This document shows positions 1 to 64,000 of a stretch of DNA of 64,000 nt, piece after piece. The stretch lies in the sequence record PP681140.1. The stretch is one strand, 5' to 3'. The translations under genes were made by a program, and so were the position numbers. The notes beneath the pieces were generated by a model that searched no databases, was not told the DNA's origin, and was given only the letters and a program-made list of their open reading frames with translations. This stretch comes from Enterobacter phage EC152. The number at the start of each line of letters is the position of its first letter. Within the stretch, counting starts at the first letter, position 1.

Positions 1-39
1 CACCTTTTCGATTTAGGAATCGGATTTTTTCTACACCGC

Positions 40-200
40 TCAAAAAATTTTTCTCGGTAGAGATCGGGTTCTCGATCGATTTTTCAAAATCGAGATCGTA
101 TTTTTTCTCGCTATCGAAAAATTTTTCGCGCCCGGTTCTCGATCGACTTTTCAGTTTCAAAAACGTATTTTTTCTATAGACGCGAAAAAATTTTTGGGGA
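40..200. repeat. Tandem direct repeat, unit about 67 bp, at least 2.5 copies (ggttctcgatcgaYttttca at 67-86 and 134-153; gtattttttct at 98 and 165; aaaaatttttc at 43, 117, 184), followed by an (AC)n-like tract at 216-230
   Basis: Direct reading of the sequence; the array may continue to the left of the window. Confidence 0.7.
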
Positions 201-253
201 TCAATAATTTTCTCACACACGCACACGCGATGTCAAGATAAATTTTTATGTTG

Positions 254-296
254 AATGAGAAGCATTCTCATTTAGCTTTTTGAATGATAATCATTC
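254..296. promoter_or_regulatory. Two adjacent palindromic operator-like sites: AATGAGAA-gca-TTCTCATT (254-272) and GAATGAT-a-ATCATTC (282-296)
   Basis: Inverted-repeat symmetry seen directly; related half-sites recur at 10787-10801 and 11716-11745. Confidence 0.5.
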
Positions 297-571
297 TCGT
301 TTGCAGAATGACGGGCACCCCCGGTGTTTTGTACTCCGGTTTCAATGTTCCCGCTATGTCATAATAATAGCATAGCCAGCCCCAGGATCAAGCGTCTTTA
401 CAAATCTTTACAAATCTCAAAAGTCCGAACTACCGGCGATTCACCTTCCGACCTGGCACCCGCGCCCGGTACGTTAGCCCCGCCTTTTCGCCGTGGGGTG
501 GCGTTTTCTCTTCTGTCTGATAAATATAACCCAGAGCCGCACGGATTGCAAGCCCCAGGACAAAATATTTT

Positions 572-763
572 TTAATCCTCCCGGCTATCCCATAACACCG
601 CGCCGGACTCACTCACCGCTTTTGTGCCATAGTAAAAACCGGACACGCTCGCACGTTCTGCGAAAGGCAACGGTACGATCCTAACCTGGGGCGCTCCGCG
701 CTCATTCTCCCAGGTGTACAGGGTAACCATTGTTTCACTTGAAATTACTTTTCCGCTTTCCAT
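572..763 (-). CDS. Small hypothetical protein (about 63 aa, MESGKVISSE...), transcribed divergently from the early block
   Basis: A GAGGTAAA Shine-Dalgarno sits 6 nt upstream of the ATG on the minus strand. A candidate TTGCAT-16-TACTAT promoter lies on the minus strand upstream. The first M of the track ORF is unlikely to be the start. Confidence 0.4.
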   Translation of the reverse strand: MESGKVISSETMVTLYTWENERGAPQVRIVPLPFAERASVSGFYYGTKAVSESGAVLWDSRED

Positions 764-866
764 TCCGTTTACCTCTCTTGTGTGTGTCCCTATATAGTAC
801 ACGATCCCCGCCGGGATGCAACCACACCCGGCAAAAAGATTTTTAAAATATTTTTATCCGGGGGTA

Positions 867-895
867 TTGACGGCATTTAGTAAAGCGTTTACTAT
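867..895 (+). promoter_or_regulatory. Sigma70-type promoter TTGACG-17-TACTAT for the first early gene
   Basis: -35 at 867-872, 17-bp spacer, -10 at 890-895. Confidence 0.55.
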
Positions 896-945
896 TCATC
901 TCATCAGGGCGACACACCGCCGCCCACACTCAAAAGGTAAAGCAA

Positions 946-1476
946 ATGGACACTATCGAAACTTTTAACTACTCTGAGAACGGCATTGATTTTACTGTTA
1001 ACGTTGTTAACTTCAATGAATTTTCCGGGTTCGATGATCAATGGAAAATGACCGACGATCACGAGGGCGGCGTGACGGTTCAAAACCCGCAAGCCTGCCG
1101 AAACTCTTACAAGTACGCGATCCCGTTACAATACAGCCTCAAAGAGAGGATCGCACACCTGATAAGCCAGGGCGATGCTAACCCATCAGCTAACGCGTAC
1201 AAGGCCGCACAAGAGGCATTAGAGCGCGATTTAAACGCTAGCGATTATGGTTTCGTGGTAACTGCTACCGCAAACGGGATCACGCTCCTGGACGGCGAAA
1301 CGCTGGGGTGTAGTTTCGATTACTCATATGATGACAACGAAACATTGATCGACGCTGCAAAAGATGTTTACAAGGAAAACGGGATCGACGGTGAAGCCCT
1401 GGAAGCGGCAAAGAAAGCAGGCGCGGATCTGCTGTCTAACATTGAAGGCCTGAAAAATATTTTAAAAGTAGCTTGA
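946..1476 (+). CDS. Hypothetical early protein, 176 aa, acidic
   Basis: ORF preceded by a stem-loop (906-924) and an AAAGGTAAAG Shine-Dalgarno. Confidence 0.75.
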   Translation: MDTIETFNYSENGIDFTVNVVNFNEFSGFDDQWKMTDDHEGGVTVQNPQACRNSYKYAIPLQYSLKERIAHLISQGDANPSANAYKAAQEALERDLNASDYGFVVTATANGITLLDGETLGCSFDYSYDDNETLIDAAKDVYKENGIDGEALEAAKKAGADLLSNIEGLKNILKVA

Positions 1477-1549
1477 CCCCCAGGTTCGGATCGGTTATCT
1501 TACTAACAAGCCGGGGACGCTCCCCGGCACTAACGAAAGGTAAAACAGA

Positions 1550-1846
1550 ATGAAAATTTCCGCTAACAAACAATTGATCGGCACTGTTAAAAATTATGTC
1601 AGGAATCCGTATGAGTTCGGCGGGTATCCTAAGATTTTGATCATGCGTGATGGCGGTTGCCTTTGTTCAAAATGCGCCCGTGAAAATTTCCCGCGCCTGC
1701 TGGAAGAATTAAGGGATGAATGCGATCCGGCCTGGATGCCTGCCGGGGTGGATGTCTATTGGGAAGGCGCGGATCTGCCGTGTGACCACTGTAACACCCC
1801 GATCCCTAGCGCCTATGGCGATCCGGACGATGACACCGAAGAATAA
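1550..1846 (+). CDS. Hypothetical early protein, 98 aa, Cys-rich (CLCSKC...CDHC), putative zinc-binding
   Basis: ORF with hairpin 1510-1528 and Shine-Dalgarno AAAGGTAAAA. Confidence 0.75.
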   Translation: MKISANKQLIGTVKNYVRNPYEFGGYPKILIMRDGGCLCSKCARENFPRLLEELRDECDPAWMPAGVDVYWEGADLPCDHCNTPIPSAYGDPDDDTEE

Positions 1847-1855
1847 AATTAATTG

Positions 1856-1885
1856 TTGACGCTGGCTAATGTCTGGGGTTATAAT
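1856..1885 (+). promoter_or_regulatory. Sigma70-type promoter TTGACG-18-TATAAT
   Basis: Read directly from the sequence. Confidence 0.6.
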
Positions 1886-1936
1886 CTCCGGACATTGACA
1901 AGCGAAACAAACAACCACACTAAACGAGGTTACACC

Positions 1937-2266
1937 ATGAATAACTATTTCAATTCCCGCGCCCTGGCTCGTACTGCTGCAAAATCAAACGGTGGCAAAG
2001 TGATCGACAACGGCACCGCCGCGCCTGCTGGTAAACGCTGGCAAGTGATCCCCGGCGTTATGGTGGAAGCAATCCAGGACACCGCCGATCAACGTGCTGA
2101 AATGGAACGCGCCCCGGTTGTTACGCTGGAAGTAAAAGCAGGCTATCGCAACCGCAAAGCGCCCCGTGTCTCTTATGTACACGACGCAAACGGCAAGCCG
2201 ATCCCGGTGATGCACAAACGATCCCAGGTTGCCGCACGATTAGCGGCGCATTTAGCAAGAAATTAA
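1937..2266 (+). CDS. Hypothetical early protein, about 109 aa
   Basis: Start chosen at the internal M (MNNYF...) that follows the AACGAGGTTA Shine-Dalgarno; the track ORF start at 1853 lies inside the promoter. Confidence 0.65.
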   Translation: MNNYFNSRALARTAAKSNGGKVIDNGTAAPAGKRWQVIPGVMVEAIQDTADQRAEMERAPVVTLEVKAGYRNRKAPRVSYVHDANGKPIPVMHKRSQVAARLAAHLARN

Positions 2267-2267
2267 T

Positions 2268-2297
2268 TTGACAAGCGCCGGGAATCCGGCGCATAAT
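2268..2297 (+). promoter_or_regulatory. Sigma70-type promoter TTGACA-18-CATAAT
   Basis: Read directly from the sequence. Confidence 0.55.
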
Positions 2298-2327
2298 ACC
2301 CAAACCAAACAAAACGAGGTAAACGAA

Positions 2328-2525
2328 ATGGCAAAGGCTCCGCGTGTTAATAAATGGCTTTATGAAATCATCGTACAGGAAAGAACTTGTAACGGTTGGG
2401 AAGATTCTTGCGCCGAGGCAAATTGGTCTGATGCGGTAGCAACAAAGAAAGATTATCGCCGCAACGGGTACGAAGCCCGGATCATTGAACGCCGCACACC
2501 TAACCCGGATTATGTTGCAAAATAA
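2328..2525 (+). CDS. Hypothetical early protein, about 65 aa (MAKAPRVNKW...)
   Basis: Internal ATG after the AACGAGGTAAAC Shine-Dalgarno. Confidence 0.6.
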   Translation: MAKAPRVNKWLYEIIVQERTCNGWEDSCAEANWSDAVATKKDYRRNGYEARIIERRTPNPDYVAK

Positions 2526-2605
2526 ATTTGCAATCCTAAGCTAGATCGATTACATTATAAATCAAGGCGGGAATGGTTCCCGCCACACTGAAAAGGTAAT
2601 ACAAA

Positions 2606-2899
2606 ATGACTACCACAAACAAAACCACTACCGCCCCAGCAAAATTTTTCCTCGCTCGTATCTATTGCATGTATGACGGTAAAGAGTTCCCAGCCGTGGA
2701 TCTGATTGTTGATCACTCCCTGGAAGATGCAACCAACGAAGCCGAAAACCGTTGCGCCGCCGCTCACTATTCCTTTTCCGATATCGACGAAGTGAACGAA
2801 AGCGGTTATTGGTCTGATTGTGGCGCTCATGTTGTACGCGTTAAATCTGTAACAGAAATTAGCGCCGCCACCTATGAAGAGATAAAAAATCTCCTGTAA
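2606..2899 (+). CDS. Hypothetical early protein, 97 aa
   Basis: Hairpin 2566-2584 followed by Shine-Dalgarno AAAAGGTAAT. Confidence 0.75.
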   Translation: MTTTNKTTTAPAKFFLARIYCMYDGKEFPAVDLIVDHSLEDATNEAENRCAAAHYSFSDIDEVNESGYWSDCGAHVVRVKSVTEISAATYEEIKNLL

Positions 2900-2902
2900 G
2901 TA

Positions 2903-2931
2903 TTGACACCCCAGCGAGTAAAGCGGATAAT
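2903..2931 (+). promoter_or_regulatory. Sigma70-type promoter TTGACA-17-GATAAT
   Basis: Read directly from the sequence. Confidence 0.6.
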
Positions 2932-2978
2932 TCTATTCAAGCCGGGACGGTTCCCGGCACTGACCGAAGGTAAAGAAA

Positions 2979-3377
2979 ATGGCAAAGTTTAAAACCTCAA
3001 TCAATCTTTATGACGCTGTGAACCGCCTGAAAGAAGTTTCACGCGAAAATCAAACCGGGGATTTTTTCGTGGTTGTTGACTCCTTTGATTTTGGGCGTGA
3101 TGTTAACGGAAACACGATCAACAAATACCGCGCCACGCTCCACCGTGGGGATCTGCTATCCGTGCAAAATGGTTATACTGGTTTCGGGGTCACCGTCCTG
3201 GAATCACCACGCCGCCGCGAACAATCCCACAATGAAGGGCAAAGCGCCGCGCTTTACTGGTTGGAAAAAATCGGTTATGATCTGGCTTATGAGTCTATGA
3301 CTTATGCGCCCCACACCAAAAAGCAAGGCTATCGCCACGTTTACCGGGTAACGAACAATTATTTAAAGGCGGTGTGA
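2979..3377 (+). CDS. Hypothetical early protein, 132 aa
   Basis: Hairpin 2941-2958 followed by Shine-Dalgarno GAAGGTAAAG. Confidence 0.75.
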   Translation: MAKFKTSINLYDAVNRLKEVSRENQTGDFFVVVDSFDFGRDVNGNTINKYRATLHRGDLLSVQNGYTGFGVTVLESPRRREQSHNEGQSAALYWLEKIGYDLAYESMTYAPHTKKQGYRHVYRVTNNYLKAV

Positions 3378-3378
3378 A

Positions 3379-3564
3379 ATGGTTGTAAGCATGGATAACG
3401 GGCAAGTATTGACGATCTTTAATTCTGCAAGCCGCACAATTGAGGACGTAAAGCAAGAGGCAAGCCAACGGATCGACAACCTAAAGATCCCCGGCAAGCT
3501 GTTAGATGATAGCCTGAAAGTGATCGCCGCTTTCGATTCTTTTGGGAAAGAAATCACTAAATAG
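3379..3564 (+). CDS. Hypothetical small protein, 61 aa
   Basis: ORF lies immediately after the stop of the previous gene; Shine-Dalgarno is weak. Confidence 0.45.
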   Translation: MVVSMDNGQVLTIFNSASRTIEDVKQEASQRIDNLKIPGKLLDDSLKVIAAFDSFGKEITK

Positions 3565-3660
3565 TTGTTGACTCTTAATAGATGGGGCTTTAAGATAAGC
3601 CCTATCAAGTAAGAGAAATAACCCGGCAATAATGCCAAACCAAACAAAAGGTAAATTATC

Positions 3661-4227
3661 ATGAATAACAAAATCACTTTCAACGATCAAGACGTAGCCG
3701 TTTTTAACTTCCTGAAAGAAAAAGGGATTGAATTTAAAGCAGTACACGGCGGAGTCAATAATGATCCTAGTTGGGAAGCGGATCTGTTTTTCGTGTCTTT
3801 TGAGCGTAACGGCAAAATGTACCGTTCAGAATTTAAAACTGGTACAGGTCACCGCGTAGGCCGTCATAGTGGCTTAACCTCTCAGGATAAAAAAGAGCTT
3901 GATAAAGTTGGCGCACAAATCGCCATCGTAGATCAAAAGCACTGGACACGCGACGATTACAAGCGTAATGATAATAAAGCTATGTCTTTTGGTTATCGTG
4001 TTTACGTTGCGACACCTTGCGCCGCAAACGTGCTTTACTGCCTGCTGTCTGATATGTCTTTTGGTGATGAAACTCATGCTGATTTTTGCGCTAATATGGG
4101 CTATGATGAGGACAGCCGCAAAGGTTTAGAAATGTATCTCGAATGTCAGAAAGTAGGACAGGAGATCCGCAAAATCTTTACAGGTGAGGAACTGGAAGCC
4201 CTGCGCGAAATGTTAGAGGATTATTAA
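3661..4227 (+). CDS. Hypothetical early protein, 188 aa
   Basis: Promoter TTGACT-17-TAAGAT at about 3566-3594; Shine-Dalgarno AAAAGGTAAA. Confidence 0.75.
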   Translation: MNNKITFNDQDVAVFNFLKEKGIEFKAVHGGVNNDPSWEADLFFVSFERNGKMYRSEFKTGTGHRVGRHSGLTSQDKKELDKVGAQIAIVDQKHWTRDDYKRNDNKAMSFGYRVYVATPCAANVLYCLLSDMSFGDETHADFCANMGYDEDSRKGLEMYLECQKVGQEIRKIFTGEELEALREMLEDY

Positions 4228-4230
4228 ACC

Positions 4231-4578
4231 GTGTTTAAAATCCTGTTTTTGGTGGCTGCTGCTGCTATCTACTGGAAGATCCCCGCTAGACTATGGCGGG
4301 GAGTTCTCTGGATTTACTACGAATACAGGATCGGCAAAGTGTATCACTATATAGAATATAAGTTTCACGGGAACCATTACCACACCCGGCGATCCGGGGC
4401 ATTAAATGATCTTGAGGGTAACGGGCTATTGTGTGAGGTGAAAAAGCGAGGCGGCAAAATCACTTATCACAAAGAAGGAACAAAAGAGCAAATCACCGAG
4501 ATCATAGAGTGGCGAGCTAATGAGCTAGCAGAAAAACAAGGCCGGATCATTCAACATGCACACAACAAACGAAAATAA
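4231..4578 (+). CDS. Hypothetical protein, 115 aa, with an N-terminal hydrophobic segment
   Basis: ORF follows the previous gene by 3 nt. Confidence 0.6.
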   Translation: MFKILFLVAAAAIYWKIPARLWRGVLWIYYEYRIGKVYHYIEYKFHGNHYHTRRSGALNDLEGNGLLCEVKKRGGKITYHKEGTKEQITEIIEWRANELAEKQGRIIQHAHNKRK

Positions 4579-4592
4579 AACGAGGGTTTAAA

Positions 4593-4796
4593 ATGCGAAA
4601 TATTGAGAAGATGACAAGCAAGCGTGATCGCCTGGCTTACGGTGAAGTAAACGAGCGCCGCCAACGTAACGACAAACTACACAAGCCGGAAAGGGTCGCT
4701 AAAACCTGGACGCCTGACCGTTATGATCCAAACCTCAATAAAAGGTTAGCGGATCGCAAACGTGCTTTACAGTGGCAAGCCGTACAAAATGACTAA
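4593..4796 (+). CDS. Hypothetical basic protein, 67 aa
   Basis: ORF with Shine-Dalgarno AACGAGGG. Confidence 0.55.
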   Translation: MRNIEKMTSKRDRLAYGEVNERRQRNDKLHKPERVAKTWTPDRYDPNLNKRLADRKRALQWQAVQND

Positions 4797-4800
4797 ACAA

Positions 4801-4829
4801 AGGCCGGGATAATTTCCCGGCTTTTTTCT
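4801..4829 (+). terminator. Rho-independent terminator (GGCCGGGATAATTTCCCGGC followed by a T6 run)
   Basis: GC hairpin followed by a T-run. Confidence 0.75.
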
Positions 4830-4858
4830 ATGCAAAAAAGTGAATTTAAAGAGTTCTC
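4828..4858 (+). promoter_or_regulatory. Copy 1 of the conserved motif cTATGCAAAAAAGTGAATTTAAAGAGTTCTC
   Basis: Near-identical copies at 5005-5035, 8935-8964, 10818-10848 and 10995-11020, with a variant at 9103-9140. Confidence 0.5.
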
Positions 4859-5004
4859 AGGCAGGCAATGCACTTGCCAGGGTTCGACATTGAAGCGCTT
4901 AGAGAGGCTTACAGGAGCTTTAAAGCGGTATCACGGCACCGCGCCACGCTCAAAAGGCCTTAAATTTAGTCACAAGGTGAAACTATTTGCATATGATTGA
5001 ATGC

Positions 5005-5035
5005 TTATGCAAAACAGTGAATATTGTAAAGATTT
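5005..5035 (+). promoter_or_regulatory. Copy 2 of the TATGCAAAA-AGTGAAT motif
   Basis: See copy 1. Confidence 0.45.
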
Positions 5036-5125
5036 AATAATTTTCTTGCGTCCTGGCGTGAATCTGTTAATATTTAACACGTAGGGCGACATAGTGAAGC
5101 CCACACAATCAAAAGGTAAATTATC

Positions 5126-5416
5126 ATGTGTAAAGTAATGAATGCTCTGACTAAAAACGCCCTAGAAAACAAATACCTGGGCAAAATGGTTTATCATAAT
5201 TATGGTCAAATCGGGTTCGGTGTGGTCACCGGGATCGATGACCGTGATCCCACAAAATTACGTTTACGCGTGAAGTTTACCCGCAATAATACCCCGGCGC
5301 ATATCCAGAAATATGACAACCGCGCGGATCGTGTTCGTTGCCTCCTGCCTCAATCGGTCACCGTGTCCCGTGTGCGTTATGAGGATTACAACCGCACAAA
5401 CCAGATCAAGAAATAG
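5126..5416 (+). CDS. Hypothetical early protein, 96 aa
   Basis: Promoter-like TTCTTG-17-TAATAT upstream; Shine-Dalgarno AAAAGGTAAA. Confidence 0.7.
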   Translation: MCKVMNALTKNALENKYLGKMVYHNYGQIGFGVVTGIDDRDPTKLRLRVKFTRNNTPAHIQKYDNRADRVRCLLPQSVTVSRVRYEDYNRTNQIKK

Positions 5417-5492
5417 CTTGCAATCTGCGCCGCTTATGGTATCTTTATTCATAGGCGGCAATAATGCCACCACTTAAAGAGAGGTAAACAAA

Positions 5493-5594
5493 ATGTTAGA
5501 TTATACAAACCTTTGGTGTGTGGCTGCTCTTGTATCTTTCATCGTTGCGGCTTGCTCTGTGGTCGCTATCCATATTATTTTAGAGGATCGTTAA
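5493..5594 (+). CDS. Small hydrophobic peptide, 33 aa (MLDYTNLWCVAALVSFIVAAC...), membrane
   Basis: Shine-Dalgarno AGAGAGGTAAA; not in the ORF track because it is under 60 aa. Confidence 0.55.
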   Translation: MLDYTNLWCVAALVSFIVAACSVVAIHIILEDR

Positions 5595-5595
5595 T

Positions 5596-5814
5596 ATGTT
5601 CGGGTTTATCGTTATGGCCTGCCATATCTCGCTAACTTCAATGAAGTTAGATTGTAGCTGGGATGTTAAAAAAACATTCCAAACAGAACAGGCTTGCAAC
5701 GTGTACGAAAACGAATACACGCTAGGCAAAGGCGAGCAGATCGGGGTCTGTGATGAGTTAGATCCTGGCGTTAAAGAAGGCGATAAACGCCCTATTCTCA
5801 CCCTCAAAAAGTAA
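5596..5814 (+). CDS. Hypothetical protein, 72 aa
   Basis: Start overlaps the upstream stop (TAATATG). Confidence 0.55.
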   Translation: MFGFIVMACHISLTSMKLDCSWDVKKTFQTEQACNVYENEYTLGKGEQIGVCDELDPGVKEGDKRPILTLKK

Positions 5815-5823
5815 GGGTTTACC

Positions 5824-6009
5824 ATGTTTGAAGTATTCGCCGGAATGTGTTTTTATGCCGCTATGGGCTTGCAACGTTGCGATGATTTCATCGTTGAATC
5901 ATACGACGATCAATTAACCTGTGAGATCGTAGCCAATGACTACCGCACGGATCGCCGCTGGATTAATCCCGCTTGCATCCCATCGCCGGAAGTTGAACCA
6001 ATGCCATAA
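5824..6009 (+). CDS. Hypothetical protein, 61 aa
   Basis: ORF begins 10 nt after the previous stop. Confidence 0.5.
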   Translation: MFEVFAGMCFYAAMGLQRCDDFIVESYDDQLTCEIVANDYRTDRRWINPACIPSPEVEPMP

Positions 6010-6016
6010 AATAAAT

Positions 6017-6045
6017 TTGACAACGGGGAACCGTTGATCAATAAT
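6017..6045 (+). promoter_or_regulatory. Sigma70-type promoter TTGACA-17-AATAAT
   Basis: Read directly from the sequence. Confidence 0.55.
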
Positions 6046-6093
6046 TACCAGACAAGGCCGGGAGCGGTTCCCGGTCACCTGGTGAGGTGAATC

Positions 6094-6210
6094 ATGAAAG
6101 GTTACCAAGTAGAATACACTACCGAAAACCCGGTTTACACCGAAGCGCGGATCATGTGTCGTCTGGTGTGGTTTTTCGTGATCTTCCTGCTGTTATTATC
6201 TTTATTCTAA
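6094..6210 (+). CDS. Small membrane peptide, 38 aa (MKGYQVEYTTENPVYTEARIMCRLVWFFVIFLLLLSLF)
   Basis: Preceded by promoter, hairpin 6056-6076 and GGTGAGGTGA Shine-Dalgarno; hydrophobic C-terminus. Confidence 0.55.
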   Translation: MKGYQVEYTTENPVYTEARIMCRLVWFFVIFLLLLSLF

Positions 6211-6225
6211 AACGAGGTTTTAAAA

Positions 6226-6567
6226 ATGGAACTGGCAAATAAATTTTTCTTCCTGGCTGGCGTATCTGACAAAGCAAAATGTGATTTTCGTCGTTTCGAT
6301 GATAAAACATTGTTGCGTTTTTGTCATGTTAATGACACTGTAAACGCTGATCGCCTGGATATCATGATCCGCACGGAAAACAGCATTGATCACGCTTCAC
6401 AAAGACCTTGCAAGGCGCATTATGTATCTTATCAGCTTGAAAGTGTGAAGGGTTATGTAAAACAGGCTGATAGCCTGCCGATCCGTGATGCTCTGGACGT
6501 TTTCGCGGTAGTTGTTGAGATTGTTAATGATGTTTTTCCGGTTGACTCTGAAAACCAGATCGGCTAA
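6226..6567 (+). CDS. Hypothetical early protein, 113 aa
   Basis: Shine-Dalgarno AACGAGGTTT. Confidence 0.7.
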   Translation: MELANKFFFLAGVSDKAKCDFRRFDDKTLLRFCHVNDTVNADRLDIMIRTENSIDHASQRPCKAHYVSYQLESVKGYVKQADSLPIRDALDVFAVVVEIVNDVFPVDSENQIG

Positions 6568-6620
6568 AGTATTCTAACAGGCCGGGGATTGTCCCCGGTC
6601 ACAATAGAAAGGTAAATATT

Positions 6621-6854
6621 ATGGCACGTTACACTAAAACCGTGGATATCTGGGACGCTCAAACCAACGTTGCAAAATTGCAGCCGGGGCAATGGGTAGA
6701 GGCTGGCAAAGGCGGTGATCGCGGGATCTTCTGTGGTGTAAAACGCTCTGGATCTGTGGTTGTTGCCTGGAAGAATAACGCAAGCAACCATAAGCGCGGC
6801 GGGTATCGTGGCTATATTTCCGATCTGTTTTCTTATGCTAAAGTGTGGGCTTGA
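6621..6854 (+). CDS. Hypothetical early protein, 77 aa
   Basis: Hairpin 6580-6600 followed by Shine-Dalgarno GAAAGGTAAA. Confidence 0.75.
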   Translation: MARYTKTVDIWDAQTNVAKLQPGQWVEAGKGGDRGIFCGVKRSGSVVVAWKNNASNHKRGGYRGYISDLFSYAKVWA

Positions 6855-6856
6855 TT

Positions 6857-7189
6857 ATGAAAAATAAAAATGTTTATTGGTCTTCCTCGTGCGGTCGCCT
6901 TTGTCTGATTTTCCGTGACCGTGACCAGGTAGAAGAGATCGCCCACTCTGGGGACTGTGAAGCCTCCACCGTTGAAGCCTTGCCCTATTTCCGGGACGGC
7001 TTACAGTTTAGCGCCTACACCGATCAAATGATCCGGGATTACCTGGCCGAAACCGGGATCGAGCGTGAAGGGGTAGACGGGATCGACAACATGGATCGCC
7101 ACACCCTGGAAATGTACCTGTTATGGATCGCGGCTTGCGATATGCTGGACGTGTTCAACATTGGCGATGATTACGGGGAAGATGAATAA
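6857..7189 (+). CDS. Hypothetical early protein, about 110 aa (MKNKNVYW...)
   Basis: The ATG overlaps the upstream stop; the track start at 6845 is a GTG. Confidence 0.6.
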   Translation: MKNKNVYWSSSCGRLCLIFRDRDQVEEIAHSGDCEASTVEALPYFRDGLQFSAYTDQMIRDYLAETGIEREGVDGIDNMDRHTLEMYLLWIAACDMLDVFNIGDDYGEDE

Positions 7190-7205
7190 AAACGCTTGCA
7201 AGCCA

Positions 7206-7234
7206 GGTGCGGATCGGTTAATATCTTTTTGAGG
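7206..7234 (+). promoter_or_regulatory. Sigma70-type promoter TTGCAA-17-TAATAT
   Basis: Read directly from the sequence. Confidence 0.55.
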
Positions 7235-7275
7235 CCGGGGAATACCTCCCCGGCAAGCCAGAAAGGTAAACAAAA

Positions 7276-7665
7276 ATGCAAAATTTCATCACTATCACCA
7301 ATAACGATAAACTGCAATCTCTGATCGGTATCCTTAACGATGTTTCACCGTTTATCGTTAAAAATCTTTACGCACATTTGAAAAATGTTAAACCCGCTAT
7401 TTGGTCTGCTCATTGCTATGACCAGGACGAAAGCGCGGCGGCATACATGATCGAAATGTTAAAAGATAGTATGCAACTTTGTTTATCTCAAAGCGTTATT
7501 AATGAAGTTGATAGCCGTTTATCTCTGGCTATTGAATACCAGGTGCAAGCAATGTATAATCAGTTAGACATTGAAGAGCAGCAAGATCAGGATTCATTCT
7601 GGGATCGTGCTGATGCTCAAAGCGCCTTTGATGACCGTTTAGCAATGTATGCTAACGAATACTAA
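7276..7665 (+). CDS. Hypothetical early protein, 129 aa, acidic
   Basis: Hairpin 7233-7254 followed by Shine-Dalgarno GAAAGGTAAAC. Confidence 0.75.
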   Translation: MQNFITITNNDKLQSLIGILNDVSPFIVKNLYAHLKNVKPAIWSAHCYDQDESAAAYMIEMLKDSMQLCLSQSVINEVDSRLSLAIEYQVQAMYNQLDIEEQQDQDSFWDRADAQSAFDDRLAMYANEY

Positions 7666-7715
7666 ACAAAACAAGGCCGGGGACGTTCCCCGGCATAATC
7701 TGAAAGGTAAAGCAA

Positions 7716-7940
7716 ATGTTAAAGAATCAAACCGGGCAAACTGAATTTTTACGCAACCTTATCGCTGGTGAAAAGGCTGTATGGTTCTGTGAAGGTGCAA
7801 ACGTAGATCCGGAAATGCGGAAAATGACCGCCACCGTGTGCAAGGCGAAACTAGGCTTTAAAATCCGTCAATCAAAAGCCCTGATCGTTACTCCTGATTC
7901 TATCCCGCAAGCAATCATCATTATTGAGCGTATATCATGA
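7716..7940 (+). CDS. Hypothetical early protein, 74 aa
   Basis: Hairpin 7675-7694 followed by Shine-Dalgarno GAAAGGTAAAG. Confidence 0.7.
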   Translation: MLKNQTGQTEFLRNLIAGEKAVWFCEGANVDPEMRKMTATVCKAKLGFKIRQSKALIVTPDSIPQAIIIIERIS

Positions 7941-8164
7941 AAAAAGTAATTTTTGATAACAAGAAAAACACGGTAACCGCTCAAAAGGTCGGGGAGTATA
8001 TCGAACTTTCGGATCTGTATAGTGACGCGCCGATCCGCTTGTCACCTGCTGAATATAAAAATGCTGATTTGGTTAAACATGTTGTCGCTATGGAGTTCGA
8101 ATTTTTCGAATATCTAGCCTCTTTTGAGGATGATTTTAATAGTGATGGGCTTTACGGCGCATGA
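7937..8164 (+). CDS. Hypothetical protein, 75 aa
   Basis: ATGA start/stop overlap with the upstream gene. Confidence 0.6.
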   Translation: MKKVIFDNKKNTVTAQKVGEYIELSDLYSDAPIRLSPAEYKNADLVKHVVAMEFEFFEYLASFEDDFNSDGLYGA

Positions 8165-8306
8165 TCATTTACGTCAACGTTTTAAACGGGAATCGTTACC
8201 GCTGGCGCGGTTCCCGTGTCCTGGCTCTGATGTCTGGTGAATGGGTTCAAAGTCAGCACTTACGCCCCGCCGATCTCTCACATTTTCCGTTTATAGGTAT
8301 CAAAGA

Positions 8307-8783
8307 ATGAAATATGAAATCACCCCGGAAGATATCAAAACACGCGCCCTTGATAGCGCCCGTTACACCTTAACAAAGCGTGAAGGCCTGCAACTATTTT
8401 CAATCTGTTTTATTCATCCTGATGATCCTGATTTTCAATCTGATCCGGTTGAGTTCTGGGCTAGTAGCTGGGAAACGGCTTATGATGAGCTGATGAATAA
8501 TGTAAACACTTTCGAATCTTACGGCCTGTCAAGTTTTAGCCAGACAGATCGCCCCCTGGAGGATGAGAACGTTAGAGCGTGGATCAACCACTACAACGCC
8601 CTTTATAACCTCGTGTTTATTCATGGGGAGAGTAAAGAAGAGATGATCAAGAAAGCGCTAGACTTTAATGATCATTGTTCGTATGTACTCCGCAAAATGT
8701 GCGAGCTAGTGGACGCCCTGAGAAGTGCGGAGAGGTTCGACGGCGGATCGGTCTATCGTGAATCAATGCACCGTTACAGATAA
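8307..8783 (+). CDS. Hypothetical protein, about 158 aa (MKYEITPED...)
   Basis: The long ORF runs 8241-8783; an internal start at 8307 fits a weak Shine-Dalgarno better. Confidence 0.5.
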   Translation: MKYEITPEDIKTRALDSARYTLTKREGLQLFSICFIHPDDPDFQSDPVEFWASSWETAYDELMNNVNTFESYGLSSFSQTDRPLEDENVRAWINHYNALYNLVFIHGESKEEMIKKALDFNDHCSYVLRKMCELVDALRSAERFDGGSVYRESMHRYR

Positions 8784-8934
8784 GCGCTAAAATCTTTACA
8801 ATTCCGGGGCTTGTTTTCTGTCCCGGTTTTTGTTATTCTTTTGTGGAAGCGGCAACGATGGACACCGGAGGAAACACACCGGAGGTGCCTGTCATTCCGG
8901 TAATGAGAATTACTATCAACAACCCTCAAAATCC

Positions 8935-8964
8935 TATGCAAAATAGTGAATATGGCGAGATCTC
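8935..8964 (+). promoter_or_regulatory. Copy 3 of the TATGCAAAATAGTGAATAT motif; a TGAGAAT half-site lies at 8903-8916
   Basis: See copy 1. Confidence 0.45.
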
Positions 8965-9151
8965 CGCTAAAATGGGCTAGGGTACAGCCTGGACGCAAAA
9001 CCGCTTAAAACGCGTTACAGGACGTTTAAAGGCTATATAAAAATAGCTTGACACGCAAAAACGGCTAAAAAGTAATTTCACCATGAAATCAATTGCATAG
9101 CGTTGCATAATCATTCAAATAGTGAATAATGTAAAGAAGTGTAAAGAGCTA

Positions 9152-9180
9152 TTGACGTGGTGATCTGCCTATAGTAATAT
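9152..9180 (+). promoter_or_regulatory. Sigma70-type promoter TTGACG-17-TAATAT
   Basis: Read directly; a second candidate TTGACA at 9048 has a 19-bp spacer. Confidence 0.55.
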
Positions 9181-9236
9181 TTATCTCGTAGGGCAAACAA
9201 ACGAAATCACACAAAACAGACTAAGAGGTAAATCAA

Positions 9237-9602
9237 ATGTTAAACGCTAAAACTGTTGCTCATGTTGGTTGGGATTCAAACGCGTATGAGGGTGAGTGGT
9301 GCGAAGATTACCGCCGTACTGAATGGGCTTACAAAATCCAGATCGAACTGGTAGACGGTTCACGCTTTTACCTTGATCAATCCTTACTGACTTCTGAAAC
9401 TCATGATTTTGAAGAAATCAAAGCTATTCAGGATCGCCGTGTAGCTCGCATTGAAAAACATTTGGCCGCTGGCGGTTCACTGAATGAAAAACACTGGTAC
9501 GAAACCGATCCGGCTTATGGCTCTGAAGCTTATCAGCGCCTGGATGATATGGGAGAGTTTAAAGCCCGTGAAGAAAAAGAGTTTCAACTGACCGGACGTT
9601 AA
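9237..9602 (+). CDS. Hypothetical early protein, 121 aa
   Basis: Shine-Dalgarno AAGAGGTAAA. Confidence 0.75.
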   Translation: MLNAKTVAHVGWDSNAYEGEWCEDYRRTEWAYKIQIELVDGSRFYLDQSLLTSETHDFEEIKAIQDRRVARIEKHLAAGGSLNEKHWYETDPAYGSEAYQRLDDMGEFKAREEKEFQLTGR

Positions 9603-9678
9603 CAGATTAAAAGGCGCTTGCAATGGTGAGCGCTTTTTGATAAATTAATGTCTCACCAAACAAATGAGGTAAACGGCA

Positions 9679-10002
9679 ATGACTAAAACAGAATTTTTCG
9701 CAATCATCACCGATCATCTGAAAAGCCTTAACGGTCAATTTAACGCTTTCGGTGAATATGTCGCCTTTGACGTTCCAAAATACACCGCCGCCGATCTTGC
9801 TCCTTATGAGTTCCACGAAGATCCGGAAAATTACGCTAAATGGAAAGCAGAAAACCCGGATTATCCCTGGGTAGCTCATGCGTCAGGCTATACTATGAAA
9901 AATTGCTGGTTAGTCGGCCTTATCAATCATCGCTCATATGAAGCCGCCACCAAACAAGCGAAGATTTTCGCACGTTGGATCGCTGAATACCAAACCAAAT
10001 AA
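9679..10002 (+). CDS. Hypothetical early protein, 107 aa
   Basis: Hairpin/terminator 9612-9638 then Shine-Dalgarno AATGAGGTAAAC. Confidence 0.7.
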   Translation: MTKTEFFAIITDHLKSLNGQFNAFGEYVAFDVPKYTAADLAPYEFHEDPENYAKWKAENPDYPWVAHASGYTMKNCWLVGLINHRSYEAATKQAKIFARWIAEYQTK

Positions 10003-10051
10003 ACCCACCGGGGGCGCTAGTCGCCCCGCTATCATATGAGAGGTAAACAAA

Positions 10052-10417
10052 ATGGATCTTAAGAAAATCAATCTTTTAGCCCTGAAAAAGGGTGATATGC
10101 TGTTTCGTGGGTCTTTGTGTGAAGTCCTGGAAATATCAGCGCCGTTTATGCGTGGCTATGGTTATGATAACCATTATTACAAGGCCGAAACGGTAGCGAT
10201 CAAATGTCAAGCCGTATATGATTACGATGTTAACTATTCAAAAGAAAGCGGCAAGCCATTAACGCCCCGTGAATATGTTTTTGATTATCCGATTGAATCA
10301 CAAGTGATGATCGTTACATCTGGCGAAACGGTCACCGTGACAAGCGCTACCGGGAATTTTGACGATAAAACAGGTCATTATCTGTTACCCGGTCAAACAA
10401 TTAATGTTATTGAGTGA
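10052..10417 (+). CDS. Hypothetical early protein, 121 aa
   Basis: Hairpin 10008-10027 followed by Shine-Dalgarno GAGAGGTAAAC. Confidence 0.75.
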   Translation: MDLKKINLLALKKGDMLFRGSLCEVLEISAPFMRGYGYDNHYYKAETVAIKCQAVYDYDVNYSKESGKPLTPREYVFDYPIESQVMIVTSGETVTVTSATGNFDDKTGHYLLPGQTINVIE

Positions 10418-10423
10418 TGACAA

Positions 10424-10687
10424 GTGATTAACCTTGTTTATCATGTGAGCAAAACCAACATTAGCCGGGCTATCTGCCTGGCTTGCTTGTTTGCTGTTTT
10501 GTCAAATGTTTTTTACGGTTGGCTGGCCTGCCTTGTGTTAAGTGACGCAACCGCCCAGACAGTTAACACCATGATCGATGTTTTGCAGCTTGCTTTATAT
10601 TGTGGTGTAAAGCTGTACAGATTTAAACGCCTGGACCGTTACGATCTACCTTTCATCATTGGCGGATCACTGGCTATTATGTTGTAA
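10424..10687 (+). CDS. Hydrophobic membrane protein, 87 aa, probable GTG start
   Basis: Strongly hydrophobic ORF directly after the previous stop. Confidence 0.5.
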   Translation: MINLVYHVSKTNISRAICLACLFAVLSNVFYGWLACLVLSDATAQTVNTMIDVLQLALYCGVKLYRFKRLDRYDLPFIIGGSLAIML

Positions 10688-10690
10688 GCT

Positions 10691-10714
10691 AGGCCGGGAT
10701 TATTCCCGGCTTTT
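10691..10714 (+). terminator. Rho-independent terminator ending the plus-strand early block (AGGCCGGGATTATTCCCGGCTTTT)
   Basis: GC hairpin followed by a T-run. Confidence 0.7.
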
Positions 10715-10786
10715 GCATATCATAACCCACACCAAACCACAACCCAAAATCTTTACCCGCTTTTATGTTGGTTGCAATATCGCAAC

Positions 10787-10801
10787 TGAGAATTATTCTC
10801 A
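10787..10801. promoter_or_regulatory. Perfect 15-bp palindrome TGAGAAT-T-ATTCTCA (operator-like)
   Basis: Same half-site as at 254-272 and 11716-11745. Confidence 0.5.
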
Positions 10802-10817
10802 CCAATCCCGTTGGCAA

Positions 10818-10848
10818 TTATGCAATAAAGTGAATTTAAAGAGATCTC
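10818..10848 (+). promoter_or_regulatory. Copy 4 of the TATGCAATAAAGTGAATTT motif, followed by the palindrome AAAGAGATCTCTTTAAAG (10839-10856); copy 5 lies at 10995-11020
   Basis: See copy 1. Confidence 0.45.
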
Positions 10849-11109
10849 TTTAAAGACATACAACGGCAAGCCTAACAGATAAACCCTCTCAAAACGCGTT
10901 ATATTGCGTTTAATCGTGTATCATTACCCGCCTTTGACTCACTCACACCCCAAAAATGATAACGCAGGTTATCAAGTGAATAAACACTGTGTTTTTATGC
11001 AAATTGAGTGAATACGAAGCAAAAACCCTGAAATGATAACTTTTCTCATCTAACCTATTGTGTGAACTGTCTTTTTTGAGCATAGAAATCATTTTCTGTC
11101 AATAAAAAT

Positions 11110-11360
11110 ATCGTTCGCGTAATCGTGGGGAGTGGCGCGAGCGGAGCGAGCGACACAATAACACGAAGGGTAACTCAAACGATAATAAATATCGTTTTCG
11201 TTCGCGTTATCGTGGCTCGTTAGCGCCTAAGCGTTAACAGACAGGATGACTAGAATGATGAATAATTAACAATGCAACTATTACATAGTTGAAGTATTTT
11301 ATAACCTCGCCACGATAACACCGATTAGCTGATCGCTAATCGCCCTCGTGTTATTGTGTC
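11110..11360. repeat. Nested inverted and direct repeats. A 15-bp perfect inverted repeat GACACAATAACACGA sits at 11152-11166 and 11346-11360. The direct repeat TATCGTTCGCGT(A/T)ATCGTGG sits at 11110-11129 and 11197-11216, with its inverse CCACGATAAC at 11311-11320. The palindrome GATTAGC-tgatc-GCTAATC sits at 11323-11341.
   Basis: Read directly; the region is non-coding and lies where transcription polarity switches. Confidence 0.6.
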
Positions 11361-11715
11361 GCCAGGTTATGAAGATCAAAGGCATTTAATTAGCCTTTAA
11401 TGGTTGACAAACCATGATTAATAGAACTGTAAACCAGGCCGCTGGCCTGCTAATTGCTGGTTTTCTTGAGCATGAAAAGGTGTGCGAAGCTGGCTAACTG
11501 TCAAGTGTTTTATTGATAGGAAAAGTCTATTAAAGCCAGGCGTAGCAAGGCCTGATGATAACTATTCGCATATGAGAATGATAAAGATTGTATGCCCAAA
11601 ACCATGTAATTGCTAAACACATTTTTCCCTCTGTGTCAAGCTTTTTATGACAGATTTACAAAATATTTTCCATTTGAGAATGGTTTTCATTTCGAAACTG
11701 AAATCGAAATCGTAT

Positions 11716-11745
11716 TCAGAATGATTATCATTTGCATTCTCATCG
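11716..11745. promoter_or_regulatory. Operator-like element AGAATGATTATCATTTGCATTCTCATC (palindrome AATGAT-T-ATCATT plus a GCATTCTCAT box)
   Basis: Same boxes as at 254-296. Confidence 0.45.
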
Positions 11746-12252
11746 ACAAAACACCCCACAAAGTGAATAATAACAGGTGTAAACTGTCATGGTAGTAACA
11801 TGTGGCAGGCTATTGGTTGTTATGTGGTATGGTTCGCTGATGCAATGATAACATATGTGACTATATGGCCTGTCGCCCGGTGATCTGTGGTGCGCATAAC
11901 GTGTATTATGTTAAATGGACTCATTCACACAAATATAAGCAAGTCAAGAGCAAATCGTGCGGTAACAGGTGTAAACTGTCACATTGCTAATAGTTGCACT
12001 TGTAATCATTAGTTTCGTTGCGAAATCATCATGCAATCATCGTGCCAAGAACTCGATGGGGTCTCGTGGTCAGACCTCTCAGATATTTTGTAAAGATCCT
12101 TGACAACCCGGAGGGGCTGTGATTGTCCGTCTAACACATCAGACATAGAGATTGCGCCCAGAAACACCCTGTCCCTTGGCCTTGCCACCCTCCGGGATTG
12201 TGTGGGATATTTTCGTGCCAGAACACATAAAGAGAGGGGCCTGTTTACGTTT

Positions 12253-12282
12253 CCCTCCGGGCGGGGGAGGGGGTCATTTTGT
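12253..12282 (+). terminator. Strong GC hairpin CCCTCC-gggcggg-GGAGGG followed by a T-rich tract (terminator-like) inside a GC-rich structured non-coding stretch
   Basis: Read directly; surrounding ORFs lack a ribosome-binding site. Confidence 0.3.
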
Positions 12283-12434
12283 GGGGAAATACATGTTAAT
12301 GAAATGTACATACAATCACGCAGGGGTGGTGTTTGTTTCGTGCAGCCTCAGCACCTATTGCTGTGTAAAGAATAGCAGGGCTGACTCTTCAGGTCAACCC
12401 ATTTGTGTGGTTTGTGTGTTTAATCGGAGCTATA

Positions 12435-12791
12435 CTACCACCGACGATATCTGTTGTGTTCCAACTGAGCTTCTCTGATCATGCACCAGAGCACTCGACT
12501 GTCGTAGCAACCAAGATCTTTAAGCTCTTGTTGTGTGGCTCTCAACTGTTCGTAGAAGTGCAACTTCAGGTCGCCACTGTTTATGAGGATAACCCCAAGA
12601 AGTGATTTTGCATAGTCCCACAACCACTTCACTCTTCGCTCTCTGGCTTCAGATTTCTTGTGTGGGTAGTTCTTTATGTGCGCCCGTTTTGCAGGCGCTT
12701 TTACAACCTTCTGGAAAGACATGTGCTCTCCTATTTTGTAAGATGTGTCGTTTGATAACGGATATAGTCTGGCGAATGCTCTCGCTTCCAT
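12435..12791 (-). CDS. Hypothetical protein, 118 aa, basic
   Basis: Last ORF of the long leftward gene cluster. Confidence 0.5.
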   Translation of the reverse strand: MEARAFARLYPLSNDTSYKIGEHMSFQKVVKAPAKRAHIKNYPHKKSEARERRVKWLWDYAKSLLGVILINSGDLKLHFYEQLRATQQELKDLGCYDSRVLWCMIREAQLEHNRYRRW

Positions 12792-12970
12792 TTCTCAATT
12801 CCCTTCAGGCAGTCCTTCTCTGAGGAGAATTTTAATTCATGCCAGATCCCGTGGTCTGCCTTTGGGACGTGATTCCACACAGACCAGAAGAAAAGAAATG
12901 GAACCTTGACATAGGCGTACCACACATCTGTAGCTGTGTCGTGAACTATCTTGAACTCATGCTCTTTCAT
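12731..12970 (-). CDS. Hypothetical protein, 79 aa
   Basis: ORF on the minus strand. Confidence 0.45.
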   Translation of the reverse strand: MKEHEFKIVHDTATDVWYAYVKVPFLFFWSVWNHVPKADHGIWHELKFSSEKDCLKGIEKWKREHSPDYIRYQTTHLTK

Positions 12971-12980
12971 TGTGTGCTCC

Positions 12981-13163
12981 TTATAAAATCATGGTGACAA
13001 CCATAGCCTGTTGTGTGGTCAACAGCATGGCAGTATTGGTGGTTCCTGAACCGGAAGAGGGTGTGTCGTCATCGTCGTCATCGTTACTCAAAAACACCCA
13101 GAGGGCCAATCCGATAAGGACCGCAACAACCAACAGCAGGACCATAAACACTACAATTTCCAT
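12981..13163 (-). CDS. Small membrane protein, 60 aa, with an acidic DDDDDD tail
   Basis: Hydrophobic N-terminus; a second 37-aa transmembrane peptide ORF lies at about 13167-13280. Confidence 0.45.
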   Translation of the reverse strand: MEIVVFMVLLLVVAVLIGLALWVFLSNDDDDDDTPSSGSGTTNTAMLLTTQQAMVVTMIL

Positions 13164-13523
13164 AGTTAATCCTTCTCAGCCACTGGTCCAACAGCTATGT
13201 ACAGCATCATCCCGACAGGGATAAGGATCAGGATTGATGCAACAAGCACACCCAGCAATAAGAAACCTGTGTCGTCCATAAAATTCTCCTCGTGTAATTG
13301 ATAGAAGGAGTATAATCGACATGCCTGTTTACGTCAAGGGAATTGATGTGCCACTTTAGATAAAAGAAAAGGAGCCTCTTCAGGCTCCCTTATTGTGTGA
13401 GGATGTGTAGGGCTATCAGTGGGAAAGCTATGACTAATGCAAGGATTAACCAACGGGCAGCGTAGTCTCTCCACGTCCATAGTAGGTACTTGAAGTCATC
13501 TGGGTGGTTGTGGAATCCCATGA

Positions 13524-13808
13524 TTATAGCCTCATCCAGGTTTGGTAGTCAGCTTCTGTGTAGTGGTCATCCCTTGCAACCTTTTGTGATGGAGCAGGGT
13601 TCTTCGCAGCAGCCTCCATGATGCCTCGTGGGTCCGGATCTTCAATCAACCCTTTGTGTTCGTCACAGGCGTAATGTTTGTACCAGTCACGCAGGTGCCA
13701 GGGTGGTGCATATCTCGTCATAACCGTGCAGCGTCTACGAATGCCAAGAGCCTTACAGAATTTGCAGTAGGTTATGGGTTTGCATTTCTTCAGTGGGATA
13801 TCTTTCAT
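13524..13808 (-). CDS. Cys-rich small protein, about 94 aa, putative zinc-binding
   Basis: CKPITYCKFC...C...C..H pattern. Confidence 0.45.
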   Translation of the reverse strand: MKDIPLKKCKPITYCKFCKALGIRRRCTVMTRYAPPWHLRDWYKHYACDEHKGLIEDPDPRGIMEAAAKNPAPSQKVARDDHYTEADYQTWMRL

Positions 13809-13810
13809 GG

Positions 13811-14002
13811 TTACCCCTGAAACGGATTGAAGAGCACACACATTGCGAAGTTGAAGAGTGTCAGCAACTGCACTGGCAACATCCACCAACGCCAGCCTTC
13901 AGGGAAGAACTGGACCATGCTCCGCATTCCAACAAACTCTAAGTTCAGTCGCACGGCGATCACAAACCACAATACCCAAAGCACAACCATTAGTGCTGAC
14001 AT
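13811..14002 (-). CDS. Membrane protein, 63 aa
   Basis: Two hydrophobic segments. Confidence 0.5.
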   Translation of the reverse strand: MSALMVVLWVLWFVIAVRLNLEFVGMRSMVQFFPEGWRWWMLPVQLLTLFNFAMCVLFNPFQG

Positions 14003-14409
14003 TTCGTATCCTCCATTTTTACAAACTTGATCCGCTCCTTAAATTTCTGCATGAGTTCTCTGTTGCTTGAGCTTTCCATGAACTCTTCCATAATGTCGTC
14101 CAGACGCTCTTTGTGCTTGGCATCCATCACGAACAGCAGATGCTCGTCCTCTGATCGCATACGACTCATAGAGTAACGAAAGTTCTCGTAGGTCAGATCT
14201 GCACCAGGCTCAATGATGATACCGCTGAACCGGATTCCGCAGATTGCCATGCGGAGTTCTCGCTTATCGCTGACAAAGTAGTAGGCCTTCAGGTACTCTT
14301 GTCTGCGGTGAAGCTCTGCCTGTGAGACGCTACCCTCTTTGTAGACAACCATCAAACGCTCATGGCGTTCGTGGAGAAAGTATTCGTTCAGCATGTCGTA
14401 ATCAATCAT
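13990..14409 (-). CDS. Hypothetical protein, 139 aa
   Basis: ORF with ATGA coupling. Confidence 0.6.
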   Translation of the reverse strand: MIDYDMLNEYFLHERHERLMVVYKEGSVSQAELHRRQEYLKAYYFVSDKRELRMAICGIRFSGIIIEPGADLTYENFRYSMSRMRSEDEHLLFVMDAKHKERLDDIMEEFMESSSNRELMQKFKERIKFVKMEDTKCQH

Positions 14410-14660
14410 ATATCTACCTCAAAAGCAACAATTATAAAAGCGAAGAACATCCCCAGCGGAGTGCCTAGCCAGCAGGCAGCAACAAGGGGGATGAGCATCT
14501 CCATGAAGGAGTACCTGTCCCAAATCTCTGCGAACGAAAGTCCGTCTTCCGACATCAGAATGTAAATCATACCAGGATACATCAGGAGAATATAGACCCC
14601 GATGACACACAGGATGGTTCTACCCGCAGTGACTAGCTCGTTTTCATCACAAAGCTTCAT
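14406..14660 (-). CDS. Membrane protein, 84 aa
   Basis: Hydrophobic. Confidence 0.55.
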   Translation of the reverse strand: MKLCDENELVTAGRTILCVIGVYILLMYPGMIYILMSEDGLSFAEIWDRYSFMEMLIPLVAACWLGTPLGMFFAFIIVAFEVDI

Positions 14661-15046
14661 AGGAAATCCCAGGCATCATTCCAGCCTTCATCGTACTCAG
14701 TGTTTACGACACCAAGGGGACCACGGTAACCGTCTGGTGGCACTGACCCGGTGTGGTGCTTAATGCTGTCGTTCCATCCACGGGCATATTCCTCTGACCG
14801 CCTTCCCTCATAGAGGTGTGTCGTTTCATACGCCTTCTGAATTTCCTGTAGAGCAGCGATCAGTTTAGGCAAATCTGAAACATCACACAACAGGATAAAA
14901 TCGTCTTCATCCTTCCTGTCAGGGGAGTAGTTTGGTTGACTGAGGCTCACAGTTCGGTGAGAAGGGGAGTACACCCCCGTTCCGGTAATGGTTACATCAG
15001 CGACAGTGCCTTCAATAGCTTTGATCAGATCATCAGTTATTCTCAT
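14657..15046 (-). CDS. Hypothetical protein, about 130 aa
   Basis: Track ORF 14657-15187 trimmed at the upstream neighbour. Confidence 0.5.
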   Translation of the reverse strand: MRITDDLIKAIEGTVADVTITGTGVYSPSHRTVSLSQPNYSPDRKDEDDFILLCDVSDLPKLIAALQEIQKAYETTHLYEGRRSEEYARGWNDSIKHHTGSVPPDGYRGPLGVVNTEYDEGWNDAWDFL

Positions 15047-15269
15047 CTTTGTCTCCGAAAAGAAGGATGAACTCAACAGCAGCATTCCATCCGGAGCAGT
15101 ACGGATCGACACCACGGAGTTTTCCGGCATTGCTTTTGATGTTGTGCCTTTCCATAAGGCAGGCGCACCAACCCGCACCAGCCTCAATCATCTCCGAGGT
15201 TAACTGGAATCGGGTCTGGCGTATCCACCACGCCTGGAATTCTTTGGTGTGCATATCTAGGGTATTCAT
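15033..15269 (-). CDS. Hypothetical protein, 78 aa
   Basis: ORF on the minus strand. Confidence 0.5.
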   Translation of the reverse strand: MNTLDMHTKEFQAWWIRQTRFQLTSEMIEAGAGWCACLMERHNIKSNAGKLRGVDPYCSGWNAAVEFILLFGDKDENN

Positions 15270-15493
15270 ACGGTGTACTCAACGTTGACCTGGGTTAACT
15301 GAACCTGTTGCATTAGCGGCAGAGCCACAATGCACGCGTTACGAAGATTAACGGCTGTGATAAACCCCTTATAATACCCTATGGTTGATTCACACACCAT
15401 GTGAGGATAACCATCAAACAGAAAACCATCACCGACCGAAAGGGAGTGGAGGCTCACACTTGTTTTTTCTTTTTCTATAACATTAACTTTCAT
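15266..15493 (-). CDS. Hypothetical protein, 75 aa
   Basis: ATGA coupling. Confidence 0.5.
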   Translation of the reverse strand: MKVNVIEKEKTSVSLHSLSVGDGFLFDGYPHMVCESTIGYYKGFITAVNLRNACIVALPLMQQVQLTQVNVEYTV

Positions 15494-15728
15494 TCATTAT
15501 CTCCGGTTTTGTTATGAATTTGGAAACATCTTTCCCACAGGTGTCACAGAGGAACCTTTTCCCACCAGAGACAACTTTGTTACTCGATGTTCCATACGGA
15601 ACGCCGTTGAAGTCTACCGTCAGATCATACCTCTCAGTAATCACCGTAGATGCAGAGTCACACCCACAGTAAGGACAGCAATCAAGCATCAGGGAACCGC
15701 CTTTTAAACTCGCGTTCTGCACACTCAA
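15483..15728 (-). CDS. Zinc-ribbon protein, 81 aa (CCPYCGC...CDTCGKD)
   Basis: Two CxxC pairs. Confidence 0.55.
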   Translation of the reverse strand: MSVQNASLKGGSLMLDCCPYCGCDSASTVITERYDLTVDFNGVPYGTSSNKVVSGGKRFLCDTCGKDVSKFITKPEIMNES

Positions 15729-16348
15729 TCCACTTACGAACCTGGCTACGTCCTTTTATGGCCTCCGGTTCTGGGTGGTCAATAAGAAATCGCCTTCCGT
15801 GCTCAACATGTTGCCGAAGTTCTTCGTCATCCATATCTTTTACATAATCTTCATGTGTCATTTTGTATCCTCAGCTTGTAAAGAAAATAAAGAAACCCCA
15901 TACCACGCTTCCAATGGCAAAGACCATGACGAAGTACAGGAAGCACAACAGGTACTCGCTCATCGGCTTCATGATAATGCTGCCGCCAGGATGAGTAACC
16001 AAACACAAATAAATGACACTACACACATAATCACCCCAAGTACACCGAACAGGTACTCAGTGTCAGTCATCTTTTTCGTTTTCGGTGTGTTCCAGCGATG
16101 AGCTTTCATCAGAATCCAGCCTCCTGCGCCAGAGCTGTCAGAAATGCACCAGTCAGGAACCAGTTGAACATGGCGAGGTAAGCATTGAACGAGGACTTAC
16201 CTTTAATACCGAGGCTGGTATTGATTACCGCCGCAACGAGGTTCAGGGCGAATGCAATAAGTGTAGCTGTCTGCATGTTTCTTTTCTCCTTTATGGATCT
16301 GTTTTGTATGCAAAGATTTTAAGCCAGTCGTAACTGGCTGTCAAGCGA

Positions 16349-16594
16349 TTACCACAAAATAACACGACCCTGTTCGAGGGTTCGTTTCATTCCGAAGATA
16401 TCGGCATCAATGCACATGACAATCACATCCCGATCAAATGCTGACATGCCTTCTTCCCGGTTGGCCTGAGCTTCAGCGGCTAGCGCATCCTCATCTGCAC
16501 GGTACGCTTCGAGTTCACGGATCTCTTTCTCGATCCACTCGCGTTCTTCCTGGGTAATCGGCGTTCCACGACGCTCATCAATAAAAATATTCAT
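16349..16594 (-). CDS. Hypothetical acidic protein, 81 aa
   Basis: ORF on the minus strand. Confidence 0.5.
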   Translation of the reverse strand: MNIFIDERRGTPITQEEREWIEKEIRELEAYRADEDALAAEAQANREEGMSAFDRDVIVMCIDADIFGMKRTLEQGRVILW

Positions 16595-16690
16595 AAAAAC
16601 CCTCTTTTAAAAGCGTGTCATCTCAGATGGTACGCGTGTTATGAAAATCCCCTATTGGATTTTTGCGGCGCTGCCTGACGGCAGCAAGTA

Positions 16691-16885
16691 TTAACCTAAG
16701 CGAACGACTTTGCTTTTAAAAGCGTCTTTTTTCTTCTCTATCTCAACCCATTTAACAGCCAATTCCTCACGGCTGTGCTGACTAAGTTCAAACCAGAAGG
16801 GCCACCACACAGGACGAAATTGCACCAAAAACAACTCGTTCCCACCACCGCTAATGGCTGTGATGATGCGATATTTGTACTTCAT
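16691..16885 (-). CDS. Hypothetical protein, 64 aa
   Basis: ORF on the minus strand. Confidence 0.4.
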   Translation of the reverse strand: MKYKYRIITAISGGGNELFLVQFRPVWWPFWFELSQHSREELAVKWVEIEKKKDAFKSKVVRLG

Positions 16886-17055
16886 CGATCTTTCCTCTTA
16901 GATTCATGTGCCAGGTGTACCCAAGCCCAGAAGGGCAGGCCCCTCAAACCAACACCCACCATAACGAGCAGGAAGATGATTGTTAAAATTGTGTCCATAG
17001 TGTCTCCTTTTATTGTCTAAGAGGAGCGTAACAGCTATTCATCACGTTGTCAACA

Positions 17056-17078
17056 ACAAAAAAGGCCCCGAAGGGCCT
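17056..17078 (-). terminator. Rho-independent terminator (GGCCCTTCGGGGCC followed by a T6 run on the minus strand)
   Basis: Hairpin plus T-run immediately downstream of the stop of 17078-17731. Confidence 0.75.
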
Positions 17079-17731
17079 TAATCAAGAATAAATGGTGCTG
17101 TTGGAACAGAGAAGTTGCCACTATACCTAGCAACCTTACTAATCCTGATTTGGTCCATGTATGCAAACGCCGTGGCCTCTCCATATCCGATCCGGGCATA
17201 GCCGGATGGGAGACTCCAACCACCGGAAGCAAACCCAGCCCCTGTCACAGCGGTTGACCCGTTGATATAGAGTTTTGTTGTTCCGTCCTTGTTGACGATC
17301 GCTATGTGCGCCCAGGTTGACAAAGGCCAGAAGTTTGAGTTAAAACTCAGATACCTCAACTGGTCCTGTAAGTAGACTACACTTTGGTATACCTTCAGGC
17401 AACTTTGTGTTCCTGTGCCAAAATACAACCACCATGAGGATGCAACACTAGAGTTCTTGCACCAGAATTCGATGGTGTAGTCATCCGTTGGCCCAAAAAC
17501 GAGGTCTGTTTTGTTCGCTGCCATCATTTCAAAATAACTTGCAGCAGACAGGCAATCAAACTGCTTGTTGTTGAACTTTGCTGTTGTGGTGGTGGTGACT
17601 GCTGCCACTTTAGAGAACACCCTGTCACTTTTTGCCTGGTCAACACCCCCTTTATCTGCCTGTAAGAGCAGGAGTGTCTTATTACCCACAATGGGGGCAT
17701 TTTTACCCGCTGTTAACATTGCTTCAAACAT
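17078..17731 (-). CDS. LamG/concanavalin-A-like lectin-fold protein, paralog 1, 217 aa
   Basis: N-terminal MxExML motif and the beta-sandwich signature ...WAHIAIVNKDGTTKLYINGS... shared with 21740-22354 and 22907-23560. Confidence 0.7.
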   Translation of the reverse strand: MFEAMLTAGKNAPIVGNKTLLLLQADKGGVDQAKSDRVFSKVAAVTTTTTAKFNNKQFDCLSAASYFEMMAANKTDLVFGPTDDYTIEFWCKNSSVASSWWLYFGTGTQSCLKVYQSVVYLQDQLRYLSFNSNFWPLSTWAHIAIVNKDGTTKLYINGSTAVTGAGFASGGWSLPSGYARIGYGEATAFAYMDQIRISKVARYSGNFSVPTAPFILD

Positions 17732-17771
17732 TATTTTTCTCCTATTTGTAAACCTTTATTTTATCACAAAA

Positions 17772-18020
17772 TCAGGAGAATTTCTTGCGAAAGTAAAGAC
17801 GTGCAGCTTTACGGGCCTGACCCTCTCGCTTGAAAAGCTTGTCCTTGAATCGCCATTGCCCTGTGTCGGTGTCTTTCCACACCTCGTGGTTAATGAACTC
17901 CAGAATATTTTCACCGCCCATAGCGTTCTCCTTTCCCCACTCTTCTTCTGGGAGATACCAGTTATCAATAGAATCCCCGTGGATCTCTTTCAGTAGCTCA
18001 CGATAATCACGACTTTGCAT
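17772..18020 (-). CDS. Hypothetical protein, 82 aa
   Basis: ORF on the minus strand. Confidence 0.5.
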   Translation of the reverse strand: MQSRDYRELLKEIHGDSIDNWYLPEEEWGKENAMGGENILEFINHEVWKDTDTGQWRFKDKLFKREGQARKAARLYFRKKFS

Positions 18021-18179
18021 AGGTCTCCCGTGGCTCTACAGCCATATCGTACAGATATTTCAATGCCTCGTTAACGAGATTTCTGTTTTCCCAACGATCA
18101 AACTCTGCATGGTTAAAAAGAGCATTCTCGATAGTTTTTTGCAGGTAGTCTGCCCGTTGCACACGTAGTTCTTGCTCTG

Positions 18180-18374
18180 TCATTTCCAGATCCTGAATTT
18201 GTCACGGATAGCTTCCCCAACAATTACCCCAATCATTCCGAAGAATGCCAAAAATCCCAAAATTAACAAGGAACCCGGACCGAAGTTAGAGATTAAGAAT
18301 CCAAGGGTAACGAGAACGAACATCACCACCGGGAAACCGATTAAAAAATTCTTCATGCCGCTTGAGATTCTCAT
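18180..18374 (-). CDS. Membrane protein, 64 aa
   Basis: Two transmembrane segments. Confidence 0.55.
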   Translation of the reverse strand: MRISSGMKNFLIGFPVVMFVLVTLGFLISNFGPGSLLILGFLAFFGMIGVIVGEAIRDKFRIWK

Positions 18375-18619
18375 ACAGACCCCTCCCAGATGACAAGATT
18401 CTCTGCTGGTTTGAGCATGTTTTCCATGTCCGGGGTGAATGGACGTACCACACGCCTATTTTTAAGTGGGTGTAAGTAGGTCATGAACAAATGACCATTC
18501 TTAGAAAGATAGGCCAGCCCACGAACACTACCGGGGTCCTGATTCCAACCCTTATCGTGGAAATAAACACCATTAGAGCGAGATTCTGAGAGAATCTTTT
18601 TTATTTCACTTAGTTTCAT
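18371..18619 (-). CDS. Hypothetical protein, about 82 aa (MKLSEIKK...)
   Basis: AAAGGAGAT Shine-Dalgarno; ATGA coupling with the upstream gene. Confidence 0.55.
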   Translation of the reverse strand: MKLSEIKKILSESRSNGVYFHDKGWNQDPGSVRGLAYLSKNGHLFMTYLHPLKNRRVVRPFTPDMENMLKPAENLVIWEGSV

Positions 18620-18873
18620 TGGATCTCCTTTACTGGTTCGAAACTTTCCGGTCGAGGAGCACCGCTGGCCCACGCCTTACACCCAGCATAGCCGGGAAGA
18701 CTGCTGCGTCTTAGCAGGGATGGCACATGGGTACTCTCAAAGTGCCTACGACCGCTGTATGATTCATAAAACAACCACTTACCCCGATCCTTTTCTCCGG
18801 TGTCTGTCCAGTTCACAGTCCAACTGGAAGTCCCGATAAGTTTCATCTTACGCCTTTTCCACCAACCTAACAT
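18616..18873 (-). CDS. Hypothetical protein, about 76-85 aa
   Basis: ORF on the minus strand. Confidence 0.45.
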   Translation of the reverse strand: MLGWWKRRKMKLIGTSSWTVNWTDTGEKDRGKWLFYESYSGRRHFESTHVPSLLRRSSLPGYAGCKAWASGAPRPESFEPVKEIQ

Positions 18874-19021
18874 TCTAATCTCCTCTCAACGTAACGCCAT
18901 GTCTTAGCATAGTATTCCATAACCTGCTGAACATTGTCAACAGAAACCTTAGTTTTCAAACAGTACCAGGCCCCCTCGCGGGAGGCCGGGTCTTTTGACA
19001 TTCTTCCGTAGATAGAATATG

Positions 19022-20194
19022 TCATTCTTTCCCCTTTGCCACTTTCAGCATGTGGATGGTGTTTTCAAGGTCCTTGCGTGGTTTGCTGTAAAGTTTACGA
19101 CCGTGTTTCGCAAGGAATTTTTCCAGATAATCCAAAGCTTTGAATTCTACAATCTGATCGATAACTTCTGGGACGTTGAATTCATGTTTCAGCATCTGGT
19201 AAGCTGCCTTTTTCACCGTAATCGGTGTGCGGCCTTGACTGACTGCCAGTTCAGTTACCAATCGTTTACGGCTATCAGACCAATTAGCATTGATAGGGAA
19301 TGCCTTATACCCGTATTGTTCTTCGAAAATCTTCACCGCACGTTCTTGCAGAGTATCTTTGTCGTAGCCACGGCAATAATAGCTCGACTCATCCTGATGG
19401 TCGAAGTGCTCAAGGTCGTCGTAGTCCCCAACACCAAGGTCTGCCAGCAACAGAACGTCATCTGACTGAGATAGCAGTCGAGTAGCATTCCAGCGTACCT
19501 CGAAATCACTGGCCTGGTTGCGATCACGATCTAATGTGAAAACTTCCGCTGGGAAGTCATAGTCGAACTTGTATTTACCATTGACGGTGGTCACGTACAA
19601 CCCATTCACATACAGACGGCAGTCTTTATTATTCTTTTTGGCATACGCCTTACCAAAGCACGAGTGTTCGACGACAATCTGAAGATCTGTCCGAGCAGGA
19701 GCGTAGTTGTTTTTAACCAGTTTCATCGCGGATTCAGGAATTCCGTTTATGATGATCGTCACGCGACCCTCATCTCGATTCAGGAATTGGTTTTCTAGAA
19801 TATTGATCGACAGAACCTTCTCATCAAAGTAGTCGTCCATCTCAAACTGGGGCTTCCACAGGTCTTTCCCGTTTTTAACCGTGATATCAGCGCCTTCACG
19901 AAGTAAGCACAGAAAACCTACCTTCATCCCCTCACCGAACTTACCAATCTTGGTTTCGTCATCATCTTTTGTGGTTTTACCCATCAGAAGAGACTGGATA
20001 GGCATCTTGCCACCACAGGAAGAAATGGTGATTGAATCCTGATCGAACAACACGCTATGATCGCCCGCATCAATGGCGTTTTGAATAAGCTCGCGGATGC
20101 CTTCCCACCATGACCAATGGGCTACGTAGGTTGGTGCAATGCTCAATTTAATGCTTTTCATGGTTTCTCCTTGAAACGGTTTGTGTCCCACCAT
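19022..20194 (-). CDS. GHKL-superfamily (Hsp90/MORC/MutL-like) ATPase, about 380 aa
   Basis: Bergerat N-box ELIQNAIDA and a G-rich lid GKFGEGMKVG; true start probably MKSIKLS at about 20161. Confidence 0.65.
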   Translation of the reverse strand: MVGHKPFQGETMKSIKLSIAPTYVAHWSWWEGIRELIQNAIDAGDHSVLFDQDSITISSCGGKMPIQSLLMGKTTKDDDETKIGKFGEGMKVGFLCLLREGADITVKNGKDLWKPQFEMDDYFDEKVLSINILENQFLNRDEGRVTIIINGIPESAMKLVKNNYAPARTDLQIVVEHSCFGKAYAKKNNKDCRLYVNGLYVTTVNGKYKFDYDFPAEVFTLDRDRNQASDFEVRWNATRLLSQSDDVLLLADLGVGDYDDLEHFDHQDESSYYCRGYDKDTLQERAVKIFEEQYGYKAFPINANWSDSRKRLVTELAVSQGRTPITVKKAAYQMLKHEFNVPEVIDQIVEFKALDYLEKFLAKHGRKLYSKPRKDLENTIHMLKVAKGKE

Positions 20195-20224
20195 TATGGC
20201 AGGAATAAAGATGATGTCAACTAT

Positions 20225-20253
20225 TGACTAAAAATAATTTCACTGATAATCTT
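20225..20253 (+). promoter_or_regulatory. Sigma70-type promoter TTGACT-17-TAATCT for a 2-gene plus-strand islet
   Basis: Read directly from the sequence. Confidence 0.5.
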
Positions 20254-20280
20254 ACCTTACCAACACAAAGGAGAAACATA

Positions 20281-20529
20281 ATGTCTCAAGAAATCTTAGA
20301 ACAAGATAAATATAAATACAACGAGATCGTCTTGATTGACGGTCAGTTTGAAGCAACAATCCGTGACATCTTCACCAGAACTTACCGCATCAAGGGTGGG
20401 AACGGACAAGAGGATACTTTCGGAACTCATGTATCATACCGTCTTCACGAGAAAGATTGGTGGTATGAGGAAATCCTGCCGCACCGTGTGCAGAAACTCA
20501 ACGGCAAACTCAACTTTGGAGCAAAATAA
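20281..20529 (+). CDS. Hypothetical protein, about 82 aa (MSQEILEQ...)
   Basis: AAAGGAGAAAC Shine-Dalgarno; the track start at 20224 lies inside the promoter. Confidence 0.6.
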   Translation: MSQEILEQDKYKYNEIVLIDGQFEATIRDIFTRTYRIKGGNGQEDTFGTHVSYRLHEKDWWYEEILPHRVQKLNGKLNFGAK

Positions 20530-20843
20530 TGCAATTACTCGAAGATAAGGGCGGTCGCCCAGACCGTAATGAACCAGACCATCGTGTACGTCAAGACACG
20601 ATTTGCCTTTTGTACGGATTCAGCCCAAAGAATCCTCTTACCGGGCAACTCAACGGTCGAGAGTGCTTCGTCATTCAACGATCAAAGTTCGGACCTGACC
20701 GTATCCCATACCCTCCTGATGATATTTGGTTTGAATGCCATGTCCGTGGTATGCCAGTGACAATTGATGTACCGCTGGAGCACCTGATGCTTCTCGACGA
20801 TTCCGACAGGCTTGTGATCGAGAAATTATCAAGCAACAGATAA
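20529..20843 (+). CDS. Hypothetical protein, 104 aa
   Basis: TAATG stop/start overlap. Confidence 0.6.
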   Translation: MQLLEDKGGRPDRNEPDHRVRQDTICLLYGFSPKNPLTGQLNGRECFVIQRSKFGPDRIPYPPDDIWFECHVRGMPVTIDVPLEHLMLLDDSDRLVIEKLSSNR

Positions 20844-20848
20844 AAGAA

Positions 20849-20867
20849 AACCCGCTCAAGGCGGGTT
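20849..20867. terminator. Bidirectional terminator hairpin AACCCGCTCAAGGCGGGTT between convergent genes
   Basis: Hairpin with A/T runs on both sides. Confidence 0.65.
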
Positions 20868-21360
20868 ATCCCATTAAAACAATCACTTTTTCTTTGGTCA
20901 CAGCTATGTACTCTTCTACAAATGTCCCAGACATTACCCTTTCCATGATCCTTCCTGGCACTTTCCCGAAAGCTTTCATAAGGGCATCCAAATCTGCGCC
21001 TTTAGCCATTCTCAGCATTTGAACTTCTTCTTCGGTTGGTGCAGAAGAATCAAAGAACATATCTCGATTGTAAACCTGTGTGTTTCCAATGAAAACCTCA
21101 TCCGGATGAATCCAGATCTTCTCGTCTTTACTTGTGGCTATCATAAATATCTGCTCATTCTTGCCAGCACTCTTTGTGATAACCAGCCTTGGATTAAGTA
21201 TCCCCTCAGCGTCGATGTTGTGTTTTGACTTTACGACAAAAACAACAGCCCCACAAACCCCGGCCTTAACCTGAGCAACAGCACTGGAGATTCCCGGTAG
21301 TTTGCTAATCACTTCATGGCTGGTGTCCTTTACAAACAACCTGATCATTTCGTCCTGCAT
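20866..21360 (-). CDS. Hypothetical protein, 164 aa
   Basis: ORF on the minus strand. Confidence 0.6.
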   Translation of the reverse strand: MQDEMIRLFVKDTSHEVISKLPGISSAVAQVKAGVCGAVVFVVKSKHNIDAEGILNPRLVITKSAGKNEQIFMIATSKDEKIWIHPDEVFIGNTQVYNRDMFFDSSAPTEEEVQMLRMAKGADLDALMKAFGKVPGRIMERVMSGTFVEEYIAVTKEKVIVLMG

Positions 21361-21740
21361 ACGGTCTCCAAATCCTTAATCCATTCAAAGCGGTTGGTGT
21401 AAATCATATGATTCTTTTTGCTACGATTCATCTTTGCAGGGATTACCTGGATGTTATCACCACAGTTAAGGCCTGATACAATCTTTGCCCGGAGGGGCAG
21501 CATGTGGTCTGGCTCCCAACGGATGCCAGTTTCACGCATCCTCACGTTGCAAAGATGGTTGGCCTCTTCTCTTACAAAGATGTCCCATTCGTTGTGCATT
21601 GTTGCACGTTTCTCGGCTTCAATACGCTGTAGCCTTATTTGTAGTTGACGGGCTTTCCCCTCTGGGGTTGATCGCCTTTGGCGATCTAATTCCCTTCTCC
21701 TTTCTGCGTATTGTCTATAGTATTCTTTCTTATCTCTCAT
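21345..21740 (-). CDS. Putative HNH-family endonuclease, 131 aa
   Basis: Basic coiled N-terminus, then a DHMLPL...NIQVIPAKMN motif resembling the HNH core; weak. Confidence 0.4.
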   Translation of the reverse strand: MRDKKEYYRQYAERRRELDRQRRSTPEGKARQLQIRLQRIEAEKRATMHNEWDIFVREEANHLCNVRMRETGIRWEPDHMLPLRAKIVSGLNCGDNIQVIPAKMNRSKKNHMIYTNRFEWIKDLETVCRTK

Positions 21741-22354
21741 TATCCAACCTCAAAATAGAAATCGTCAATAAGTCCGTTCAGAAGAAATGCGTTATCAGAG
21801 GACTTTCCAACATACAATTGGTTTGCTGCACTACCACCAAAACCCTTCGTCATTGTCTGTGTCGCACCAACTTGAGCACCGTTTATGAAAAACTTAAGCT
21901 GTGTCCCAACCCGCTCCAGGCGAAGATGGAGCCAAGTATTGATCGGCAGCGTCCCAGTTCCAAAACGAAAGCGTTGAACAACACCAGTTGTGTCATAGCC
22001 GTCGATACTGATTTGAGATGCAACCTGGAAGGTGTTGTTTAACGTGACCCAATAAGAACCAGTACCGTCACTATTCTTCAGATTACCCAGCAACATCTGT
22101 GCGCCTGTACTCCTGAGCTTAACATACGTATCGAGGTAGAAGTTGGTTGTGTTTCCAATTCTTGTTGGTACTGGGAGACCATCGCCAATTTTGATAAAGG
22201 CGTTGGCATTATTTGGAAAATCAAGGGAACCTTTACCCGTAGTGGTTTCACTACCAACAACCAGCGCTGGTCCCTTTGTGATAGGACCGTATTTTTGCAA
22301 TCTGGCAATCATGTAGTTGACATCCAGACCACCAAGTAGCATTTCTTGCATCAT
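21740..22354 (-). CDS. LamG/ConA-like lectin-fold protein, paralog 2, 204 aa
   Basis: MMQEMLLGG N-terminus; signature ...INTWLHLRLERVGTQLKFFINGAQ... Confidence 0.7.
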   Translation of the reverse strand: MMQEMLLGGLDVNYMIARLQKYGPITKGPALVVGSETTTGKGSLDFPNNANAFIKIGDGLPVPTRIGNTTNFYLDTYVKLRSTGAQMLLGNLKNSDGTGSYWVTLNNTFQVASQISIDGYDTTGVVQRFRFGTGTLPINTWLHLRLERVGTQLKFFINGAQVGATQTMTKGFGGSAANQLYVGKSSDNAFLLNGLIDDFYFEVG

Positions 22355-22881
22355 TTCCCCACATAGGTAAATATCGTTAATAACAAATAAACAATACCGA
22401 TCAAAAGGAAAGTACGGTTTATCTTAGAACTTAACCAATCCTTGATTCGGTATTTCCATCCCAGAGATTTTTTGTGCTCCTTGATGATCCTATCAATTAT
22501 GCGGTACAAATCTCTGATTGCACTCTCAAAACCCTCGTACTCTTCAAAAGCGTCTTCAAGATTTTCAGGGTCTAGTTTCCCCATGTCACCAACGCGGAAA
22601 GTGTAATTTGAGGGAGTGTTTGTGTCTACACCACGAGTCACTTCCAGTCGCCCTACACGAATGGTATAAAGGATGCTGTTTTTAGCATCCCTAATAATAA
22701 GCACTCTTTCATCAGCGGCATACTTACGCACAAGTGCGATACAACCCTTTGAGTTTTCTATAAAACCCTTTTCCAGCAGAGTTTGCCAGTGTTCTTGTAG
22801 GGTAGGGTGTTCACGAACTAATTTCTGAAACATACTACCTCCTATCATATTATTAACCTCCATTTTATCATGGTTAGTCAA
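22351..22881 (-). CDS. Hypothetical protein, 176 aa, with a C-terminal transmembrane anchor
   Basis: Hydrophobic C-terminus LLIGIVYLLLTIF. Confidence 0.6.
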   Translation of the reverse strand: MTNHDKMEVNNMIGGSMFQKLVREHPTLQEHWQTLLEKGFIENSKGCIALVRKYAADERVLIIRDAKNSILYTIRVGRLEVTRGVDTNTPSNYTFRVGDMGKLDPENLEDAFEEYEGFESAIRDLYRIIDRIIKEHKKSLGWKYRIKDWLSSKINRTFLLIGIVYLLLTIFTYVGK

Positions 22882-22906
22882 GATATTATATAGGAGATAG
22901 GATGAA

Positions 22907-23560
22907 TCATTGTTGCTTAATGATCCGCAACCGCTTCAGGTATCCCTGTAGGGTATAAGAACCGACTCCTCGTGGATAGCTTCCCCCAACACTCAGCTTT
23001 GTCCCGTTTCCAAAACCATATGGAATTGTGTATTCTTGTGTCGCTAAAGGATTGTTATTATTCACTATCTTCATGATTTTAGTTGTTGAGTCCCAAATCA
23101 TTGAGAAATCATTCCAACCAGGGGCGGCGGGGGTGAAGAATGCTCTCACAAAGTGCCCAATACTGTCGGTAACAAAATACTGAGAACCGCCAGACAAGTT
23201 CGGAACCTGCAATACACCCCCAACAATATTGCCTGTCGAGACATAATCCCCGGTAGCCCATACTGCCATTGTTGCGGTATTGTTCAGATAAAACTCAGAA
23301 CGAACCTCAAACTTACCGACTGCCATACTTATATCTGCTGCCATTGGTGTTTCGAAGTATGTCGATCCTGGAAATGACATTACCCTGCCTTGACCAGAGA
23401 CATCCTGAATCGTGGCGTTACCTGTCCCCACCTTTGTAAACGGATGCCCGTAGACATCCACAAGGTTTGTTGCACCAAGTGTTTGTTTAGACGGGTCTAT
23501 ATCAAGGACAGTGATCCCAGGTGACTTCGCGCCGCCTGTTAATAGCATCTCTTCCATCAA
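22907..23560 (-). CDS. LamG/ConA-like lectin-fold protein, paralog 3, 217 aa
   Basis: MMEEMLLTGG N-terminus; beta-sandwich motifs shared with paralogs 1 and 2. Confidence 0.7.
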   Translation of the reverse strand: MMEEMLLTGGAKSPGITVLDIDPSKQTLGATNLVDVYGHPFTKVGTGNATIQDVSGQGRVMSFPGSTYFETPMAADISMAVGKFEVRSEFYLNNTATMAVWATGDYVSTGNIVGGVLQVPNLSGGSQYFVTDSIGHFVRAFFTPAAPGWNDFSMIWDSTTKIMKIVNNNNPLATQEYTIPYGFGNGTKLSVGGSYPRGVGSYTLQGYLKRLRIIKQQ

Positions 23561-23564
23561 GACC

Positions 23565-23795
23565 TCAGCAAGTAAAACTGCATTTGGGGCAAGGACACGC
23601 GATCCCGTGGAAGCATAAGCCTAACCCGTCTTTACGTACACCCGTCCCACCGCAATTAGGGCATTGGTCATGGAGGCATTTGATGACACCAACATCTCCA
23701 GGAGAAGGCCATACGACCTTCTTGATACCCTGTTGCTCATGGTAGCGGTCTTGCAGGATTTGTGCCTGCTCCGCCGTTAATGTTCCGAAACTCAT
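23565..23795 (-). CDS. Cys-rich zinc-binding protein, 76 aa
   Basis: CPNCGG...CFHGIACPCPKC. Confidence 0.5.
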   Translation of the reverse strand: MSFGTLTAEQAQILQDRYHEQQGIKKVVWPSPGDVGVIKCLHDQCPNCGGTGVRKDGLGLCFHGIACPCPKCSFTC

Positions 23796-23954
23796 ACCGG
23801 ATACCCCTTACACTGGAGCCACACAAAGAAGTCACTCATCCAGTCTTCTTGGGTGCGCTCATAAGGCCAGTTCTCAGGCTCGTCGCTGAAGCTGCGTTGA
23901 CGTTTATAGTCGTCCATCCACTCAGCTACAAGCTCAAGCATTTTTCCTGAAAAT

Positions 23955-24167
23955 TCAAGCTGCCGCATTTCTTCTCCTCATAACATAGTGAAGCAAAGTT
24001 GCCAGCGGCCAGGCAAACCCGACCGCAAAACAAATTTCAGACCAATCATGATCTGACTTCGCTTTGTAAACCTGCTTAAGAACTTTATCGTTCTCCATCT
24101 TCACGGAGTATACCACAGCAATCACAGCATATGCAACCCCTATTATGCCGACAATTGCCTCAAACAT
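23955..24167 (-). CDS. Small membrane protein, 70 aa
   Basis: Hydrophobic N-terminus. Confidence 0.5.
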   Translation of the reverse strand: MFEAIVGIIGVAYAVIAVVYSVKMENDKVLKQVYKAKSDHDWSEICFAVGFAWPLATLLHYVMRRRNAAA

Positions 24168-25263
24168 CCATACCCGCCCAGCAGATGTCCTGTGTTGTCA
24201 TGAGAACACGAGAAGCGAGTTCAAGATCAGTATACTTCGGAAGATCTGTCTTTTTGTACAGGACTTCGCGAATGTGGTGATCTTTCTCATCAGCCCAAGC
24301 CAGAAGCTCGTCGAGAGTCCATTTGCCAGCACGAATATCCAGCAACTCCTGAGCATCAGGGCGCTTCACCAGAACCTTGCCGTCAGTCAGGATCTCTTCA
24401 GCCATACGCATCAGGCGCACCAAGTGCATAGCGTGTTTGGTGTCATACCCAAAGTTGACTTCAAGCTGGTGACGTGCCTCGTTTCGGTTCTGCTTCCATG
24501 TCCAGTAATTACGATGCTTCTCTTTTGCCTGCTTGTGTTCTTCTGCCAGATACTTAACAATAAACACAGGCTTCCTACGCTTATCCGTATCAGACAGTTG
24601 CTGGTAATCAACATGACGAATTGAACCGTCTGCGTTGAACATGCCAGAACTGCTGAAGTTCTCCATCACACCATAGATGTCATTACCGTAAGGAACAAGG
24701 ACGCACATGTCATTCAGGTTTGTCATGGCTTCCATGAAGCGTTCATGCTTAAGCACACCCGCAAGGAAAGGGTGCTCGCTGTAATTATGTACCAGACGGA
24801 AGAAATCCTTCTGCGTTGGTTTAGCCTCTGGCTGCGGATTGGTGATCCACTTATCATGACCACGGATACGCTTCAACTGAGCCATAGCATACCCAGAGAA
24901 GCTAAATGCGACCTTACTGGACATAAGTTCAGGAGCCATTGTTCGCAGGTACGCGTAAGCGTCTGATGTTGAGATGATATCTTTTTCATCAACGAACATC
25001 AGTTCGATAATGTTCGGGTTCATCTCTACAAACAACTTCATGAAGTTTGTGAGTTCGTAGATCTTCCCGTCCTCCTCATCAACAAGCGTCTGCTCTTTGA
25101 TATTGAAGAATGGAGTACGGATGAACTTAGGCTCCGCACAGAACAGACCACGGATATCGACATCCGATGTTGGGAGGTTTGTCCCATAGGCGAGGCTACC
25201 AGAGTAGCAGCGCATCATATCAAAAGTTTTCATATCTCCCCTTAAGAGCAAACAAGGTTGCAC
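24160..25263 (-). CDS. Pol-beta-superfamily nucleotidyltransferase, about 357 aa
   Basis: GSLAYGTNLPTSDVDI (GS-x9-DxD) plus a downstream acidic residue; long helical C-terminal domain; probable start MKTFDMM. Confidence 0.65.
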   Translation of the reverse strand: MQPCLLLRGDMKTFDMMRCYSGSLAYGTNLPTSDVDIRGLFCAEPKFIRTPFFNIKEQTLVDEEDGKIYELTNFMKLFVEMNPNIIELMFVDEKDIISTSDAYAYLRTMAPELMSSKVAFSFSGYAMAQLKRIRGHDKWITNPQPEAKPTQKDFFRLVHNYSEHPFLAGVLKHERFMEAMTNLNDMCVLVPYGNDIYGVMENFSSSGMFNADGSIRHVDYQQLSDTDKRRKPVFIVKYLAEEHKQAKEKHRNYWTWKQNRNEARHQLEVNFGYDTKHAMHLVRLMRMAEEILTDGKVLVKRPDAQELLDIRAGKWTLDELLAWADEKDHHIREVLYKKTDLPKYTDLELASRVLMTTQDICWAGMDV

Positions 25264-25571
25264 GGTCTATTTTTATCCCAGAAATTCAAAAGGTCCTGAT
25301 ACTTAATCTTCTCCTCTAAGAATTTCGCCTCATCCCTCAAACGAACGATCTCCTGAATAAGCAAAACCACTTCGTCAGGATACCAACCTGTTGTTTCTTC
25401 TGCTTTGATCATACACTCGCCACGTTTCCACTTAGAAAGTGACCCGTCACAAAACACCTTAGCTTGATTTTTTGAGATTTGTTTTACCACTGCGGGGCGC
25501 AACTGATTGTACCCCCAGTAAATATAGACTTCATCACCAATATTCAGGGTTTCACCACGAACGTCTTTCAT
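25242..25571 (-). CDS. Hypothetical protein, 109 aa
   Basis: ORF on the minus strand. Confidence 0.55.
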   Translation of the reverse strand: MKDVRGETLNIGDEVYIYWGYNQLRPAVVKQISKNQAKVFCDGSLSKWKRGECMIKAEETTGWYPDEVVLLIQEIVRLRDEAKFLEEKIKYQDLLNFWDKNRPCNLVCS

Positions 25572-25792
25572 CCTTTGTTGACCTCTTTCATCACACCTTC
25601 AATGACCCGCCCAAACTCTCGGCTAAAGAAGTTATGATCACGATTGAATTCATCACCAATAGTCCTGATTTTAGCAGCGGCAATATTACTGGCTGCATTG
25701 ATCATGGCTACAAGGATCTCTGGGTTCAATTCTTCAACTTTCATATTAGCCCCCGAAGTAAGAAATGGTAACCAGGCCAACAAAAATAGCAT
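25568..25792 (-). CDS. Hypothetical protein, 74 aa
   Basis: ORF on the minus strand. Confidence 0.45.
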   Translation of the reverse strand: MLFLLAWLPFLTSGANMKVEELNPEILVAMINAASNIAAAKIRTIGDEFNRDHNFFSREFGRVIEGVMKEVNKG

Positions 25793-26081
25793 TGATCAGG
25801 ATGCCATACCCAAGGCTCTTGTTTTTGCAAACCTTGCCGTTAATAATAGCTTTCGCAGCCAGAAGATGACGGAACAGCCAGAAACCGAACAGGCACCCTG
25901 CAAACAAACCTGCGCTTGGCGGGATCAGTGTCGTCACCAACATCATCCCCTCAATCATTGCAAGAACCAAGAAAACACCAAATGATTTCGGGTCGGCAAC
26001 GGTGTCTTCGCCCTTCAGCCAAGAATACGTGCAAAGGGAAAGCCCGAACAGGGACCAAATTAAAAAGATAGTATAGATCAT
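25746..26081 (-). CDS. Membrane protein, 111 aa
   Basis: Multiple transmembrane segments. Confidence 0.55.
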   Translation of the reverse strand: MIYTIFLIWSLFGLSLCTYSWLKGEDTVADPKSFGVFLVLAMIEGMMLVTTLIPPSAGLFAGCLFGFWLFRHLLAAKAIINGKVCKNKSLGYGILINAIFVGLVTISYFGG

Positions 26082-26083
26082 GT

Positions 26084-26572
26084 TTATTCTCCTTTCAGCC
26101 GGAATGATTTGATCATTGTGATCAGGTCTTTTTCAGGTTGCGTATAGTTGTGGATAGTGTTACCCATCTCGTCACGATACTGATTAGCAATTTGTGGAGG
26201 AGTATAACCAGGCAGTTTTACCAAGTCAACAACTTCTGCGTATTGTGGTGCATACATATACTCCGGGAGCACAACAGCGACTGCTGTCATCGCTCCATTC
26301 AGGGCTTCCTGCTCTTCACAGAACGAGGCCCAAGGGTATGTACCACTAAGAGGCTTCAACTTCTCACACAGTTCCTGCAAGGAAGACTGATATCCACCAT
26401 TGAGTACGATCACGGTCTTGTCACGATCAGCCCAGTCCCAGAGAAGATTCCCGGCATTGTTCCGACGCTGTGAGTAATCAAGGAACATCTCAGACATCGC
26501 GTGTGCTGACTGAATCCCGGCATGAATGCCAGCAATATATTGGTTTACTACGCAGTACATGCGTGTCTTCAT
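26084..26572 (-). CDS. PTH2-family peptidyl-tRNA hydrolase-like protein, 162 aa
   Basis: Pattern VVNQ..AGIHAGIQSAHA...W....KTVIVLNG....L..L resembles the PTH2 core (..GKIAAQCAHA..W...G..KVVLKV); match judged by eye. Confidence 0.4.
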   Translation of the reverse strand: MKTRMYCVVNQYIAGIHAGIQSAHAMSEMFLDYSQRRNNAGNLLWDWADRDKTVIVLNGGYQSSLQELCEKLKPLSGTYPWASFCEEQEALNGAMTAVAVVLPEYMYAPQYAEVVDLVKLPGYTPPQIANQYRDEMGNTIHNYTQPEKDLITMIKSFRLKGE

Positions 26573-26790
26573 TTCTTTCTCCTTACAATTACAAAGTCTT
26601 CATCGCAGAGGGCGGCGAGACCACCACCAACAAGGCAAACAACACCTAAAGGCCAGAACAGGATCATCATCAACCCTATTCCCACTGAAGACCCAGTGAT
26701 CTTATCGCAACAAAACCACTCCAGTGCCAGTACAACGACCATAGCCAGTATACCAATGCACAAATAAATTACCAGTTCGATAGGCATCAT
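26569..26790 (-). CDS. Membrane protein, 73 aa
   Basis: Hydrophobic. Confidence 0.5.
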   Translation of the reverse strand: MMPIELVIYLCIGILAMVVVLALEWFCCDKITGSSVGIGLMMILFWPLGVVCLVGGGLAALCDEDFVIVRRKK

Positions 26791-27104
26791 CTCTCCTTTT
26801 TAATCCAAAAATTGTTTTGTACAGCCCAGAAAATCGCACCACCTACCCCGGCAATCGCCAGGATGAATGTTACAACGGGTGCAGCCACTAAAATTAAAAC
26901 CGAGCTTATTGGGAAAAGCAGGGTCATTAAGGTTATCGCTAGGACGGGCCAGAAATAATCCTCCCAGCTATCGAAACTCTTAGGATGAAAGAATTTACCT
27001 ATCAATCCAGAAGAGACCAGCAACACAGCAAGGGTTATCCACCAGAACCACTCATCTAGGAAAAAGATGTATGGTCTGACGATCTCATTCATCCACCAAA
27101 TCAT
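26787..27104 (-). CDS. Membrane protein, 105 aa
   Basis: Three transmembrane segments. Confidence 0.55.
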   Translation of the reverse strand: MIWWMNEIVRPYIFFLDEWFWWITLAVLLVSSGLIGKFFHPKSFDSWEDYFWPVLAITLMTLLFPISSVLILVAAPVVTFILAIAGVGGAIFWAVQNNFWIKKER

Positions 27105-27113
27105 AATTTCTCC

Positions 27114-27368
27114 TTATTTAAAGAATTGTGTGAACTTGTACATCGCGCTGCGATAAGAGGGGTGCAGTTTGTAGTTGCACCCTTTGTCAATGCACCAATC
27201 GCTTGCCTTGTTTCTCAAGGCGACGAGACCGCACCATGCACAGACTTGCTTCCCTGCGTGTTTGTCTGCATAGAAATGGTGTTTCTCGTATGTGTACTCT
27301 TCCTTGTCGGACTTCTTCATACGATCACCACTTGATTTCTCTTTGCGTGATCTTGCGGATAGCGTCAA
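27114..27368 (-). CDS. Zinc-finger protein, 84 aa
   Basis: CAWCG...CIDKGCNYKLHP. Confidence 0.5.
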   Translation of the reverse strand: MTLSARSRKEKSSGDRMKKSDKEEYTYEKHHFYADKHAGKQVCAWCGLVALRNKASDWCIDKGCNYKLHPSYRSAMYKFTQFFK

Positions 27369-28578
27369 TACGCGCTACACGAATAGCTTCACCGATCTCG
27401 ATGCCGCTCTTACCTTTCTCAAGGCATTCCGCAGAGATTACTTTGGTGTCAACTGCCTTCATGCAACGGAAAGCATCCATCAGTACATAACCCTGTGGGT
27501 ATGGCTCTGCCATTTTGGTTGGACCACGACCCTTTGCATCACAGAAACACGCATCAGCCAGAGCAGCAACTTTCATAGCGGTTTTCGCGCTTGTCACGTT
27601 GCCTGCGGCTTCAAACAGCTTCATGAGTGATCGAGGTTTTGCACCTTTGTTGCCGCCACGAGGAGCAATGCAGTGTACACGCGTGTGGTGCTCAGTTACG
27701 TACAGAGCTACATCACGGAAGTCGTTAGGCACACGGATGCGCCCACACAACTCACGTACTGGCTCAAGGCCTTCTTCTTCGTGACCGATCAGATTACCAT
27801 ACTTACGGAAAGTCAGAGCCTTACCGAAGTCGTGACACAGAACAGCGAACTTGGTGTATGGATTTGCCTCATAAATGTCTGCCACATCAAGACACAGCAG
27901 TGTATGAACGAAAGCATCCCCTTCCGGGTGGTGTTCCGGTGGTTGTGCTACACCACGAAGGGCATCCAGTTCTGGCAACTCACCAAGCTCTGCCATTGCC
28001 TCGGCATAGGCCCGGAAGTTATCAGAGGCCAGAGCCTTCTCCATTTCTTTCCACTTGCGCTCACCGCTGATGTGTGACAGGCCATAACGGTTATTGAAGC
28101 ACAGGGCTTTAGTATCAGCATGGATTTCCCACCCTTTACCCAATTGGGCCTTAAAGCGGTAGACACGCAGGATACGCAGCGGATCGTCAAGGAATGCCAG
28201 CGTTGTATGACGCAGGATTTTCTTTTCGATATCGTACTGACCACCAAACGGGTCAATGATCTCACCTGTCTCAAGGTCTTGAGCCATAGCGTTAATCGTC
28301 AGATCACGACGAGACAGATCCTCAACCAATGTTACATCGGGGCTGAAGAATGTCTCGAAGTCGGTATGACCGTTCCCCGTCTTACGCTCAGTACGGGCCA
28401 GAGCATACTCTTCGTTGGTTTCAGGATGCAGGTATACTGGAAAAGCAGCGCCAACCTGGGTGAAACCTTTATTGATCATTTCTTCGTGCGTTGCACCCAC
28501 AACCACGTAGTCACGGTCATGAACTTCACGACCAAGCAAACCATCACGCACAGCGCCACCTACCAGATATACCTTCAT
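27325..28578 (-). CDS. cca: tRNA nucleotidyltransferase (CCA-adding enzyme) with HD domain
   Basis: N-terminal Pol-beta NTase (GGAVRD...DxD) and an HD motif HHPEGDAFVHT, as in class II CCA enzymes. Confidence 0.85.
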   Translation of the reverse strand: MKVYLVGGAVRDGLLGREVHDRDYVVVGATHEEMINKGFTQVGAAFPVYLHPETNEEYALARTERKTGNGHTDFETFFSPDVTLVEDLSRRDLTINAMAQDLETGEIIDPFGGQYDIEKKILRHTTLAFLDDPLRILRVYRFKAQLGKGWEIHADTKALCFNNRYGLSHISGERKWKEMEKALASDNFRAYAEAMAELGELPELDALRGVAQPPEHHPEGDAFVHTLLCLDVADIYEANPYTKFAVLCHDFGKALTFRKYGNLIGHEEEGLEPVRELCGRIRVPNDFRDVALYVTEHHTRVHCIAPRGGNKGAKPRSLMKLFEAAGNVTSAKTAMKVAALADACFCDAKGRGPTKMAEPYPQGYVLMDAFRCMKAVDTKVISAECLEKGKSGIEIGEAIRVARIDAIRKITQREIKW

Positions 28579-28587
28579 TCCTTTCTC

Positions 28588-28854
28588 CTATACGTTGTTT
28601 GTGTTGATGAAGTTTATACCGTTCTTCTTCAACAAGTCAACCCTTAATTCAGATTCGAGTCGTTTATATTCACGACAGATCTTTTTATGGGTGTCTTCGT
28701 GCTCTTTTAGCTCTGAAAATGGCTTCACGCAAAGCACATTGCGGTGGTGATAAGCACCACATGCCGTTTTGACATCAAAGTTCTCCTGGAGGTCCCCCTC
28801 AAGAACGATGTAGTACGGATACATGTCGTAACGGATGAAAGCGGTCACTTTCAT
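28588..28854 (-). CDS. Hypothetical protein, 88 aa
   Basis: ORF on the minus strand. Confidence 0.5.
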   Translation of the reverse strand: MKVTAFIRYDMYPYYIVLEGDLQENFDVKTACGAYHHRNVLCVKPFSELKEHEDTHKKICREYKRLESELRVDLLKKNGINFINTNNV

Positions 28855-29159
28855 TCTGTGATCCCCAGTTCCTCTGTGGTGTATACATCATTACCTTGGT
28901 AAAGTGCGCCATCAATACCGACTACAAATGTACGATCCACGATCTGCCCGAAGCTTGAAGTTCTGGACTGACCACCGATGGTTAAGTAAACATCCCGAAT
29001 GGTGCGTGAAGTACCACAAAACGTGCCGCCAGCATACACAGATATCTCTGTTCCGGCAGGAATTGCCACGATAGTAGTAACTGTCTGGCCCACGGTAGAT
29101 GGCGTACCCATATTTTCATGGCACTGATCTTTTACAACGGTATAAGTTTTATTAGTCAT
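28851..29159 (-). CDS. Hypothetical protein, 102 aa
   Basis: ATGA coupling. Confidence 0.55.
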   Translation of the reverse strand: MTNKTYTVVKDQCHENMGTPSTVGQTVTTIVAIPAGTEISVYAGGTFCGTSRTIRDVYLTIGGQSRTSSFGQIVDRTFVVGIDGALYQGNDVYTTEELGITE

Positions 29160-29400
29160 TGTATTTCTCCTGTTTAGGTTCTGTTAGTACGAATTCGCCA
29201 CAACAGCCACATTCGTATTCATTCATACTACGACCGTTATCGGTCCAGTCATTTGCCCCACATGTGCAGAGAACAATCAAGGGCTTTTCGTAATCATCAC
29301 GAACAGTTACCCAAGGTTTGTTTCCCACAGAGAACCCTGCGAGCGGTTGTTTGTAGGTCCCACCCCAGTATGCTCTATACTTGATGGAGACCCCACTCAT
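29152..29400 (-). CDS. Zinc-binding protein, 82 aa
   Basis: CTCG...CGCCGE. Confidence 0.5.
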   Translation of the reverse strand: MSGVSIKYRAYWGGTYKQPLAGFSVGNKPWVTVRDDYEKPLIVLCTCGANDWTDNGRSMNEYECGCCGEFVLTEPKQEKYND

Positions 29401-29538
29401 TTTCTTTTCTCCCCGTGTACTTCACGGAACTCTTCAACAAGAAGCTCCCAACGGGCATCCCACGCACAGCGAGCAACACTGCGAGTTATGGGGTCTGTCA
29501 CATGCGGGAAGTTCTCATTGAACCACGCTTCAAATTTT

Positions 29539-29928
29539 TCATCGATCAAGGCCGTACTCCCTTTGCAGTTTCCACTCAGCATCGTTCATGTACATTGTAC
29601 GAACGTGTTTACGCAGTCCATCGAAATCACAGCACGGTGTTTCGTTGTTCTCTTCATACTTATCCCGTGCAAGGCTTGCAAGGATCTCAACATCCTGTCC
29701 AAGTGGGTCATAGCCCAAAGCATGTTTACGGAACATGAACACATAACGACCTTGGTCGTCCTCTACCTCATCTGCCATTTCAGGCAGGGTGTCAGCACGT
29801 TCTTGCCAGTAGTTGTACAGCTTTACAGCATCTTCTGGAGACTTCAGCCCGAAAGACAGGTCTTCATTCTGCCAGCCCAACCAGTCAGCAATCGCCAACA
29901 GCTTTTCACGAGCATTGAGTTCACTCAT
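29539..29928 (-). CDS. Hypothetical protein, 129 aa
   Basis: ORF on the minus strand. Confidence 0.55.
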   Translation of the reverse strand: MSELNAREKLLAIADWLGWQNEDLSFGLKSPEDAVKLYNYWQERADTLPEMADEVEDDQGRYVFMFRKHALGYDPLGQDVEILASLARDKYEENNETPCCDFDGLRKHVRTMYMNDAEWKLQREYGLDR

Positions 29929-30158
29929 TCCGCTTCCTCCGGGTTGTAGCAGATTGCCAAGTAATCTACGCGATAAAGATCACGGAGTTGTTCAGAGAAT
30001 TGCTCATTACCGAACTCGTGGGTCCACACAGGACGACCAAGACGTTTCTCAACATCCTCGTGAAACAGGCCGAACTCACAAGCGGTGTAGCCTGTGTATC
30101 CAGTGATGATGATTGCTTGCTCTTTGGTAAGACGTTTTGACATTATTCTTTCTCCCAT
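29925..30158 (-). CDS. Hypothetical protein, 77 aa
   Basis: ATGA coupling. Confidence 0.5.
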   Translation of the reverse strand: MGERIMSKRLTKEQAIIITGYTGYTACEFGLFHEDVEKRLGRPVWTHEFGNEQFSEQLRDLYRVDYLAICYNPEEAE

Positions 30159-30469
30159 TTATTCATGTAGTTAACAAGGTCTTTTACTGACCGTTTGCCG
30201 TCAAGAGGGTAAACCATATCACTCTCCATCCCACCGTGTGTCAGCATCTTTACTAAACGAGTATACACATGCTCAGGACGATTGCAACGTCTAATTTTCC
30301 ATTCCTTTCCGTCAGGTGAATATTCTTTCTCTTCGGTGGAGATATGGATCAAGTCGCCCATGTACTCTTTGAAGCGAATGCTCTCCAGTGGTCGATAGTA
30401 TATGAAAAATTTCATGTGTTCTCCTTTGTTGAGTAGAGAATAATGGCTCACCAAACCGAAGTCAAGCAC
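30143..30469 (-). CDS. Hypothetical protein, 108 aa
   Basis: ORF on the minus strand. Confidence 0.55.
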   Translation of the reverse strand: MLDFGLVSHYSLLNKGEHMKFFIYYRPLESIRFKEYMGDLIHISTEEKEYSPDGKEWKIRRCNRPEHVYTRLVKMLTHGGMESDMVYPLDGKRSVKDLVNYMNKWEKE

Positions 30470-30470
30470 A

Positions 30471-30499
30471 AAAACGAAAAAACCCGCCGGAGCGGGTTA
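30471..30499 (-). terminator. Rho-independent terminator (AACCCGCTCCGGCGGGTT followed by a T-run on the minus strand)
   Basis: Hairpin plus T-run. Confidence 0.7.
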
Positions 30500-30614
30500 A
30501 TTTTACCAGGTAACGAAAAAGTTTATTGAAGTACCTTGCACTGTCGGTTGGTAGCTGATGATGTCAACTGTGAAACCTCCATTACGAAGATCCCCAACAA
30601 TATGAGGCAGGTAA

Positions 30615-31295
30615 TCACTCATCTCCACCGGGAAGTCCATTGAGAGTCCCATCCCGAACATCCCCTTCCTTGCACACTGAGCTATCCCGCTCACTATCTG
30701 GTCGAAGATGTCTTTCATTTCTGGCGGCGTTTGCTTTTCTGCGTTGTTTGCGATCTCTCGCATCTTGTTTGCGACACTCATCGCTCTGTCCCTCCAGGAA
30801 GTAAAATGGTTCTAGGTTCAGTCTGTTCTTCTTGTCCCAGACAAAATAGGCGTAACCTGAACCGTCTGTCTTACCGTCATCTGTGAATGAAGGTCTCTGA
30901 GATAAGACCATCAAGCTGGTTGGCTTATTGCTCTGCCACCATTCATTTCTTGTCTGACTTTCCAGAAAACCAAGACGAAGTAACATAATCACAACATCAG
31001 CATCTTCAAGAGCCTTGGCAACGAATGCCTGAGCTAAAGAATATGGTGGGTTTGTGATGATGCAGTCAACATGGTTGTACTCGGTATTTAGATAATCCAC
31101 ACCATGACGAATCTCACCCCAAGCAGAGCCAATCGGCATATGGTTGTAGAATCTACCAGACGCTCTACAAGGCTCTAAATATTTCCAGTGTGGGTTGATA
31201 GGGATAACATCCAAAAGGGCCGTCACAGCCCATTCTGGTGTCTCATATACGTCATAATCCCTACGTTCTCCCTTCTTCTTCAAAGGCGCAGACAT
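30615..31295 (-). CDS. DNA N6-adenine methyltransferase
   Basis: Catalytic motif IV DCIITNPPY. Confidence 0.8.
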   Translation of the reverse strand: MSAPLKKKGERRDYDVYETPEWAVTALLDVIPINPHWKYLEPCRASGRFYNHMPIGSAWGEIRHGVDYLNTEYNHVDCIITNPPYSLAQAFVAKALEDADVVIMLLRLGFLESQTRNEWWQSNKPTSLMVLSQRPSFTDDGKTDGSGYAYFVWDKKNRLNLEPFYFLEGQSDECRKQDARDRKQRRKANAARNERHLRPDSERDSSVCKEGDVRDGTLNGLPGGDE

Positions 31296-32254
31296 TAGTT
31301 CCCCATTCTCTCCAGTACGTCAGCCATAATCTCTTCTGAAGCTGCCAGAATAGCATCAATCAGTTCTTGACGATTACGAACGTTGACAACCAGAGGGTCT
31401 TCTGCTCCGATAGCCATTGCACCAATCTGGGAGTAGATGGTTTGCAGTTCTGCCACGTTGAACGGGTCGAAGTCCTTCGCCTGGAGTGTCGATACGTCGA
31501 ATTTGAATACCTCTCCTTCAACTTCGATTTTCAGGAAGATGCTCTCCGGGGTTCCTTCCGGAAGATTATCCAGATCAACATTCTCAATCACAGTCTTGTC
31601 TTTCGGCTCCTTCGCCTTCTCACCGGAGATGATTGGGCGTTGGCCTTCCTGCATACGCTTGATGTTTCGCTCATCCAGCAGAACTGCCGGGGTGCGTTTC
31701 ACGATCTCTACCTCGTCCATCCAGACCTGTCCACCGCCTTTGATTGTAGCGATCTCCGTTTCTGTCAGGACACCACTGTAGAAGGTATCGATCAGACGAT
31801 CAAAATAGTGCTTCTCAAAGGCAATCTGTGCGTACATGTTTGCACCATCACCATATGTCCCGCCCTGATAGTTGTGGAACATAAACTCTGTCAGCGGGGA
31901 CACTGTACGATCCTTACAAGCCAGCCACAGAACAGTACCAGCAGAGCAGACATTACCCTCTGCGTGTGTCACGATAGACGCCTGGCTTTCGCGAATGGCG
32001 CTTACGTAGGCCATAGCGATGGAAACTACACCACCAGGGCTGTTAATTACCACACGAATAGTGTCATCAGGGGATGCCTGACGGATTACCTGCAAACGGT
32101 CCTGATGGTCTTCCAGCCATGACAGGTCATCAATATAAATGACGTGATCGTGAGAGTGAACAGGGTAGCTGTAGATATTCCCGTGCATACCCGGCATCAT
32201 ACCGAAAAAGTTCTTGTTCTGTTCCATATTAATCCTCCTCACGAGCGTTTGCAA
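31295..32254 (-). CDS. ClpP-family serine protease homolog with a roughly 120-aa C-terminal extension
   Basis: SPGGVVSIAMAYVSAI...EGNVCSAGTVL matches the ClpP core (SPGGSV...GQAASMG). Confidence 0.7.
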   Translation of the reverse strand: MQTLVRRINMEQNKNFFGMMPGMHGNIYSYPVHSHDHVIYIDDLSWLEDHQDRLQVIRQASPDDTIRVVINSPGGVVSIAMAYVSAIRESQASIVTHAEGNVCSAGTVLWLACKDRTVSPLTEFMFHNYQGGTYGDGANMYAQIAFEKHYFDRLIDTFYSGVLTETEIATIKGGGQVWMDEVEIVKRTPAVLLDERNIKRMQEGQRPIISGEKAKEPKDKTVIENVDLDNLPEGTPESIFLKIEVEGEVFKFDVSTLQAKDFDPFNVAELQTIYSQIGAMAIGAEDPLVVNVRNRQELIDAILAASEEIMADVLERMGN

Positions 32255-32711
32255 TATAGCCTTTCAGAATGTAAGCATTCTTCATCAGCCAGTCGATGTA
32301 ATACCCTGTTTCGTCATCGACAAGTACCTGGTCGCTGTACTTGAATGTCACGAGAACTTTTCTCGCCCTTTCAGAGGCTACTGCTGCGGTGTGCAGCATT
32401 GTGAACTTGTCAAGCTCTTCCTTCTCGACAGTCACGTACTTGGATTTACCATCCAGGTAGATCAGGTGATTCAGCAAATCACGACGATCCGGGAACATCC
32501 ACCGGGCATCGCGTTCTGCTGCGGCAGTGTTATAAATCATTCGGGTAAAGAACCCGTCATTCATCTCATACAGAGACTGCGCCACAACCTTACGATAAAA
32601 ATTGAAGAGGCTTTCCGCTTCAGCATCAAACAGCCCCGGAGAAACTACCCCACAATTCTTCAACTCCATCAGTTTTCGATGGGAGATAACCCCATGAATA
32701 CTAACCGTCAT
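32229..32711 (-). CDS. Hypothetical protein, 160 aa
   Basis: ORF on the minus strand. Confidence 0.55.
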   Translation of the reverse strand: MTVSIHGVISHRKLMELKNCGVVSPGLFDAEAESLFNFYRKVVAQSLYEMNDGFFTRMIYNTAAAERDARWMFPDRRDLLNHLIYLDGKSKYVTVEKEELDKFTMLHTAAVASERARKVLVTFKYSDQVLVDDETGYYIDWLMKNAYILKGYIANAREED

Positions 32712-32718
32712 ACTCCTC

Positions 32719-33042
32719 CTATCGAGCTATCAGATATTTCACTTCCCCGTCATCCCCACGGTAACCGGAATCGACCACATGATAAGGCCCAAAATTGTCC
32801 AATCTCACGATATCACCCACCACAAGGGTCTTCCTTGACTCATATTCCAAGGATTCGGTGAGATGTTTGAACTGATCCGTATCATCTGTGGTGCAGACAT
32901 ATCGGATTTCACCATTGTTTTCAGTGACATAAATCCGTTTGCCTGTCTTTTTAGCCAGAACCCAGCCCTTTTTGTCATATTTTACAAGACAATAGGACTG
33001 ATTCAGCTTATCTCTAAACCTGGACACCTCGTTTCCTCTCAA
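32719..33042 (-). CDS. Hypothetical protein, 107 aa
   Basis: ORF on the minus strand. Confidence 0.55.
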   Translation of the reverse strand: MRGNEVSRFRDKLNQSYCLVKYDKKGWVLAKKTGKRIYVTENNGEIRYVCTTDDTDQFKHLTESLEYESRKTLVVGDIVRLDNFGPYHVVDSGYRGDDGEVKYLIAR

Positions 33043-33649
33043 GATTAGTCAGGAACTGCTCAAGCAAGGCCAAGCGCTCCGGAGTGTTTAGGTTAAGCGT
33101 TCTCACGCCATACTTTTTGGCGAGGTTAACCGCTGTAGCGGTGCCACCTTTCGGATTTCCATGCTTATCCTCGGATGCATAATACAAACAGAAGGCAGAA
33201 GGACGCGGCTCAAGGACATTTGCACCCAAAACCTGATGCACATTACGAGAGTGGAGTGCAAAAGCACCACGCTTCTTCTTAAGCGCTTCGAAATTAGGAT
33301 GAATTTCCTCTACCAATGAGTCTCTTACCACTTTTTGTTCAGGCATTAGGTAGTCAACATAACTTAAAGGATAATCCCAATAATCCCAGAGCTTATCATT
33401 GTCTGTTGCAAACCCGTCCCAAGGTATGTAAATCTCTGCCAAGCGTGTACGATACTCTTCTTGTTTTCCATTGTCAAGAGATTCGTAGTATTTTTGCATT
33501 CCTACCTGAAATGCTTCATCTGCACCCCCGGCTTTGCCACTTCTCAGCGTGAATCCAAGTCTTGCTAATCGGAAAGCAGCGTCTTCCATGACGCTGATAA
33601 CCTCTGGGGGTGTTTCGCGAGATCCTACCCCAGTGTAATATGCCATAAT
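33014..33649 (-). CDS. DprA/SLOG-like Rossmann-fold protein, about 211 aa
   Basis: YTGVGSRETP...LRSGKAGGADEAF and GGTATAVNLAKKYGVRTLNL resemble DprA/Smf-type nucleotide and ssDNA-binding Rossmann domains; start trimmed to MAYYTG to avoid overlap with phoH. Confidence 0.45.
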   Translation of the reverse strand: MMAYYTGVGSRETPPEVISVMEDAAFRLARLGFTLRSGKAGGADEAFQVGMQKYYESLDNGKQEEYRTRLAEIYIPWDGFATDNDKLWDYWDYPLSYVDYLMPEQKVVRDSLVEEIHPNFEALKKKRGAFALHSRNVHQVLGANVLEPRPSAFCLYYASEDKHGNPKGGTATAVNLAKKYGVRTLNLNTPERLALLEQFLTNLERKRGVQV

Positions 33650-33656
33650 CCTCCTG

Positions 33657-34457
33657 TTAAGAAGCCATCGGGGTATAGCGCTTCTCTTCGCGGTCAGCCA
33701 TGAGGCCAAGAGCGATGTCGCGAACCATACCACCACGAACGATATCCTCATTCGGGTCATCAAAGGAAACAGATCCCACACCTGCAAGATTGTGACGCTG
33801 GGTGAACTCGATTAACCATTCAAGACCAGACTGACCATGAATGTCTTTCTGACTTGCGTCGCCCATAACCACGAGCGTACAGTTATCAGAAATACGAGTG
33901 ATGATACTCAGCATCTCTTCCGGGGTGCTCTGCTGCGCTTCGTCGATCAGCAGGAAGCTCTTTTCGTCGAATGAACGACCACGGATGCTTTCCAGTTCCT
34001 GAACTTCAATACGCCCATTCAAGCCGTCCTTCAGGGCATTGTAGTAAGCCCCATCACCCATACGTTTACGGATGGTGTCCAGCATATTTCGGACGTAAGG
34101 GAACAGCTTTTCCAGTGAAGTACCCGGTTTGAAGCCGGAGGTTTTACCCGTCTGCACGTATGGACGAGCGACAATGATCTTGTCGAGTTCGTTTCTACGC
34201 AGCAAGTCGGCAGCATGAGCGGATGCAAGGTAGGTTTTACCTGTTCCGAAGATCCCCTTCGCGATGATAATGTTGCATGTCTGCAACTTGTGAAGGTAAT
34301 CCTGCTGCTTTTCATTCAGAGCAACTAGCGGTGGTGCGCTTTTTCGTTCCTCATCGAATTTCGGGTGGTGCTTTGCCTGACTAGCGGCCTGACGTTCAGC
34401 ACGTTGCTGTTGACGGGCGCTCAGTTTTGTTGCACGAGCCTCTTTGCTTCTTCCCAT
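33657..34457 (-). CDS. phoH: PhoH-like ATPase
   Basis: Walker A GIFGTGKTYLA, DEAQ box and a PhoH-type C-terminal region. Confidence 0.85.
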   Translation of the reverse strand: MGRSKEARATKLSARQQQRAERQAASQAKHHPKFDEERKSAPPLVALNEKQQDYLHKLQTCNIIIAKGIFGTGKTYLASAHAADLLRRNELDKIIVARPYVQTGKTSGFKPGTSLEKLFPYVRNMLDTIRKRMGDGAYYNALKDGLNGRIEVQELESIRGRSFDEKSFLLIDEAQQSTPEEMLSIITRISDNCTLVVMGDASQKDIHGQSGLEWLIEFTQRHNLAGVGSVSFDDPNEDIVRGGMVRDIALGLMADREEKRYTPMAS

Positions 34458-34468
34458 ATTGGTTCTCC

Positions 34469-35023
34469 TTACGAGGTTAGAACAGATTTTGCCTTTTTGT
34501 AATAGGCTGTGCGCTCGGCTAGGTGGTTTGTGCCACCGTTTACCAGCTTGGTAATCTTAACGATATCATCAGCATCGCAAGCGGCGTTGATGTTTCTCAT
34601 GTCCCAATACCAACCAGCGCTGGCAACTGCATACTTAGGCTGTTCAAGCAGTTCTGGGTGATTAACGAGGTCTAAACCAAGTGCCTTTCCGCAAGCTTTG
34701 TAGTTTGCAAGTCCGGTAACCTGAATCAGGCCTCTCCCCTTGTACTTGGCCCCATCCCCGTCCTTCTCAGGGGTGTTTCCAAGACGCTTTGCGATAGAGC
34801 CAGTGTCATACTTATCAAAGTAGGCGTTGTTACCAAGCTCCTTAACATAACGGAACTCAGCAGATTCCACACCAACTTGTGACAGGAATCCAGCGATACG
34901 TTTGACAGTGTTGATACTGCCCTTCTCAAACAAGTCGTTCAGTGCATCAATGAACTTGGCATTTCGTCCCGCTGACGCACCTACTGGAAAAATCTTGTTG
35001 AGTTGTTCAAGCGTTAGTTTCAA
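34469..35023 (-). CDS. Endolysin, glycoside hydrolase family 19 (chitinase-like) lysozyme
   Basis: GH19 catalytic region ...YKGRGLIQVTGLANYKACG... and ...ASAGWYWD. Confidence 0.75.
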   Translation of the reverse strand: MKLTLEQLNKIFPVGASAGRNAKFIDALNDLFEKGSINTVKRIAGFLSQVGVESAEFRYVKELGNNAYFDKYDTGSIAKRLGNTPEKDGDGAKYKGRGLIQVTGLANYKACGKALGLDLVNHPELLEQPKYAVASAGWYWDMRNINAACDADDIVKITKLVNGGTNHLAERTAYYKKAKSVLTS

Positions 35024-35035
35024 AAGAAGACCTCC

Positions 35036-35467
35036 TTACGGATTAGTCTCTCCTAGTGCCTCTACAAAAGCCGTTTCAAGCTGGGCGGCAATCCCAGAGA
35101 TCTTGATGGTAATACGTTCCTGGTAGATTGCATAAGCCAATTCGTGTGGCGCAAGCGCTTCTTTCAGGAGTGCAACCATCTTATCCATAACCTTTTGCAT
35201 AACCTCTTCGGAAAGAGCCTTTTTCAGGCGAACCTGTGCGGCATTCAATTCCTTTTCGAAAGCTGGGTCTTTTGCACCAGACTTCATTTGGCGCATTGCT
35301 TCGATCTCGTATTGGGTTTGCTCACTGAACTGATTAATCAGTCGTGGGAATACAAGACCAACAAAGTCACGGGCCAGTTGCTCGTGGTCACCAAACAGAA
35401 TGGTGTCAAGCTCTGATTGCGGCATTGGCACGAACGTTTGCCCTTCTTCATTGATAACGTCAGTCAT
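35036..35467 (-). CDS. Hypothetical protein, 143 aa
   Basis: ORF on the minus strand. Confidence 0.6.
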   Translation of the reverse strand: MTDVINEEGQTFVPMPQSELDTILFGDHEQLARDFVGLVFPRLINQFSEQTQYEIEAMRQMKSGAKDPAFEKELNAAQVRLKKALSEEVMQKVMDKMVALLKEALAPHELAYAIYQERITIKISGIAAQLETAFVEALGETNP

Positions 35468-35693
35468 AGGTTACCTCAGTAGGTGCCACGGGCAGCAGCA
35501 TCGGCTACCAGTTGCAGAAGTTCGTCTTCGGTAGCACGTTTAGTCTTACGCTTCTTACCACGCAGTTCCAGTGCCAGTTCCTTTTGATATGCCTTACGCA
35601 GAGTACGTTTGCTCATTATATTCTCCTTTGTGGCCCACCAACAACATGAGGATGGGCTTAGTTAATCTTATATGGTTTTTAGACGACTGTCAA

Positions 35694-35957
35694 TCAGATG
35701 TTATGAGATTTCACAAATGCGATAAACTCATCTGCGGTCCCGATGTACCGCTCACTACCACCATCCTCCATGAACACACGGGGGACTGTGGTTGGAACAA
35801 CAGGAGCACATTTCGCTACCAGTTCTTCCTTCGTGTAGTTCTTATCGAGGGTCATGTAAAGGAAGTCAAGATCCTTTGACTTTGCGAACTCTTTCGCACG
35901 TACACAGTGGGGGCAATTGTCTTTGCCGTAGATCACAAAGGTATTTTCTTTGATGCT
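35694..35957 (-). CDS. Glutaredoxin/NrdH-like redoxin
   Basis: CPHC active site in MSIKENTFVIYGKDNCPHCVRAKEF; adjacent to nrdAB. Confidence 0.75.
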   Translation of the reverse strand, partial: SIKENTFVIYGKDNCPHCVRAKEFAKSKDLDFLYMTLDKNYTKEELVAKCAPVVPTTVPRVFMEDGGSERYIGTADEFIAFVKSHNI

Positions 35958-35961
35958 CATG

Positions 35962-36324
35962 TCAATCCTTATTTTTAAAGTAGAACACAACTTCCGGCAC
36001 TTCGTTGGTGAAGTGCAGATCGAATCCAGACAGCACACCAATATCCTCGAATCCTAGTGCATCTGCAAACTCGTTCGGGTACTGAATGCTGATAGGCATT
36101 TCATAACCGAGCAGTTGACGGAGTTTAGGGACCCAAGAAGATGTCCCGCCCAAGAAAATTTCCATCTCAAACGTGCCGTTTAGTCCACGACGCAAGGAAA
36201 TCTTACGATGCGGTAGAAATCCACTTACACGCTCCCCACCAAGAAACAGATGGAGTTTGTGTGGGTCGTAAGCCACTAAACGAAGTGGTGCCAGTGCCGG
36301 ACCACTCGGAATTATTTCTGCCAT
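35962..36324 (-). CDS. Hypothetical protein, 120 aa
   Basis: ORF between nrdB and the redoxin gene. Confidence 0.6.
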   Translation of the reverse strand: MAEIIPSGPALAPLRLVAYDPHKLHLFLGGERVSGFLPHRKISLRRGLNGTFEMEIFLGGTSSWVPKLRQLLGYEMPISIQYPNEFADALGFEDIGVLSGFDLHFTNEVPEVVFYFKNKD

Positions 36325-36333
36325 TTTTTCTCC

Positions 36334-37473
36334 TTAGAAATCCCAGGTTTCGCCATCGGTATCATCTACCGCTGCATTCAGGCGATAATCTGTGTTGGTT
36401 TGCTCTTGGTTAGCGTTCTGCTGTTTGCTCGGATTCATCCAGATATCCATGAACGGCAGAGGGTCGCGTTTTGGAGCCTCGAAATCACGTTCGATACCGT
36501 AGTAGTCATAGATCGGAGCACAGTTCCAGTCGGTCCAGTCTTTCAGTAATGGAGCATTAAGCCCGATGATTGCACGTCCCTCACTGAACAGGTAATCACC
36601 CCATGCGTACTCGTTGGTGCGAACTTCGTCCAGAATTGCTTTCAGTTCTGATTTGATAGCATAGAAACTATCTTTCCACACCGGGTCTTTCAACAGGATG
36701 TCAATGACACCGAAGTCCATTTTGGTGTGCAACATTTCGTCCAGCATAATTTTCTGAACAAGCTGACCTACCTGAACGAATACACCCTGTTCAGCCAGAG
36801 CAAAGGTACACGCGAAGCTGGAGATGAATTCGATACCTTCAAGGCCAAGCAGAGAGAACAGTGCTCGCAGAATACCACGACGAACTTCCTCTTTATCAAC
36901 AGACTCTGGATCGATACGGTATTTTGCACCGAGGATTTCCAGTTCACGCATATACTTGACGATCACACCTGAGCGTTCCAGAACTGCTTGGTTGTTCTGA
37001 ATGTCTTCAATGATCTGACGTGAGTTTGGCAGACACTGACGGACAATATCAGAATACGTTAAAGCATGAAGAACTTCAATCTCAGATTGCTTCATCATCA
37101 TAGCAAAGAGTTCGCTGTTGGTGATGAATGGTGCGAACAGACAGATAATTGCCTGTGCTGCAACGCTATCCGCTTCCCACTGCCACATGATCGTTTGTAC
37201 CATGACATCGTAGGTAGATTTGCTACAGGTTGCGAAATCAGTGATGGATTGGTTCAGTTCGACCTCATCTTCAGACCAGTCCTGCTCTTTCTGCTTTTTG
37301 TACAGGTCGAACAGTTGTGGGTACTTTTTGTTGATGGAGTCATACATCCCCATTTGCTGCCCCAAGAACAGCGGGTAGTCACCAGTTTTATGAGCGGTGT
37401 TCTCAACGTTAAATACAGCCATTATTCTCCCTCGAAAACGGGGCCGAAGCCCCATAAGAATTACAATGCACAA
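36334..37473 (-). CDS. nrdB: Ribonucleotide reductase class Ia beta subunit
   Basis: Ferritin-like di-iron motifs (EVLHALTYSD, EGIEFISSFA); placed directly downstream of nrdA. Confidence 0.85.
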   Translation of the reverse strand: MCIVILMGLRPRFRGRIMAVFNVENTAHKTGDYPLFLGQQMGMYDSINKKYPQLFDLYKKQKEQDWSEDEVELNQSITDFATCSKSTYDVMVQTIMWQWEADSVAAQAIICLFAPFITNSELFAMMMKQSEIEVLHALTYSDIVRQCLPNSRQIIEDIQNNQAVLERSGVIVKYMRELEILGAKYRIDPESVDKEEVRRGILRALFSLLGLEGIEFISSFACTFALAEQGVFVQVGQLVQKIMLDEMLHTKMDFGVIDILLKDPVWKDSFYAIKSELKAILDEVRTNEYAWGDYLFSEGRAIIGLNAPLLKDWTDWNCAPIYDYYGIERDFEAPKRDPLPFMDIWMNPSKQQNANQEQTNTDYRLNAAVDDTDGETWDF

Positions 37474-39776
37474 CCTTCACAGTACGGATCTTCAACCGAG
37501 TTGTCTGCAATCAGCGGATAGTCCTTGCGGGTCTCTTCCTCTGCTTGCTTCTTCGCCTGAAGCTCTGCGGTCAGGGAGTCACCAGCACCAACCTTAGAGT
37601 TAAGGTAGTACCAGGTTTTCATCCCCATTTTAGTCGCACGGATCAGGTAACCAATCTGGTCCTTCATCGAAATCTTCCCGTCTTTCAACTGGGTGTAGTC
37701 GATGTAGAGGTCAGCACTGATAGCCTGCCCTGCAAACTTCTGGATCACCGCGTAAACGTCGATCAGGTCGTTGCTGCTAATGTCCCATGCTGAGGTGTAG
37801 TAATCCTTCAGCGCTTCGTACTCTGGAACAATAAACAGTACAGATCCTTGTGGAGACTTCTTGAAGATGATGTGATCACGCACCGGGTAAAGCCCGTTTG
37901 TAGTATTGGTTGCCAGAGAGGAACTCTCATTTGGCATATAAGCTTCCAACACACTATTGCGGATACCGCCGTTCTTGATAATCTCCTGGCGAAGAGATTC
38001 CCAGTCCTGCTTCAGGCTTGGGTCTTTCACCACACTATCAACCGCCTTGTTATAGGTGTCGATAGGCAACCATCCCTGTGGGTACTTGGTTTTGTTCATC
38101 CAAGGTGCAACACCACGTTCTTTTGCCAGTCGCAGACTCGCCTTGTGCAGGCTGAAGCTGTGCAGTTCTGCAAGATCGTGAACCAACTGCTTACTCTCCG
38201 GAGAACCATACGCGACTTTGTGTTTCGCGATGTAGTGAGCAAGGTTTGTCAGGCCAACACCAATTGAACGACGAGACTTGGCAGTATGCTCCATGTTCTC
38301 ATACGGATAATCCATGATATCCATAACGTTGTCGATCATCAGGACGGTGTAGTAAGCCACATCCTCGTACTCTTCCGGAGATACCCGACCCGCCACCAGA
38401 GAGGACAGGAAGCATAATGCAACCTCACCATCATCTGCAAGAGGATCAAAGATATTCCGCATATCCTTATAACCCTTGGTTGGCAGACAGATTTCCTGAC
38501 ACAGGTTAGAGGAGTAAATTGTCTCCAGGAACGGTGTGTGTCGGTTCATTTCATCAGGCCAGTACACATACAGGCGACCAGTCTCTGCTCGTTGGGTGAT
38601 TAGCTCTAAAGCGAGATCGCGAGCCTTAACCCAGGTCTTAGGAATCTTTTTGTCAGCAGCCACACGAGCAACTTCTGCATCAAACTCCTGCATGGTCATC
38701 TTAAACATACCCTCGTGCAACTGAGGAGCATCCTTGTAAGAGACCAACATCCAGTCAAGGTTCTTAGCCACACGGTTCATGAACGACTGGTTGATACCAA
38801 TGGAGTAGTCCATTGTGTTGATACGCTTCGACGTTACAGTCTGCGGGTTTTTAAGTCGCATCAGTTCATCGATCTGCGGGTCAAGCGCAAGGAATGAAAT
38901 CGTTGCACTACCACCACGGGTTGACTGACGGTTCTCCTTCACCCCGGCATCAATGCCACGGTAATAAGGCAGTTTACCCATGTGTTTGATCGTATTGCCA
39001 CGAACACCATCACCAATCGAACGGGAGGACAGGTAATAACCAATCCCTGCCTGTGCAACTGTCATGGTGTATGCCACTTCACGAGCAACACCAATACTCT
39101 TAGCCGTATCGTCGGCCTTAATGATGCAACAGGACGCATAACCAGTACGCCCGGTACGCAGCCCGTTCAGATACGGTGTTGGGGCATTGATCTTCAGGTC
39201 AGAGAGATAAGTGTACAACTGGATCACATCGTTAATACGACGATCCTTTGGCATACGCTTCATCACTGCCATCGCGATACCCATGAACATCATCTGCGGA
39301 GATTCAAACAGAACATCGTTGATGTTGTCCTTGATACCGTACTTGTCACGGAACTGCTTCAGAACTGCATAGCCGTAATCAAGGTCTTTCGAGTGATTGA
39401 TAACTGTTTCCAGCTTAACCAGATCGAAAGAGTCATACCCCATATCTTCCCAGTAACCGATACTGGTCATGTAGTGGTAGAAGTTAAACAGCGTAGGGAT
39501 CTTTGTGAAGCCACCATACGCCTCCTTGTAGATCTGTCCGATGAGCACACGACCAGCCATGCGGGAGTGAGCTTCATCTTTACGACTTACACAAGCGTCG
39601 ATCAATGCCTGGTTTACTTCACGAGTGGTGCATCCATCATACAGGCGCTTATAAGCGTCCATAGAGATGTGGGACCAGTTACCATTACCGTCATCACCAA
39701 AGATTGCTGCTTTGTTCAAACGTTCTGGTTCAAAAGGAACACTAGATCCATCACTCTTTACAACTGTATTGATCAA
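37461..39776 (-). CDS. nrdA: Ribonucleotide reductase class Ia alpha subunit
   Basis: ATP-cone N-terminus and the active-site motif SNLCQEICLP. Confidence 0.9.
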   Translation of the reverse strand: MINTVVKSDGSSVPFEPERLNKAAIFGDDGNGNWSHISMDAYKRLYDGCTTREVNQALIDACVSRKDEAHSRMAGRVLIGQIYKEAYGGFTKIPTLFNFYHYMTSIGYWEDMGYDSFDLVKLETVINHSKDLDYGYAVLKQFRDKYGIKDNINDVLFESPQMMFMGIAMAVMKRMPKDRRINDVIQLYTYLSDLKINAPTPYLNGLRTGRTGYASCCIIKADDTAKSIGVAREVAYTMTVAQAGIGYYLSSRSIGDGVRGNTIKHMGKLPYYRGIDAGVKENRQSTRGGSATISFLALDPQIDELMRLKNPQTVTSKRINTMDYSIGINQSFMNRVAKNLDWMLVSYKDAPQLHEGMFKMTMQEFDAEVARVAADKKIPKTWVKARDLALELITQRAETGRLYVYWPDEMNRHTPFLETIYSSNLCQEICLPTKGYKDMRNIFDPLADDGEVALCFLSSLVAGRVSPEEYEDVAYYTVLMIDNVMDIMDYPYENMEHTAKSRRSIGVGLTNLAHYIAKHKVAYGSPESKQLVHDLAELHSFSLHKASLRLAKERGVAPWMNKTKYPQGWLPIDTYNKAVDSVVKDPSLKQDWESLRQEIIKNGGIRNSVLEAYMPNESSSLATNTTNGLYPVRDHIIFKKSPQGSVLFIVPEYEALKDYYTSAWDISSNDLIDVYAVIQKFAGQAISADLYIDYTQLKDGKISMKDQIGYLIRATKMGMKTWYYLNSKVGAGDSLTAELQAKKQAEEETRKDYPLIADNSVEDPYCEGCAL

Positions 39777-39785
39777 ACTTTCTCC

Positions 39786-40016
39786 TTATTTTTCTTCGAA
39801 TTGAGCAAGATACTTGTCAGCTTCATCAACTTCCTCGTCTTGAGGAGTATCTTCAGATGGAGCAGTGACGTTGATTATTTTACCAGAATATTGATCATAG
39901 TAAACATCATCGTACATCTTACTGTCATCGGTCAAATCATTGAAGTAGAGCCACCCGGCGTAGTGATGCTTATCATCGAAGCCACGGTCTTTCCACTTGG
40001 TCTTCTCTTTACTCAT
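39786..40016 (-). CDS. Small acidic protein, 76 aa
   Basis: ORF on the minus strand. Confidence 0.5.
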   Translation of the reverse strand: MSKEKTKWKDRGFDDKHHYAGWLYFNDLTDDSKMYDDVYYDQYSGKIINVTAPSEDTPQDEEVDEADKYLAQFEEK

Positions 40017-40543
40017 TAGTCCCCCAGACCAAATGCGTCACTCAGACGTGCTTCATCTTCACTATTGAACGTAATATCGAACGAATCTGGGCGATCACCA
40101 CGTTTGGTGTACTTACGGGTGTTAACTTTTTCATTCACCGGGATATCGTATGGCAAGTCGATAACGAACTCCATGTCTCGTTCCGAATACACACCAACAT
40201 CGAGGATGTCAACTCCGTTATAGATTTTTGCATACGGATAATCCGGACGCATGTCACCAACAAAGATCGTGGTCTTACGGTACAGATAGGGCAAATTAGC
40301 ACATCGTACATTCTTGTTGTTAAGCATAGTTACTTGCTTAGGATTACCCTCACTGTCGGAGACTTGGAATCCTACTGCATACAGGGCAGCACGGAGTCCA
40401 CTTTCTTGTGTCACATCGAATCCGGGTACTGTTCTCAGGAAGTCCAAAGTGACCGAAATGTGTTGGGTAGGTTTGCGTTTTGTTTTACTCATGTATTCTC
40501 CATTCTGCCTATAATCGGGGAGAAAACTCTCCCCGCAATTCAT
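40016..40543 (-). CDS. Hypothetical protein, 175 aa
   Basis: ORF on the minus strand. Confidence 0.6.
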   Translation of the reverse strand: MNCGESFLPDYRQNGEYMSKTKRKPTQHISVTLDFLRTVPGFDVTQESGLRAALYAVGFQVSDSEGNPKQVTMLNNKNVRCANLPYLYRKTTIFVGDMRPDYPYAKIYNGVDILDVGVYSERDMEFVIDLPYDIPVNEKVNTRKYTKRGDRPDSFDITFNSEDEARLSDAFGLGD

Positions 40544-40574
40544 ACAACCAAGATACGGATTACTGGAACCTTTG

Positions 40575-41579
40575 TCAACCGGAAACTACATTGTTCGGAA
40601 CTAACTGGCGGTGTTGTGACCAACCACGGAAATTACCACTCCAGAACATACCGTTGCGGTCAACGTGGGTCACACCTTCTTCCCAAGCAAAAGCTTCATT
40701 CCCAAGTTCTTCGCAAGAAGCATGAACGAGTGGAGTGGCCTGATGCTCGAAAGGAGAGGCATGTACCTTATTACCACTCAAAAGTTTCCCATAAATGTCC
40801 AGCGCCTTATCTTTTGTGTTGTTCAGAACTCGGTAAGAGACCTGAGCACAACACGAGGCAGATATTGCCTTTGCTTCCTCTACGGTAAGCATAACAGGCT
40901 TATCTTCTTCGTCAAGAACACAATACCCAACAAACACTACACACTCTTTGTCGTCAATGTCTTCGTATTCGTAGACGTGATCAACATACGGTGTGTGCCA
41001 CTGTCCCGGCTCCAAGAGTTCAGGCTCGGATTCGTCAAAGGCCTTCTTCATGGCTTCAGCCAGTGCGAAGATGGTTGGATCTGCATCCTTATCCACACGC
41101 AACCACCAGAAGTTCTCAAAGTCAGTTGCTGTCAGCACTGTCTTCATACGCTGGAATGGTTCCAGAAGACGGTTTGCGATCTGTTTGTGATACCCGGCCT
41201 CGGCAAAACCCTCAGCAAACACACTTGCGCTAACAGCGGCCTTGTGCCACCAGGTTTTAGCAGAATAAAGCTCTTCCTTTCTATCACCTGTAGAGACATC
41301 CAAGGAAATAACAGAGATCGGGGTGTTATGTTCACCAGCATCCTGCATTCCTGGTTGGTTTTTACCGAACTTCACAGGCATCGCAGGATTATCACGAACC
41401 TGAGCGATCATTTTCTTGATCGGGATTGCACGGCTGCTCATAGCGTTCCTGCTGAACAGTCGGTGCGTCATCAATTCGCTGTGAATGATACGCGGGTATT
41501 CAAGCTCAAAAGTTGTAATACGTTGTCCCTGCGGAGAGATACTATCCGCTACTACGCGAGCGATTACAGCTTCTGTCAT
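40575..41579 (-). CDS. thyX: Flavin-dependent thymidylate synthase (ThyX-like)
   Basis: THRLFSRNAMSSRA resembles the ThyX RHRxxSxNExSxRY motif. Confidence 0.6.
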   Translation of the reverse strand: MTEAVIARVVADSISPQGQRITTFELEYPRIIHSELMTHRLFSRNAMSSRAIPIKKMIAQVRDNPAMPVKFGKNQPGMQDAGEHNTPISVISLDVSTGDRKEELYSAKTWWHKAAVSASVFAEGFAEAGYHKQIANRLLEPFQRMKTVLTATDFENFWWLRVDKDADPTIFALAEAMKKAFDESEPELLEPGQWHTPYVDHVYEYEDIDDKECVVFVGYCVLDEEDKPVMLTVEEAKAISASCCAQVSYRVLNNTKDKALDIYGKLLSGNKVHASPFEHQATPLVHASCEELGNEAFAWEEGVTHVDRNGMFWSGNFRGWSQHRQLVPNNVVSG

Positions 41580-41902
41580 TACTTAGCCCCTTCTTGCAGT
41601 TTTTTCAGGATGTTTTCTTTGTTGGCTTCCATTACCTTACCAACAGCTTCTTCAACAACCTTCTCAAGGATCGCGGTGCGATCAGCGAAGCGTTGCTGGA
41701 ATGCGATCATTTCTTCAGCTTCTTCTGCGGTGAAAATACCGAGATACGCTTCAGTGATCAGGCGGTTAATGAAATCGGCATCAAGGCCCATATCTGCTGC
41801 GGTGATACCGTAAGCGTCCAGACCCATTACCTGTGGGACTTTATCCACACGGCGCTGTAACTCATTGGTCAGGATGTCGAAAGATTCTTGTTTTAAAGTC
41901 AT
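41579..41902 (-). CDS. Hypothetical protein, 107 aa
   Basis: ORF on the minus strand. Confidence 0.55.
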   Translation of the reverse strand: MTLKQESFDILTNELQRRVDKVPQVMGLDAYGITAADMGLDADFINRLITEAYLGIFTAEEAEEMIAFQQRFADRTAILEKVVEEAVGKVMEANKENILKKLQEGAK

Positions 41903-42092
41903 TTGCCTCTCCTTTTGATTCGGTATGGTGTTTCAGGATTCATGTTTGCCTTGAACACCAAATATCGTGTCAGGATGTCCTGACACATGTCACTTGTGGC
42001 TTTGAAGGATATGAGGAAAGTTCCATCCTCAGTGAACACTTCCACCCAATCCCCGTAGTGGACAACAAAGTCTCCTGTGGGGCATCTCTTCA

Positions 42093-42746
42093 TTACGCAA
42101 TATCCAGAACGAACTTACGGATGTCATCCCAGTTGTCGGTCTCAAGGTCAATCGAGACACGAATCTCCTCGGACTGATCGTATGGTGTCTTGAACTTAAT
42201 CTTGATCACCTCTGGGCCGAACTGGTTCAGAAACTCATTACGGTCATCAATGATGACATCGAGTTTGATACCAGCCTTGTTCTTCGTTGCATAGAACCCG
42301 TGGCCCGAGCCTGGCTCAATACTGAAAAACTCTTCAGTCTCACGTTTCAGGAAACGTACCTTAGACGAGAAGTGGCCTTTTTTGCAGTAAGATACAAACT
42401 GGTTGAAGTGTCCTGCTTCAGCCCATGCTGCCACTGCTTCAACTGCACCCGGTAGGGGTTTCAGTTTATCATACAGATATGGGTCTTCCCAAAAATCGTG
42501 TGGTGGAACCTGATTTACCTTTGCAGGTGGAAAATACTTGGAAACGTTGTAATACACCTTCCCTTGTGGATTCAGTGGTGGCAGAGTAGGATCTGCCTTC
42601 ACACCGTAAACCTGCTCCATCCAATGAACCCAGGGTGTCCCAGAATCAACAAAGGTCAGGTCAACATCAATACCAATATTCAGCGGTTTACGCATTCTCT
42701 TCTCCGTAGCTAATAGTCCTCGCCCATTCGAGAACCTCTTCAGCAC
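42093..42746 (-). CDS. HAD-superfamily 5'(3')-deoxyribonucleotidase-like protein
   Basis: N-terminal HAD motif I IGIDVDLTF. Confidence 0.55.
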   Translation of the reverse strand: MLKRFSNGRGLLATEKRMRKPLNIGIDVDLTFVDSGTPWVHWMEQVYGVKADPTLPPLNPQGKVYYNVSKYFPPAKVNQVPPHDFWEDPYLYDKLKPLPGAVEAVAAWAEAGHFNQFVSYCKKGHFSSKVRFLKRETEEFFSIEPGSGHGFYATKNKAGIKLDVIIDDRNEFLNQFGPEVIKIKFKTPYDQSEEIRVSIDLETDNWDDIRKFVLDIA

Positions 42747-43293
42747 AGTCTATCATGCCGCCCTCTTTGTTGTCAAAGTCACGCTCATGCCCTCTGATAC
42801 CTTCGAGGTACAACCAGTTACGACTGTCATTACCCCAATCATAACCTTTACGGTGGATACGTGCAAGGAAGAATTCACCACCTGTGGAATAAGCGTAATC
42901 AGAAAGCTCCTTGATCTCTTCAGCAAAACCACCATCGGAGAATACAATTACCTCATCGTTGGCATAATTCTGCTTCAGCTTCTCAACAGCAGCCTTACCA
43001 AAAGCAGATTTACCGAACAGAGGCTTAATTACCTTCTCTGAGCAATGGATCATCCACTCGCGAGGTGAAACAAAGAAACCATCGATCATCAGATATGGTG
43101 TTGGCTTCTCTTTGTAACGCCGGGTATACAGAGAATCCCACAATTCGCGAGAGATGCCAGCACTACGTACAGCAACCTCAAACAGAAGCTCTTTGACCTC
43201 TTCGTGGTTGATGTTTGGATTTCCCTTGCACAGATAGGCAGAGATTTCATCTTTACCGCTCTGTGGTGGGGCATTAAGGACTATAATATCCAA
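42688..43293 (-). CDS. Deoxynucleoside monophosphate kinase-like P-loop kinase
   Basis: VLNAPPQSGKD P-loop; size and architecture like T4 gp1. Confidence 0.5.
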   Translation of the reverse strand: MDIIVLNAPPQSGKDEISAYLCKGNPNINHEEVKELLFEVAVRSAGISRELWDSLYTRRYKEKPTPYLMIDGFFVSPREWMIHCSEKVIKPLFGKSAFGKAAVEKLKQNYANDEVIVFSDGGFAEEIKELSDYAYSTGGEFFLARIHRKGYDWGNDSRNWLYLEGIRGHERDFDNKEGGMIDCAEEVLEWARTISYGEENA

Positions 43294-43324
43294 TCTTCTC
43301 TCCTTTACAAAAGGGCCGAAGCCC

Positions 43325-44299
43325 TTAAATGATATTCACAAGCGTGTTAGCCATTTCTTCCTTGGTACGGATATTACGGCGGTCACGCATCACCGAACCA
43401 CAGCACTCACAACGGTATGCCTGGAACTTAGAAAGGTATGTAGTACCGACCTTACCCGGCATTTCCACAACCTGATCAGAGTTACAACGAACACAGCGTA
43501 GAACCTGATTGTCGTCTTCCTCATTGAACAGGGTCACGTTAGGGTGTTTCTTCATGAAAGGTCTTACTTTCAAGTAGATACCTTCAAGTGTTGGAATATC
43601 ACCGATGTTATAGAATTCCATTTCCTCAAACGCTTCAATCTCCCCGTGGAAACAGCGAATCCACAATGTAATCCCCTCGTGGTGGCGCTTACGTGCGTCC
43701 AGTTGGAAGTAATTACATGCGGCCTCCAGAGCATTAGAAGGCAAGGAGAATGCCGACTTCAGTTCTGCAAGCGTATCGATCACAATGTACGGAGATGGCG
43801 GTTTCATTCCGTGGAATGCGAAACGCTGGTTAGCCCAACCCTTATCGAAACGAGCATTGTGTGCAATGAAGATGTCACACTCATCCAGGATATGCCACAG
43901 TTCTTCAACCAGTTCTCGGTCGTCATGGATATCTGTTTTGAAAGTCTCGTAGTCTGGGAGTTTGCGACTGATGATCGCCGGGTTATCCAACCACTTACCC
44001 GCCCATGTCAGCATGTATGGCTCGTGCTCAACGTGGGAAGGTGTTACAAATGCCTTGAATCGGTTAAAGACCCAAGCCAAGGTCGCAGAGACCTCTACGT
44101 CACCCAAGAAGATCTTTGCTCCCGGATTACGTGCAACAGTCTCAGTAATTACCTGAGCAGCCTGCTTATCGTATTCGTGGGCCTTCAGGATCAGACGGAT
44201 GTGTGATTCCTTACTCTCTTTCCCAAGATAACGACGAGCAATTTCACGGTTACTCAGACCTTTCGCTTTTAAATCAAGGATTTCTTCTGCACTCAGCAT
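43325..44299 (-). CDS. DEDD-family 3'-5' exonuclease with N-terminal HTH and C-terminal zinc ribbon
   Basis: Exo motifs (IFLGDVEVSA; HNARFD) and CxxC...CxxC. Confidence 0.55.
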   Translation of the reverse strand: MLSAEEILDLKAKGLSNREIARRYLGKESKESHIRLILKAHEYDKQAAQVITETVARNPGAKIFLGDVEVSATLAWVFNRFKAFVTPSHVEHEPYMLTWAGKWLDNPAIISRKLPDYETFKTDIHDDRELVEELWHILDECDIFIAHNARFDKGWANQRFAFHGMKPPSPYIVIDTLAELKSAFSLPSNALEAACNYFQLDARKRHHEGITLWIRCFHGEIEAFEEMEFYNIGDIPTLEGIYLKVRPFMKKHPNVTLFNEEDDNQVLRCVRCNSDQVVEMPGKVGTTYLSKFQAYRCECCGSVMRDRRNIRTKEEMANTLVNII

Positions 44300-44500
44300 T
44301 ACACCTCTCGGATAAATTCAACAATATCATTCACAGCAAAGTCTCTCACGGCATCTTTCTCGACATCATATGCCTTGATCATCCATTGAGGCTCTTTGTG
44401 AAACTCAGTGGACCCATACCACATCACCGGGTCCATAACGGTTCTATAACCGTGCTCACCTCTCCAGTTCTTGTAGTAGAACTTCAAGGGTTTACTCAAA

Positions 44501-44986
44501 TTATTCAGCAAATCTTTCCTCCGTCTGTCTGACAAACTCCGTAAGGTAAAGTGTGATGCTTTCGTGTTTCTGAGTCCCTTTCGGGATGATGAGGCCGAGA
44601 TCCGACTCAGCCCTTTCAATGATCTTCTCATTGGTGCATCTTCTCAGGAACTTCAGCATGTCGTCCTTATACCCTGCGTGAATAGGATACCCACTGAAAT
44701 CCTGTTCCAAGTAGTCAGCAAGATTTCTAAGCGCTGTGGACAAAGGGGTGTCTGTGTAAGCAGAGACGTACTTCATCCAAGCCTTCAGGACATATCCTTC
44801 AAACGTATTCACACACTGGCTCAGAACTCCTCGACACTTTCCATCGAAGTGATCATGATCGAGACAAGGTTTGCGAAGTGGCTCACCGAGTACAGGATCA
44901 AGACCGCCTTGTTCCAGAATTAATTTCTCCCTGAATGCTGCAATCTGTCTTGCATCCTTAACCCAAAGTTCTGCCGTCAATGGCAC
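44501..44986 (-). CDS. Endonuclease VII-type Holliday junction resolvase
   Basis: CLDHDHFDGKCRGVLSQCVNTFEG matches the T4 endonuclease VII core (HxDHDH...GxVRGLLC..CN..G). Confidence 0.7.
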   Translation of the reverse strand: MPLTAELWVKDARQIAAFREKLILEQGGLDPVLGEPLRKPCLDHDHFDGKCRGVLSQCVNTFEGYVLKAWMKYVSAYTDTPLSTALRNLADYLEQDFSGYPIHAGYKDDMLKFLRRCTNEKIIERAESDLGLIIPKGTQKHESITLYLTEFVRQTEERFAE

Positions 44987-45030
44987 TACGACAGGCTTCT
45001 TCCTTGCCTTGGGTTTGGATACAGGACTTT

Positions 45031-45732
45031 TTACTCTTTTCCTGCGGATAGCCCCTCCAAGAACTTCTTGCCGATTAAATACGCATCAGCGTAGTCAGCC
45101 TTTCCTGCTGCAAGAGTAACACCGTCTAACCACCCCGGATAGTCGTAATCAACGGCCTTAACCATCATGGCTTTGTCCATCTTAACTTTGGAGCGTGATG
45201 ATACCATTTTATTCTTCTTTTTGTCAAGCTTTTCCTTAGTTACCCACTGCTCTTCCTCTGGAAGGAGGCTACGGGCAAAAGACTTAACAGAAGTCGGTGC
45301 AACAGTATGGATGTTAAAGTATTCAATAAAGTGATTACCACAACCATCCAAGCTAAGGGCAATGCAGTAGAACAGACCTGCAAGGTCCCTTGTGGCACTA
45401 CCAATAGACCCAAGACTCAGTGCTTCCATCACATAATCATCTGGAGAATACTCAGTACACAGTTCATTTATCCTTTTACAGATATGCTCGATCTGCTCAT
45501 AAACGGTGTCAAAGTAGTAAACTTCCGGGTTTTGCTTTCCCTTGCTCTTGGTAGAACCAGTCCTGATCATCTCCCGATAAATAGGAGTCCCATCACTCCA
45601 GATAACAACGGCACAATGGGACAAAGACTGATCAACAGACATCAAAACATAAGGGAACTCACTCATCTTTCCCGTCCACAGCATTCTCACGGAAAAGGAC
45701 CAAGGAGCACTCAAGGTCACCGTAGGCAACAC
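45031..45732 (-). CDS. Possible RuvC-fold resolvase/nuclease, 233 aa
   Basis: VLMSVDQSLSHCAVVIW resembles the RuvC motif I; weak. Confidence 0.3.
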   Translation of the reverse strand: MLPTVTLSAPWSFSVRMLWTGKMSEFPYVLMSVDQSLSHCAVVIWSDGTPIYREMIRTGSTKSKGKQNPEVYYFDTVYEQIEHICKRINELCTEYSPDDYVMEALSLGSIGSATRDLAGLFYCIALSLDGCGNHFIEYFNIHTVAPTSVKSFARSLLPEEEQWVTKEKLDKKKNKMVSSRSKVKMDKAMMVKAVDYDYPGWLDGVTLAAGKADYADAYLIGKKFLEGLSAGKE

Positions 45733-46057
45733 TCGTCAACAACAGCAACTTCTCACCTTCAACAAGCTCACAATCTTCAAGAAGAAGTACCGTGAAGGCC
45801 TTATCCGGGTCAATAAAGTCATCTGTGAAGACCACGTAGTCACCGTGGTCTGTCTCAAGCATACGCCAAATACCTGTTCCAACTATGAACTTAGGCTTCA
45901 GAGAAGAAACAGCGAGGGCCTTGGAGTCCCTCATTACTGCTTCCATGATCATCCCATCAATCATAAAACCCCCACACGACGCAGTTCTGTTGCCAGAGTT
46001 GTTGGATCGTTGGCTGTGCGCTTCATGTATACCATCTGGAAGATGATCGAAGCCCAC
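45659..46057 (-). CDS. Hypothetical protein, 132 aa
   Basis: ORF on the minus strand. Confidence 0.5.
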   Translation of the reverse strand: MGFDHLPDGIHEAHSQRSNNSGNRTASCGGFMIDGMIMEAVMRDSKALAVSSLKPKFIVGTGIWRMLETDHGDYVVFTDDFIDPDKAFTVLLLEDCELVEGEKLLLLTSVAYGDLECSLVLFRENAVDGKDE

Positions 46058-47094
46058 TGACCAGCACTCATTTTACGCTGAGTCCCATCCCACGAGGTGA
46101 ATTCAACCCCGTTAGGGAACCAGGTCTTGTACTGGTCAACAATAGCTGTCCACATATCCTTTTCAGTCTGTAAATGACCGATTAGGTTGAATGCGGCGGT
46201 ATCACCAAATCGTCCGGAGATGTCAAAGCACTGATAAGGCTTGATGTTATCTGAACTATCGCCACAGAGCATCTGGTAGCCGAAGAACTTACGTCCCCAA
46301 CCCTTAACCTTATTACCTTCCATCCAAATCTCACCCATAGAGTCATCAATGATCATTGGGATAGGGTGTTTCCATGTTTTCTCTTCACTGTCACGCATAG
46401 TGTCAAAAAGAAGACCAGGTGTTCCCTTTTGGTCCTTATCGAAGGATGCGACCATGTAGTTGAACTTGCCAGTGGCCTGGTAGAACTCCCACCCGGTGTT
46501 CATTAGCACAGACAGGTAATCGTCTGCCTCAACGCCGTCAATCACTTTGGCCTTGTACTTCTTCTTAACATACTCGCGTGTTTCCTGCAACAGCTTAGGA
46601 CGCAGGGTGTCTTCACGGTTGCCCTTATAACGCTCAGGTGCCGGAAGTAACAGACGGAAGTTGTTTTCACCACCAAGAACACCCATTCCGTATTGGTTGT
46701 CCATCTCCAGATGTTCAAAGATCGCATTGATCTTGGTTTTCAGGATGTGCAGGCAGTTTTCAACAGGCTCTGGAGTCTGAATGTCCTCAATCAGGAAGTC
46801 ATCTCTTCCCCAAGGAGTAAATTCACGTCCTTCTGCCTTTGCCTTGATTTCCATATTGGCGTTTTGGTCTTTTAACCAACCGCCTACCACCCTTTTGGTG
46901 GAACCCCAGAATTCTGTTCTGTTTTTGAAGATCTTTTCCCTGCCGGAAGCAATGTGCGTTGCCTTAATTGTACGCTTCTCAGCGCCAGCAGCAGACACAA
47001 AGCAAGTCTGGTCAAGGTCTAAAGCGATCACACAGTCATTCGTGACTTTATTTTTCCAATCTTTATCATACGGATATCCCACTAGCCCTCTCAA
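45961..47094 (-). CDS. 5'-3' exonuclease/flap endonuclease (T4 RNase H / T5 D15 family)
   Basis: GVEADDYLSVL and LCGDSSDNIKPY (H3TH) motifs. Confidence 0.75.
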   Translation of the reverse strand: MRGLVGYPYDKDWKNKVTNDCVIALDLDQTCFVSAAGAEKRTIKATHIASGREKIFKNRTEFWGSTKRVVGGWLKDQNANMEIKAKAEGREFTPWGRDDFLIEDIQTPEPVENCLHILKTKINAIFEHLEMDNQYGMGVLGGENNFRLLLPAPERYKGNREDTLRPKLLQETREYVKKKYKAKVIDGVEADDYLSVLMNTGWEFYQATGKFNYMVASFDKDQKGTPGLLFDTMRDSEEKTWKHPIPMIIDDSMGEIWMEGNKVKGWGRKFFGYQMLCGDSSDNIKPYQCFDISGRFGDTAAFNLIGHLQTEKDMWTAIVDQYKTWFPNGVEFTSWDGTQRKMSAGQWASIIFQMVYMKRTANDPTTLATELRRVGVL

Positions 47095-47582
47095 TCGTTA
47101 CTCAAATACTCGTCCAAATACCGGACATCCAGTTCCCATTTCTCTCGCTTACTCCGTTCATGATACAAGGCAAACGCCTCGCTCACGTACTTCTCTGCAA
47201 CCTGTCTGGAGACACCGTTCACCTTCATGAAGTGACGAAGGGCGATTTCTCCTCTTCCACGAATACCAGCAAGGCCGATATGTTTTACTTCATGACATGA
47301 CGGGCAGAGCGCGATAAGACCTTTCAGCGTGATCTTACCATTACCAAAGTCCCAGATTTCGTGACACTCAACAGGGTGTTTGTTCCCTTTACCACCACAA
47401 ATCTCACATCTATAATTGGCTTTGGCATAGCATTTCTTTCTTACGACATCCCATTGGGATTTAGTGAGGTGAGAGCGTAAGTTAGTAAACCAAGCTGTTT
47501 TCGGAACCAGTTCAATCTCTAATTTCAATTCACCTCCACGAAGCTGCGATAACGACATCAATTGCTCTTTCCCAGCATTCAC
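47091..47582 (-). CDS. HNH/zinc-finger nuclease-like protein
   Basis: CEICGGKG...HPVECHEIW...CPSCHEVKH. Confidence 0.5.
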   Translation of the reverse strand: MNAGKEQLMSLSQLRGGELKLEIELVPKTAWFTNLRSHLTKSQWDVVRKKCYAKANYRCEICGGKGNKHPVECHEIWDFGNGKITLKGLIALCPSCHEVKHIGLAGIRGRGEIALRHFMKVNGVSRQVAEKYVSEAFALYHERSKREKWELDVRYLDEYLSND

Positions 47583-48075
47583 CGAGAAGGTTTAATCCTT
47601 GCCAGTTGGCAGGATCATCAATGCGTGTATCATATTCATTCATTTTAACTCCCCAGATTGCGTCATATGGGGATGCCTCTACAAAGCGACGACCAGCATC
47701 TCTGTGGGTCAGTGCTGCCTCAAGGATGGATCGATTCGCCTTCATTTTCAGAACAAGACCGTTTGTTACAATGTCCATCCGGTTTTCTTCCCAGACACTA
47801 TTGTCAAAGTCCCTGACTTTACGGCCCAGCGCTTTTGCCTCGTTTGGATTGTTAACCGTGGCAATACGTGCAGCAATCTCTTTATCATCAAAGAGCATTG
47901 CTTTCTGGAACATCATAAAGTGCTCAACCGTGAAGAATTCATAGCCACCACAACGGATAGGAATTACCTGACGGAAGTGGTTGCTGAACATATCACGGTA
48001 AGTGAAGAAGAAAACATGCTGATCAGTTATTCTCATTGGTTTTCCTCTTAGTGGAAAGTCTTTTTGGAAGGGCAT
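47530..48075 (-). CDS. NADAR (YbiA-like, DUF1768) domain protein
   Basis: FFFTYRDMFSNH...FFTVEHFMMFQKA...ARIATVNNPNEAKALGRKVRDFD..W...LLEASPYDAIWGV follows the NADAR consensus. Confidence 0.7.
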   Translation of the reverse strand: MPFQKDFPLRGKPMRITDQHVFFFTYRDMFSNHFRQVIPIRCGGYEFFTVEHFMMFQKAMLFDDKEIAARIATVNNPNEAKALGRKVRDFDNSVWEENRMDIVTNGLVLKMKANRSILEAALTHRDAGRRFVEASPYDAIWGVKMNEYDTRIDDPANWQGLNLLGECWERAIDVVIAASWR

Positions 48076-48242
48076 GAACCAGCACCTTCTTTCACAACTG
48101 ACTCTGTGCGATTACCATCGCTATAGATGCAGACTTTGGAGCTTCCATCAGTGTATTCATCCACCAAAGAAAGTGTGTTGACTGTGGCGAATGCCTGGGA
48201 AGAGAGCAGAACTGCTGCTAAAAGAATTGTTGTGCGGATCAT
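48048..48242 (-). CDS. Small secreted protein, 64 aa, with signal peptide
   Basis: MIRTTILLAAVLLSSQAFA. Confidence 0.5.
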   Translation of the reverse strand: MIRTTILLAAVLLSSQAFATVNTLSLVDEYTDGSSKVCIYSDGNRTESVVKEGAGSCPSKKTFH

Positions 48243-48305
48243 TTTGTATCTCCTTTGTTAAGTCGAGACCCGATGATAATACACCACCGGGCCTTTTGTC
48301 AACTC

Positions 48306-49196
48306 TTATTTACCTGCTGGCAGGGTAACGAATGGGGTCTGAGAACCGCTGGTCATGTAGACTGGGGTCACACCGTTCCACTTGTTAATCGCTTCCAGTT
48401 GCATAATCTCTGGGTTTTTGCGGAGAGAATCACCACGAAGTTGGATGGATTCTGCTTCACCTTTTGCCAGTGCTACTTTAGCATCGGCTTCACCCTGAGC
48501 TTGCAGTCGCTTAGATTCTGCTTCACCGCGCGCGGCCTCGATTGCCTTCTGAGCTTCAGCTTTTGTTTGCTGGATTTCGTTCTCACGCAGCAGAGCTTTC
48601 TGAGTAGCCTCGATCTTCGCATTGATGGACGCTGTTACCTGTGGTGGGTAGCCGAGGTCATCAGTGTAAGACAGTTTCACGATCACGATACCGATTGGAT
48701 CAAGTTTCGCTTTCAGGGTTTTCGTCACACGGTCCAGAAGCTGAGATTTACCATCACCAGCCAGCGTACCGATATCCATCGTACCCGCTTCCTTGATCAG
48801 TGCATCAGAGATGTTCTGACGAATGTTGACATCGGTGATTTCCTGAACACCTTTACGGTAAGTCTGGAAGATCTTGGTGACCTTAGAACGATCAACGTAG
48901 TATTCAACACCAATCTTCGCAGTAACCGTCATAGAATCTTTGGTCTGGAAGTTGAAAGGTTGTTCGTAGTTGTTCAACTGGTTGAATGTTGGGAACTGAT
49001 AAATCTCTTCGTTCCACGTCAGCCAGTATTTACCAACACCGACTTCCTGTTGCTGGACTCCCTTCTCATCGCCGTACAGGTCAACCTTGACACCAACATA
49101 ACCTGCCGGGACGGTTGCACGTTCACAACCTGTCAGGCCAATTGCACCCAAAGCGATCAGGCCAGCGAAAACTACACGTTTGATATTCTTAAGCAT
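48306..49196 (-). CDS. SPFH/Band-7 (prohibitin/HflKC-like) lipoprotein
   Basis: Lipobox LTGC, an SPFH core, and a coiled-coil EAQKAIEAARGEAESKRLQAQGEADAKVALAKGEAE typical of the SPFH C-terminal region. Confidence 0.7.
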   Translation of the reverse strand: MLKNIKRVVFAGLIALGAIGLTGCERATVPAGYVGVKVDLYGDEKGVQQQEVGVGKYWLTWNEEIYQFPTFNQLNNYEQPFNFQTKDSMTVTAKIGVEYYVDRSKVTKIFQTYRKGVQEITDVNIRQNISDALIKEAGTMDIGTLAGDGKSQLLDRVTKTLKAKLDPIGIVIVKLSYTDDLGYPPQVTASINAKIEATQKALLRENEIQQTKAEAQKAIEAARGEAESKRLQAQGEADAKVALAKGEAESIQLRGDSLRKNPEIMQLEAINKWNGVTPVYMTSGSQTPFVTLPAGK

Positions 49197-49336
49197 TGGT
49201 TTGGTTCTCCTCTTTGATTTTGTATTCAGTTTTTACAGTTTGGTCAACGTGATCGTCAACAATTTTCGCTACCAAGGCAGCGGCAGACTTATTTCTGGAC
49301 CGGGCCAGATGCTGCAACTTTTCCCAGGTAGATGCT

Positions 49337-49540
49337 TTAAGATTTAGTAGCATCTAAGCCTCCACGTTTAAAGAACACTTTACGTACCCAATACCACACA
49401 ACCGCCGGGGCTGAGAACACCAGGGCGAAACCGCCGATAACGCCCAGTGTATCTTTAGCAGAAACTAAAGTTGGTACTGCGAACCCGAAGATGAAGCAAA
49501 GGAAGACAAATAAGCCAACACCGTTCAGGTAATATTTCAT
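49337..49540 (-). CDS. Membrane protein, 67 aa
   Basis: Two transmembrane segments. Confidence 0.5.
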   Translation of the reverse strand: MKYYLNGVGLFVFLCFIFGFAVPTLVSAKDTLGVIGGFALVFSAPAVVWYWVRKVFFKRGGLDATKS

Positions 49541-49899
49541 TATTCGGAACCTTCTTCGCCGTCATCAGCTTCAGTTTGTGCAACATTCGGAGTACCACGA
49601 CCAAACAGGATATCAGCCTCGGTCATCTGCTCAACCTGTTCTTCCAGGTCTTTACGCTTTTTGCCAGCCTGATACTGACGGTCAAACTCTGCTGCTACCA
49701 GCGTTTTGATGAACTTAGGATCGTAGTTGTGGCTGTCCTTCTCTACAGCAACGATATCCTTGAACTGGCTCGCTGCATCTTTCTGGGCGATCTTCGCATC
49801 AACACCTTCCTGAATTACTTTCTTCAGGCGATTACGCTCTGCTGGATCAGAAGGCAGGGGGTTTTTCAGTTCTACTTTGATTTTAGGCATACGTGGCAT
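49540..49899 (-). CDS. Hypothetical protein, 119 aa
   Basis: ORF on the minus strand. Confidence 0.55.
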   Translation of the reverse strand: MPRMPKIKVELKNPLPSDPAERNRLKKVIQEGVDAKIAQKDAASQFKDIVAVEKDSHNYDPKFIKTLVAAEFDRQYQAGKKRKDLEEQVEQMTEADILFGRGTPNVAQTEADDGEEGSE

Positions 49900-49967
49900 A
49901 GTTTTGTTTCTCCTCTGTTTGTTTAGTCTGTTCAGTATAGCTACTTAATTATTTTTGTCAAACACTT

Positions 49968-50189
49968 TTAATCAATGCCGACAATCTTTCCACCGGAGCG
50001 CTCAATCTGAGCTACATATGCTGCGAGCGTACCCAGAGTACATTCGTAGGCATATTTCTTAGCACCGCCCCAGCGACGTTTCATGGTGAATCTGATCAGG
50101 TATCGTGTGCTTGGTCCACGACTAACAATTCTGATTCCAAGGCGATTAGCGATTTCGATAATCTCAGGATAATCAATAATTTCTTCCAC
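49968..50189 (-). CDS. Hypothetical protein, 73 aa
   Basis: ORF on the minus strand. Confidence 0.45.
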   Translation of the reverse strand: MEEIIDYPEIIEIANRLGIRIVSRGPSTRYLIRFTMKRRWGGAKKYAYECTLGTLAAYVAQIERSGGKIVGID

Positions 50190-50242
50190 TGCGTTCTCCT
50201 CTTTGTCTTGATGGGGTCATTATACAGACCCCTTATTCATTG

Positions 50243-50932
50243 TCAAGCGATAATTTTCGGACTTTCGAAAGTGCTTGGTTTCATGATCTTGCCATTTCTA
50301 TCGAAGAAGACAAGGCGTGAACCTTTGACGTCTGGGTTTCGGATATCAATTACCTCACGGAAACCAACACCTTCATAACGACCATTAGAACGGTCTTCGA
50401 TTGCTTTACATTCTTGACGTAAAGCTTCGGCTTTCTCCTTACCGGGCCACAAGGCAAGAATATCCTGCACATATGGGTATTTGGTATCGTTTGAATGTAA
50501 CACCTGACGCATGTTGTAGTCAAGATTAATATCAAGACGATAGCACAGCGCAGTCACCAGCTTCAGCACATAAACAGGATCTTGCATGTTACCATAGAGG
50601 TTGTGCTCCAGATCACCAATCGTAAACGTCAATGTTGGAGAAGGGGTACAGGCCTCACGTAAATACTCAGGGCTTTTCAACTGGCAAGCATATGAGGCCA
50701 CAACAAAGAGATCGCAGGCAGCGTCAACAGTTTCAATGCGGTCTCCAACACGGAGTGCATCAACGAGTTCGTTGAATTCTTCACGAATAAAACCCCATTG
50801 CAGACTGAAAGGTGTTGCCACATTATTGCGAGCACGATATGCAACATGGTTCCATTCAATCACATGCTCCGCGTATGCGTACAGATCTGATGGTTTTGTC
50901 ATCGCTAAAAGTGTTTCGTAAACCTTACTCAT
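50243..50932 (-). CDS. Possible MazG-like all-alpha NTP pyrophosphohydrolase, 229 aa
   Basis: IREEFNELVDAL...TVDAACDLFVVASYA resembles the MazG EExxE...D core; weak. Confidence 0.3.
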   Translation of the reverse strand: MSKVYETLLAMTKPSDLYAYAEHVIEWNHVAYRARNNVATPFSLQWGFIREEFNELVDALRVGDRIETVDAACDLFVVASYACQLKSPEYLREACTPSPTLTFTIGDLEHNLYGNMQDPVYVLKLVTALCYRLDINLDYNMRQVLHSNDTKYPYVQDILALWPGKEKAEALRQECKAIEDRSNGRYEGVGFREVIDIRNPDVKGSRLVFFDRNGKIMKPSTFESPKIIA

Positions 50933-50941
50933 TGATTCTCC

Positions 50942-51313
50942 TTAATTAATTACATCTGTCGCGTGATCACCTTCCGGTTGGTCACGAATAATTCTTAATG
51001 GCAAAAGAGCACCGTTCTTAGCTACGAACAGGCATTTGTCGCCATATGTCCCATTCTTGTACCAAGAATAAGACGTATTCACCTTGTAGGCCATACCGTC
51101 GAATTGACAGGTCATGGTGTTCCACAACGGTTTGGTAAGGGCCAGCGTTACCAGGCCCAACACAACAGCCCAAATCAACAGCAGACGTTTCACCTTTCCC
51201 TGAGTCCAGTCAATGAAATCGTCAAGCTTGTCTTTCCGGAAACGGTAGGCGATATAAATACCGCCCCCGGTTACCAGTGTTGCCCCAAAGAGCGCCAGCC
51301 AATACCAGATCAT
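50942..51313 (-). CDS. Membrane protein, 123 aa
   Basis: Two N-terminal transmembrane segments. Confidence 0.55.
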   Translation of the reverse strand: MIWYWLALFGATLVTGGGIYIAYRFRKDKLDDFIDWTQGKVKRLLLIWAVVLGLVTLALTKPLWNTMTCQFDGMAYKVNTSYSWYKNGTYGDKCLFVAKNGALLPLRIIRDQPEGDHATDVIN

Positions 51314-51777
51314 TATGCACGTACCTCTGTTACCTTCACGGTTGCTTCACCGCGAAGTTGGATGTTGGAACCATCGTCGAGAGTGAGAATGATATCATCA
51401 CCACTGATTTTGTGGCCTTTAACAATATAATCTTTTCCCCACATCTCTACCTTATCACCCATCACGACATTTTTGGCCTTGTAATCACCCGGCAGGCGAT
51501 CTTCATCGCTAACCGCTTCATAAAGGTCGCTAAACGCTTGTGGGGACATTGCTGTGAACTGGTCACCCACTTTCACAATGTAATCACCGGGAAACGCCTG
51601 AACACCGTTAACATCCATATTCCGGATATCCCGTGTATGGATCTCAGAATCTTTCCATACCCCGGTCTCGACCCACTTGGTAACTTGACCAACCCCGGTG
51701 CTAGACCCGTTGAATACGTGTGCTTCAACCTCTTGAGGTTTGCGACTATAGAATCCCATTAGTATACTGGCTCCCAT
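51313..51777 (-). CDS. Hypothetical protein, 154 aa
   Basis: ORF on the minus strand. Confidence 0.55.
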   Translation of the reverse strand: MGASILMGFYSRKPQEVEAHVFNGSSTGVGQVTKWVETGVWKDSEIHTRDIRNMDVNGVQAFPGDYIVKVGDQFTAMSPQAFSDLYEAVSDEDRLPGDYKAKNVVMGDKVEMWGKDYIVKGHKISGDDIILTLDDGSNIQLRGEATVKVTEVRA

Positions 51778-53057
51778 GTTAATGTGTTAAGTTCACGTAC
51801 ACTCTGTCCCACTGGGAACTGAGGTACACCATCATCAGTGCGAGACTGGAATGTAAAGTTGATGAAACCACCAACCAACAGCAACATCTTCGCCTGAGAA
51901 CGTTCTGCATGTGTGCCTTTCATTTTACAGTTGAATCGTGTTCCGTCCTGTTCTTCACAAAGCAGAACACCCTCGCCATTTTTGTCCTCTATAGAATCAA
52001 GGACCTTGGCCTCACCATCCTGGAACAGCTTCCATTTCTGGAGATCAGAGGATCGTTGACCGAACTCGTAGACACCTTTGAAGTTACGGATGATCGACCC
52101 TTCAAATCCTTGCTCCATGTATTTACCGATGGACCACTTAACTTCTCTCTCAGAAGTGACAACAATACCAGCGATAACTTTTACCAATGGAACGTTGAGT
52201 TCGCACTCGACAGCATCAGTAACAGCCAGAAGGTCTTGGTGTCTGGTCTTATCGTGTTCATAAGAATACCAAGGACTCTGTGCATTCACCGGAATGTCAA
52301 AGATATGATACTCAAGGTCAAGACTCGAATAACCACTGTAGCGATCAACGTCCTTCACAGGTTTATACGTTGAAACAGCCCACACGTTGCCGTCAAAGTC
52401 TTTCCAGAGATGTTCACCTGCTTCAACAGCCTTGTTGTAACGCTTGATATCAGCTTGATAATCCTTTTCGATCTCGGATTCAATCTGTTCAGGTGTACGC
52501 CACTTCTTAGCAAGAGCAACAATCTTCTGTAGACTCAGGCCATGAATATACAGTTCACCATCGAACTTGTCAAACCCTGAATGCTCTGCAAGTTCCTTAA
52601 CTTGCTGTAGCAGAGCGCCCTGCACAGGGTATGTCTTGTTTCCACGACTATTAAACACCGGGATGCCATTCTTGTCAAGAGTTACAAGAGCACGAACACC
52701 GTCAAGCTTTGGCTGCACATAGGCAGGATAGACGATAGCTGAAGATCGCTTGATCGCATCGTGTGCCAACATAGGAGAAAAGTTTTCTTCCTCTACGAGC
52801 TTGCTTGTATCGTCACGATATCCAAGACGAACCTGTTTCTCCCACTTAGAAACAGCCTCAACCCATGCCTGCTGTTCTGCGGTGGTTTCATTAGATCGCC
52901 CAACATTCTTAGGTTCACAGGTTGTAACCTTCTGTTGCTTCTTACCACCGACCTTACCAAACTCCACTACGACCTGATCACCTACAATAAACACCTTCCA
53001 ACACTGGAAAGAACCGTCTTTGTTCAGTGCGAAAAGTGTTGAGTTAACTTGCTGCAT
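51759..53057 (-). CDS. ATP-dependent DNA ligase
   Basis: Adenylation motif I KLDGVR and the downstream nucleotidyltransferase/OB architecture. Confidence 0.8.
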   Translation of the reverse strand: MQQVNSTLFALNKDGSFQCWKVFIVGDQVVVEFGKVGGKKQQKVTTCEPKNVGRSNETTAEQQAWVEAVSKWEKQVRLGYRDDTSKLVEEENFSPMLAHDAIKRSSAIVYPAYVQPKLDGVRALVTLDKNGIPVFNSRGNKTYPVQGALLQQVKELAEHSGFDKFDGELYIHGLSLQKIVALAKKWRTPEQIESEIEKDYQADIKRYNKAVEAGEHLWKDFDGNVWAVSTYKPVKDVDRYSGYSSLDLEYHIFDIPVNAQSPWYSYEHDKTRHQDLLAVTDAVECELNVPLVKVIAGIVVTSEREVKWSIGKYMEQGFEGSIIRNFKGVYEFGQRSSDLQKWKLFQDGEAKVLDSIEDKNGEGVLLCEEQDGTRFNCKMKGTHAERSQAKMLLLVGGFINFTFQSRTDDGVPQFPVGQSVRELNTLTWEPVY

Positions 53058-53833
53058 TATTTCTCCTTTTTCTGTAAAGGCGTTTTTCCTTCAAGGTGGT
53101 CTTCAACCATATTGATTAAACCGGGGTTGCTGAAAGCATCAACAGCGCCTGCCCGATAAACGATAACACCCGCATCTTCATACATCAACTGCTCATCATA
53201 GCGAACACCTGGGTTAACAACCACCACCTTTGTTCCTCGCATGACAGCAGGGAAAAGTTCCCAGTTGAAGTTGATCACTGTGTTTGAACAACCAACCACA
53301 ATAACCATGTCTTCAGATGTCAAGCTATCTAAGGTCGAATATAGCTGCCCGTATGCAGGCGCAGTTTCACCAAAAAAGATAACGTTAGGCTTGCACCATC
53401 CATAATCATCTGGGTCAATCTGCTCATAGCCAACATCAATGATCTTTTTAGGTGATCCAGCCTCAGTCTCAATCACCAACTCTTTCAGATAACCATGAAT
53501 ATAAAGCGTATCTTCTTTAGGAACGCCTGCACGTTCCAACAGGTCATCAACGTTAGTTGTCAAGTTAATAACCTGGTTAGGATAGTTTTTATACCACTCT
53601 GCCACACGCATATGTGCAGCGTTAGGATGCACAGTTTGCAGTTCTGCACGACGCTTGTTATAAAAAGTATGCGTCTTGTGGTAAAAATTACCACGGAAGG
53701 CATGGATGTTGCATACCTCTTCAAGGTCATACTCATCCCACAAGGCCTTCCCGGAGTTCGTATCGGTACGGAATGTACGGATTCCGCTTTCAGCAGAAAA
53801 TCCAGCACCGCTAATGACATATAAGCGCCTCAA
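53057..53833 (-). CDS. Sir2-family NAD-dependent deacylase (CobB-like) lacking the zinc ribbon
   Basis: GAGFSAESGIRTFR, TTNVDDLLERAG, catalytic-His motif YIHGYL and VIFFGE match CobB along the length; the CxxC pairs are absent. Confidence 0.8.
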   Translation of the reverse strand: MRRLYVISGAGFSAESGIRTFRTDTNSGKALWDEYDLEEVCNIHAFRGNFYHKTHTFYNKRRAELQTVHPNAAHMRVAEWYKNYPNQVINLTTNVDDLLERAGVPKEDTLYIHGYLKELVIETEAGSPKKIIDVGYEQIDPDDYGWCKPNVIFFGETAPAYGQLYSTLDSLTSEDMVIVVGCSNTVINFNWELFPAVMRGTKVVVVNPGVRYDEQLMYEDAGVIVYRAGAVDAFSNPGLINMVEDHLEGKTPLQKKEK

Positions 53834-53843
53834 ATATTTCTCC

Positions 53844-54269
53844 TTATTGCAATTTCAATGAGTTACGCAGACGACGCTCTTGAGCATCACGAGTTTCCTG
53901 CGGAACGCTGTGAATAGAATCATTGCCATGACGGTTCTCGACAACCAGGCTAATGACGCGATACCCATACTCCTCAGCCAACTTAAGGTATGGTTTCAGT
54001 TCTTTTTCACTGGTTGATGTGTTGGACACAATGATCTTACTGGAATTGCCAAAACCATTGAAGTCATTCTCCATCCACTCGCGAACCTGTTCTTGACACC
54101 ATGCATGTGCCGCCTGAATATTCTCAGGTTTCCAGTCATAAACACCATCTTCCGTATAGTGGAATTTATCTGCTTCACATACAGGCCACAAACCCTCTGC
54201 GAGCATGTCTGCAACCGTAGACTTACCAGCACCAGACACACCACGCAGGATAATAAGAGTCTTTTCCAT
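53844..54269 (-). CDS. Polynucleotide 5'-kinase (P-loop, kinase-only)
   Basis: LRGVSGAGKST Walker A, about 140 aa; resembles the T4 Pnk kinase domain. Confidence 0.65.
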   Translation of the reverse strand: MEKTLIILRGVSGAGKSTVADMLAEGLWPVCEADKFHYTEDGVYDWKPENIQAAHAWCQEQVREWMENDFNGFGNSSKIIVSNTSTSEKELKPYLKLAEEYGYRVISLVVENRHGNDSIHSVPQETRDAQERRLRNSLKLQ

Positions 54270-54278
54270 CTCTTCTCC

Positions 54279-54623
54279 TCAGTAATTGTTTCTCAGAATG
54301 CTCACACCATACCGAGCCATGCTCTCTTTTGCAAGCATAAATTTGTGTCCTGCCGATGGATTAGATGTATGCACGAACAGTTTAATCGGACCAAACAACA
54401 TCTTACCAAAGACAATCTTTTCCTCAAGATTAAGGAAGCACCAATACCCGTCATGGTCTGATTCCTCACCAAGGTCGTTATCGAAGTGCCACTCGGTGAC
54501 ACGACGATATGGTTTACTACGATCTTCGAGGAACTCCATAAACTCTTCAGAGTTCTTTAACCACAAGGCATCCGGATAACCATAATCTTTTGGGTCGCGA
54601 AGGTCATCCAACCAGATTATCAT
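54279..54623 (-). CDS. Hypothetical protein, 114 aa
   Basis: ORF on the minus strand. Confidence 0.55.
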   Translation of the reverse strand: MIIWLDDLRDPKDYGYPDALWLKNSEEFMEFLEDRSKPYRRVTEWHFDNDLGEESDHDGYWCFLNLEEKIVFGKMLFGPIKLFVHTSNPSAGHKFMLAKESMARYGVSILRNNY

Positions 54624-54856
54624 TTCTCACCCCTTTCCTTGTGAGGGTAGATTGAACACCCAACACCGTAGCAGCAGATCATGGCAATGATGAATAGAAT
54701 ACCGCCAAAAATTACTTGACCACCAAGCGTTTCGATAACCCAATTCACAAAAATTATCAGTGCAGACAACAATACAAACACAGATAACCCAATGATAAAT
54801 CTAGTAATTACCGAAACAGCACGGTCGCATTTGTCCTTAATACTCATAAGTTTCAT
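54620..54856 (-). CDS. Membrane protein, 78 aa
   Basis: Two transmembrane segments. Confidence 0.5.
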   Translation of the reverse strand: MKLMSIKDKCDRAVSVITRFIIGLSVFVLLSALIIFVNWVIETLGGQVIFGGILFIIAMICCYGVGCSIYPHKERGEK

Positions 54857-55773
54857 TTGCGGTCCTCGAAATATTTTTCAATGATCATACGCCGATACTG
54901 AGAGTCCTTAGCGGCCCACTCTTCTTTTTCGTAAGCCCAGCGAAGCCAGTCAAGGAGTTCGTAGAACTCTTCGTCAATACGCTGTTTGGCATTCTGAGGA
55001 TTATCCCAGATCATGTCCCACTTGTTCTGGCTACCCCGCATCAAGAACTTCTTCGCCAGGTAGTGTGGTGACTTGATTTTCAGGAGTAATTCTCCGGTAT
55101 CAACATCACGTACAACAAAACCTTCATGGTGTACTTCCTTGGATGCTTTCACAACATCACTGAAGATCATGTTATCCCATCCAGCACGTTTCCATCCATA
55201 ACGGTTTGCAACCTTATCAAGGTCCCATTCAGGAAGCATACCACCACTAAGGTGGACACGGCAACCGATCAGGTATGCACCAGCCTCTTCTGCGACGATA
55301 TGTGGATCACTTTCATCACAGATTTCGAAAATCAGTGTACATGGTCCAGCACCCTTGACAAAATAATCCAGAAGATCAGGCGACATTGCACCAACGATCT
55401 TTTCTTTTGCCATATGAGCGAATTCAGAATCGAGTGTCCCCGTTGTTGAGACAATGACCTCACCATTGTAAACACTCATAGCAGCCATAAAGCCATTAAC
55501 TTTACGAGGTACACACACCAACTGGTCCCGTGGAACATCGGTGTTATTCTCGAAGCGGTTGAAAATCTTCGTGAAAGGCCAGATAACAACGTTGTCCTCT
55601 GCATCAACAACCATGCCACGGCACTCAAGAAGACGTGCGTCTGTGTGCCATAAGTTATCCCAGAACACATTGTTCTTATATTTCAGAACAGACAGACCCG
55701 CGAACGGGCCTTCGGTGTAAGTCTTTTTGGTTACCAGCTTTTTAGCTACCAGATCGTCTACGTTAAATTTCAT
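54853..55773 (-). CDS. RNA ligase-like nucleotidyltransferase
   Basis: Covalent nucleotidyltransferase features (motif I-like PRKVNGF) and size similar to Rnl2-type RNA ligases; sits beside pnk. Confidence 0.45.
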   Translation of the reverse strand: MKFNVDDLVAKKLVTKKTYTEGPFAGLSVLKYKNNVFWDNLWHTDARLLECRGMVVDAEDNVVIWPFTKIFNRFENNTDVPRDQLVCVPRKVNGFMAAMSVYNGEVIVSTTGTLDSEFAHMAKEKIVGAMSPDLLDYFVKGAGPCTLIFEICDESDPHIVAEEAGAYLIGCRVHLSGGMLPEWDLDKVANRYGWKRAGWDNMIFSDVVKASKEVHHEGFVVRDVDTGELLLKIKSPHYLAKKFLMRGSQNKWDMIWDNPQNAKQRIDEEFYELLDWLRWAYEKEEWAAKDSQYRRMIIEKYFEDRK

Positions 55774-55977
55774 TTTTGTCCCCTACTTTTTCTTGAAGAA
55801 TGTCTGGATTATACATGCCTCACGGCGGCTGTCAATACTTTGTTCTGGCATTGATGCCGCTGTTACAAGTTTAGCAACATCGCGCTTGTCGATGGAGCCA
55901 TACGCACCAGAATCCATCATGAAGAAAATCTTGTCTTGGGTAATTTTATGAACTTTCATAAGTCCTCTCTTAGGTAA

Positions 55978-56373
55978 TTAACTACGCTTTTCGTAACCTT
56001 CTGCCTGATAGTAGGTAGTATTGTGCGGTGTTTCAATGCTAAAACTGATCTGGCAGAGTTCTTGGGCTAAGAATGTACCAAGTTCAACAGCCATGTCAAG
56101 TATTTCGTGCTCAGGACGCTCAAAGCGCGGGTACTGCATGATCCGGGCAGTCATACCATCCTCAACACCACCTGTGTACACGTAGGTACACGGGGAGATC
56201 TGCACACAAGCGCCTTTCATCACCCACTGGCGACACAGGTTTTCAGCCTGATTGTAGTTGCCAGCGATGTGAATTGTTGCATAGAAAGACTTAGAAGTCT
56301 TCTTTGGTAAAAAATTACGAGGCTTGTTGTGCATATTATTCTCCATGATCAACAGTGTAAATTGGTTTAGCAA
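55978..56373 (-). CDS. Hypothetical protein, 131 aa
   Basis: ORF on the minus strand. Confidence 0.5.
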   Translation of the reverse strand: MLNQFTLLIMENNMHNKPRNFLPKKTSKSFYATIHIAGNYNQAENLCRQWVMKGACVQISPCTYVYTGGVEDGMTARIMQYPRFERPEHEILDMAVELGTFLAQELCQISFSIETPHNTTYYQAEGYEKRS

Positions 56374-56935
56374 GGCACATCATAACAGCTTCACGCATCG
56401 TTAAAGGACGACCATGCACATCCCAACCCACATCCAAAATACGCCCACCAGGGGCCGTATAGGAGCCGTGGCTGTGACCGTGCAGCATTACCGACCCGTG
56501 GTGAGCTTTATTCCACGAGGCAAAAGGATAGTGGGACATACATACCTTCACCTTTTCTTTTCCGGTGCTGAACTCAATTTCCTTATAGTCCACAACTTCA
56601 TGACCAAACTCACGGAAGATACGCTTGGTCTGATGGTTGTCATGATTACCACCAACCAGAATGATCTTCCCATTGATACGACTCAGGATATCACGAACTT
56701 TTGGCTCAACATGCTTACCATAGGCAATAACGAAATCCCCCAGGTGTGCCACCACATCGTCAGGCTTGACGTGTTTGTTCCACGTCTTAACCATGTCGTC
56801 ATTCATTTTTACAACTGAGGCTGAGTCTTCTTTCGGGCCGTACAGGTTCTTACGGAACTTATCACACGATGGGAAACCAAGAATGTTGGTGTGCCACCAG
56901 TGGGTGTCTGATGTAACGTGATCAATTTGAATCAT
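56336..56935 (-). CDS. Calcineurin-like metallophosphoesterase
   Basis: Motifs DTHWWH, GDFV(I)..., GGNHDNH, HGHSH. Confidence 0.75.
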   Translation of the reverse strand: MIQIDHVTSDTHWWHTNILGFPSCDKFRKNLYGPKEDSASVVKMNDDMVKTWNKHVKPDDVVAHLGDFVIAYGKHVEPKVRDILSRINGKIILVGGNHDNHQTKRIFREFGHEVVDYKEIEFSTGKEKVKVCMSHYPFASWNKAHHGSVMLHGHSHGSYTAPGGRILDVGWDVHGRPLTMREAVMMCLAKPIYTVDHGE

Positions 56936-57216
56936 TTCTTTTTCCTTTTTGTTGTTTTCTTATACAAACCTAACGCGGCATTCTCCTTGGCGCAAGTGAG
57001 AACTCTTTCGATCTTGCGACGATCAACCTCCGGCATATTAAGTTCCCACCAACCCATCCAGTAGATCTGGTCTTTGGTGAGTGGTTCTGCTTCAGGATCT
57101 GCCTCTTGATCATGAAGGCGCTGTATAGCTTCCTTGATCACACCAACATCGGTTGTGAACACAAACGCTTCTGTATCGAACTTGTCCTTAACGGGCTTCT
57201 TAATATCTTTTTTCAT
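56932..57216 (-). CDS. Hypothetical protein, 94 aa
   Basis: ATGA coupling. Confidence 0.5.
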   Translation of the reverse strand: MKKDIKKPVKDKFDTEAFVFTTDVGVIKEAIQRLHDQEADPEAEPLTKDQIYWMGWWELNMPEVDRRKIERVLTCAKENAALGLYKKTTKRKKK

Positions 57217-57503
57217 TTTATCTCCGTAGCCGGGTAAGCATAGAGGATTCCGTCACGAATGTTACGGTTGTGCTGCCACACAATCAGCTTCATGCACACC
57301 AGATTGACTACATGACGATCACCATGAATGTAAACACTGGAGTCCATCCATGTCTTACCCCAGTCAACCCGACTGTCGAGATACAGCTTAACACCATATC
57401 GTTTCTCCGCTGCACTCATAATCTCCAAGAGGGCTTCATAAGCCTCTTTGTAGATTGAGTTATCGCAGGTAATGCTCTTCATATCCAAATTAACCCTCCA
57501 CAA
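57213..57503 (-). CDS. Hypothetical protein, 96 aa
   Basis: ORF on the minus strand. Confidence 0.5.
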   Translation of the reverse strand: MWRVNLDMKSITCDNSIYKEAYEALLEIMSAAEKRYGVKLYLDSRVDWGKTWMDSSVYIHGDRHVVNLVCMKLIVWQHNRNIRDGILYAYPATEIK

Positions 57504-57599
57504 TAGCCCTCAGAGCCTCTGAGTGGCCCTGTATTGAATTAAATGGGTGTAGGGAACCCAAGTGTACCACCACACCATTAAAACCTCTTACAACGCTTC

Positions 57600-57992
57600 T
57601 CAGAGCGTTATACGAATCTCACTGAGATCCACCACACAATTATTACTCTCGATATGTTCCACTGTCAAGTCCTTATACCATACCACAGTGACATTTCTTT
57701 GTCTTAGACGACTACGTAATGACGTGAGGTAGTCACCGAACACTTCCTGCTCAGACTTACCATCTGGTAAAACCACACACACATTTTGTTCTTTCATTGA
57801 TTCATGAAACACATCACGAATCAACATGAGCCTTGACTTCTCCTCGTCAGTCTGTTCAGCTTTACGACGAGGTTTACCACACACCATATCACCAATATCT
57901 TTTGTTTGTTTACTTGACAACATTACAATCTCCTTTAACAATACGAGCATTCTACATGAACAAAATCTGAAGTCAACCCCTTGACAGCACAT
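57600..57992 (-). CDS. Hypothetical protein (130 aa ORF; probable start MLSSKQTK)
   Basis: First gene of the leftward cluster. Confidence 0.45.
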   Translation of the reverse strand: MCCQGVDFRFCSCRMLVLLKEIVMLSSKQTKDIGDMVCGKPRRKAEQTDEEKSRLMLIRDVFHESMKEQNVCVVLPDGKSEQEVFGDYLTSLRSRLRQRNVTVVWYKDLTVEHIESNNCVVDLSEIRITL

Positions 57993-58061
57993 TCCTGTTC
58001 ATTCATACTGCGGTTCATCAAGTGAACGACTCTTTGATAGTAGAATATATAGATCATACTA

Positions 58062-58188
58062 AAAGATCTTGTTTTTAGATCTTATGTTTTATTGTTTTTA
58101 TAAAAGAGTATTGTTTTATTTATTTTATATAGTATTTATTTCTGTTATCAATTTGAGACTAGGCTTAGTATCAATTTGAGTATAGGCT
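58062..58188. promoter_or_regulatory. AT-rich divergent control region: palindrome AAGATCT-n7-AGATCTT (58062-58082) and two 20-bp iteron-like direct repeats TATCAATTTGAG(AC/TA)TAGGCT (58146-58165, 58169-58188)
   Basis: Read directly; lies immediately upstream of the HTH gene. Confidence 0.5.
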
Positions 58189-58201
58189 ATGGAGGAGAGA
58201 C

Positions 58202-58519
58202 ATGGGGTACATCGCGTCAGGTAAGCACATCTACGGTAACTTCGAACTGAAGTTGCTGTCGGTGACCTGCGCCTCGTCCAACGACAAGATTGTGTACCTC
58301 TACATGCGTCATCAGTATCACTACTTCAAGTCTCTCCGGAAAACGTATCATGAGTCGCTTGATAGTATTGCTGATGCCACAGGATTATCGAGGGCAACTG
58401 TTGCCAGGTGTGTGAGCAACCTTGAAAAGATAAAGTGGTTGACAAAGGACACAACACGCACCAACATGGGCCACAACAAAACGATTTACGAAATTCACAA
58501 TTGGACAGAGGAGAAATAA
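58202..58519 (+). CDS. Winged-helix/HTH DNA-binding regulator, 105 aa
   Basis: SLDSIADATGLSRATVARCVSNLEKIKWL HTH; Shine-Dalgarno GGAGGAGAGA. Confidence 0.65.
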   Translation: MGYIASGKHIYGNFELKLLSVTCASSNDKIVYLYMRHQYHYFKSLRKTYHESLDSIADATGLSRATVARCVSNLEKIKWLTKDTTRTNMGHNKTIYEIHNWTEEK

Positions 58520-58520
58520 A

Positions 58521-59333
58521 ATGAGTATTGAATTACGTTTGAACAAACTGGTTGTTCCTGTAGACCACTTCACCTTTAAGGGTGGTGAGGAACAGGTCAA
58601 AATTGACCTAAAACACGCACCAAAAGGCGGTATTGGTTTCGTAGATATCACTGCCAAAATCAAAAATTCAACTGATGTCATGGCACTGGCTATGTTGGTG
58701 GATGCGTGTTCCCGTTTGGAAGGATTGCATAACCACGCAGAGTTCACCCTGCACCTTCCATACATCCCGTATGCACGTCAAGACCGTGTAATGAACCCAG
58801 GTGAAGCGTTATCTATTAAGGTTTTCGCAAACATTGTCAACTCGCTTGGTTTCGACACGGTTATCGTTGATGACCCGCACAGCGATGTCTCTGCTGCACT
58901 GCTCAATAACGTCCGTATCCGTGGTCAGGATGTTCTTATTTCCGAGATGAAAGATCTTGGCAACTCCACATTGCATAGCAACTCTTTGGTTGTGGTAGCA
59001 CCTGATGCGGGTGCTCGCAAGAAAGCCCATAAGGTTGCTGACCGATTCAGTCTTCCTCTTGTTGAGGCTGGTAAAGTACGTGATTTGCAGACCAACGAAA
59101 TCACTGGTACTGCGGTGTTCGGAGATGTTGAAGGTAAAGTGTGTATGATTGTTGATGATATCTGCGACGGTGGTCGTACATTCATCGCCCTTGCACAGGC
59201 CCTGAAAGAAAACGGTGCGAAACGTGTTATCCTGTACGTTACTCACGGTATCTTTTCTTTCGGTAAACAGGTCATCCTCGATGGTGGGGTTGATGAAATC
59301 TATGCGTATCATGACTGGACGGAGAATTTTTAA
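58521..59333 (+). CDS. Ribose-phosphate pyrophosphokinase (Prs) family enzyme; likely ADP-ribose pyrophosphate synthetase (Adps) of a NAD-reconstitution pathway
   Basis: HLPYIPYARQDR and MIVDDICDGGRTFIALAQALKENGAKRVILYVTHGIFS align with the Prs catalytic and PRPP-binding loops; N-terminal domain shortened. Confidence 0.8.
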   Translation: MSIELRLNKLVVPVDHFTFKGGEEQVKIDLKHAPKGGIGFVDITAKIKNSTDVMALAMLVDACSRLEGLHNHAEFTLHLPYIPYARQDRVMNPGEALSIKVFANIVNSLGFDTVIVDDPHSDVSAALLNNVRIRGQDVLISEMKDLGNSTLHSNSLVVVAPDAGARKKAHKVADRFSLPLVEAGKVRDLQTNEITGTAVFGDVEGKVCMIVDDICDGGRTFIALAQALKENGAKRVILYVTHGIFSFGKQVILDGGVDEIYAYHDWTENF

Positions 59334-59866
59334 TGACTGAATCAACAAGTTTTATTTTTGTTGTCGATACAGATTCCTATGCTGGTAATTTTGAGCGTGA
59401 CATGTGCGCTCATATCACCGGGCAGATTGGTGAATGCGGTGTTGGTGCAGAGTACCGCACCGATATTGAAGACCTAAAAGAAGACCATTACGATTTTGAT
59501 CTCGAAAAAATCTGTGAGTGGTTAGAAAATAATGTTCTCCAGGTTCCAGATGAACACGCCTGCTATCGCCCATGTGCGATTTACCCAACACCGGGGCGTA
59601 CAAACAACGGCGGTGGTGTGCATTCTGATGTGACCGCAAATAATCCATTCAAGTGGCCTGCATACGAAAGTGTAGCTATCTACATCCGTGAAGAACCACC
59701 TGAAGATGTGGTACGTTTCATGGTCATCCGTGCTAACACTTTCTATATTCGTGCGACCAAGTGGTCACCAGCCAAAGAAATCAAGGTAAAAGGTTGCAGA
59801 TTGGTTAAAGAAACGACAACTGTGAAAACAGAATCGAAATCTTTAGACTTTTCACTTGACATCTAA
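59333..59866 (+). CDS. Hypothetical protein, 177 aa, translationally coupled between the Prs-like and NAMPT-like genes
   Basis: TAATG overlap with the upstream gene; no recognisable motif (no Nudix box, no HxGH). Confidence 0.6.
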   Translation: MTESTSFIFVVDTDSYAGNFERDMCAHITGQIGECGVGAEYRTDIEDLKEDHYDFDLEKICEWLENNVLQVPDEHACYRPCAIYPTPGRTNNGGGVHSDVTANNPFKWPAYESVAIYIREEPPEDVVRFMVIRANTFYIRATKWSPAKEIKVKGCRLVKETTTVKTESKSLDFSLDI

Positions 59867-59919
59867 ACCGAACGGGGTGTAGAATCACCCCATCAAAACA
59901 CACAAAGGAGAAACAAAAC

Positions 59920-61611
59920 ATGCTGCATAAAGAAAGTCCACTTTGCCACGCTGACTTTTATAAACCTTCACACATCTCCATGTACGATCAACGTTCTGAG
60001 ATTGTTCAGGACAACATGACACCACGTAATGCAAAGCACTTCATTCATTTCGCTGATAATGACCAGCGTGTGATGATGGCTGGCCTGCAAGGTTTCATTA
60101 AGTGGTTCCTGATCGATATGTTTAACGAAAACTTTTTCAAAATGAAAAAGGAAGACGCTCTGGCCCAGTACAAAGAAATTTGTGATCTGAGCATCGGTCC
60201 GAACATGGTTGAAACATGGGGCTTTGAAAAACTTCACGACCTCGGTTATCTGCCACTGGAAATCCGCTCAATTCCTGAAGGTACACTGTCTCCAGTACAG
60301 GTTCCGCTGTTCACCATCCAGAACACGCACCCTGATTTCTACTGGTTGCCGAACTTCCTGGAAAGTGTGATCTCAGCAGAAACCTGGAAAACTATCACAA
60401 CTGCAACTACATTCTGGCAGTATCGTAAGCTGTCTGAAGCGTGGGCCGCTGAAACCTGTGACAACAATCTGCACGTTCCGTTCCAGAACCACTGCTTCGC
60501 GTATCGCGGTGAATCAGGTACTCACGATGCAGCACAGAGCGAGTTTGGTCAACTGATCAACTCAATGGGTACAGATACCATTCCTGCGATTCTGTATGCA
60601 ATGCGTTATTACAACATGAAAGGTAAGTTCGTTGCTGGTTCTATCCCCGCATCAGAACACAGTGTTGCAACAACTAACATTGGCTTTATCGTCGGTCGCC
60701 TGAAAACTGAAAATCCTGATCTGTCTCTGGATGAACTGCGTTTCCTGGCTGAAGTTGAATTCCTGAAACGCTACATCACGGAAATTTTCCCGAAAGGTTT
60801 TGTTTCCTACGTAGCAGACAGCTATGACTTCTGGGCGATTATCACCCGCGCAGCGCTGATTCTAAAAGAAGATATCATGGCTCGTGACGGTCGTGTTGTG
60901 TTCCGTCCTGACTCAGGTATTCCAGAGCACATCATCGCTGGGTATTATATCCTGCCTGGTGAATATAAAACCTGCTCAGACGCATTTGATGAGCTTGAGC
61001 GATTTGAAGGTCCATATACTCCTGAAGTTGTGAATGTGCAGGGGACTTGGTTCACCATTGAATATAACGAGTTCTCAGATACAACGATTACTCGTTCAGA
61101 ACTTACAGACCATGAAGTCAAAGGTGCAATCCAGTGCCTGTGGGAAATCTTTGGTGGTGAAATTAACTCCAAAGGCTACAAAGTTCTGGACAGTCATGTT
61201 GGCCTGATCTACGGTGACTCTATCACTGTCGCTCGTGCAAAAGACATCTTTGAACGTCTGAAAGACCATGGTTTTGCATCCAGCAACATTGTGTTCGGGG
61301 TTGGTTCTTATACCACACAGTACACAACCCGTGATTCACTGGGTATGGCTGTGAAGGCAACTGGTGCGGTTATTGATGGTCAGCAGATCATGGTTGTCAA
61401 AGAACCGAAGACTGATCTCGGTAAGAAATCTGCAAAAGGTTTCCTGAAGGTTGTTCGTGATGAGAATGGTGAACTGAAACTGGTTGACAATTGTCAGCTT
61501 GAAGATGTACAGTCTGACGATAACGAACTGCGTCGTGTGTTCTACAATGGCAAACTGATTGTCGATGAAGACCTGACAACGATTCGTGAACGAGCAGCCG
61601 CTCAACTGTAA
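59920..61611 (+). CDS. Nicotinamide phosphoribosyltransferase (NAMPT/NadV) family enzyme; likely Namat of a NAD-reconstitution pathway
   Basis: 563 aa with typical NAMPT regions (…GYRGESGTHDAAQ…, …VFGVGSYT…); Shine-Dalgarno AAAGGAGAAAC. Confidence 0.8.
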   Translation: MLHKESPLCHADFYKPSHISMYDQRSEIVQDNMTPRNAKHFIHFADNDQRVMMAGLQGFIKWFLIDMFNENFFKMKKEDALAQYKEICDLSIGPNMVETWGFEKLHDLGYLPLEIRSIPEGTLSPVQVPLFTIQNTHPDFYWLPNFLESVISAETWKTITTATTFWQYRKLSEAWAAETCDNNLHVPFQNHCFAYRGESGTHDAAQSEFGQLINSMGTDTIPAILYAMRYYNMKGKFVAGSIPASEHSVATTNIGFIVGRLKTENPDLSLDELRFLAEVEFLKRYITEIFPKGFVSYVADSYDFWAIITRAALILKEDIMARDGRVVFRPDSGIPEHIIAGYYILPGEYKTCSDAFDELERFEGPYTPEVVNVQGTWFTIEYNEFSDTTITRSELTDHEVKGAIQCLWEIFGGEINSKGYKVLDSHVGLIYGDSITVARAKDIFERLKDHGFASSNIVFGVGSYTTQYTTRDSLGMAVKATGAVIDGQQIMVVKEPKTDLGKKSAKGFLKVVRDENGELKLVDNCQLEDVQSDDNELRRVFYNGKLIVDEDLTTIRERAAAQL

Positions 61612-61617
61612 TCAATA

Positions 61618-61637
61618 AGCCCCTTCGGGGGCTTTTC
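61618..61637 (+). terminator. Rho-independent terminator AAGCCCCTTCGGGGGCTTTT
   Basis: Hairpin plus T-run. Confidence 0.75.
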
Positions 61638-61650
61638 TGATAGGTAGACT

Positions 61651-61962
61651 ATGGAAAATCCATGCAAGTGGCATGAAGTCCCAGTAGGAGATTGCCTTAC
61701 GTGTAATAACACACCAACAAACCCGTATTATATTAAGGAGCCTAAGATGTTTGGACCAGTAATGATGGAGTGTAAAGTCTGTAAACAGGAATTTGAAGCT
61801 GATCTTGAGGCTCATGGACCAGGTGTTTGCATCATTTCCTTTGGTTGTGGACATACAATGCACGCAACAAAAACAGAAACCCGCTGGGTAAACACGAAAA
61901 CGGGAAATGTAGATCTCGTTGAAACCGAAAAACAGATTAAGGGGTCTGATTTCAGTGCGTAA
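61651..61962 (+). CDS. Cys-rich zinc-binding protein, 103 aa
   Basis: CKWHEVPVGDCLTC...CKVCKQ...CIISFGCGH. Confidence 0.55.
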   Translation: MENPCKWHEVPVGDCLTCNNTPTNPYYIKEPKMFGPVMMECKVCKQEFEADLEAHGPGVCIISFGCGHTMHATKTETRWVNTKTGNVDLVETEKQIKGSDFSA

Positions 61963-62164
61963 TTACGTTGCAAAACACGACCATAACCGCGCTTCTGTAC
62001 ACACAGACCAGAAGAAAGCGTGGGAACCAGACGTTCTTGACGGTCTTGAGGAGCATTTCCTTGAGATAGAGAATCCGAAAGAGGATGAAGAAGAGCTAAC
62101 GCCAGAGCAAAAGCTGGCTATAGCAGAGTATTCACGGGGTGTCAAGGACTCTGGAATTGTTTGA
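61955..62164 (+). CDS. Hypothetical protein, about 70 aa (possible GTG start)
   Basis: AAGGGG Shine-Dalgarno 10 nt upstream of the GTG; the track ORF starts at 61919. Confidence 0.4.
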   Translation: MRNYVAKHDHNRASVHTDQKKAWEPDVLDGLEEHFLEIENPKEDEEELTPEQKLAIAEYSRGVKDSGIV

Positions 62165-62243
62165 TTGACAAAAATAGTGACCGCTGATAAGATCTAAGTT
62201 ATCGAAACAACTCGATTTCTTAATTAACTAACGGTAGGTCATT

Positions 62244-62489
62244 ATGTTTAAATTAAAACTTGTACACAAATCTGATAATGGAGAGTATATTGAACACGAA
62301 TCACATCACGTCACCCTGGACGAAGCGACTGAAGAAGCTGATGATATCGCTTTTGCTACGACTGGCTACGGCATTGAAGCCTGGAAATATGTTGCATCCT
62401 TCGGAGAAGAAGGCGGCTTATACTATTTCTACCCCGTTGACGGTGATTCCACGATCAAGTACGCTCTCCGAATCTTCAGGACAGTCTAA
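62244..62489 (+). CDS. Hypothetical acidic protein, 81 aa
   Basis: ORF on the plus strand. Confidence 0.5.
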   Translation: MFKLKLVHKSDNGEYIEHESHHVTLDEATEEADDIAFATTGYGIEAWKYVASFGEEGGLYYFYPVDGDSTIKYALRIFRTV

Positions 62490-62552
62490 AAACCGCAAGC
62501 AGCGCCGTGCTGAAGCGGCGATTACACGTTCAAAACGAAAAGGAGCAAAACG

Positions 62553-62672
62553 ATGAAAGAAGAATTTGACGGATTTATCGGTTATGGTGAAGGCATTCGC
62601 CAAGCTGAAGACGTAGATGTTTTCGTTGGTTTCGGAGAGGGTATTTCCTCTGAGGAAAACTGGGGGTTTTAA
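62553..62672 (+). CDS. Small acidic peptide, 39 aa
   Basis: AAAAGGAGCAAAAC Shine-Dalgarno. Confidence 0.4.
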   Translation: MKEEFDGFIGYGEGIRQAEDVDVFVGFGEGISSEENWGF

Positions 62673-62674
62673 AA

Positions 62675-62854
62675 ATGGACCAGTTTATTGAGTTCTCTGA
62701 GAGAGACTGGCCCCATGAAAGCCTGCGTGGTATGTACCACCACCTGGCTTGCAAGCAATGTGGTAAGCAGTATATCGGGCCAAAAAGAGAGGTGTTCTGT
62801 TTTATTTGTGAAAAAGATAAAAAATACATTGACAATAGAAAAGATAGTGCGTAG
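62675..62854 (+). CDS. Zinc-ribbon protein, 59 aa (CKQCGK...CFICEKDKK)
   Basis: GGGGGT Shine-Dalgarno; preferred over the overlapping track ORF 62688-62900, which runs into the tRNA. Confidence 0.45.
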   Translation: MDQFIEFSERDWPHESLRGMYHHLACKQCGKQYIGPKREVFCFICEKDKKYIDNRKDSA

Positions 62855-62877
62855 TATTCACCTCACCAAGACGAGAT

Positions 62878-62951
62878 GGTTCTGTAGCTTAGTTGGTTAG
62901 AGCGCTTCCCTCATAAGGAAGAGGTCGCAGGTTCAATCCCTGCCAGAACTA
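62878..62951 (+). tRNA. tRNA-Met (anticodon CAU)
   Basis: Manual cloverleaf: acceptor GGTTCTG/CAGAACT (G1-U72), D-arm GCTT-AGTTGGTTA-GAGC, anticodon stem CTTCC/GGAAG with loop CTCATAA, T-arm GCAGG-TTCAATC-CCTGC, discriminator A; CCA encoded at 62952-62954. Confidence 0.8.
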
Positions 62952-62968
62952 CCAAACGAGGAGAGACC

Positions 62969-63136
62969 ATGAATAAGATTTATGATTTTTTCGGAATTGG
63001 TAAACCCAAGAGTATGTCTTCAAACTGGGATTCCAGAATGGACTCATCTGTAGGGAATAGTAATTCTGTGTACGACCGTTACAATGTTTCACTCGGTCTT
63101 CATAAAGAAACGAAAAAAGATTCAAAAAACGATTGA
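62969..63136 (+). CDS. Hypothetical protein, 55 aa
   Basis: GAGGAGAGACC Shine-Dalgarno. Confidence 0.4.
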   Translation: MNKIYDFFGIGKPKSMSSNWDSRMDSSVGNSNSVYDRYNVSLGLHKETKKDSKND

Positions 63137-63205
63137 CAAAGGAAGTACGAAAGATTAGTATTACCAACGTCAACAAGACATTAGCAAATAGAGGAGAAAT
63201 ACAAC

Positions 63206-63535
63206 ATGGCTAAGAAAAACGCAACTAAGAAAGTTTCTGCAATCGACGCAATCAAACAGCCTTTCCAGTTTGAGTCGAAGTCAACGCAGACTCACTCTGC
63301 ACCACACGATGTTCGTCTGGGCGGTGTAACCAAGACCGTTTCCATTCGTAAAAAGCGTCGTGATGAAGACGGCAACGTTGTATTCATCTGGGAATCCGTT
63401 TCCCGCGTTGAAGGCGGTCAGGTTATTTCTGCCTCACATCGTGTTCGCACTGGCAAGACCAAGCGTGAACGCGCTGGTAAAGCTAAAGACGCTAAGGTTG
63501 TTGAAGCCGTAGCGCCGAAAGGTAAGAAGAAGTAA
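63206..63535 (+). CDS. Lys-rich basic protein, 109 aa (possible nucleic-acid-binding/histone-like)
   Basis: Promoter TTGACA-17-TAGTAT at 63135-63163; Shine-Dalgarno AGAGGAGAAA. Confidence 0.65.
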   Translation: MAKKNATKKVSAIDAIKQPFQFESKSTQTHSAPHDVRLGGVTKTVSIRKKRRDEDGNVVFIWESVSRVEGGQVISASHRVRTGKTKRERAGKAKDAKVVEAVAPKGKKK

Positions 63536-63743
63536 TAAAGCTTTACTGAACTGATGGTTTGTGTTGAAATGGCGCTGTCGAAAATTGTCGGCAGGGTCAT
63601 AGTAAACAGTCGCCCCAGTTCGGTAATTAATTCCTCCGGCATGGGGATAGACGAAGCTGGCTGCGGCGATGCGTCTTAAAATAAAGGGCTGCGGCAACCG
63701 TGACGACCCCGTGCAACGTCTTGAAAAACACGGGACTGATTTT

Positions 63744-63816
63744 GGGGTATTAACTCAGCGGTTAGAGTAGCGGCCTCTTAAGCCGAAGGTCGAAGGTTCG
63801 AATCCTTCATGCCCTA
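63744..63816 (+). tRNA. tRNA-Lys (anticodon CUU)
   Basis: Manual cloverleaf: acceptor GGGGTAT/ATGCCCT, D-arm ACTC-AGCGGTTA-GAGT, anticodon loop CTCTTAA, T-arm GAAGG-TTCGAAT-CCTTC, discriminator A, CCA encoded. Confidence 0.75.
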
Positions 63817-63879
63817 CCAAACAACGGGCTTTGGAAGTAATGCTTAATTACGGGTGAGGAATCCCCGGACCCCCAGCTT

Positions 63880-63912
63880 AGGGGTGCATCACGTAAGGTT
63901 CGAATCCTTACC
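63880..63912 (+). other. tRNA-like 3' fragment (T-arm TAAGG-TTCGAAT-CCTTA plus acceptor 3' strand and CACCA) with no matching 5' acceptor strand
   Basis: GGTTCGAATCC T-loop box; a complete cloverleaf could not be folded by eye. Confidence 0.3.
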
Positions 63913-64000
63913 TTCGCCCACCATTTTGAGAGAAAAGAGAACTGGGGTTCAACTCCCTTGTCTCGGAAGGCCCGCCTTCTAACAGGGCCGATAGCTTACG

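Follow-up and report, generated by a model that had tools for sequence, protein, structure and literature searches.

A paired motif marks the two ends of a conserved non-coding module in the early region of Seunavirus and related phages

Three large intergenic spaces of Enterobacter phage EC152 (here IG1, IG2 and IG3) carry pairs of a motif of about 30 bp, which raises the question whether the motif is a phage-specific promoter, a site for a DNA-binding regulator or a mere local duplication. The analysis covered a stretch of 64,000 nucleotides from record PP681140.1, called the window below. All six copies claimed in a preliminary description are present, at most a few bases displaced. Exact or one-mismatch matches to TATGCAAAANAGTGAAT lie on the plus strand at 4829-4845, 5006-5022, 8935-8951 and 10819-10835, and 100 dinucleotide shuffles gave zero matches at this stringency; with up to three mismatches, six matches were observed against 0.99 expected. 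The matches at 18005 and 45320 obtained at this looser setting lie inside ORFs and look like chance. The IG3 copy at 10996-11013 has a 1-base insertion relative to the motif, and the copy first listed as a variant is TCATTCAAATAGTGAAT at 9111-9127, an indel variant. From start to start the pairs measure 177, about 176 and 177 bp, close to the 170 bp first estimated. An AAAGAG-TCTC tail had been ascribed to every copy. Within each pair only the first (A) copy has it, with the consensus GAGATCTC, while the B copies continue as WWTGTAAAGA. The resulting A block of ~29 bp, TATGCAAAANAGTGAATWTrrnGAGATCTC, is contiguous, sharply bounded and asymmetric.

Each pair delimits one non-coding module of ~196 bp, with the A copy at one end and the B copy at the other. 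The copies of the 30-bp motif are real, but the repeated unit is the whole module including both copies. The three modules of the window align with one another almost without gaps, and an nhmmer search of the 64-kb window with the module HMM returned only three strong matches (E 1e-37 to 1e-46). Each module is embedded in a cassette that opens with a terminator and, optionally, a conserved upstream stretch; A, the variable body and B come next, and an A/T-rich TGTAAAGA block, a strong sigma70 promoter and a conserved leader complete it. The cassettes mark the starts of early transcription units. The features are as follows.

4802-4827, plus strand: IG1 intrinsic terminator ending the upstream operon (GGCCGGG..CCCGGC, then a T-run), abutting the A copy
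4829-4858, plus strand: IG1 A copy, TATGCAAAAAAGTGAATTTAAAGAGTTCTC, by motif match; member of repeat family D5
4829-5023, plus strand: module IG1, about 196 bp from A to B (nhmmer E=1.5e-46, HMM positions 1-195; alignments)
4988-5023, plus strand: IG1 B-end hexamer cluster TGCATA-N12-TATGCA-N6-TGAATA, with the B copy at 5006-5023
5025-5073, plus strand: IG1 TGTAAAGA A/T-rich block, then a sigma70-type promoter ((C)TTGCGT ... TAATAT) serving the gene at 5126-5416
8804-8831, plus strand: IG2 intrinsic terminator, left edge of the cassette, read from the sequence
8832-8934, plus strand: IG2 conserved non-coding stretch upstream of A, from an alignment of ten orthologous cassettes
8935-8964, plus strand: IG2 A copy, by motif match
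8935-9128, plus strand: module IG2 (nhmmer E=1.4e-44)
9094-9128, plus strand: IG2 B-end hexamer cluster TGCATA, TGCATA, CATTCA, TGAATA, including the variant copy
9130-9180, plus strand: two IG2 TGTAAAGA blocks, then a sigma70 promoter TTGACG-N17-TAATAT from the promoter scan, serving the gene at 9237-9602
10692-10714, plus strand: IG3 intrinsic terminator, left edge of the cassette, read from the sequence, after the last plus-strand early gene
10819-10848, plus strand: IG3 A copy with one mismatch, by motif match
10819-11014, plus strand: module IG3 (nhmmer E=5.6e-37), with the B copy at 10996-11013
57551-57613, plus strand: weak partial match to the module interior (HMM positions 35-96; nhmmer E=0.028) without A or B, of uncertain membership

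The hairpin at 4802-4827 was flagged by the terminator scan on the minus strand and looks bidirectional, and a terminator likewise abuts the A copy in GAP31, 4MG and Mydoviruses. The stem of the IG2 terminator carries a compensatory change in Mydoviruses (CCGGGG..CCCGG versus CCAGGG..CCTGG). Upstream of the IG2 A copy, the stretch 8832-8934 contains a direct repeat of ACACCGGAGG (two copies) and, from a palindrome search, the palindrome TGAGAATTACTATCA. The composite pattern at the B end of IG1 is an exact match where 0.03 would be expected by chance. It is borne out that the motif is distinct from the sigma70 hexamers. The site homologous to the IG1 promoter is annotated as a promoter in the record of phage FBKp34, and the orthologous IG2 cassettes hardly vary in the promoter hexamers or in the transcribed leader TCTCGTAGGGCAAACAAACGAAA. 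What follows module IG3 is no gene but a repeat-rich non-coding region of 1.3 kb. Plain stem-loop/RBS repeats that lack the module (families D1, D2 and D4) are also numerous in the window.

The window belongs to Seunavirus (Vequintavirinae), and its closest complete genome is that of E. coli phage LNA4 (147.6 kb, 99.8% identity). The motif is restricted in LNA4 to the loci matching the three of the window and is absent from the other ~140 kb. At IG2 this phage has lost the A copy and the body; since it is a viable isolate, that module is individually dispensable. Altogether 51 modules were collected from Seunavirus, Mydovirus, Erwinia phage Hena1, one Stephanstirmvirinae phage and IMG/VR contigs. 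Every one lies in the early region in the orientation of the early genes, with two to four per genome of ~147 kb in related phages, and module IG2 keeps 87-97% identity across Seunavirus and Mydovirus. Absence from the rest of the genome and from related phages had been named as a sign of local duplication; the former was found, but the motif is strongly conserved in related phages and is for that reason not a mere local duplication. A search of 185,579 bacterial species genomes for the extended A block gave no more than 3 chance-like matches, so the block was not copied from any extended host sequence. Modules can also be mosaic: L041_10005 is a body without A or B, and the A copy is missing from Mydovirus IG3-type modules. 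Ounavirinae phage Wc4 has the central conserved block in an orientation opposite to its flanking genes. Two genes flank the module in L009, L017 and L037, with no terminator upstream, and B is followed directly by an RBS and start codon without a promoter between, so that here the module must be transcribed.

What is conserved within the module is its ends and its length. Of 37 distinct modules belonging to eight paralogue groups, 35 have their A and B starts exactly 177 bp apart, although mean identity between the groups is 0.42 (V1) and 0.32 (V2) in the interior compared with 0.87 in the A block. The interior is thus almost saturated with substitutions yet free of indels, and this points to selection on length. 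Across the eight groups the 17-nt A core is near-invariant. In the A copy, TATGCA-N6-TGAATW forms an imperfect inverted repeat of the hexamer TGMATA, after which comes GAGATCTC; the B-end cluster across modules is TGMATA-N12-TATGCA-N5-8-TGAATA. The third base of the first B-end hexamer varies (TGCATA/TGAATA) and the invariant A copy shows no compensating change, which fits degenerate protein half-sites rather than an RNA helix. Compared with A, the B copies are far less conserved and have their halves separated by a variable 5 to 8 bp, so the two sites are not equivalent. A 10-11 bp periodicity of conservation along the module was not significant. V2 is A/T-rich in IG2 and G/C-rich in IG1, and paralogous modules inside one genome are not homogenised.

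If the A block were a phage-specific promoter, read by a modified host polymerase or a phage factor and transcribing rightward through the module, its sharp bounds, its asymmetry, its constant orientation relative to genes and its position directly after a terminator in one module type would be accounted for. As a bounded, oriented, conserved element of ~29 bp unlike sigma70 sites it resembles T4 MotA-dependent middle, TATAAATA late and T7-type 23-bp promoters. Those classes, however, have many copies per genome upstream of middle or late genes, whereas this motif occupies only three early intergenic spaces and no copy lies near replication or structural genes. The middle or late promoter class first proposed does not agree with a motif that is absent elsewhere in LNA4 and the window and with modules that are few and all early. 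Across the aligned modules no conserved promoter-like site or -10-like element was found in or after the A block; a promoter-like site keeps a fixed alignment column only directly behind B, where the sigma70 promoter lies, and the B copies stand upstream of ordinary sigma70 promoters. The known classes also depend on phage factors or polymerases of which none is reported here: the CB7 paper states that these phages encode no RNA polymerase (PMC7344957), and the rV5 paper that homologues of T4 gp33/45/55 are not encoded, and its proposed late-gene motif, TggTAaAAtA, is unlike the A block (PMC3606486). We therefore regard this promoter as improbable. Still less probable is a role in replication, as origins or priming sites of which each genome would have several, as T4 does; an initiator would bind A and B, and the adjoining promoter would supply a primer or open the DNA. 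The modules are indeed multiple, intergenic and promoter-adjacent in the early region, with hexamers repeated at both ends in a fixed geometry, and one opens onto the repeat-rich non-coding region after IG3. Against this, a conserved A/T-rich unwinding element is absent given the differing composition of V2, no initiator gene was recognised nearby by Pfam in 30 early ORFs, one module is dispensable in LNA4, and the rV5 authors could not place the origin from skew (PMC3606486).

Against a protein-coding module, no reading frame is open in all modules. The module could instead function at the RNA level: it might be transcribed as a leader or yield a small non-coding RNA of ~180-200 nt, and the A block would be a conserved 5' part such as a protein-binding or processing site. 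Such an RNA would affect the next gene in cis, through read-through, stability or translation, or work in trans, for instance against a host defence. We consider this rather unlikely. A 7-bp hairpin just before the B end covaries (83.7% of cells paired, 4 pairs changing both sides), a covariation matched by 6-13 of 500 shuffles, and folding energy is mildly below that of shuffles (mean z about -1.8 on the plus strand, -1.3 on the minus strand). Together with the transcribed modules of L009, L017 and L037 this leaves room for an RNA role. The common orientation of all 51 modules with the early genes agrees with it, as do the orthologous IG2 modules, where two hairpins take their substitutions in the loops and a small plus-strand stem stays paired through G-U, G-C and A-U variants. 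Yet RNAalifold gave no consensus structure across 14 diverse modules, group-wise structures differ with inconsistent strand preference (the minus strand folds better in two groups), covariation was not found for the central hairpin, which is not maintained, and the V2 hairpin is not maintained among orthologous IG2 cassettes. Rfam gave no match at E<=1, the Wc4 block is oriented against its genes, and a strictly fixed length with a near-random interior is unusual for RNA helices. The modules of the window lie after a terminator and before a promoter and would therefore be transcribed by read-through only. There is a precedent in pseudo-ToxI of the rV5-like phage PhiTE, a functional non-coding RNA of tandem 36-nt repeats mimicking antitoxin RNA (PMC3475682). 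It shares with the module, whose function is inferred, an intergenic non-coding location in a related phage subfamily, but the module has its repeats on either side of a non-repetitive body, at a distance of 177 bp, and bears no apparent similarity to ToxI. Exchange is a further explanation, in which frequent homologous recombination and gene conversion among co-infecting phages would be the main reason for the conservation of the cassettes and the A/B motif would hitch-hike in them without a dedicated factor. Being long direct repeats of similar sequence, the cassettes coincide with joints between otherwise unrelated early-gene cassettes. Even between genera, the IG2 cassette (window 8789-9209) keeps 86-93% identity, as measured to FENT2, Mydo and VIK251, although the flanking genes in Mydo encode proteins unrelated to those of the window. 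Breakpoints of homology lie at the edges of cassettes (5024, 5120, 8785/8789, 9209, 9240, 10691 and 10818). Varying module numbers and mosaic modules point the same way. By layout, the cassettes resemble the promoter-early stem-loop cassettes (PeSLs) of T4-like myoviruses (Arbiol et al. 2010, PMC2839356; Comeau et al. 2014, PMC4122927). By description, PeSLs are small and consist of a terminator plus a promoter; they too recur among the small early genes of large lytic myoviruses, are conserved where flanking genes are not, lie at gene-content junctions and behave likewise in exchange (PMC4122927). Unlike PeSLs, the module inserts ~196 bp of fixed length with a near-invariant end motif between terminator and promoter and is present in only two to four intergenic spaces per genome. 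Exchange alone fails to explain the invariant A core beside divergent interiors, the fixed A-to-B distance and the lack of homogenisation within a genome, and we judge it unlikely as the main cause.

Our tentative reading, held with less than even confidence, is that the module is architectural, protein-binding regulatory DNA that is also a recombination junction, rather than a new promoter class. Of the regulator site first suggested, the DNA-binding part is the best available reading, but the functional unit would be the ~200-bp module and not the 30-bp motif. The module would act as DNA rather than via a gene product; its A copy and its B-end hexamer cluster would be sites for a sequence-specific, probably phage-encoded protein, and its body would be mainly a spacer of fixed length. 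No DNA-binding domain was found by Pfam in the 30 early ORFs, and no candidate for the binding protein emerged. Several points count against the model, namely the unequal A and B, the Mydovirus IG3-type modules lacking A, the missing helical periodicity, the transcribed modules, the covarying hairpin and the loss at LNA4 IG2.

Paired operators acting by DNA looping or wrapping are known from lac, gal, ara and deo and from the p4/p6 switch region of phage phi29 between promoters A2c and A2b/A3. The module is similar in having two related, promoter-adjacent sites built from inverted hexamer half-sites, a near-integral number of helical turns apart, with a spacer constrained in length and free in sequence. 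It differs in that its looping is predicted from sequence and Pfam yielded no binding protein, in its unequal ends with variable half-site spacing in B, and in that some modules adjoin no recognisable promoter. With A and B held about 17 helical turns apart, a loop or wrapped nucleoprotein complex could form beside the early promoter and raise or lower its activity. Several enterobacterial myovirus groups have this module in common, and it is often better conserved than the genes next to it.

The copies of the approximately 30-bp motif that were reported in the preliminary description are real: TATGCAAAANAGTGAAT is found with at most one mismatch at positions 4829, 5006, 8935 and 10819 of the window, all four matches are on the plus strand, and 100 shuffles gave no match. 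At 10996 the copy has one extra base, and the copy described as a variant is TCATTCAAATAGTGAAT at 9111-9127. Further matches with three mismatches (18005 and 45320) lie inside ORFs and are as many as chance predicts, and a degenerate palindrome search gave extra matches at 15238, 18004 and 45320, which do not exceed chance; 18004 and 45320 were checked and are inside ORFs. When the three intergenic spaces are aligned with each other the similarity extends over approximately 330 bp, beyond the motif itself, and each space has one unit of approximately 196 bp with the paired copies at its ends. In the following the two end copies are called A and B, and the non-coding DNA from A to B the module. 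The A end reads TATGCAAAANAGTGAATWTrrnGAGATCTC, and the B end TGMATA-N12-TATGCA-N5-8-TGAATA with one or two TGTAAAGA blocks after it. When the 64-kb window was searched with a profile made from 14 diverse units, three strong matches and no more were obtained; they are named IG1, IG2 and IG3 and are listed here with the elements around them.

Features of the three early intergenic spaces
4802-4827, intrinsic terminator preceding IG1
4829-5023, plus strand, module IG1
5045-5073, sigma70-type promoter after IG1, (C)TTGCGT..TAATAT
8804-8831, intrinsic terminator preceding IG2
8935-9128, plus strand, module IG2
9152-9180, sigma70-type promoter after IG2, TTGACG-N17-TAATAT
10692-10714, intrinsic terminator preceding IG3
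10819-11014, plus strand, module IG3

A weak likeness to the module interior (HMM positions 35-96, E=0.028) was also seen in the intergenic DNA at 57551-57613, which includes the hairpin AACGCTtctcagAGCGTT and is without an A or B copy.

Over positions 4500-11400 the window is 99.8% identical to the Escherichia phage vB_EcoM_LNA4, and the same stretch is 96% identical in Cronobacter phage GAP31, 93% in Escherichia phage 4MG and 84% in Salmonella phage PVP-SE1, all four being placed in Seunavirus, Vequintavirinae, by records with a taxonomy line. Small plus-strand ORFs follow each other in series up to 10687, then come 1.3 kb of non-coding DNA and converging minus-strand ORFs, and the region is the early-gene region as in rV5-like phages (PMC3606486, PMC7344957). 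Among the 30 ORFs scanned, the only family match above its Pfam curated cut-off is Phage_1_1 (T7 gene 1.1 protein, E=2e-10) in ORF 4593-4796, directly upstream of IG1. On the minus strand, ORF 14657-15187 weakly resembles the PARP catalytic domain, with a Pfam match below threshold (E=0.005). Phage T4 modifies the host RNA polymerase with an ADP-ribosyltransferase, and if the PARP match is real this ORF could be an enzyme of that kind. From a reading of the sequence, window positions 1-230 also look non-coding, with repeats such as GGTTCTCGATCGAyTTTTC and T runs.

In two of the three window units the sigma70-type promoter is placed approximately 40 bp downstream of the B start and is followed by a conserved leader with CGTAGGGC. 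When all alignment columns were scored on both strands the promoter after B was the sole promoter-like site at a fixed column, and its homologue is marked as a promoter in the record of Klebsiella phage FBKp34. IG3 opens onto the 1.3-kb non-coding region, and at three loci from other phages (L009, L017 and L037) an RBS and a conserved small gene come directly after B, with no promoter and with no terminator before A. Upstream of the IG2 A copy is a conserved stretch with a direct repeat, ACACCGGAGG at 8862-8871 and again at 8876-8885, that is kept from Seunavirus to Mydovirus; a small ORF is annotated over it in GAP31, FENT2 and Mydo, and in KNP2 (Mydovirus) and near-identical Mydovirus alignment rows the frame over the repeat stops before the A copy. 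The non-coding region at 10715-12008, between the converging early gene blocks, is conserved in parts in Mydoviruses, contains a 20-nt inverted repeat (11150-11169/11343-11362, 95% complementary, 173 nt apart) and the direct repeat TAACAGGTGTAAACTGTCA (11771-11789 and 11963-11981), and gave no Rfam match; it could hold RNAs or an origin.

A profile search of the retrieved loci found 51 units, with two to four per genome in Seunavirus (GAP31, 4MG, PVP-SE1, FENT2) and Mydovirus (Mydo, VIK251, K18PH07C1, BIS47, KNP2), and with further units in Erwinia phage Hena1 and several IMG/VR contigs. Complete units are also present in AV124 (Mydovirus) and in FBKp34, which belongs to Stephanstirmvirinae. 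All 51 are located in the early region and have the orientation of the early genes. FBKp34 also has a related palindrome, CTCTTAGAAT..ATTCTAGGGG (L085 346-392), annotated as a terminator, and in Pectobacterium phage Wc4 (Ounavirinae; L084 1469-1551) the central block (CCGCTTAGAATGCGTTTTAGAGCGTTTTAAAGGGTATTGAC) is found alone, oriented against the genes on either side. No rV5-type Escherichia phage was returned when whole units were used in BLAST, so Vequintavirus proper either lacks the element or has it in a form diverged beyond detection, and an IMG/VR scan with an IG2-specific pattern, made to widen the orthologue set, gave only five loci. Searching one genome from each of 185,579 bacterial species with the extended A block gave three chance-like matches in unrelated taxa, which rules out a copy of an extended host sequence. 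LNA4 lacks window positions 8641-9130 (L006 44338-44346), a loss of 490 bp bounded by two copies of GTAAAGAAG. With it went the 3' end of ORF 8241-8783 and most of IG2, including the A copy and the body, but not the promoter, showing that a unit is individually dispensable.

The cassette, that is the terminator, an optional conserved upstream stretch, the module, an A/T-rich block, the promoter and the leader, appears to be portable. Positions 8789-9209, reaching from just past the upstream stop codon to just short of the next RBS, are 86-93% identical to FENT2, Mydo and VIK251, and the flanking genes give no DNA-level alignment in any of the three; direct comparison showed that the proteins adjoining the cassette in Mydo are unrelated. 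Homology breakpoints against six phages (5024, 5120, 8785/8789, 9209, 9240, 10691 and 10818) coincide with cassette or unit edges. The closest known kind is the promoter-early stem-loop (PeSL) cassette of T4-like myoviruses, which in the same way combines a terminator and an early promoter in one repeated intergenic unit (here IG1 and IG2), and which likewise is conserved while the flanking genes differ, with junctions at the cassette edges (PMC4122927). The EC152 cassette differs in having the extra module of approximately 196 bp between terminator and promoter, whereas the PeSLs of T4-like phages are described as small terminator/promoter units without such a module (PMC4122927). Stem-loop and RBS repeats (AGGCCGGGG..CCCCGG...GAAAGGTAAA) are also found between many of the small early genes (6055-6092, 6579-6616, 7233-7270, 7674-7711 and similar); they are PeSL-like cassettes of the plain kind, lacking the 196-bp module.

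The spacing was compared in 37 distinct complete units from eight paralogue groups. In 35 of them the distance from the A start to the B start is 177 bp, with B beginning at position 178, and the first hexamer of the B end is at position 159-160 in all 37. The mean identity between groups is 0.87 in the A block and 0.68 in the central block and falls to 0.42 and 0.32 in the V1 and V2 segments, and this interior, near background divergence without gain or loss of bases, indicates that selection acts on the distance and not on the interior sequence. This pattern is the strongest single indication of the mechanism; two related sites at a conserved distance, as expected of an operator pair that acts by DNA looping, are what the modules contain. 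By arithmetic alone 177 bp corresponds to approximately 17 helical turns, and conservation along the units showed no significant 10-11-bp periodicity.

On neither strand do all units share an open reading frame. Frames that begin at the ATG in the A copy have 2 to 56 codons and differing ends (in IG3 the frame reads ATG CAA TAA), which rules out a small protein starting there and makes the annotated small hypothetical proteins doubtful; GAP31_069 and three FENT2 ORFs annotated across these spaces are probably not genes.

A transcribed RNA element, which we find unlikely although it is the nearest competitor of protein-binding DNA, is favoured by a covarying hairpin of 7 bp immediately ahead of the B end (83.7% of cells paired versus 18-52% when slid, four pairs changing on both sides, equalled by 6-13 of 500 shuffles) and by two short stems that substitutions avoid in ten orthologous IG2 units; folding energies are only mildly below those of shuffles, with mean z of about -1.8 on the plus and -1.3 on the minus strand. 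On the other hand Rfam gave no match at E<=1 in window 4000-13000, RNAalifold found no consensus structure for 14 diverse units, the structures of the paralogue groups disagree and the favoured strand is inconsistent. A central hairpin (columns 73-79/88-94) shows no covariation, and a hairpin with the loop TTAGARR fails across the alignment rows. TATGCAA in the A copy and TTGCATA at column 159 could form a closing helix in many modules, which is unsupported because in three groups the sequence at column 159 is TGAATA and A has not changed to compensate. Of the two readings, RNA is the less well supported. A tandem RNA like the type III antitoxins was also rejected: the copies are 177 bp apart and the body is non-repetitive, whereas ToxI and pseudo-ToxI consist of head-to-tail repeats of approximately 36 nt (PMC3475682). 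Conservation through recombination alone, for which the junctions at cassette edges might speak, is less likely still, and selection on the A-B distance points away from it. The phage-specific promoter class proposed in the preliminary description is not supported and is improbable. Such a class would have many copies spread upstream of middle or late genes, and as a genome-wide class we reject it because the motif is absent outside the three early loci, to which it is confined both in the window and in the complete LNA4 genome (147.6 kb). Neither the A nor the B copies contain a pair of -35/-10 hexamers 16-18 bp apart, the -10 hexamer being required to have A as its second and T as its sixth base, and promoters inside the module on either strand, including TTTACA-N17-GATTAT on the minus strand at 9135-9107, are not conserved across modules. 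Pfam found no polymerase, sigma-like factor or activator in the 30 early ORFs, among which ORFans could conceal a novel factor; relatives are reported to have no RNA polymerase (PMC7344957) and no gp33/45/55 homologues (PMC3606486). A replication origin is the most improbable reading of all.

The other reading offered in the preliminary description, a site for a DNA-binding regulator, survives as a putative one. At the first B-end hexamer the groups differ, some having TGCATA and others TGAATA, while A is invariant and has no matching change, a behaviour like that of degenerate protein half-sites. Pfam gave no DNA-binding domain in the 30 neighbouring early ORFs, so that the proposed binding factor is purely putative; it may be a host protein. 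In a comparison by eye, the consensus sites of CRP, IHF, Fis, ArgR, CytR, DnaA, PurR/LacI-type regulators, MarA and sigma54 gave no convincing fit. ArgR was rejected as a conserved feature because the ARG-box-like TGMAT-N4-ATKCA at the B end occurs in only about 6 of 15 representative modules.

A second motif family is formed by the palindromes TGAGAATnATTCTCA/TGATAATCATTCTCG (256-270, 285-299, 8904-8918, 10787-10801, 11034-11048, 11556-11570, 11675-11689 and 11716-11730). With up to three mismatches there are 9 matches against 4.5 expected, a number reached in 2 of 100 shuffles; eight of the nine lie outside coding sequence, and two of these are a short way upstream of A copies. We take them to resemble the enterobacterial Fur box (GATAATGATAATCATTATC), a likeness that, if real, would suggest iron-responsive control or titration of Fur by a lytic phage.

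Our tentative preference is for the module as regulatory DNA of an architectural, protein-binding kind that is at the same time a recombination junction, and we rank it before an RNA element, recombination alone, a phage-specific promoter and a replication origin, in that order. We found no published description of the motif or the module. A broader reading, which we consider possible and rather doubtful as a whole, would be a new regulatory element of phages in which an invariant recognition block of approximately 29 bp and a length-constrained body of 177 bp form a nucleoprotein complex or a structured RNA with an early protein, control the hand-over between early transcription units, and are mobile among at least three subfamilies (Vequintavirinae, Stephanstirmvirinae and partly Ounavirinae).

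For the timing of transcription in rV5-, PVP-SE1- and phAPEC8-like phages only sigma70-like promoters and a tentative late motif have been published (PMC3606486, PMC7344957), and several such phages are considered for use in therapy or biocontrol. In their otherwise hypervariable early regions little DNA is as well conserved as the module. Its near-invariant block of 17-29 bp at a fixed 177-bp geometry gives an experimental handle and a bait for the binding factor, for which the natural deletion in LNA4 is a ready-made control. With the module, the PeSL concept (PMC2839356, PMC4122927), in which early genes are shuffled by mobile regulatory cassettes, extends beyond T4-like phages.

Follow-up and report, generated by a model that had tools for sequence, protein, structure and literature searches.

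A predicted chromosome-end region with a conserved nested inverted-repeat element between converging gene clusters of Enterobacter phage EC152

Enterobacter phage EC152 is a Seunavirus (Vequintavirinae; rV5-like myovirus) with a genome of 147 kb. The window analysed here is a stretch of 64,000 nucleotides from its sequence record PP681140.1. Positions 10715 to 12434 of the window, about 1.7 kb, are non-coding and separate a plus-strand from a minus-strand gene cluster (Table 1). The plus-strand cluster is closed by an intrinsic terminator, found essentially where the original prediction had it (10691-10714); the homologous site is an annotated rho-independent terminator in PVP-SE1 and an annotated terminator in Mydo. 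The minus-strand cluster had been thought to begin near 12430. Position 12435 is its 3' end, not its start, and a terminator-like hairpin conserved in relatives follows at 12400-12378, so that the polarity switch is convergent. Because the clusters converge and each ends in a terminator, the interval is not a divergent control region and the idea of a master regulatory region finds no support.

The absence of a credible ORF from the interval, already noted in the original prediction, is borne out by comparative analysis. Twelve ORFs of 39 to 100 aa were examined: in none of the 8 to 14 relatives compared does any of them retain its open frame, and all lack a third-codon-position bias. The adjacent real gene, ORF 10424-10687, served as positive control: it is intact in 9/9 relatives and shows a clear excess at third positions. 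The possibility that small genes occupy the gap was rejected on these grounds; the small CDSs annotated here in some records disagree from record to record. The eight flanking ORFs are all of unknown function and give no functional clue. Rfam 15 gives nothing relevant over positions 9500-13500, and its sole match inside the interval is a sub-threshold hit to Transposase-1 (19.7 versus 42.8 bits) at 11725-11792, off the inverted repeat described below. ARAGORN finds no tRNA in the interval. The pseudo-ToxI antitoxin RNA locus known from the related phage phiTE was also considered and discarded: in Certrevirus CB7 it lies elsewhere, next to a tRNA gene in a stretch of plus-strand genes, and the window has no ToxI-like sequence.

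Table 1. Sequence features of the interval between the converging gene clusters (window positions; P1 to P4 are the stems of the nested element).
Feature	Position	Strand	Remarks
Intrinsic terminator closing the plus-strand cluster	10693-10714	+	7-bp GC stem GCCGGGA-TTAT-TCCCGGC followed by TTTT
Lineage-specific insertion of about 47 nt, three consecutive small hairpins	10768-10817		triple-hairpin detector match at 10771-10814
Conserved palindrome TGATAAC-GCAG-GTTATCA	10957-10974		found in all relatives
Near-invariant 18-mer TCGTTCGCGTWATCGTGG, first copy	11111-11128	+	holds 9-mer copy a; outside the left P1 arm
Near-invariant GC-rich block GGAGTGGCGCGAGCGGAGCGA	11129-11149		two GCGAGC units 9 bp apart
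Nested inverted-repeat element	11150-11362		stems P1-P4; 253 bp left of the predicted terminal repeat
P1, outer stem	11150-11170 with 11343-11362		20-nt arms, 95% complementary
P2, hairpin	11177-11197		part of the nested element
P3, stem	11204-11216 with 11309-11321		interior variable
P4, hairpin/palindrome	11323-11341		part of the nested element
Predicted direct terminal repeat (DTR), 516 bp	11616-12131		homology to DTRs of relatives
TTTACAAAATAT, left copy of 12-nt perfect inverted repeat	11655-11666		39 nt inside the left boundary
Short tandem repeats GAAAC/GAAATCG	11694-11712		conserved in KPP-1, KpS8 and PVP-SE1
19-nt perfect direct repeat TAACAGGTGTAAACTGTCA, copy 1	11771-11789	+	includes the GTAAACTGTC motif
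Ultra-conserved 31-nt block ...GCGCATAACGTGTATTATGTTAAAT...	11886-11916		middle of the predicted terminal repeat
19-nt direct repeat TAACAGGTGTAAACTGTCA, copy 2	11963-11981	+	conserved in close relatives only
ATATTTTGTAAA, right copy of 12-nt inverted repeat	12083-12094		37 nt inside the right boundary
GC-rich hairpin followed by G-tracts	12250-12273	+	terminator-like match; about 120 nt past the predicted terminal repeat
Terminator-like hairpin closing the minus-strand cluster	12378-12400	-	35 nt past the stop of ORF 12791-12435

Homology to phages with defined chromosome ends led to the assignment of the right part of the interval. Klebsiella phage KPP-1 has a 514-bp DTR at 116,316-116,829, identified by PhageTerm and two-fold coverage and attributed to T7-type packaging (PMC9862379). 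GenBank repeat_region features mark 514-bp repeats at both record ends of Klebsiella phage DP and 519-bp repeats at those of Erwinia phage Hena1, where the right copy starts about 950 bp after the homolog of ORF 10424-10687. These three DTRs, defined independently of each other, all align to columns 11616-12131, are within a few bp of the predicted EC152 repeat in length and share its ends, AACAC... and ...TGTCCGTC. They are also found between converging clusters, and about 240-260 bp separate a nested inverted repeat from the right copy that follows it. In the window, 516 bp separate the boundary motifs TTGCTA↓AACAC and TGTCCGTC↓TA(A/G)CAC, and their spacing is 509-516 bp in more than 20 relatives. 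An equivalent mapping in FV3 predicts a repeat of 457-458 bp, in agreement with the 458-459 bp published for the Vequintavirus repeats of EdH4, HdK5 and Gotham. Avunavirus Av-05 shares the layout of converging clusters, nested inverted repeat and boundary motifs.

The common DTR columns of three relatives and the boundary spacing in more than 20 point to a genome terminus, or concatemer junction. We consider it highly likely that the interval contains the ends of a linear EC152 chromosome; the ends of KPP-1 are measured and those of EC152 are predicted by homology. The repeat is present as a single copy in this circular or concatemer-type representation, and the mature left end is predicted to begin with AACACATTTTT... 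and the right end to close with ...GATTGTCCGTC. Terminal repeats are annotated in none of the Seunavirus records in the collection. The description of the type Seunavirus PVP-SE1 as terminally redundant and circularly permuted, cited in PMC3475682, counts against this assignment. The original prediction had missed the main identity of the region, a putative physical genome end with a short direct terminal repeat and the sites at which it is cut.

Several features lie inside the predicted terminal repeat. The 12-nt inverted repeat near its two boundaries has just these two copies in the 64 kb. The left copy is conserved in Seunavirus and Mydovirus, and the block GATATTTTSWAAAGAT at the right copy in Seunavirus, Mydovirus, Henunavirus and Avunavirus; FV3 has only a partial GATATTT there. 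The GAAAC/GAAATCG tandem repeats correspond to the microrepeats reported earlier. The 19-nt direct repeat is real as well, with copies that start slightly to the right of the positions first given (near 11768 and 11958). All 3 GYRAACTGTC sites of the window fall within the interval, and FV3 has tandem GTAAACTGTCAAGGT-type copies upstream of its terminal repeat. The 31-nt block is 100% identical in Avunavirus phages Av-05 and TH18 and is also present in FV3, Hena1 and pEp_SNUABM_01.

The longest exact inverted and direct repeats measure 17 and 19 nt, against a maximum of 15 nt each in 300 dinucleotide shuffles. Outside the terminal repeat, the insertion with three small hairpins is present in LNA4 and missing from GAP31, 4MG and SPLA5a. 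The palindrome at 10957-10974 reads TAATAAC...GTTATTA in Mydovirus, a compensatory change. The stable GC-rich hairpin that had been located at 12253-12271 is confirmed with slightly wider limits; all aligned relatives preserve a GC hairpin and G runs, and the stem sequence differs.

The most structured segment of the interval is the nested element left of the predicted terminal repeat. Its outer stem is the perfect 15-bp inverted repeat of the original prediction, which extends as anticipated to 20 nt at 95% complementarity (11150-11169/11343-11362), and its P4 is the 19-bp palindrome recognised at the same time. The 18-mer TCGTTCGCGTWATCGTGG preceding it is nearly invariant in 21 homologs. 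Copies of this sequence had been described as flanking the inverted repeat, which they do not: this first one is outside the left arm, and the other two are inside, a direct copy at 11198-11215 and an inverted 11-mer at 11309-11319. The GC-rich block between the 18-mer and P1 is invariant or nearly so in Seunavirus, Mydovirus and Henunavirus and recognisable in Av-05. Its second GCGAGC unit extends into the start of the left P1 arm (11150-11151), with which its GTGGCGC could pair alternatively. The 9-mer GTWATYGTG has five copies of alternating orientation within at most 240 bp, of which copy a, at 11119, is just outside the stem; the whole 64-kb window has seven, 5/7 of them in the element, versus about 2.1 expected by chance.

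Comparison with related phages, suggested at the outset as a check, reveals that the inverted repeats are conserved and that their stems covary. In the alignment 93.5% of cells are paired, with 14 pairs changed on both sides and 0 on one side only, a result matched by 0/500 shuffles. P1 occurs in at least 10 arm variants, every one complementary, and RNAalifold recovers P1-P4. Fold z-scores range from -7.5 to -10.1 with RNA or DNA parameters and on both strands. The minus strand folds more stably than the plus strand (-95.4 versus -86.5 kcal/mol; z -10.1 versus -7.5), and each of the three non-Watson-Crick positions is G.U when read on the minus strand, A.C when read on the plus. Covariation does not distinguish folded DNA from RNA, and the G.U pattern equally suits a minus-strand RNA.

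In DP and Hena1 the element is found near the right end only, and precedes the right repeat by 239 bp in DP and by roughly 260 bp in Hena1. Its distance to the terminal repeat varies between about 240 and 430 bp among relatives because of insertions, and there is thus no fixed geometry between the two. In FV3 the corresponding position has no more than a simple hairpin of 22 bp. The right P1 arm carries independent insertions at one point, with 8- and 13-bp target duplications, in FENT2 and the PVP-SE1 group. In the papers and records on the repeats of KPP-1, DP, Hena1, EdH4, HdK5 and Gotham we found no mention of an adjacent inverted-repeat element.

The original prediction of a conserved, non-coding and cis-acting region agrees with these data. 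Among the functions then put forward, a partition site finds no support, and a replication origin is conceivable for the repeat array at 11.1-11.4 kb, where iterons would flank AT-rich unwinding DNA and the inverted repeats would aid melting or priming. Five GTWATYGTG copies and three copies of the 13-18-mer within 250 bp of non-coding DNA are reminiscent of iterons, Av-05 holds three to four copies of GCGTTATTGTGTC, and the GC content drops to 0.345-0.385 between 10900 and 11200 and to about 0.33 between 11500 and 11800. The T7 annotation places phiOR about 550 bp to the left of the right repeat. However, there is no DnaA box within the interval and no recognisable initiator gene among the eight flanking ORFs of unknown function, and binding sites alone would not explain why the non-motif stems P1, P2 and P4 have stayed complementary through many substitutions. 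An origin appears unlikely; it could also coexist with a terminal repeat, since the T7 secondary origin phiOR is positioned just left of the right repeat.

The covariation and the recovery of P1-P4 by RNAalifold also fit the structured non-coding RNA that had been envisaged, which would be about 215 nt long, probably minus-strand, and form a four-way junction closed by P1 in several Vequintavirinae genera. The more stable minus-strand fold and the G.U pairs of that strand argue in the same direction, but folding is equally significant as DNA. An RNA is rendered less likely by the absence of a promoter, a terminator or an Rfam match: no family matches the nested inverted repeat at E<1, only weak and unconserved matches to sigma-70 promoters and terminators surround it, and P1 is followed by a T run on neither strand. 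Terminators converging from the two sides moreover enclose the interval. Within three genera neither P3 nor the flanking 18-mer covaries, both being invariant, and the 18-mer has a further copy that stays unpaired outside the fold; both observations better fit a protein-binding DNA. We consider the RNA highly unlikely. The arms of P1 could instead bound a promoter switch, a segment that a recombinase inverts. Their separation of about 170-190 bp is a geometry like that of known invertons and several public assemblies break within the element, yet the internal orientation is the same in all 21 distinct homologs and Av-05, the interior is itself made of nested hairpins, and no recombinase gene is adjacent. 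A general regulatory hub would have nothing nearby to regulate, both clusters pointing inward. Either of these roles is extremely improbable.

We privilege the explanation that the interval forms the chromosome ends of a phage with T7-type packaging and that the nested element acts there in cis for processing, to which, as a whole, we attribute a probability of about 0.65. The window would show the chromosome ends joined, as in a concatemer or a circular assembly. Terminase would cut at TTGCTA↓AACAC and TGTCCGTC↓TAACAC, and duplication of the terminal repeat would provide both ends of each packaged genome with a copy. The convergent clusters, halted by their terminators, would leave some 1.7 kb over for cis-acting signals. 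Together with the preceding 18-mer and GC-rich block, the element (11111-11362, 0.25 kb) would reside in unique DNA 253 bp ahead of the right-end copy of the repeat. It would work as DNA, a protein-bound site able to form a hairpin or cruciform during concatemer processing, and its hairpin perhaps also aids copying of the repeat. Having the same position relative to the terminal repeat, it may be equivalent to the pacB recognition site and right-end origin of T7.

We thus read the nested element as a cis-acting DNA site for concatemer processing or packaging and possibly as a secondary origin; this conserved hairpin-forming element probably helps to cut, copy or package the genome. A packaging or processing role assigned specifically to the inverted repeat is put forward tentatively. 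A more daring and quite unlikely version is a snap-back DNA hairpin, four-way and similar to the AAV ITR, that is bound by protein and, once nicked, primes the copying of the adjacent 516-bp repeat. If true, the snap-back hairpin would be the intermediate that gives each chromosome cut from the concatemer its own repeat, the mechanism would be conserved across at least four Vequintavirinae genera, and the insertions in the right arm of FENT2 and the PVP-SE1 group would mark a recurrent staggered break.

In phages T7 and T3, too, the terminal repeat is short and exact, is excised from concatemers and is afterwards duplicated, and the T7 cis signals likewise occupy unique DNA, immediately left of the junction repeat, where phiOR is annotated. 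The processing of T7 concatemers is linked to the T7 RNA polymerase. A hairpin-ended processing intermediate of T7 is reported to have been described by Chung, Nardone and Hinkle (J Mol Biol 1990). There is no sequence similarity between T7 or T3 and the EC152 region, the predicted repeat is 516 bp in this 147-kb myovirus versus 160 bp in T7, and the T7 right end (39,130-39,937) has only imperfect inverted repeats of 10-15 nt and no counterpart of the long inverted repeat. A hairpin DNA form during T7 processing is mentioned in a single line of PMC4281155.

Like the EC152 element, the cos site of phage lambda displays several copies of a short conserved sequence in both orientations beside a terminase cut site, predicted in EC152, with a bend or structure between them. 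The lambda site (cosQ-cosN-cosB) contains three R sites for the small terminase subunit, in mixed orientation. The predicted EC152 cuts differ in being at least 253 bp from the repeats, at variable spacing, and in producing blunt-type terminal repeats, whereas lambda has 12-nt cohesive ends. The inverted terminal repeat (ITR) of the parvovirus AAV is a T-shaped hairpin whose GAGC repeats are bound by the Rep nickase and which supports hairpin-primed replication. Its likeness to the EC152 element lies in an outer stem around small hairpins and in the GC-rich GCGAGC-N3-GCGAGC block at the base of that stem. The ITR is the end of a single-stranded genome and the EC152 element is internal to duplex phage DNA; the resemblance is a lead and not a sign of membership.

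This assignment would fix the probable physical termini of Seunavirus genomes, which are usually deposited in circular form or opened at an arbitrary point. It would be useful for annotation, engineering and the judgement of transduction risk in a group whose members, PVP-SE1 and its relatives among them, have uses in biocontrol and therapy. A 2026 review notes that, where phages have exact terminal repeats, the way in which these are duplicated in packaging is still little understood. A strongly conserved and covarying hairpin and repeat element, on a fixed side of the repeat across the subfamily, offers a mutable target for the study of this mechanism and would allow models of hairpin-primed duplication and of terminase recognition to be probed outside T7.

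The stretch matches Seunavirus phages (Vequintavirinae, rV5-like myoviruses), its closest matches being Escherichia phage LNA4 (96%), Cronobacter phage GAP31 (94%) and phage 4MG (91%). Plus- and minus-strand genes run into the interval 10715-12434, each cluster with a terminator or terminator-like hairpin, and thus converge on it (Table). The site homologous to the plus-strand terminator carries a terminator annotation in PVP-SE1. Both transcription units have their 3' ends in the interval, which is not divergent promoter DNA; the polarity switch is convergent, and the originally predicted master regulatory region is not supported. The eight flanking ORFs give hits to phage families of unknown function. 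The PHROG match of the 118-aa minus-strand ORF (12438-12791) begins at residue 24 yet spans the entire 96-position profile, so that its true start codon is probably internal.

The interval is non-coding. No ORF between the two flanking genes exceeds 108 aa, the frames of all 12 interval ORFs are interrupted in every relative compared, and the comparison with relatives gave no third-position substitution excess in these 12. The adjacent real gene 10424-10687 served as control: 9 of 9 relatives have it intact, and its third codon positions carry 383 substitutions, compared with 235 and 157 for the other two. The PVP-SE1 authors likewise left about 2.2 kb unannotated at the homologous place. All the repeats listed in the original prediction were recovered in a repeat search. 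They go beyond chance: the longest exact repeat is 17 nt when inverted and 19 nt when direct, while 300 dinucleotide shuffles gave at most 15. For the 233 nt around the inverted repeat, folding z-scores against shuffles are -7.5 and -10.1 as RNA and -8.5 and -9.8 as DNA. The entire interval is alignable at 70-80% identity in Seunavirus and Mydovirus, with parts extending to Henunavirus. Megablast picks up its block 11025-11224 (82-95% column identity) in phages of Klebsiella and Proteus, but the 87-aa protein encoded next to it reaches only ~61% amino-acid identity, showing that the interval's DNA is under more constraint than the adjoining genes.

Coordinates of features in the window and in relatives (L-numbers, homologous loci of relatives; window positions unless a relative's locus is named)
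Feature	Position	Strand	Remark
Last plus-strand ORF	10424-10687	+	87-aa protein
Terminator, plus cluster	10693-10714	+	GC hairpin, then T run
18-mers	11111-11128; 11198-11215		inverted 11-mer at 11309-11319
Inverted repeat, 20 nt	11150-11169 / 11343-11362
P1	11150-11170 with 11343-11362
P2 hairpin	11177-11197
P3	11204-11216 with 11309-11321		interior variable
P4 hairpin	11323-11341		palindrome
12-nt perfect inverted repeat	11655-11666; 12083-12094
GAAATCG microrepeats	11694-11712
Direct repeat, 19 nt	11771-11789 / 11963-11981		perfect
31-nt block	11886-11916		middle of predicted terminal repeat
GC hairpin with G-tracts	12250-12273		~120 nt past repeat
Terminator-like hairpin after minus-strand ORF	12400-12378	-
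Last minus-strand ORF	12791-12435	-
tRNA-Met (CAT)	62878-62954	+	near window end
tRNA-Lys (CTT)	63744-63819	+	near window end
Triple-hairpin insertion	10768-10817
Triple-hairpin insertion, L005 (LNA4)	within P3
Triple-hairpin insertions, L012 (Mydo)	P2 loop; ~11086
Triple-hairpin insertion, L015 (EspYZU14)	~11379
Triple-hairpin insertion, L030 (Av-05)	2481-2516
Triple-hairpin insertion, KPP-1/KpS8/PVP-SE1	~11548
P1 right-arm insertion, L001 (PVP-SE1), L009, L010	~3893-3984 (L001)		about 79-92 nt; 13-bp arm duplication GTGTTATAGTGTC
P1 right-arm insertion, L008 (FENT2)	~2942-2990		about 45 nt; 8-bp arm duplication TTGTGTCG

Homology to mapped genome ends suggests a functional assignment for part of this DNA. 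With the 87-aa gene as anchor for the equivalent place in other genera, the right copy of the 519-bp "direct terminal repeat" features, present at both ends of the GenBank record of Erwinia phage Hena1, begins ~950 bp past that gene. Klebsiella phage KPP-1 has a 514-bp direct terminal repeat (116,316-116,829), based on two-fold coverage and PhageTerm, and T7-type packaging (PMC9862379); repeat_regions of 514 bp are annotated at the two ends of the record of Klebsiella phage DP. In a multiple alignment the three repeats share start and end columns, corresponding to window positions 11616 and 12131, and like the window segment they start with AACAC and end with TGTCCGTC. The boundary motifs TTGCTA-AACAC and TGTCCGTC-TA(A/G)CAC (hyphen, boundary) are found in more than 20 relatives 509-516 bp apart, a spacing held although their sequences diverge by 20-30% and carry many indels elsewhere. 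Homologous boundaries of Vequintavirus FV3 are 457-458 bp apart, published Vequintavirus repeats measure 458 bp (EdH4, HdK5) and 459 bp (Gotham), and Avunavirus Av-05 shares the layout, its predicted repeat being 453 bp long. We thus propose, with a probability of about 0.85, that 11616-12131 (516 bp) is the direct terminal repeat of EC152, present once in the window owing to the joined form of the sequence. The chief evidence against this terminus identity remains the first description of PVP-SE1 as circularly permuted, cited in a passage of PMC3475682. With older methods, a repeat of 0.5 kb could easily be overlooked in a genome of 146 kb.

Inside the predicted repeat, TTTACAAAATAT lies 39 nt from the left boundary and its inverted copy ATATTTTGTAAA 37 nt from the right one; they are the sole two copies in 64 kb, and their near-symmetric placing suggests that both cuts share one protein-DNA geometry. 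The right copy is kept in four genera, FV3 having only a partial GATATTT, and the left copy only in Seuna- and Mydovirus. The 31-nt block, the most conserved non-coding sequence found in the interval, recurs with 100% identity in the Avunavirus phages Av-05 and TH18 and in three ~54-kb Escherichia phage records, and is nearly identical in three further genera including Vequintavirus FV3 and Henunavirus; its sequence does not match a sigma-70 promoter. The second copy of the 19-nt direct repeat is lineage-specific, but the core of this direct repeat, GTAAACTGTC, occurs in tandem upstream of the FV3 repeat. Beyond the right boundary, the GC hairpin persists between genera with different stem sequences. 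The G runs after it (GGGCGGGGGAGGGGG ... GGGG; 12250-12286) are kept in all aligned relatives; the homologous PVP-SE1 site carries four tracts of G3+ separated by 1-nt loops, making a plus-strand G-quadruplex just inside the left genome end possible.

To the left of the repeat lies the nested inverted repeat of helices P1 to P4 (11150-11362), which keeps complementarity rather than sequence. RNAalifold recovered all four helices unguided. The inverted repeats are kept in related phages, where 21 distinct homologs have complementary stems: 93.5% of cells are paired, against 28-53% with partners slid, 14 pairs show both-sided changes and none one-sided ones, and 0 of 500 shuffles reached the observed covariation values. 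At least nine variants of the P1 arm occur, each matched by its own complement; in the two Henunavirus phages the arms are unrelated, GCCACCTATAAAAGCAAGTAG and GCCACCTATAAACGCTGATAG, and both have perfect complements, and Av-05 has a tenth variant together with a different 16-bp perfect stem replacing P3. Three genera have P3 and the 18-mer beyond the fold unchanged, two GCGAGC units stand in a GC-rich block at the P1 base, and of the seven GTWATYGTG 9-mers in the window five fall in the element, in alternating orientation. Such a mixture of invariant motifs and covarying stems would be expected of a protein-bound, hairpin- or cruciform-forming DNA site, for which the element is a candidate. 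Literature searches found no earlier description of this conserved nested inverted repeat beside the terminal repeat.

Other roles would account for part of these observations. An iteron-type replication origin, possible and able to coexist with a terminal repeat, agrees with the repeats and the AT-rich DNA nearby, but the interval has no DnaA box, no initiator gene is adjacent, and covariation outside the motifs is left unexplained. The structured RNA also proposed originally would fit if read from the minus strand, given the covariation and the G.U reading of all three wobble-type positions on that strand; however, it has no Rfam match, promoter or terminator, and its site is between two convergent terminators. 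Inverted repeats could also bound an invertible segment, an unlikely case as all homologs have one orientation.

DP and Hena1 each have a single copy of the element per genome, in unique DNA that precedes the right-end repeat by 239 bp in DP and roughly 260 bp in Hena1; the gap is 253 bp in the window and is widened by insertions to about 300-430 bp in PVP-SE1 and Av-05. The T7 packaging recognition site pacB is at the same relative place. The T7 annotation locates the secondary origin phiOR there as well, and a passage of PMC4281155 reports a hairpin DNA form in T7 concatemer processing. T7 is without an inverted repeat of comparable length, and the likeness is therefore a functional analogy, not membership. 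We tentatively favour a model, somewhat short of even odds for the element itself, in which terminase would recognise the junction and cut at both conserved boundaries, strand-displacement synthesis would duplicate the repeat, and the element (11111-11362 with the outer 18-mer and GC-rich block), which may fold back meanwhile, would be the cis site recruiting or positioning the terminase or duplication machinery.

Insertions of ~45-55 nt, each with three consecutive small hairpins, occupy differing sites of the non-coding region between phages. They often terminate in CCCGnnnnCGGG or CCGGnnnnCCGG, those of LNA4 and EspYZU14 share the identical hairpin CAATGTTACACATTG, and they look like a family of small mobile or copy-paste elements. 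In different phages, two distinct insertions interrupt the P1 right arm at one shared point (homologous to ~11358-11362), which may mark a recurrent staggered break. Several public assemblies also end or break within the nested inverted repeat, between the equivalents of ~11187 and ~11360 (L017, an IMG/VR contig end; PP595732 SalP219, record end; MG969411 GE_vB_MG; MZ326168 NINP13076), probably through a hairpin-caused assembly problem, a physical discontinuity being possible. A ToxI antitoxin RNA repeat (about 90-100% identity) is found in ~200 phage records, mostly of Klebsiella phages (e.g. MF979560 143739-143809; KY514263 141138-141201), some copies adjoining tRNA genes; the window has no ToxI-like sequence.

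With 11616-12131 as terminal repeat, the 1.7-kb interval would be the chromosome-end or concatemer-junction region of the phage. Short terminal repeats are known in several Vequintavirinae genera; in Seunavirus such a repeat would be an ordinary feature, previously unrecognised.

Follow-up and report, generated by a model that had tools for sequence, protein, structure and literature searches.

The window analysed here, a stretch of 64,000 nucleotides of the Enterobacter phage EC152 (record PP681140.1), probably carries two counter-defence modules and one de-ADP-ribosylase amid replication genes, taken as an explanation of the whole. The window belongs to a Seunavirus (rV5-like, Vequintavirinae) phage, and the region under study is its early/DNA-metabolism block. 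An earlier note had described 10 kb of this DNA as a single coherent counter-defence and repair island. The seven genes that it named were all recovered in the ORF map as minus-strand ORFs at the positions it had assigned. The single island is contradicted, as the 10 kb are a conserved, syntenic early and replication block with counter-defence genes among ordinary replication genes. The block also holds a core DNA ligase, an exonuclease, an HNH gene, an SPFH lipoprotein and about 10 small ORFs; the DNA ligase and the SPFH lipoprotein, like several of the small ORFs, are bystanders that lie among the other genes and show no link to NAD or RNA. The kinase/ligase/phosphoesterase trio and NARP1 are grouped beyond chance, as is NADAR, though solely within Seunavirus/Mydovirus-like phages.

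At the nucleotide level the window shares 95% identity with Cronobacter phage GAP31 and 85% with E. coli phage 4MG, and a synteny comparison indicates that the gene order of the block recurs in these and other phages. Since the genes of the block were already annotated in the GAP31 and 4MG records and the arrangement has been described in the literature, it is correctly observed yet not new. Judged from the sequence, the observation is confirmed and its interpretation supported in part.

The first module is a putative RNA break-repair module. For it as for the other components, the analysis itself establishes what the genes encode, that catalytic residues are conserved, which folds match, and which neighbourhoods and gene fusions recur. 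The kinase (53844-54269, minus strand; AAA_33, E = 9e-9) is a stand-alone polynucleotide-kinase-type P-loop 5′-kinase of 141 aa. In line with the earlier reading as a kinase-only Pnk, the Pfam comparison indicates that the phosphatase domain is absent. Its family profile (A3) matches Pnkp1 (4xrp, 2e-8), T4 Pnk over the full length (1ly1, 5e-8) and the CthPnkp kinase (4gp7, 6e-7), all of which rank above other kinases, and the Asp corresponding to T4 Asp35 is invariant in the family.

The ligase (54853-55773, minus strand; phrog_562, E = 6e-65) is a short ATP-dependent enzyme of 306 aa. Among the Pfam profiles proposed for a check, NADAR, SIR2, AAA_33 and Metallophos were matched in the block, whereas no direct Pfam match was obtained for the RNA ligase. 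Despite this, profile and model comparisons class it as Rnl1-type. The family profile matches T4 Rnl1 (2c5u, E = 1.7e-11), the PDB entry closest to the AF2 model (pLDDT 92) is T4 Rnl1 (E = 6e-13), and the top Foldseek matches are T4 Rnl1 and fungal Trl1-LIG. Moreover, R52, K69, F71, K91, G94, E150, E217, G218, K232 and K234 are invariant, and the residues of motifs I, III, IV and V are invariant across the family. In contrast to T4 Rnl1 (374 aa), the window ligase mostly lacks the C-terminal domain that gives tRNA specificity.

The third member (56336-56935, minus strand; Metallophos, E = 1.6e-7) is a small calcineurin-fold metallophosphoesterase of the aq_1665-like subfamily. Its family profile (A4) matches the uncharacterised Aquifex protein 1xm7 (E = 1e-23), and this profile yielded no match to lambda-PP or to the Pnkp phosphatase. 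The metal-ligand residues D10, H12, D67, N97, H98, H135, H154 and H156 are invariant. In addition, the block encodes cREC, a cyclic-phosphate-processing receiver-like domain protein (54279-54623, minus strand; PF20274 cREC_REC, E = 4.7e-14, above the cut-off), which is one of two genes overlooked in the earlier note, the other being the MazG-like gene considered below. Two further minus-strand ORFs lie in between: a 78-aa predicted membrane protein between cREC and the ligase (54620-54856; weak 2TM-type Pfam matches), which is kept in GAP31 and 4MG, and a conserved 131-aa protein between the ligase and the phosphoesterase (55978-56373; phrog_4848, E = 5e-51; no Pfam match).

Inspection of the 10 kb flanks of 90 loci with a ligase of this family, which collapse into 42 clusters at 70% identity, revealed the kinase near the ligase in 38 clusters and the phosphoesterase in 37, counts in which the shared ancestry of contigs is uncorrected. 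At loci carrying the ligase, the trio is mostly spaced by less than about 2.5 kb. At least 10 gene orders were observed, with the trio together in each, and the same cluster is present in Pseudomonas phage JG004 (Pakpunavirus). Moreover, 11 ORFs fuse an N-terminal kinase to a C-terminal ligase. This adjacency in many orders, together with the fusions, argues for a single functional unit of kinase, phosphoesterase and RNA ligase, as had been proposed. Sirtuin, cREC and MazG are limited to 3-4 of the 42 ligase clusters.

We infer that RNA is the substrate of the trio. The module would be read on the minus strand, away from the intergenic region at 57993-58201, in the order metallophosphoesterase, Rnl1-type ligase, cREC and Pnk-type kinase. 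Its action would start when a host anticodon nuclease or another metal-independent RNase cuts tRNA, leaving 2′,3′-cyclic-phosphate and 5′-OH ends. The cyclic phosphate would be opened and removed by cREC and/or the phosphoesterase, between which the labour may be divided, the 5′-OH would be phosphorylated by the kinase, and the ligase, adenylylated on Lys91, would then seal the break. Such a module would be an analogue of T4 Pnkp + Rnl1, which counter the anticodon nuclease PrrC, or of a bacterial Pnkp divided into separate genes. With the T4 system it shares a Pnk-type P-loop 5′-kinase with the conserved Asp and an Rnl1-fold ligase with conserved residues of motifs I, III, IV and V. However, T4 Pnkp carries a fused HAD 3′-phosphatase that the window kinase lacks and for which the separate calcineurin-fold enzyme and/or cREC presumably fill in. 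The bacterial systems (Clostridium thermocellum Pnkp/Hen1; Capnocytophaga Pnkp1-Rnl-Hen1) comprise the same kinase, metallophosphoesterase and ligase activities as predicted here, whereas the window has three separate genes, no Hen1, an aq_1665-like phosphoesterase and an Rnl1-type ligase. The idea of a split Pnkp-like pathway is supported for the kinase, which matches Pnkp kinase domains, and for the Rnl1/Trl1-like ligase, but not for the phosphoesterase, which is not of the lambda-phosphatase/Pnkp type. We found no biochemical or genetic tests of the trio, cREC or the sirtuin in such phages in the literature.

The second module is the NAD-reconstitution operon that the earlier note had placed nearby. 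It is indeed present (58521-61611, plus strand) and corresponds to NARP1, a counter-defence whose activity is known from experiments elsewhere. The first enzyme, Adps (58521-59333, plus strand), is an ADP-ribose pyrophosphokinase usually annotated as 'Prs', with 99% amino-acid identity to the GAP31 orthologue. The second, Namat (59920-61611, plus strand; NF006629, E = 4e-143), is a nicotinamide ADP-ribose transferase usually annotated as 'Nampt'. Adps would convert ADP-ribose and ATP to ADPR-PP, to which Namat would add nicotinamide, so that NAD+ would be restored after depletion by a host NADase. Osterman et al. 2024 list the GAP31 orthologue among their Adps proteins in a table, with Namat nearby, and their supplement classes the Namat orthologues of GAP31 and 4MG as 'Adps-associated'. 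Both window proteins share 99% identity with their orthologues in GAP31 and 88% with those in 4MG. Unlike in the NARP1 of Osterman et al. 2024, the two genes are split here by a conserved ORF of 177 aa (59333-59866, plus strand; no Pfam/NCBIfam match), which is kept in GAP31 and 4MG. In 14-21 of the 42 clusters, Adps/Namat are found no more than 10 kb from the trio, as compared to 4.3% of phage genomes overall, an enrichment of about 8-fold or more with shared ancestry uncorrected.

The de-ADP-ribosylase is a NADAR (YbiA-type) ADP-ribosyl glycohydrolase (47530-48075, minus strand; PF08719, E = 3e-34; TIGR02464, 121 bits, above the cut-off; PDB 8bau NADAR, E = 4e-15), which, according to the GAP31 annotation, likely starts at M14 (48036). 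It would remove ADP-ribose from phage-DNA guanine modified by DarT1-type toxins. This function, attributed to it in the earlier note, is supported by its similarity to NADAR-Bas60 (bas60_0111; 38% identity over the full length, E = 1e-35), which neutralises DarT1 by experiment (Johannesman, Carlson and LeRoux 2024). Both fall into the superfamily of the phage anti-DarTG1 NADARs (AdfN of T4, NADAR-Bas60 and NADAR-Bas32; Johannesman, Carlson and LeRoux 2024), although the window protein is not an orthologue of NADAR-Bas60 and has a different genomic context. It is YbiA-type, with Glu in the last strand (TIGR02464), whereas the gp30.3 group is His-type. Homology is no guarantee of counter-defence, since T4 NADAR and the YbiA of E. 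coli, although able to hydrolyse ADPr-guanine in vitro, do not protect against DarT1 in vivo.

The least certain component is the sirtuin (53057-53833, minus strand; SIR2, E = 5e-22), a CobB/SIRT5-like, class-III-like protein without Zn-binding cysteines. As noted earlier, these cysteines are absent here, and they are likewise absent from all 19 aligned clade members. In the alignment, the clade is invariant in GAGxS..FR, YNxRR, TTNVDD and HG and devoid of the Cys cluster; the NAD-binding motifs, catalytic His and anionic-pocket Tyr/Arg are thereby kept throughout. No SIR2 match was obtained with PADLOC. In GAP31 the sirtuin is missing from its slot and the trio is retained; in T5-like phages it occurs without a nearby ligase or kinase, beside a HAD_SAK phosphatase. 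It therefore appears to be a cassette-like accessory gene, separable from the trio in both directions, and not an obligate member of the pathway. As an optional add-on, it would most likely serve in NAD-dependent 2′-phosphate removal (Tpt1-like), as predicted by Iyer et al. 2022 (Viruses 14:1977), or in protein deacylation.

A serious, though less favoured, alternative is that the sirtuin is a conventional CobB/SIRT5-like lysine deacylase or protein ADP-ribosyltransferase that reprograms host or phage proteins and takes no part in RNA repair, its adjacency to the kinase being historical. Besides the cassette-like distribution, this would fit the best sequence and structure matches, which are class III deacylases (CobB 1s5p, E = 4e-19; Foldseek: CobB, Af1 and SIRT5), and the invariance of the catalytic His, the FGE loop and the Tyr-x-x-Arg motif, the last being typical of desuccinylases. 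However, the clade-wide loss of the Zn module distinguishes it from every characterised deacylase. Moreover, enzymes predicted to process RNA ends adjoin the sirtuin in 52 of 74 loci, namely HAD_SAK_2 at a distance of about 1 kb in 28 T5-like loci and the trio/cREC in 24 rV5-like loci; predicted RNA-end phosphoesterases lie beside it in three unrelated contexts.

It is unlikely that the kinase and phosphoesterase instead heal DNA ends, converting nicks with 3′-phosphate and 5′-OH termini left by host nucleases or replication into substrates for the adjacent DNA ligase, with the Rnl1-like enzyme being incidental or acting on RNA-DNA junctions. An ATP-dependent DNA ligase, which in the window is a replication gene (51759-53057, minus strand; DNA_ligase_A_M, E = 1.2e-10, and DNA_ligase_OB_2), is found in the 10 kb around the trio in 16 of the 42 clusters and in several gene orders stands right next to it. 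The phosphoesterase weakly matches PdeM of the 'ligase-associated DNA damage response' family (TIGR04123, E = 1.5e-3, below the cut-off), and T4 Pnk acts on DNA and RNA alike. In contrast, the trio is kept without a nearby DNA ligase in 26 clusters, all 11 fusions join the kinase to an Rnl1-type ligase, and no fusion to a DNA ligase was seen in the 42-cluster data set. Moreover, in structure the Rnl1-type ligase stands closest to ligases of tRNA repair and splicing, and cREC is a cyclic-phosphate (RNA-end) domain.

Slightly less probable still is a lack of any functional coherence, with unrelated accessory and nucleotide-metabolism genes adjacent through early-gene packing in large virulent phages and inheritance: full synteny in related Seunavirus and Mydovirus phages includes the DNA ligase, exonuclease, HNH, SPFH and about 10 uncharacterised ORFs, just 2-3 of the 42 clusters have NADAR or SPFH close to the trio, and the neighbourhood counts carry shared ancestry without phylogenetic correction, but the trio persists through its many gene orders and different phage families, Pakpunavirus included, kinase-ligase fusions exist, and NARP1 is enriched beside the trio. 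The SPFH/Band-7 lipoprotein itself (48306-49196, minus strand; Band_7, E = 2e-21; phrog_200 'lipoprotein', E = 9e-91; lipobox LTGC) has the RNA ligase as a neighbour in just about 3 of the 42 clusters.

RNA repair by the trio and its neighbours also agrees with Iyer, Burroughs, Anantharaman and Aravind 2022 (Viruses 14:1977), who described a sirtuin-centred phage RNA-repair neighbourhood, 'type 2' (phage V5 / Mydo). Every component listed for it is present in the window, including the MazG-like nucleotide pyrophosphohydrolase (50243-50932, minus strand; PRA-PH, E = 1.7e-4; phrog_671, E = 5.5e-25). Whereas these authors centre on the sirtuin, the present counts (37-38 of 42 clusters) put the trio as the conserved core. 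Their paper is silent on the missing Zn ligands and on the link with NARP1.

Between the minus-strand block and the divergent plus-strand operon of NARP1 lies the intergenic region mentioned above (57993-58201), which has promoter-like sites on both strands. The number of promoter-like sites, 43 as compared to 25.3 +/- 5.3 expected, represents an enrichment consistent with early genes. In addition, a sigma-70-like promoter with perfect consensus (55808-55835, minus strand; 12/12 hexamer matches, a consensus match only) is located directly upstream of the RNA ligase gene.

There is strong comparative evidence that three minus-strand genes of the window, encoding a 141-aa P-loop kinase (53844-54269; Pfam AAA_33), an RNA-ligase-like protein (54853-55773) and a small metallophosphoesterase (MPE; 56336-56935; Pfam Metallophos), function together. 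The ORFs of 80 IMG/VR loci with ligase relatives (38-93% identity) were searched with iteratively built HMMs, and the 90 ligase loci compared form 64 clusters at 95% identity and 42 at 70%. Within the 10-kb flank, and in most loci under ~2.5 kb away, a kinase is present in 38 and a phosphoesterase in 37 of the 42 ligase clusters, and the trio occurs together in at least ten gene orders (phosphoesterase-ligase-kinase, kinase-ligase-phosphoesterase, ligase-phosphoesterase-kinase and others). Moreover, in 11 ORFs of 338-432 aa from metagenomic phages the two proteins are fused, with the kinase N-terminal and the ligase C-terminal (loci L109, L111, L122, L124-L126, L130, L133, L134, L136 and L140; e.g. 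9527-10825 of L130); a phosphoesterase of the aq_1665 type was not detected in these fusion loci. The independent annotation of the cultured Pseudomonas phage JG004 (Pakpunavirus) likewise lists a phosphoesterase, an RNA ligase, an ATPase, Prs and Nampt. The conservation of the trio, its varied gene orders and the fusions support the split end-healing and sealing pathway proposed in the earlier note; a literature search for experiments on the RNA-repair module of these phages found none.

Family profiles were required to place all three proteins, as direct PDB sequence searches with the kinase and the phosphoesterase returned nothing useful and the ligase gave neither a Pfam nor a PDB match. 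The ligase profile, built from 24 homologues, matches T4 Rnl1 (2c5u) over the nucleotidyltransferase domain (E 1.7e-11), and the AF2 model (pLDDT 92) finds 2c5u, 9do4 and 5tt6 as best Foldseek matches, followed by fungal Trl1-LIG. The residues R52, K69, F71, K91-x-N93-G94, E150, E217-G218 and K232-x-K234, aligned to T4 Rnl1 motifs, are invariant, and the motif I Lys of K-x-(D/N)-G as well as motifs III, IV and V are present. Profile and model together indicate that the window RNA ligase is a protein of predicted Rnl1 fold. With 306 aa it differs from T4 Rnl1 in that most of the C-terminal domain, which is the tRNA-specificity domain in T4, appears to be missing: the profile match stops at residue 236, beyond which ~70 helical residues remain, compared with ~120 in T4.

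The kinase profile, which draws on 19 diverse homologues, gives a full-length alignment with T4 Pnk (1ly1; E 5e-8) and also matches the bacterial Pnkp1 and C. thermocellum Pnkp kinase domains. The GxxGxGK(S/T) motif and D34, the equivalent of the T4 general-base Asp, are invariant. Polynucleotide kinases outscore nicotinamide-riboside kinase and metabolic kinases with this profile, and a nicotinamide-riboside kinase is therefore not favoured (NRK1 E 1.5e-4 versus 2e-8 to 6e-7 for polynucleotide kinases). The P-loop 5'-kinase domain is shared with T4-type Pnkp; however, the latter carries a fused HAD 3'-phosphatase, whereas the window protein consists of the kinase domain alone. The MPE contains the calcineurin-type motifs DxH, GD, GNH(D/E), H and GHxH, and across 17 sequences its metal ligands (D10, H12, G66-D67, G96-N97-H98, H135 and G153-H154-x-H156) never vary. 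With its profile, no matches were obtained beyond aq_1665, an uncharacterised Aquifex protein (E 1e-23), and small enzymes of the YfcE/MJ0936 type. The lambda-phosphatase/Pnkp type was rejected, as the profile gives no match to lambda-phosphatase or to the Pnkp phosphatase domain. Bacterial Pnkp is a single polypeptide with an MPE of precisely this lambda-phosphatase type, whereas the window has three separate genes. In addition, a 114-aa ORF at 54279-54623, unmentioned in the earlier note, encodes a cREC_REC or 'cyclic-phosphate processing receiver' domain (PF20274, E 4.7e-14, 53.3 bits; cut-off 27) with the N-terminal acidic pair in the sequence LDDLRD.

The Rnl1/Trl1 fold of the ligase, a kinase of the Pnk type and the accompanying cREC lead us to infer that the substrate of the trio is probably RNA. 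An ATP-dependent DNA ligase, in the window at 51759-53057, flanks the trio in 16 of the 42 clusters, for which reason a role at DNA ends is kept as a minor alternative to the RNA substrate indicated by the enzyme types. The Pfam adenylation-domain match of the DNA ligase begins at residue 95 and is preceded by an N-terminal extension of ~94 aa without a family.

The sirtuin (53057-53833; SIR2) is separable from the trio. Relative to the close relative GAP31, a Cronobacter phage, its gene is a clean cassette-like replacement: nucleotide homology is lost at 53041-53841, ceasing where the DNA ligase gene ends and returning at the kinase gene, and the syntenic slot of GAP31 (12042-12292 of its locus, L001), to which the comparison was confined, holds an unrelated 74-aa ORF, GAP31_168. 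Moreover, ~45 T5-like contigs encode a sirtuin of 49-68% identity with no trio gene within 10 kb. In phage T5 itself the sirtuin is T5.102, and T5.105, two positions downstream, is a HAD_SAK_2 'Swiss-army-knife RNA repair' phosphatase. HAD_SAK_2 lies ~1 kb away in 28 of the 74 sirtuin loci, the trio or cREC accompanies the sirtuin in another 24, and the other 22 lack both. A phi92-like contig of 149.5 kb (L030/L072; IMGVR_UViG_2974717474_000001), in which the sirtuin lies ~30 kb from the kinase/cREC/ligase/phosphoesterase cluster, is another case of uncoupling, here within a single genome. RefSeq names T5.105 (7589-8095 of the T5 locus, L146) 'Sir2 (NAD-dependent deacetylase)', while its Pfam match is HAD_SAK_2 (E 4e-20); each of the two genes following it carries a duplicated DUF7415.

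The best sequence and structure matches of the sirtuin are E. coli CobB, Af1 and SIRT5, all of class III. Across 19 aligned members of its clade GAGxS..FR, (Q/T)N(I/V)D, the catalytic His113 and the FGE loop are invariant, as are Y58 and R61 of the Tyr-x-x-Arg acyl-pocket motif, which align with FYNARR of CobB. A Zn-binding Cys cluster in the small domain was found in none of the 19 sequences, so that the absence of the Zn ribbon, noticed earlier in this CobB-like protein, is true of the whole clade. The lone Cys147 gives way to Val or Ala elsewhere in the clade, and the model, with moderate confidence, keeps short strands in the Zn-ribbon region. Iyer et al. (2022) described exactly this neighbourhood for phages of the V5/Mydo type and proposed that the sirtuin removes RNA 2'-phosphates in a KptA/Tpt1-like manner. 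The retained His and the anionic pocket appear compatible with RNA 2'-phosphate removal, and equally so with an ordinary desuccinylase-type deacylase; we therefore regard the two activities as about equally likely. Should the sirtuin act as an RNA 2'-phosphotransferase, the family would acquire a new activity. A defence-type SIR2 NADase (ThsA, DSR, SIR2-HerA) was rejected, given that PADLOC yielded no match at E 0.01 and that no such structure is among the top 50 Foldseek PDB matches.

On the plus strand, a unit comprising a 105-aa ORF, 'Prs' (58521-59333), a 177-aa ORF and 'NAMPT' (59920-61611) diverges from the intergenic region 57993-58201. Work by Osterman et al. (2024) established such phage 'Prs + Nampt' pairs as Adps and Namat, which convert ADP-ribose via ADPR-PP into NAD+ and thereby defeat NAD-depleting defences; this activity was demonstrated only with the homologues from Bas63 and SPbetaL1. 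In the supplementary tables of that study, the proteins of GAP31 and of the E. coli phage 4MG appear as Adps and 'Adps-associated' Namat, and those of GAP31 share 99% and 88% identity with their counterparts in the window. By this orthology, the pair, whose genes are 0.6 kb apart, is assigned to NARP1, which agrees with the NAD-reconstitution operon recognised before. The operon does not need an NMN adenylyltransferase: NMN synthesis without this enzyme (NARP2-like) is ruled out by the Adps/Namat assignment of Osterman et al. and the listed GAP31 and 4MG orthologues. The Bas63 operon is described as two genes, whereas in the window the conserved 177-aa ORF (59333-59866) separates the pair. Pfam and NCBIfam gave no match for this ORF, which the GAP31 annotation describes as similar to gp332 of Bacillus phage G.

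In 14-21 of the 42 clusters (counts not corrected for shared ancestry) the trio has Adps and/or Namat no more than 10 kb away, often directly adjoining and on the same strand; NARP1 is present in 4.3% of phage genomes overall. In JG004-like phages MPE, Rnl1, kinase, Adps and Namat are all on one strand, whereas the window arrangement is divergent. We found no mention of this linkage in Iyer et al. (2022) or Osterman et al. (2024). That it reflects a shared biochemical pathway, beyond a shared 'anti-defence neighbourhood', seems to us rather improbable. In one version of such a pathway the Zn-less sirtuin, where present, may spend NAD+ on removing RNA 2'-phosphates, and NARP1 may recycle the resulting ADP-ribose and nicotinamide. 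In another, the trio itself may work on NAD-derived nucleotides and not on tRNA, for example by adenylylation of 5'-phosphorylated nicotinamide or ADP-ribose species.

The NADAR protein (47530-48075) scores 119 bits with PF08719 (cut-off 35.1) and 121 bits with the YbiA-type model TIGR02464 (cut-off 73.7), and matches the structure 8bau with E 4e-15. Its segment fvEaSpyDaiWG aligns with the same segment of 8bau and E. coli YbiA, and both the last-strand Glu and the D-x-x-W-G segment are kept; by the subfamily rule, Glu as the last-strand acidic residue denotes the YbiA type. The protein shares 38% identity (E 1e-35) with bas60_0111 of phage PaulScherrer. Johannesman et al. (2024) showed neutralisation of DarT1 by NADAR-Bas60 as well as rescue of phages from DarTG1. 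ADPr-guanine is hydrolysed in vitro by T4 NADAR and by E. coli YbiA, yet neither protects cells from DarT1. If the inferred functions hold, the window NADAR is a predicted counter to DarT1, homology being no proof. NADAR is near the trio in just 2 of the 42 clusters.

According to the ORF map, every gene from 47.0 to 58.0 kb is on the minus strand. From 58.0 kb downwards, three small ORFs are followed by the MPE, ORFs of 131 and 58 aa, the RNA ligase, a 78-aa membrane ORF, cREC, the kinase, the sirtuin, the DNA ligase, two ORFs without assignment, a MazG-like pyrophosphohydrolase (50243-50932), four small ORFs, an SPFH lipoprotein (48306-49196; Band_7), a small secreted protein, NADAR and, as the last of the series, an HNH endonuclease. 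The assignments of NADAR, Band_7, DNA ligase, SIR2, AAA_33 and Metallophos are backed by Pfam, PHROG and NCBIfam and, with the ORF map, confirm the gene set reported for 47530-57000. The 10.5 kb are 95% identical to GAP31 over 84% of the length and 85% identical to 4MG over 89%; the records of both phages (Seunavirus, Vequintavirinae) show the same gene order and product names. Core genes such as the DNA ligase lie inside the block, and an exonuclease, endonuclease VII and a DNA polymerase exonuclease subunit just outside. The shared order and the core replication genes thus argue for a conserved early/replication block and not for a recent island. For the trio, NARP1 and NADAR the counter-defence reading of the earlier note largely stands, but it is overstated as a single coherent 10-kb island.

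Much of this was already known: the records of close relatives annotate these genes, Iyer et al. (2022) published the sirtuin/ligase/cREC/kinase/MazG/phosphoesterase neighbourhood, NARP1 is characterised with these phages listed (Osterman et al. 2024), and phage NADARs counter DarTG1 (Johannesman et al. 2024). Our modest additions are that the trio, and not the sirtuin, is the conserved core, that kinase-ligase fusions exist, that the trio often adjoins NARP1 and that the sirtuin clade uniformly lacks Zn ligands. Provided that the inferred functions hold, three common abortive-infection strategies (tRNA cleavage, DNA ADP-ribosylation and NAD+ depletion) would be countered within ~14 kb, which could serve host-range prediction and the choice or engineering of therapeutic phages against Enterobacteriaceae. 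The remaining value of the block is experimental.

In distant trio loci, three further families recur within 7 kb of the ligase, namely Macro domain proteins (16 loci), HD_4 phosphohydrolases (15 loci) and Rv2179c-like 3'-5' exoribonucleases (18 loci); example genes of these families are 12508-12990 of L098, 8531-9001 of L084, 9541-10122 of L125 and 3491-4051 of the JG004 locus (L147). Sigma-70-like promoter matches are enriched (43 versus 25.3 +/- 5.3 expected), and two minus-strand sites among them, 55835-55808 and 50246-50219, fit the consensus perfectly (12/12; TTGACA-16-TATAAT). The former is directly upstream of the RNA ligase gene and within the 58-aa ORF (55783-55959), which may therefore be no real gene. 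Finally, genes for tRNA-Met(CAT) (62878-62954) and tRNA-Lys(CTT) (63744-63819) were observed, the first ~1.3 kb downstream of Namat and at the same position in GAP31 and 4MG. Phage tRNAs are another known bypass of tRNA-cleaving defences, and thus it may be significant that they are located beside the genes for RNA repair and NARP1.
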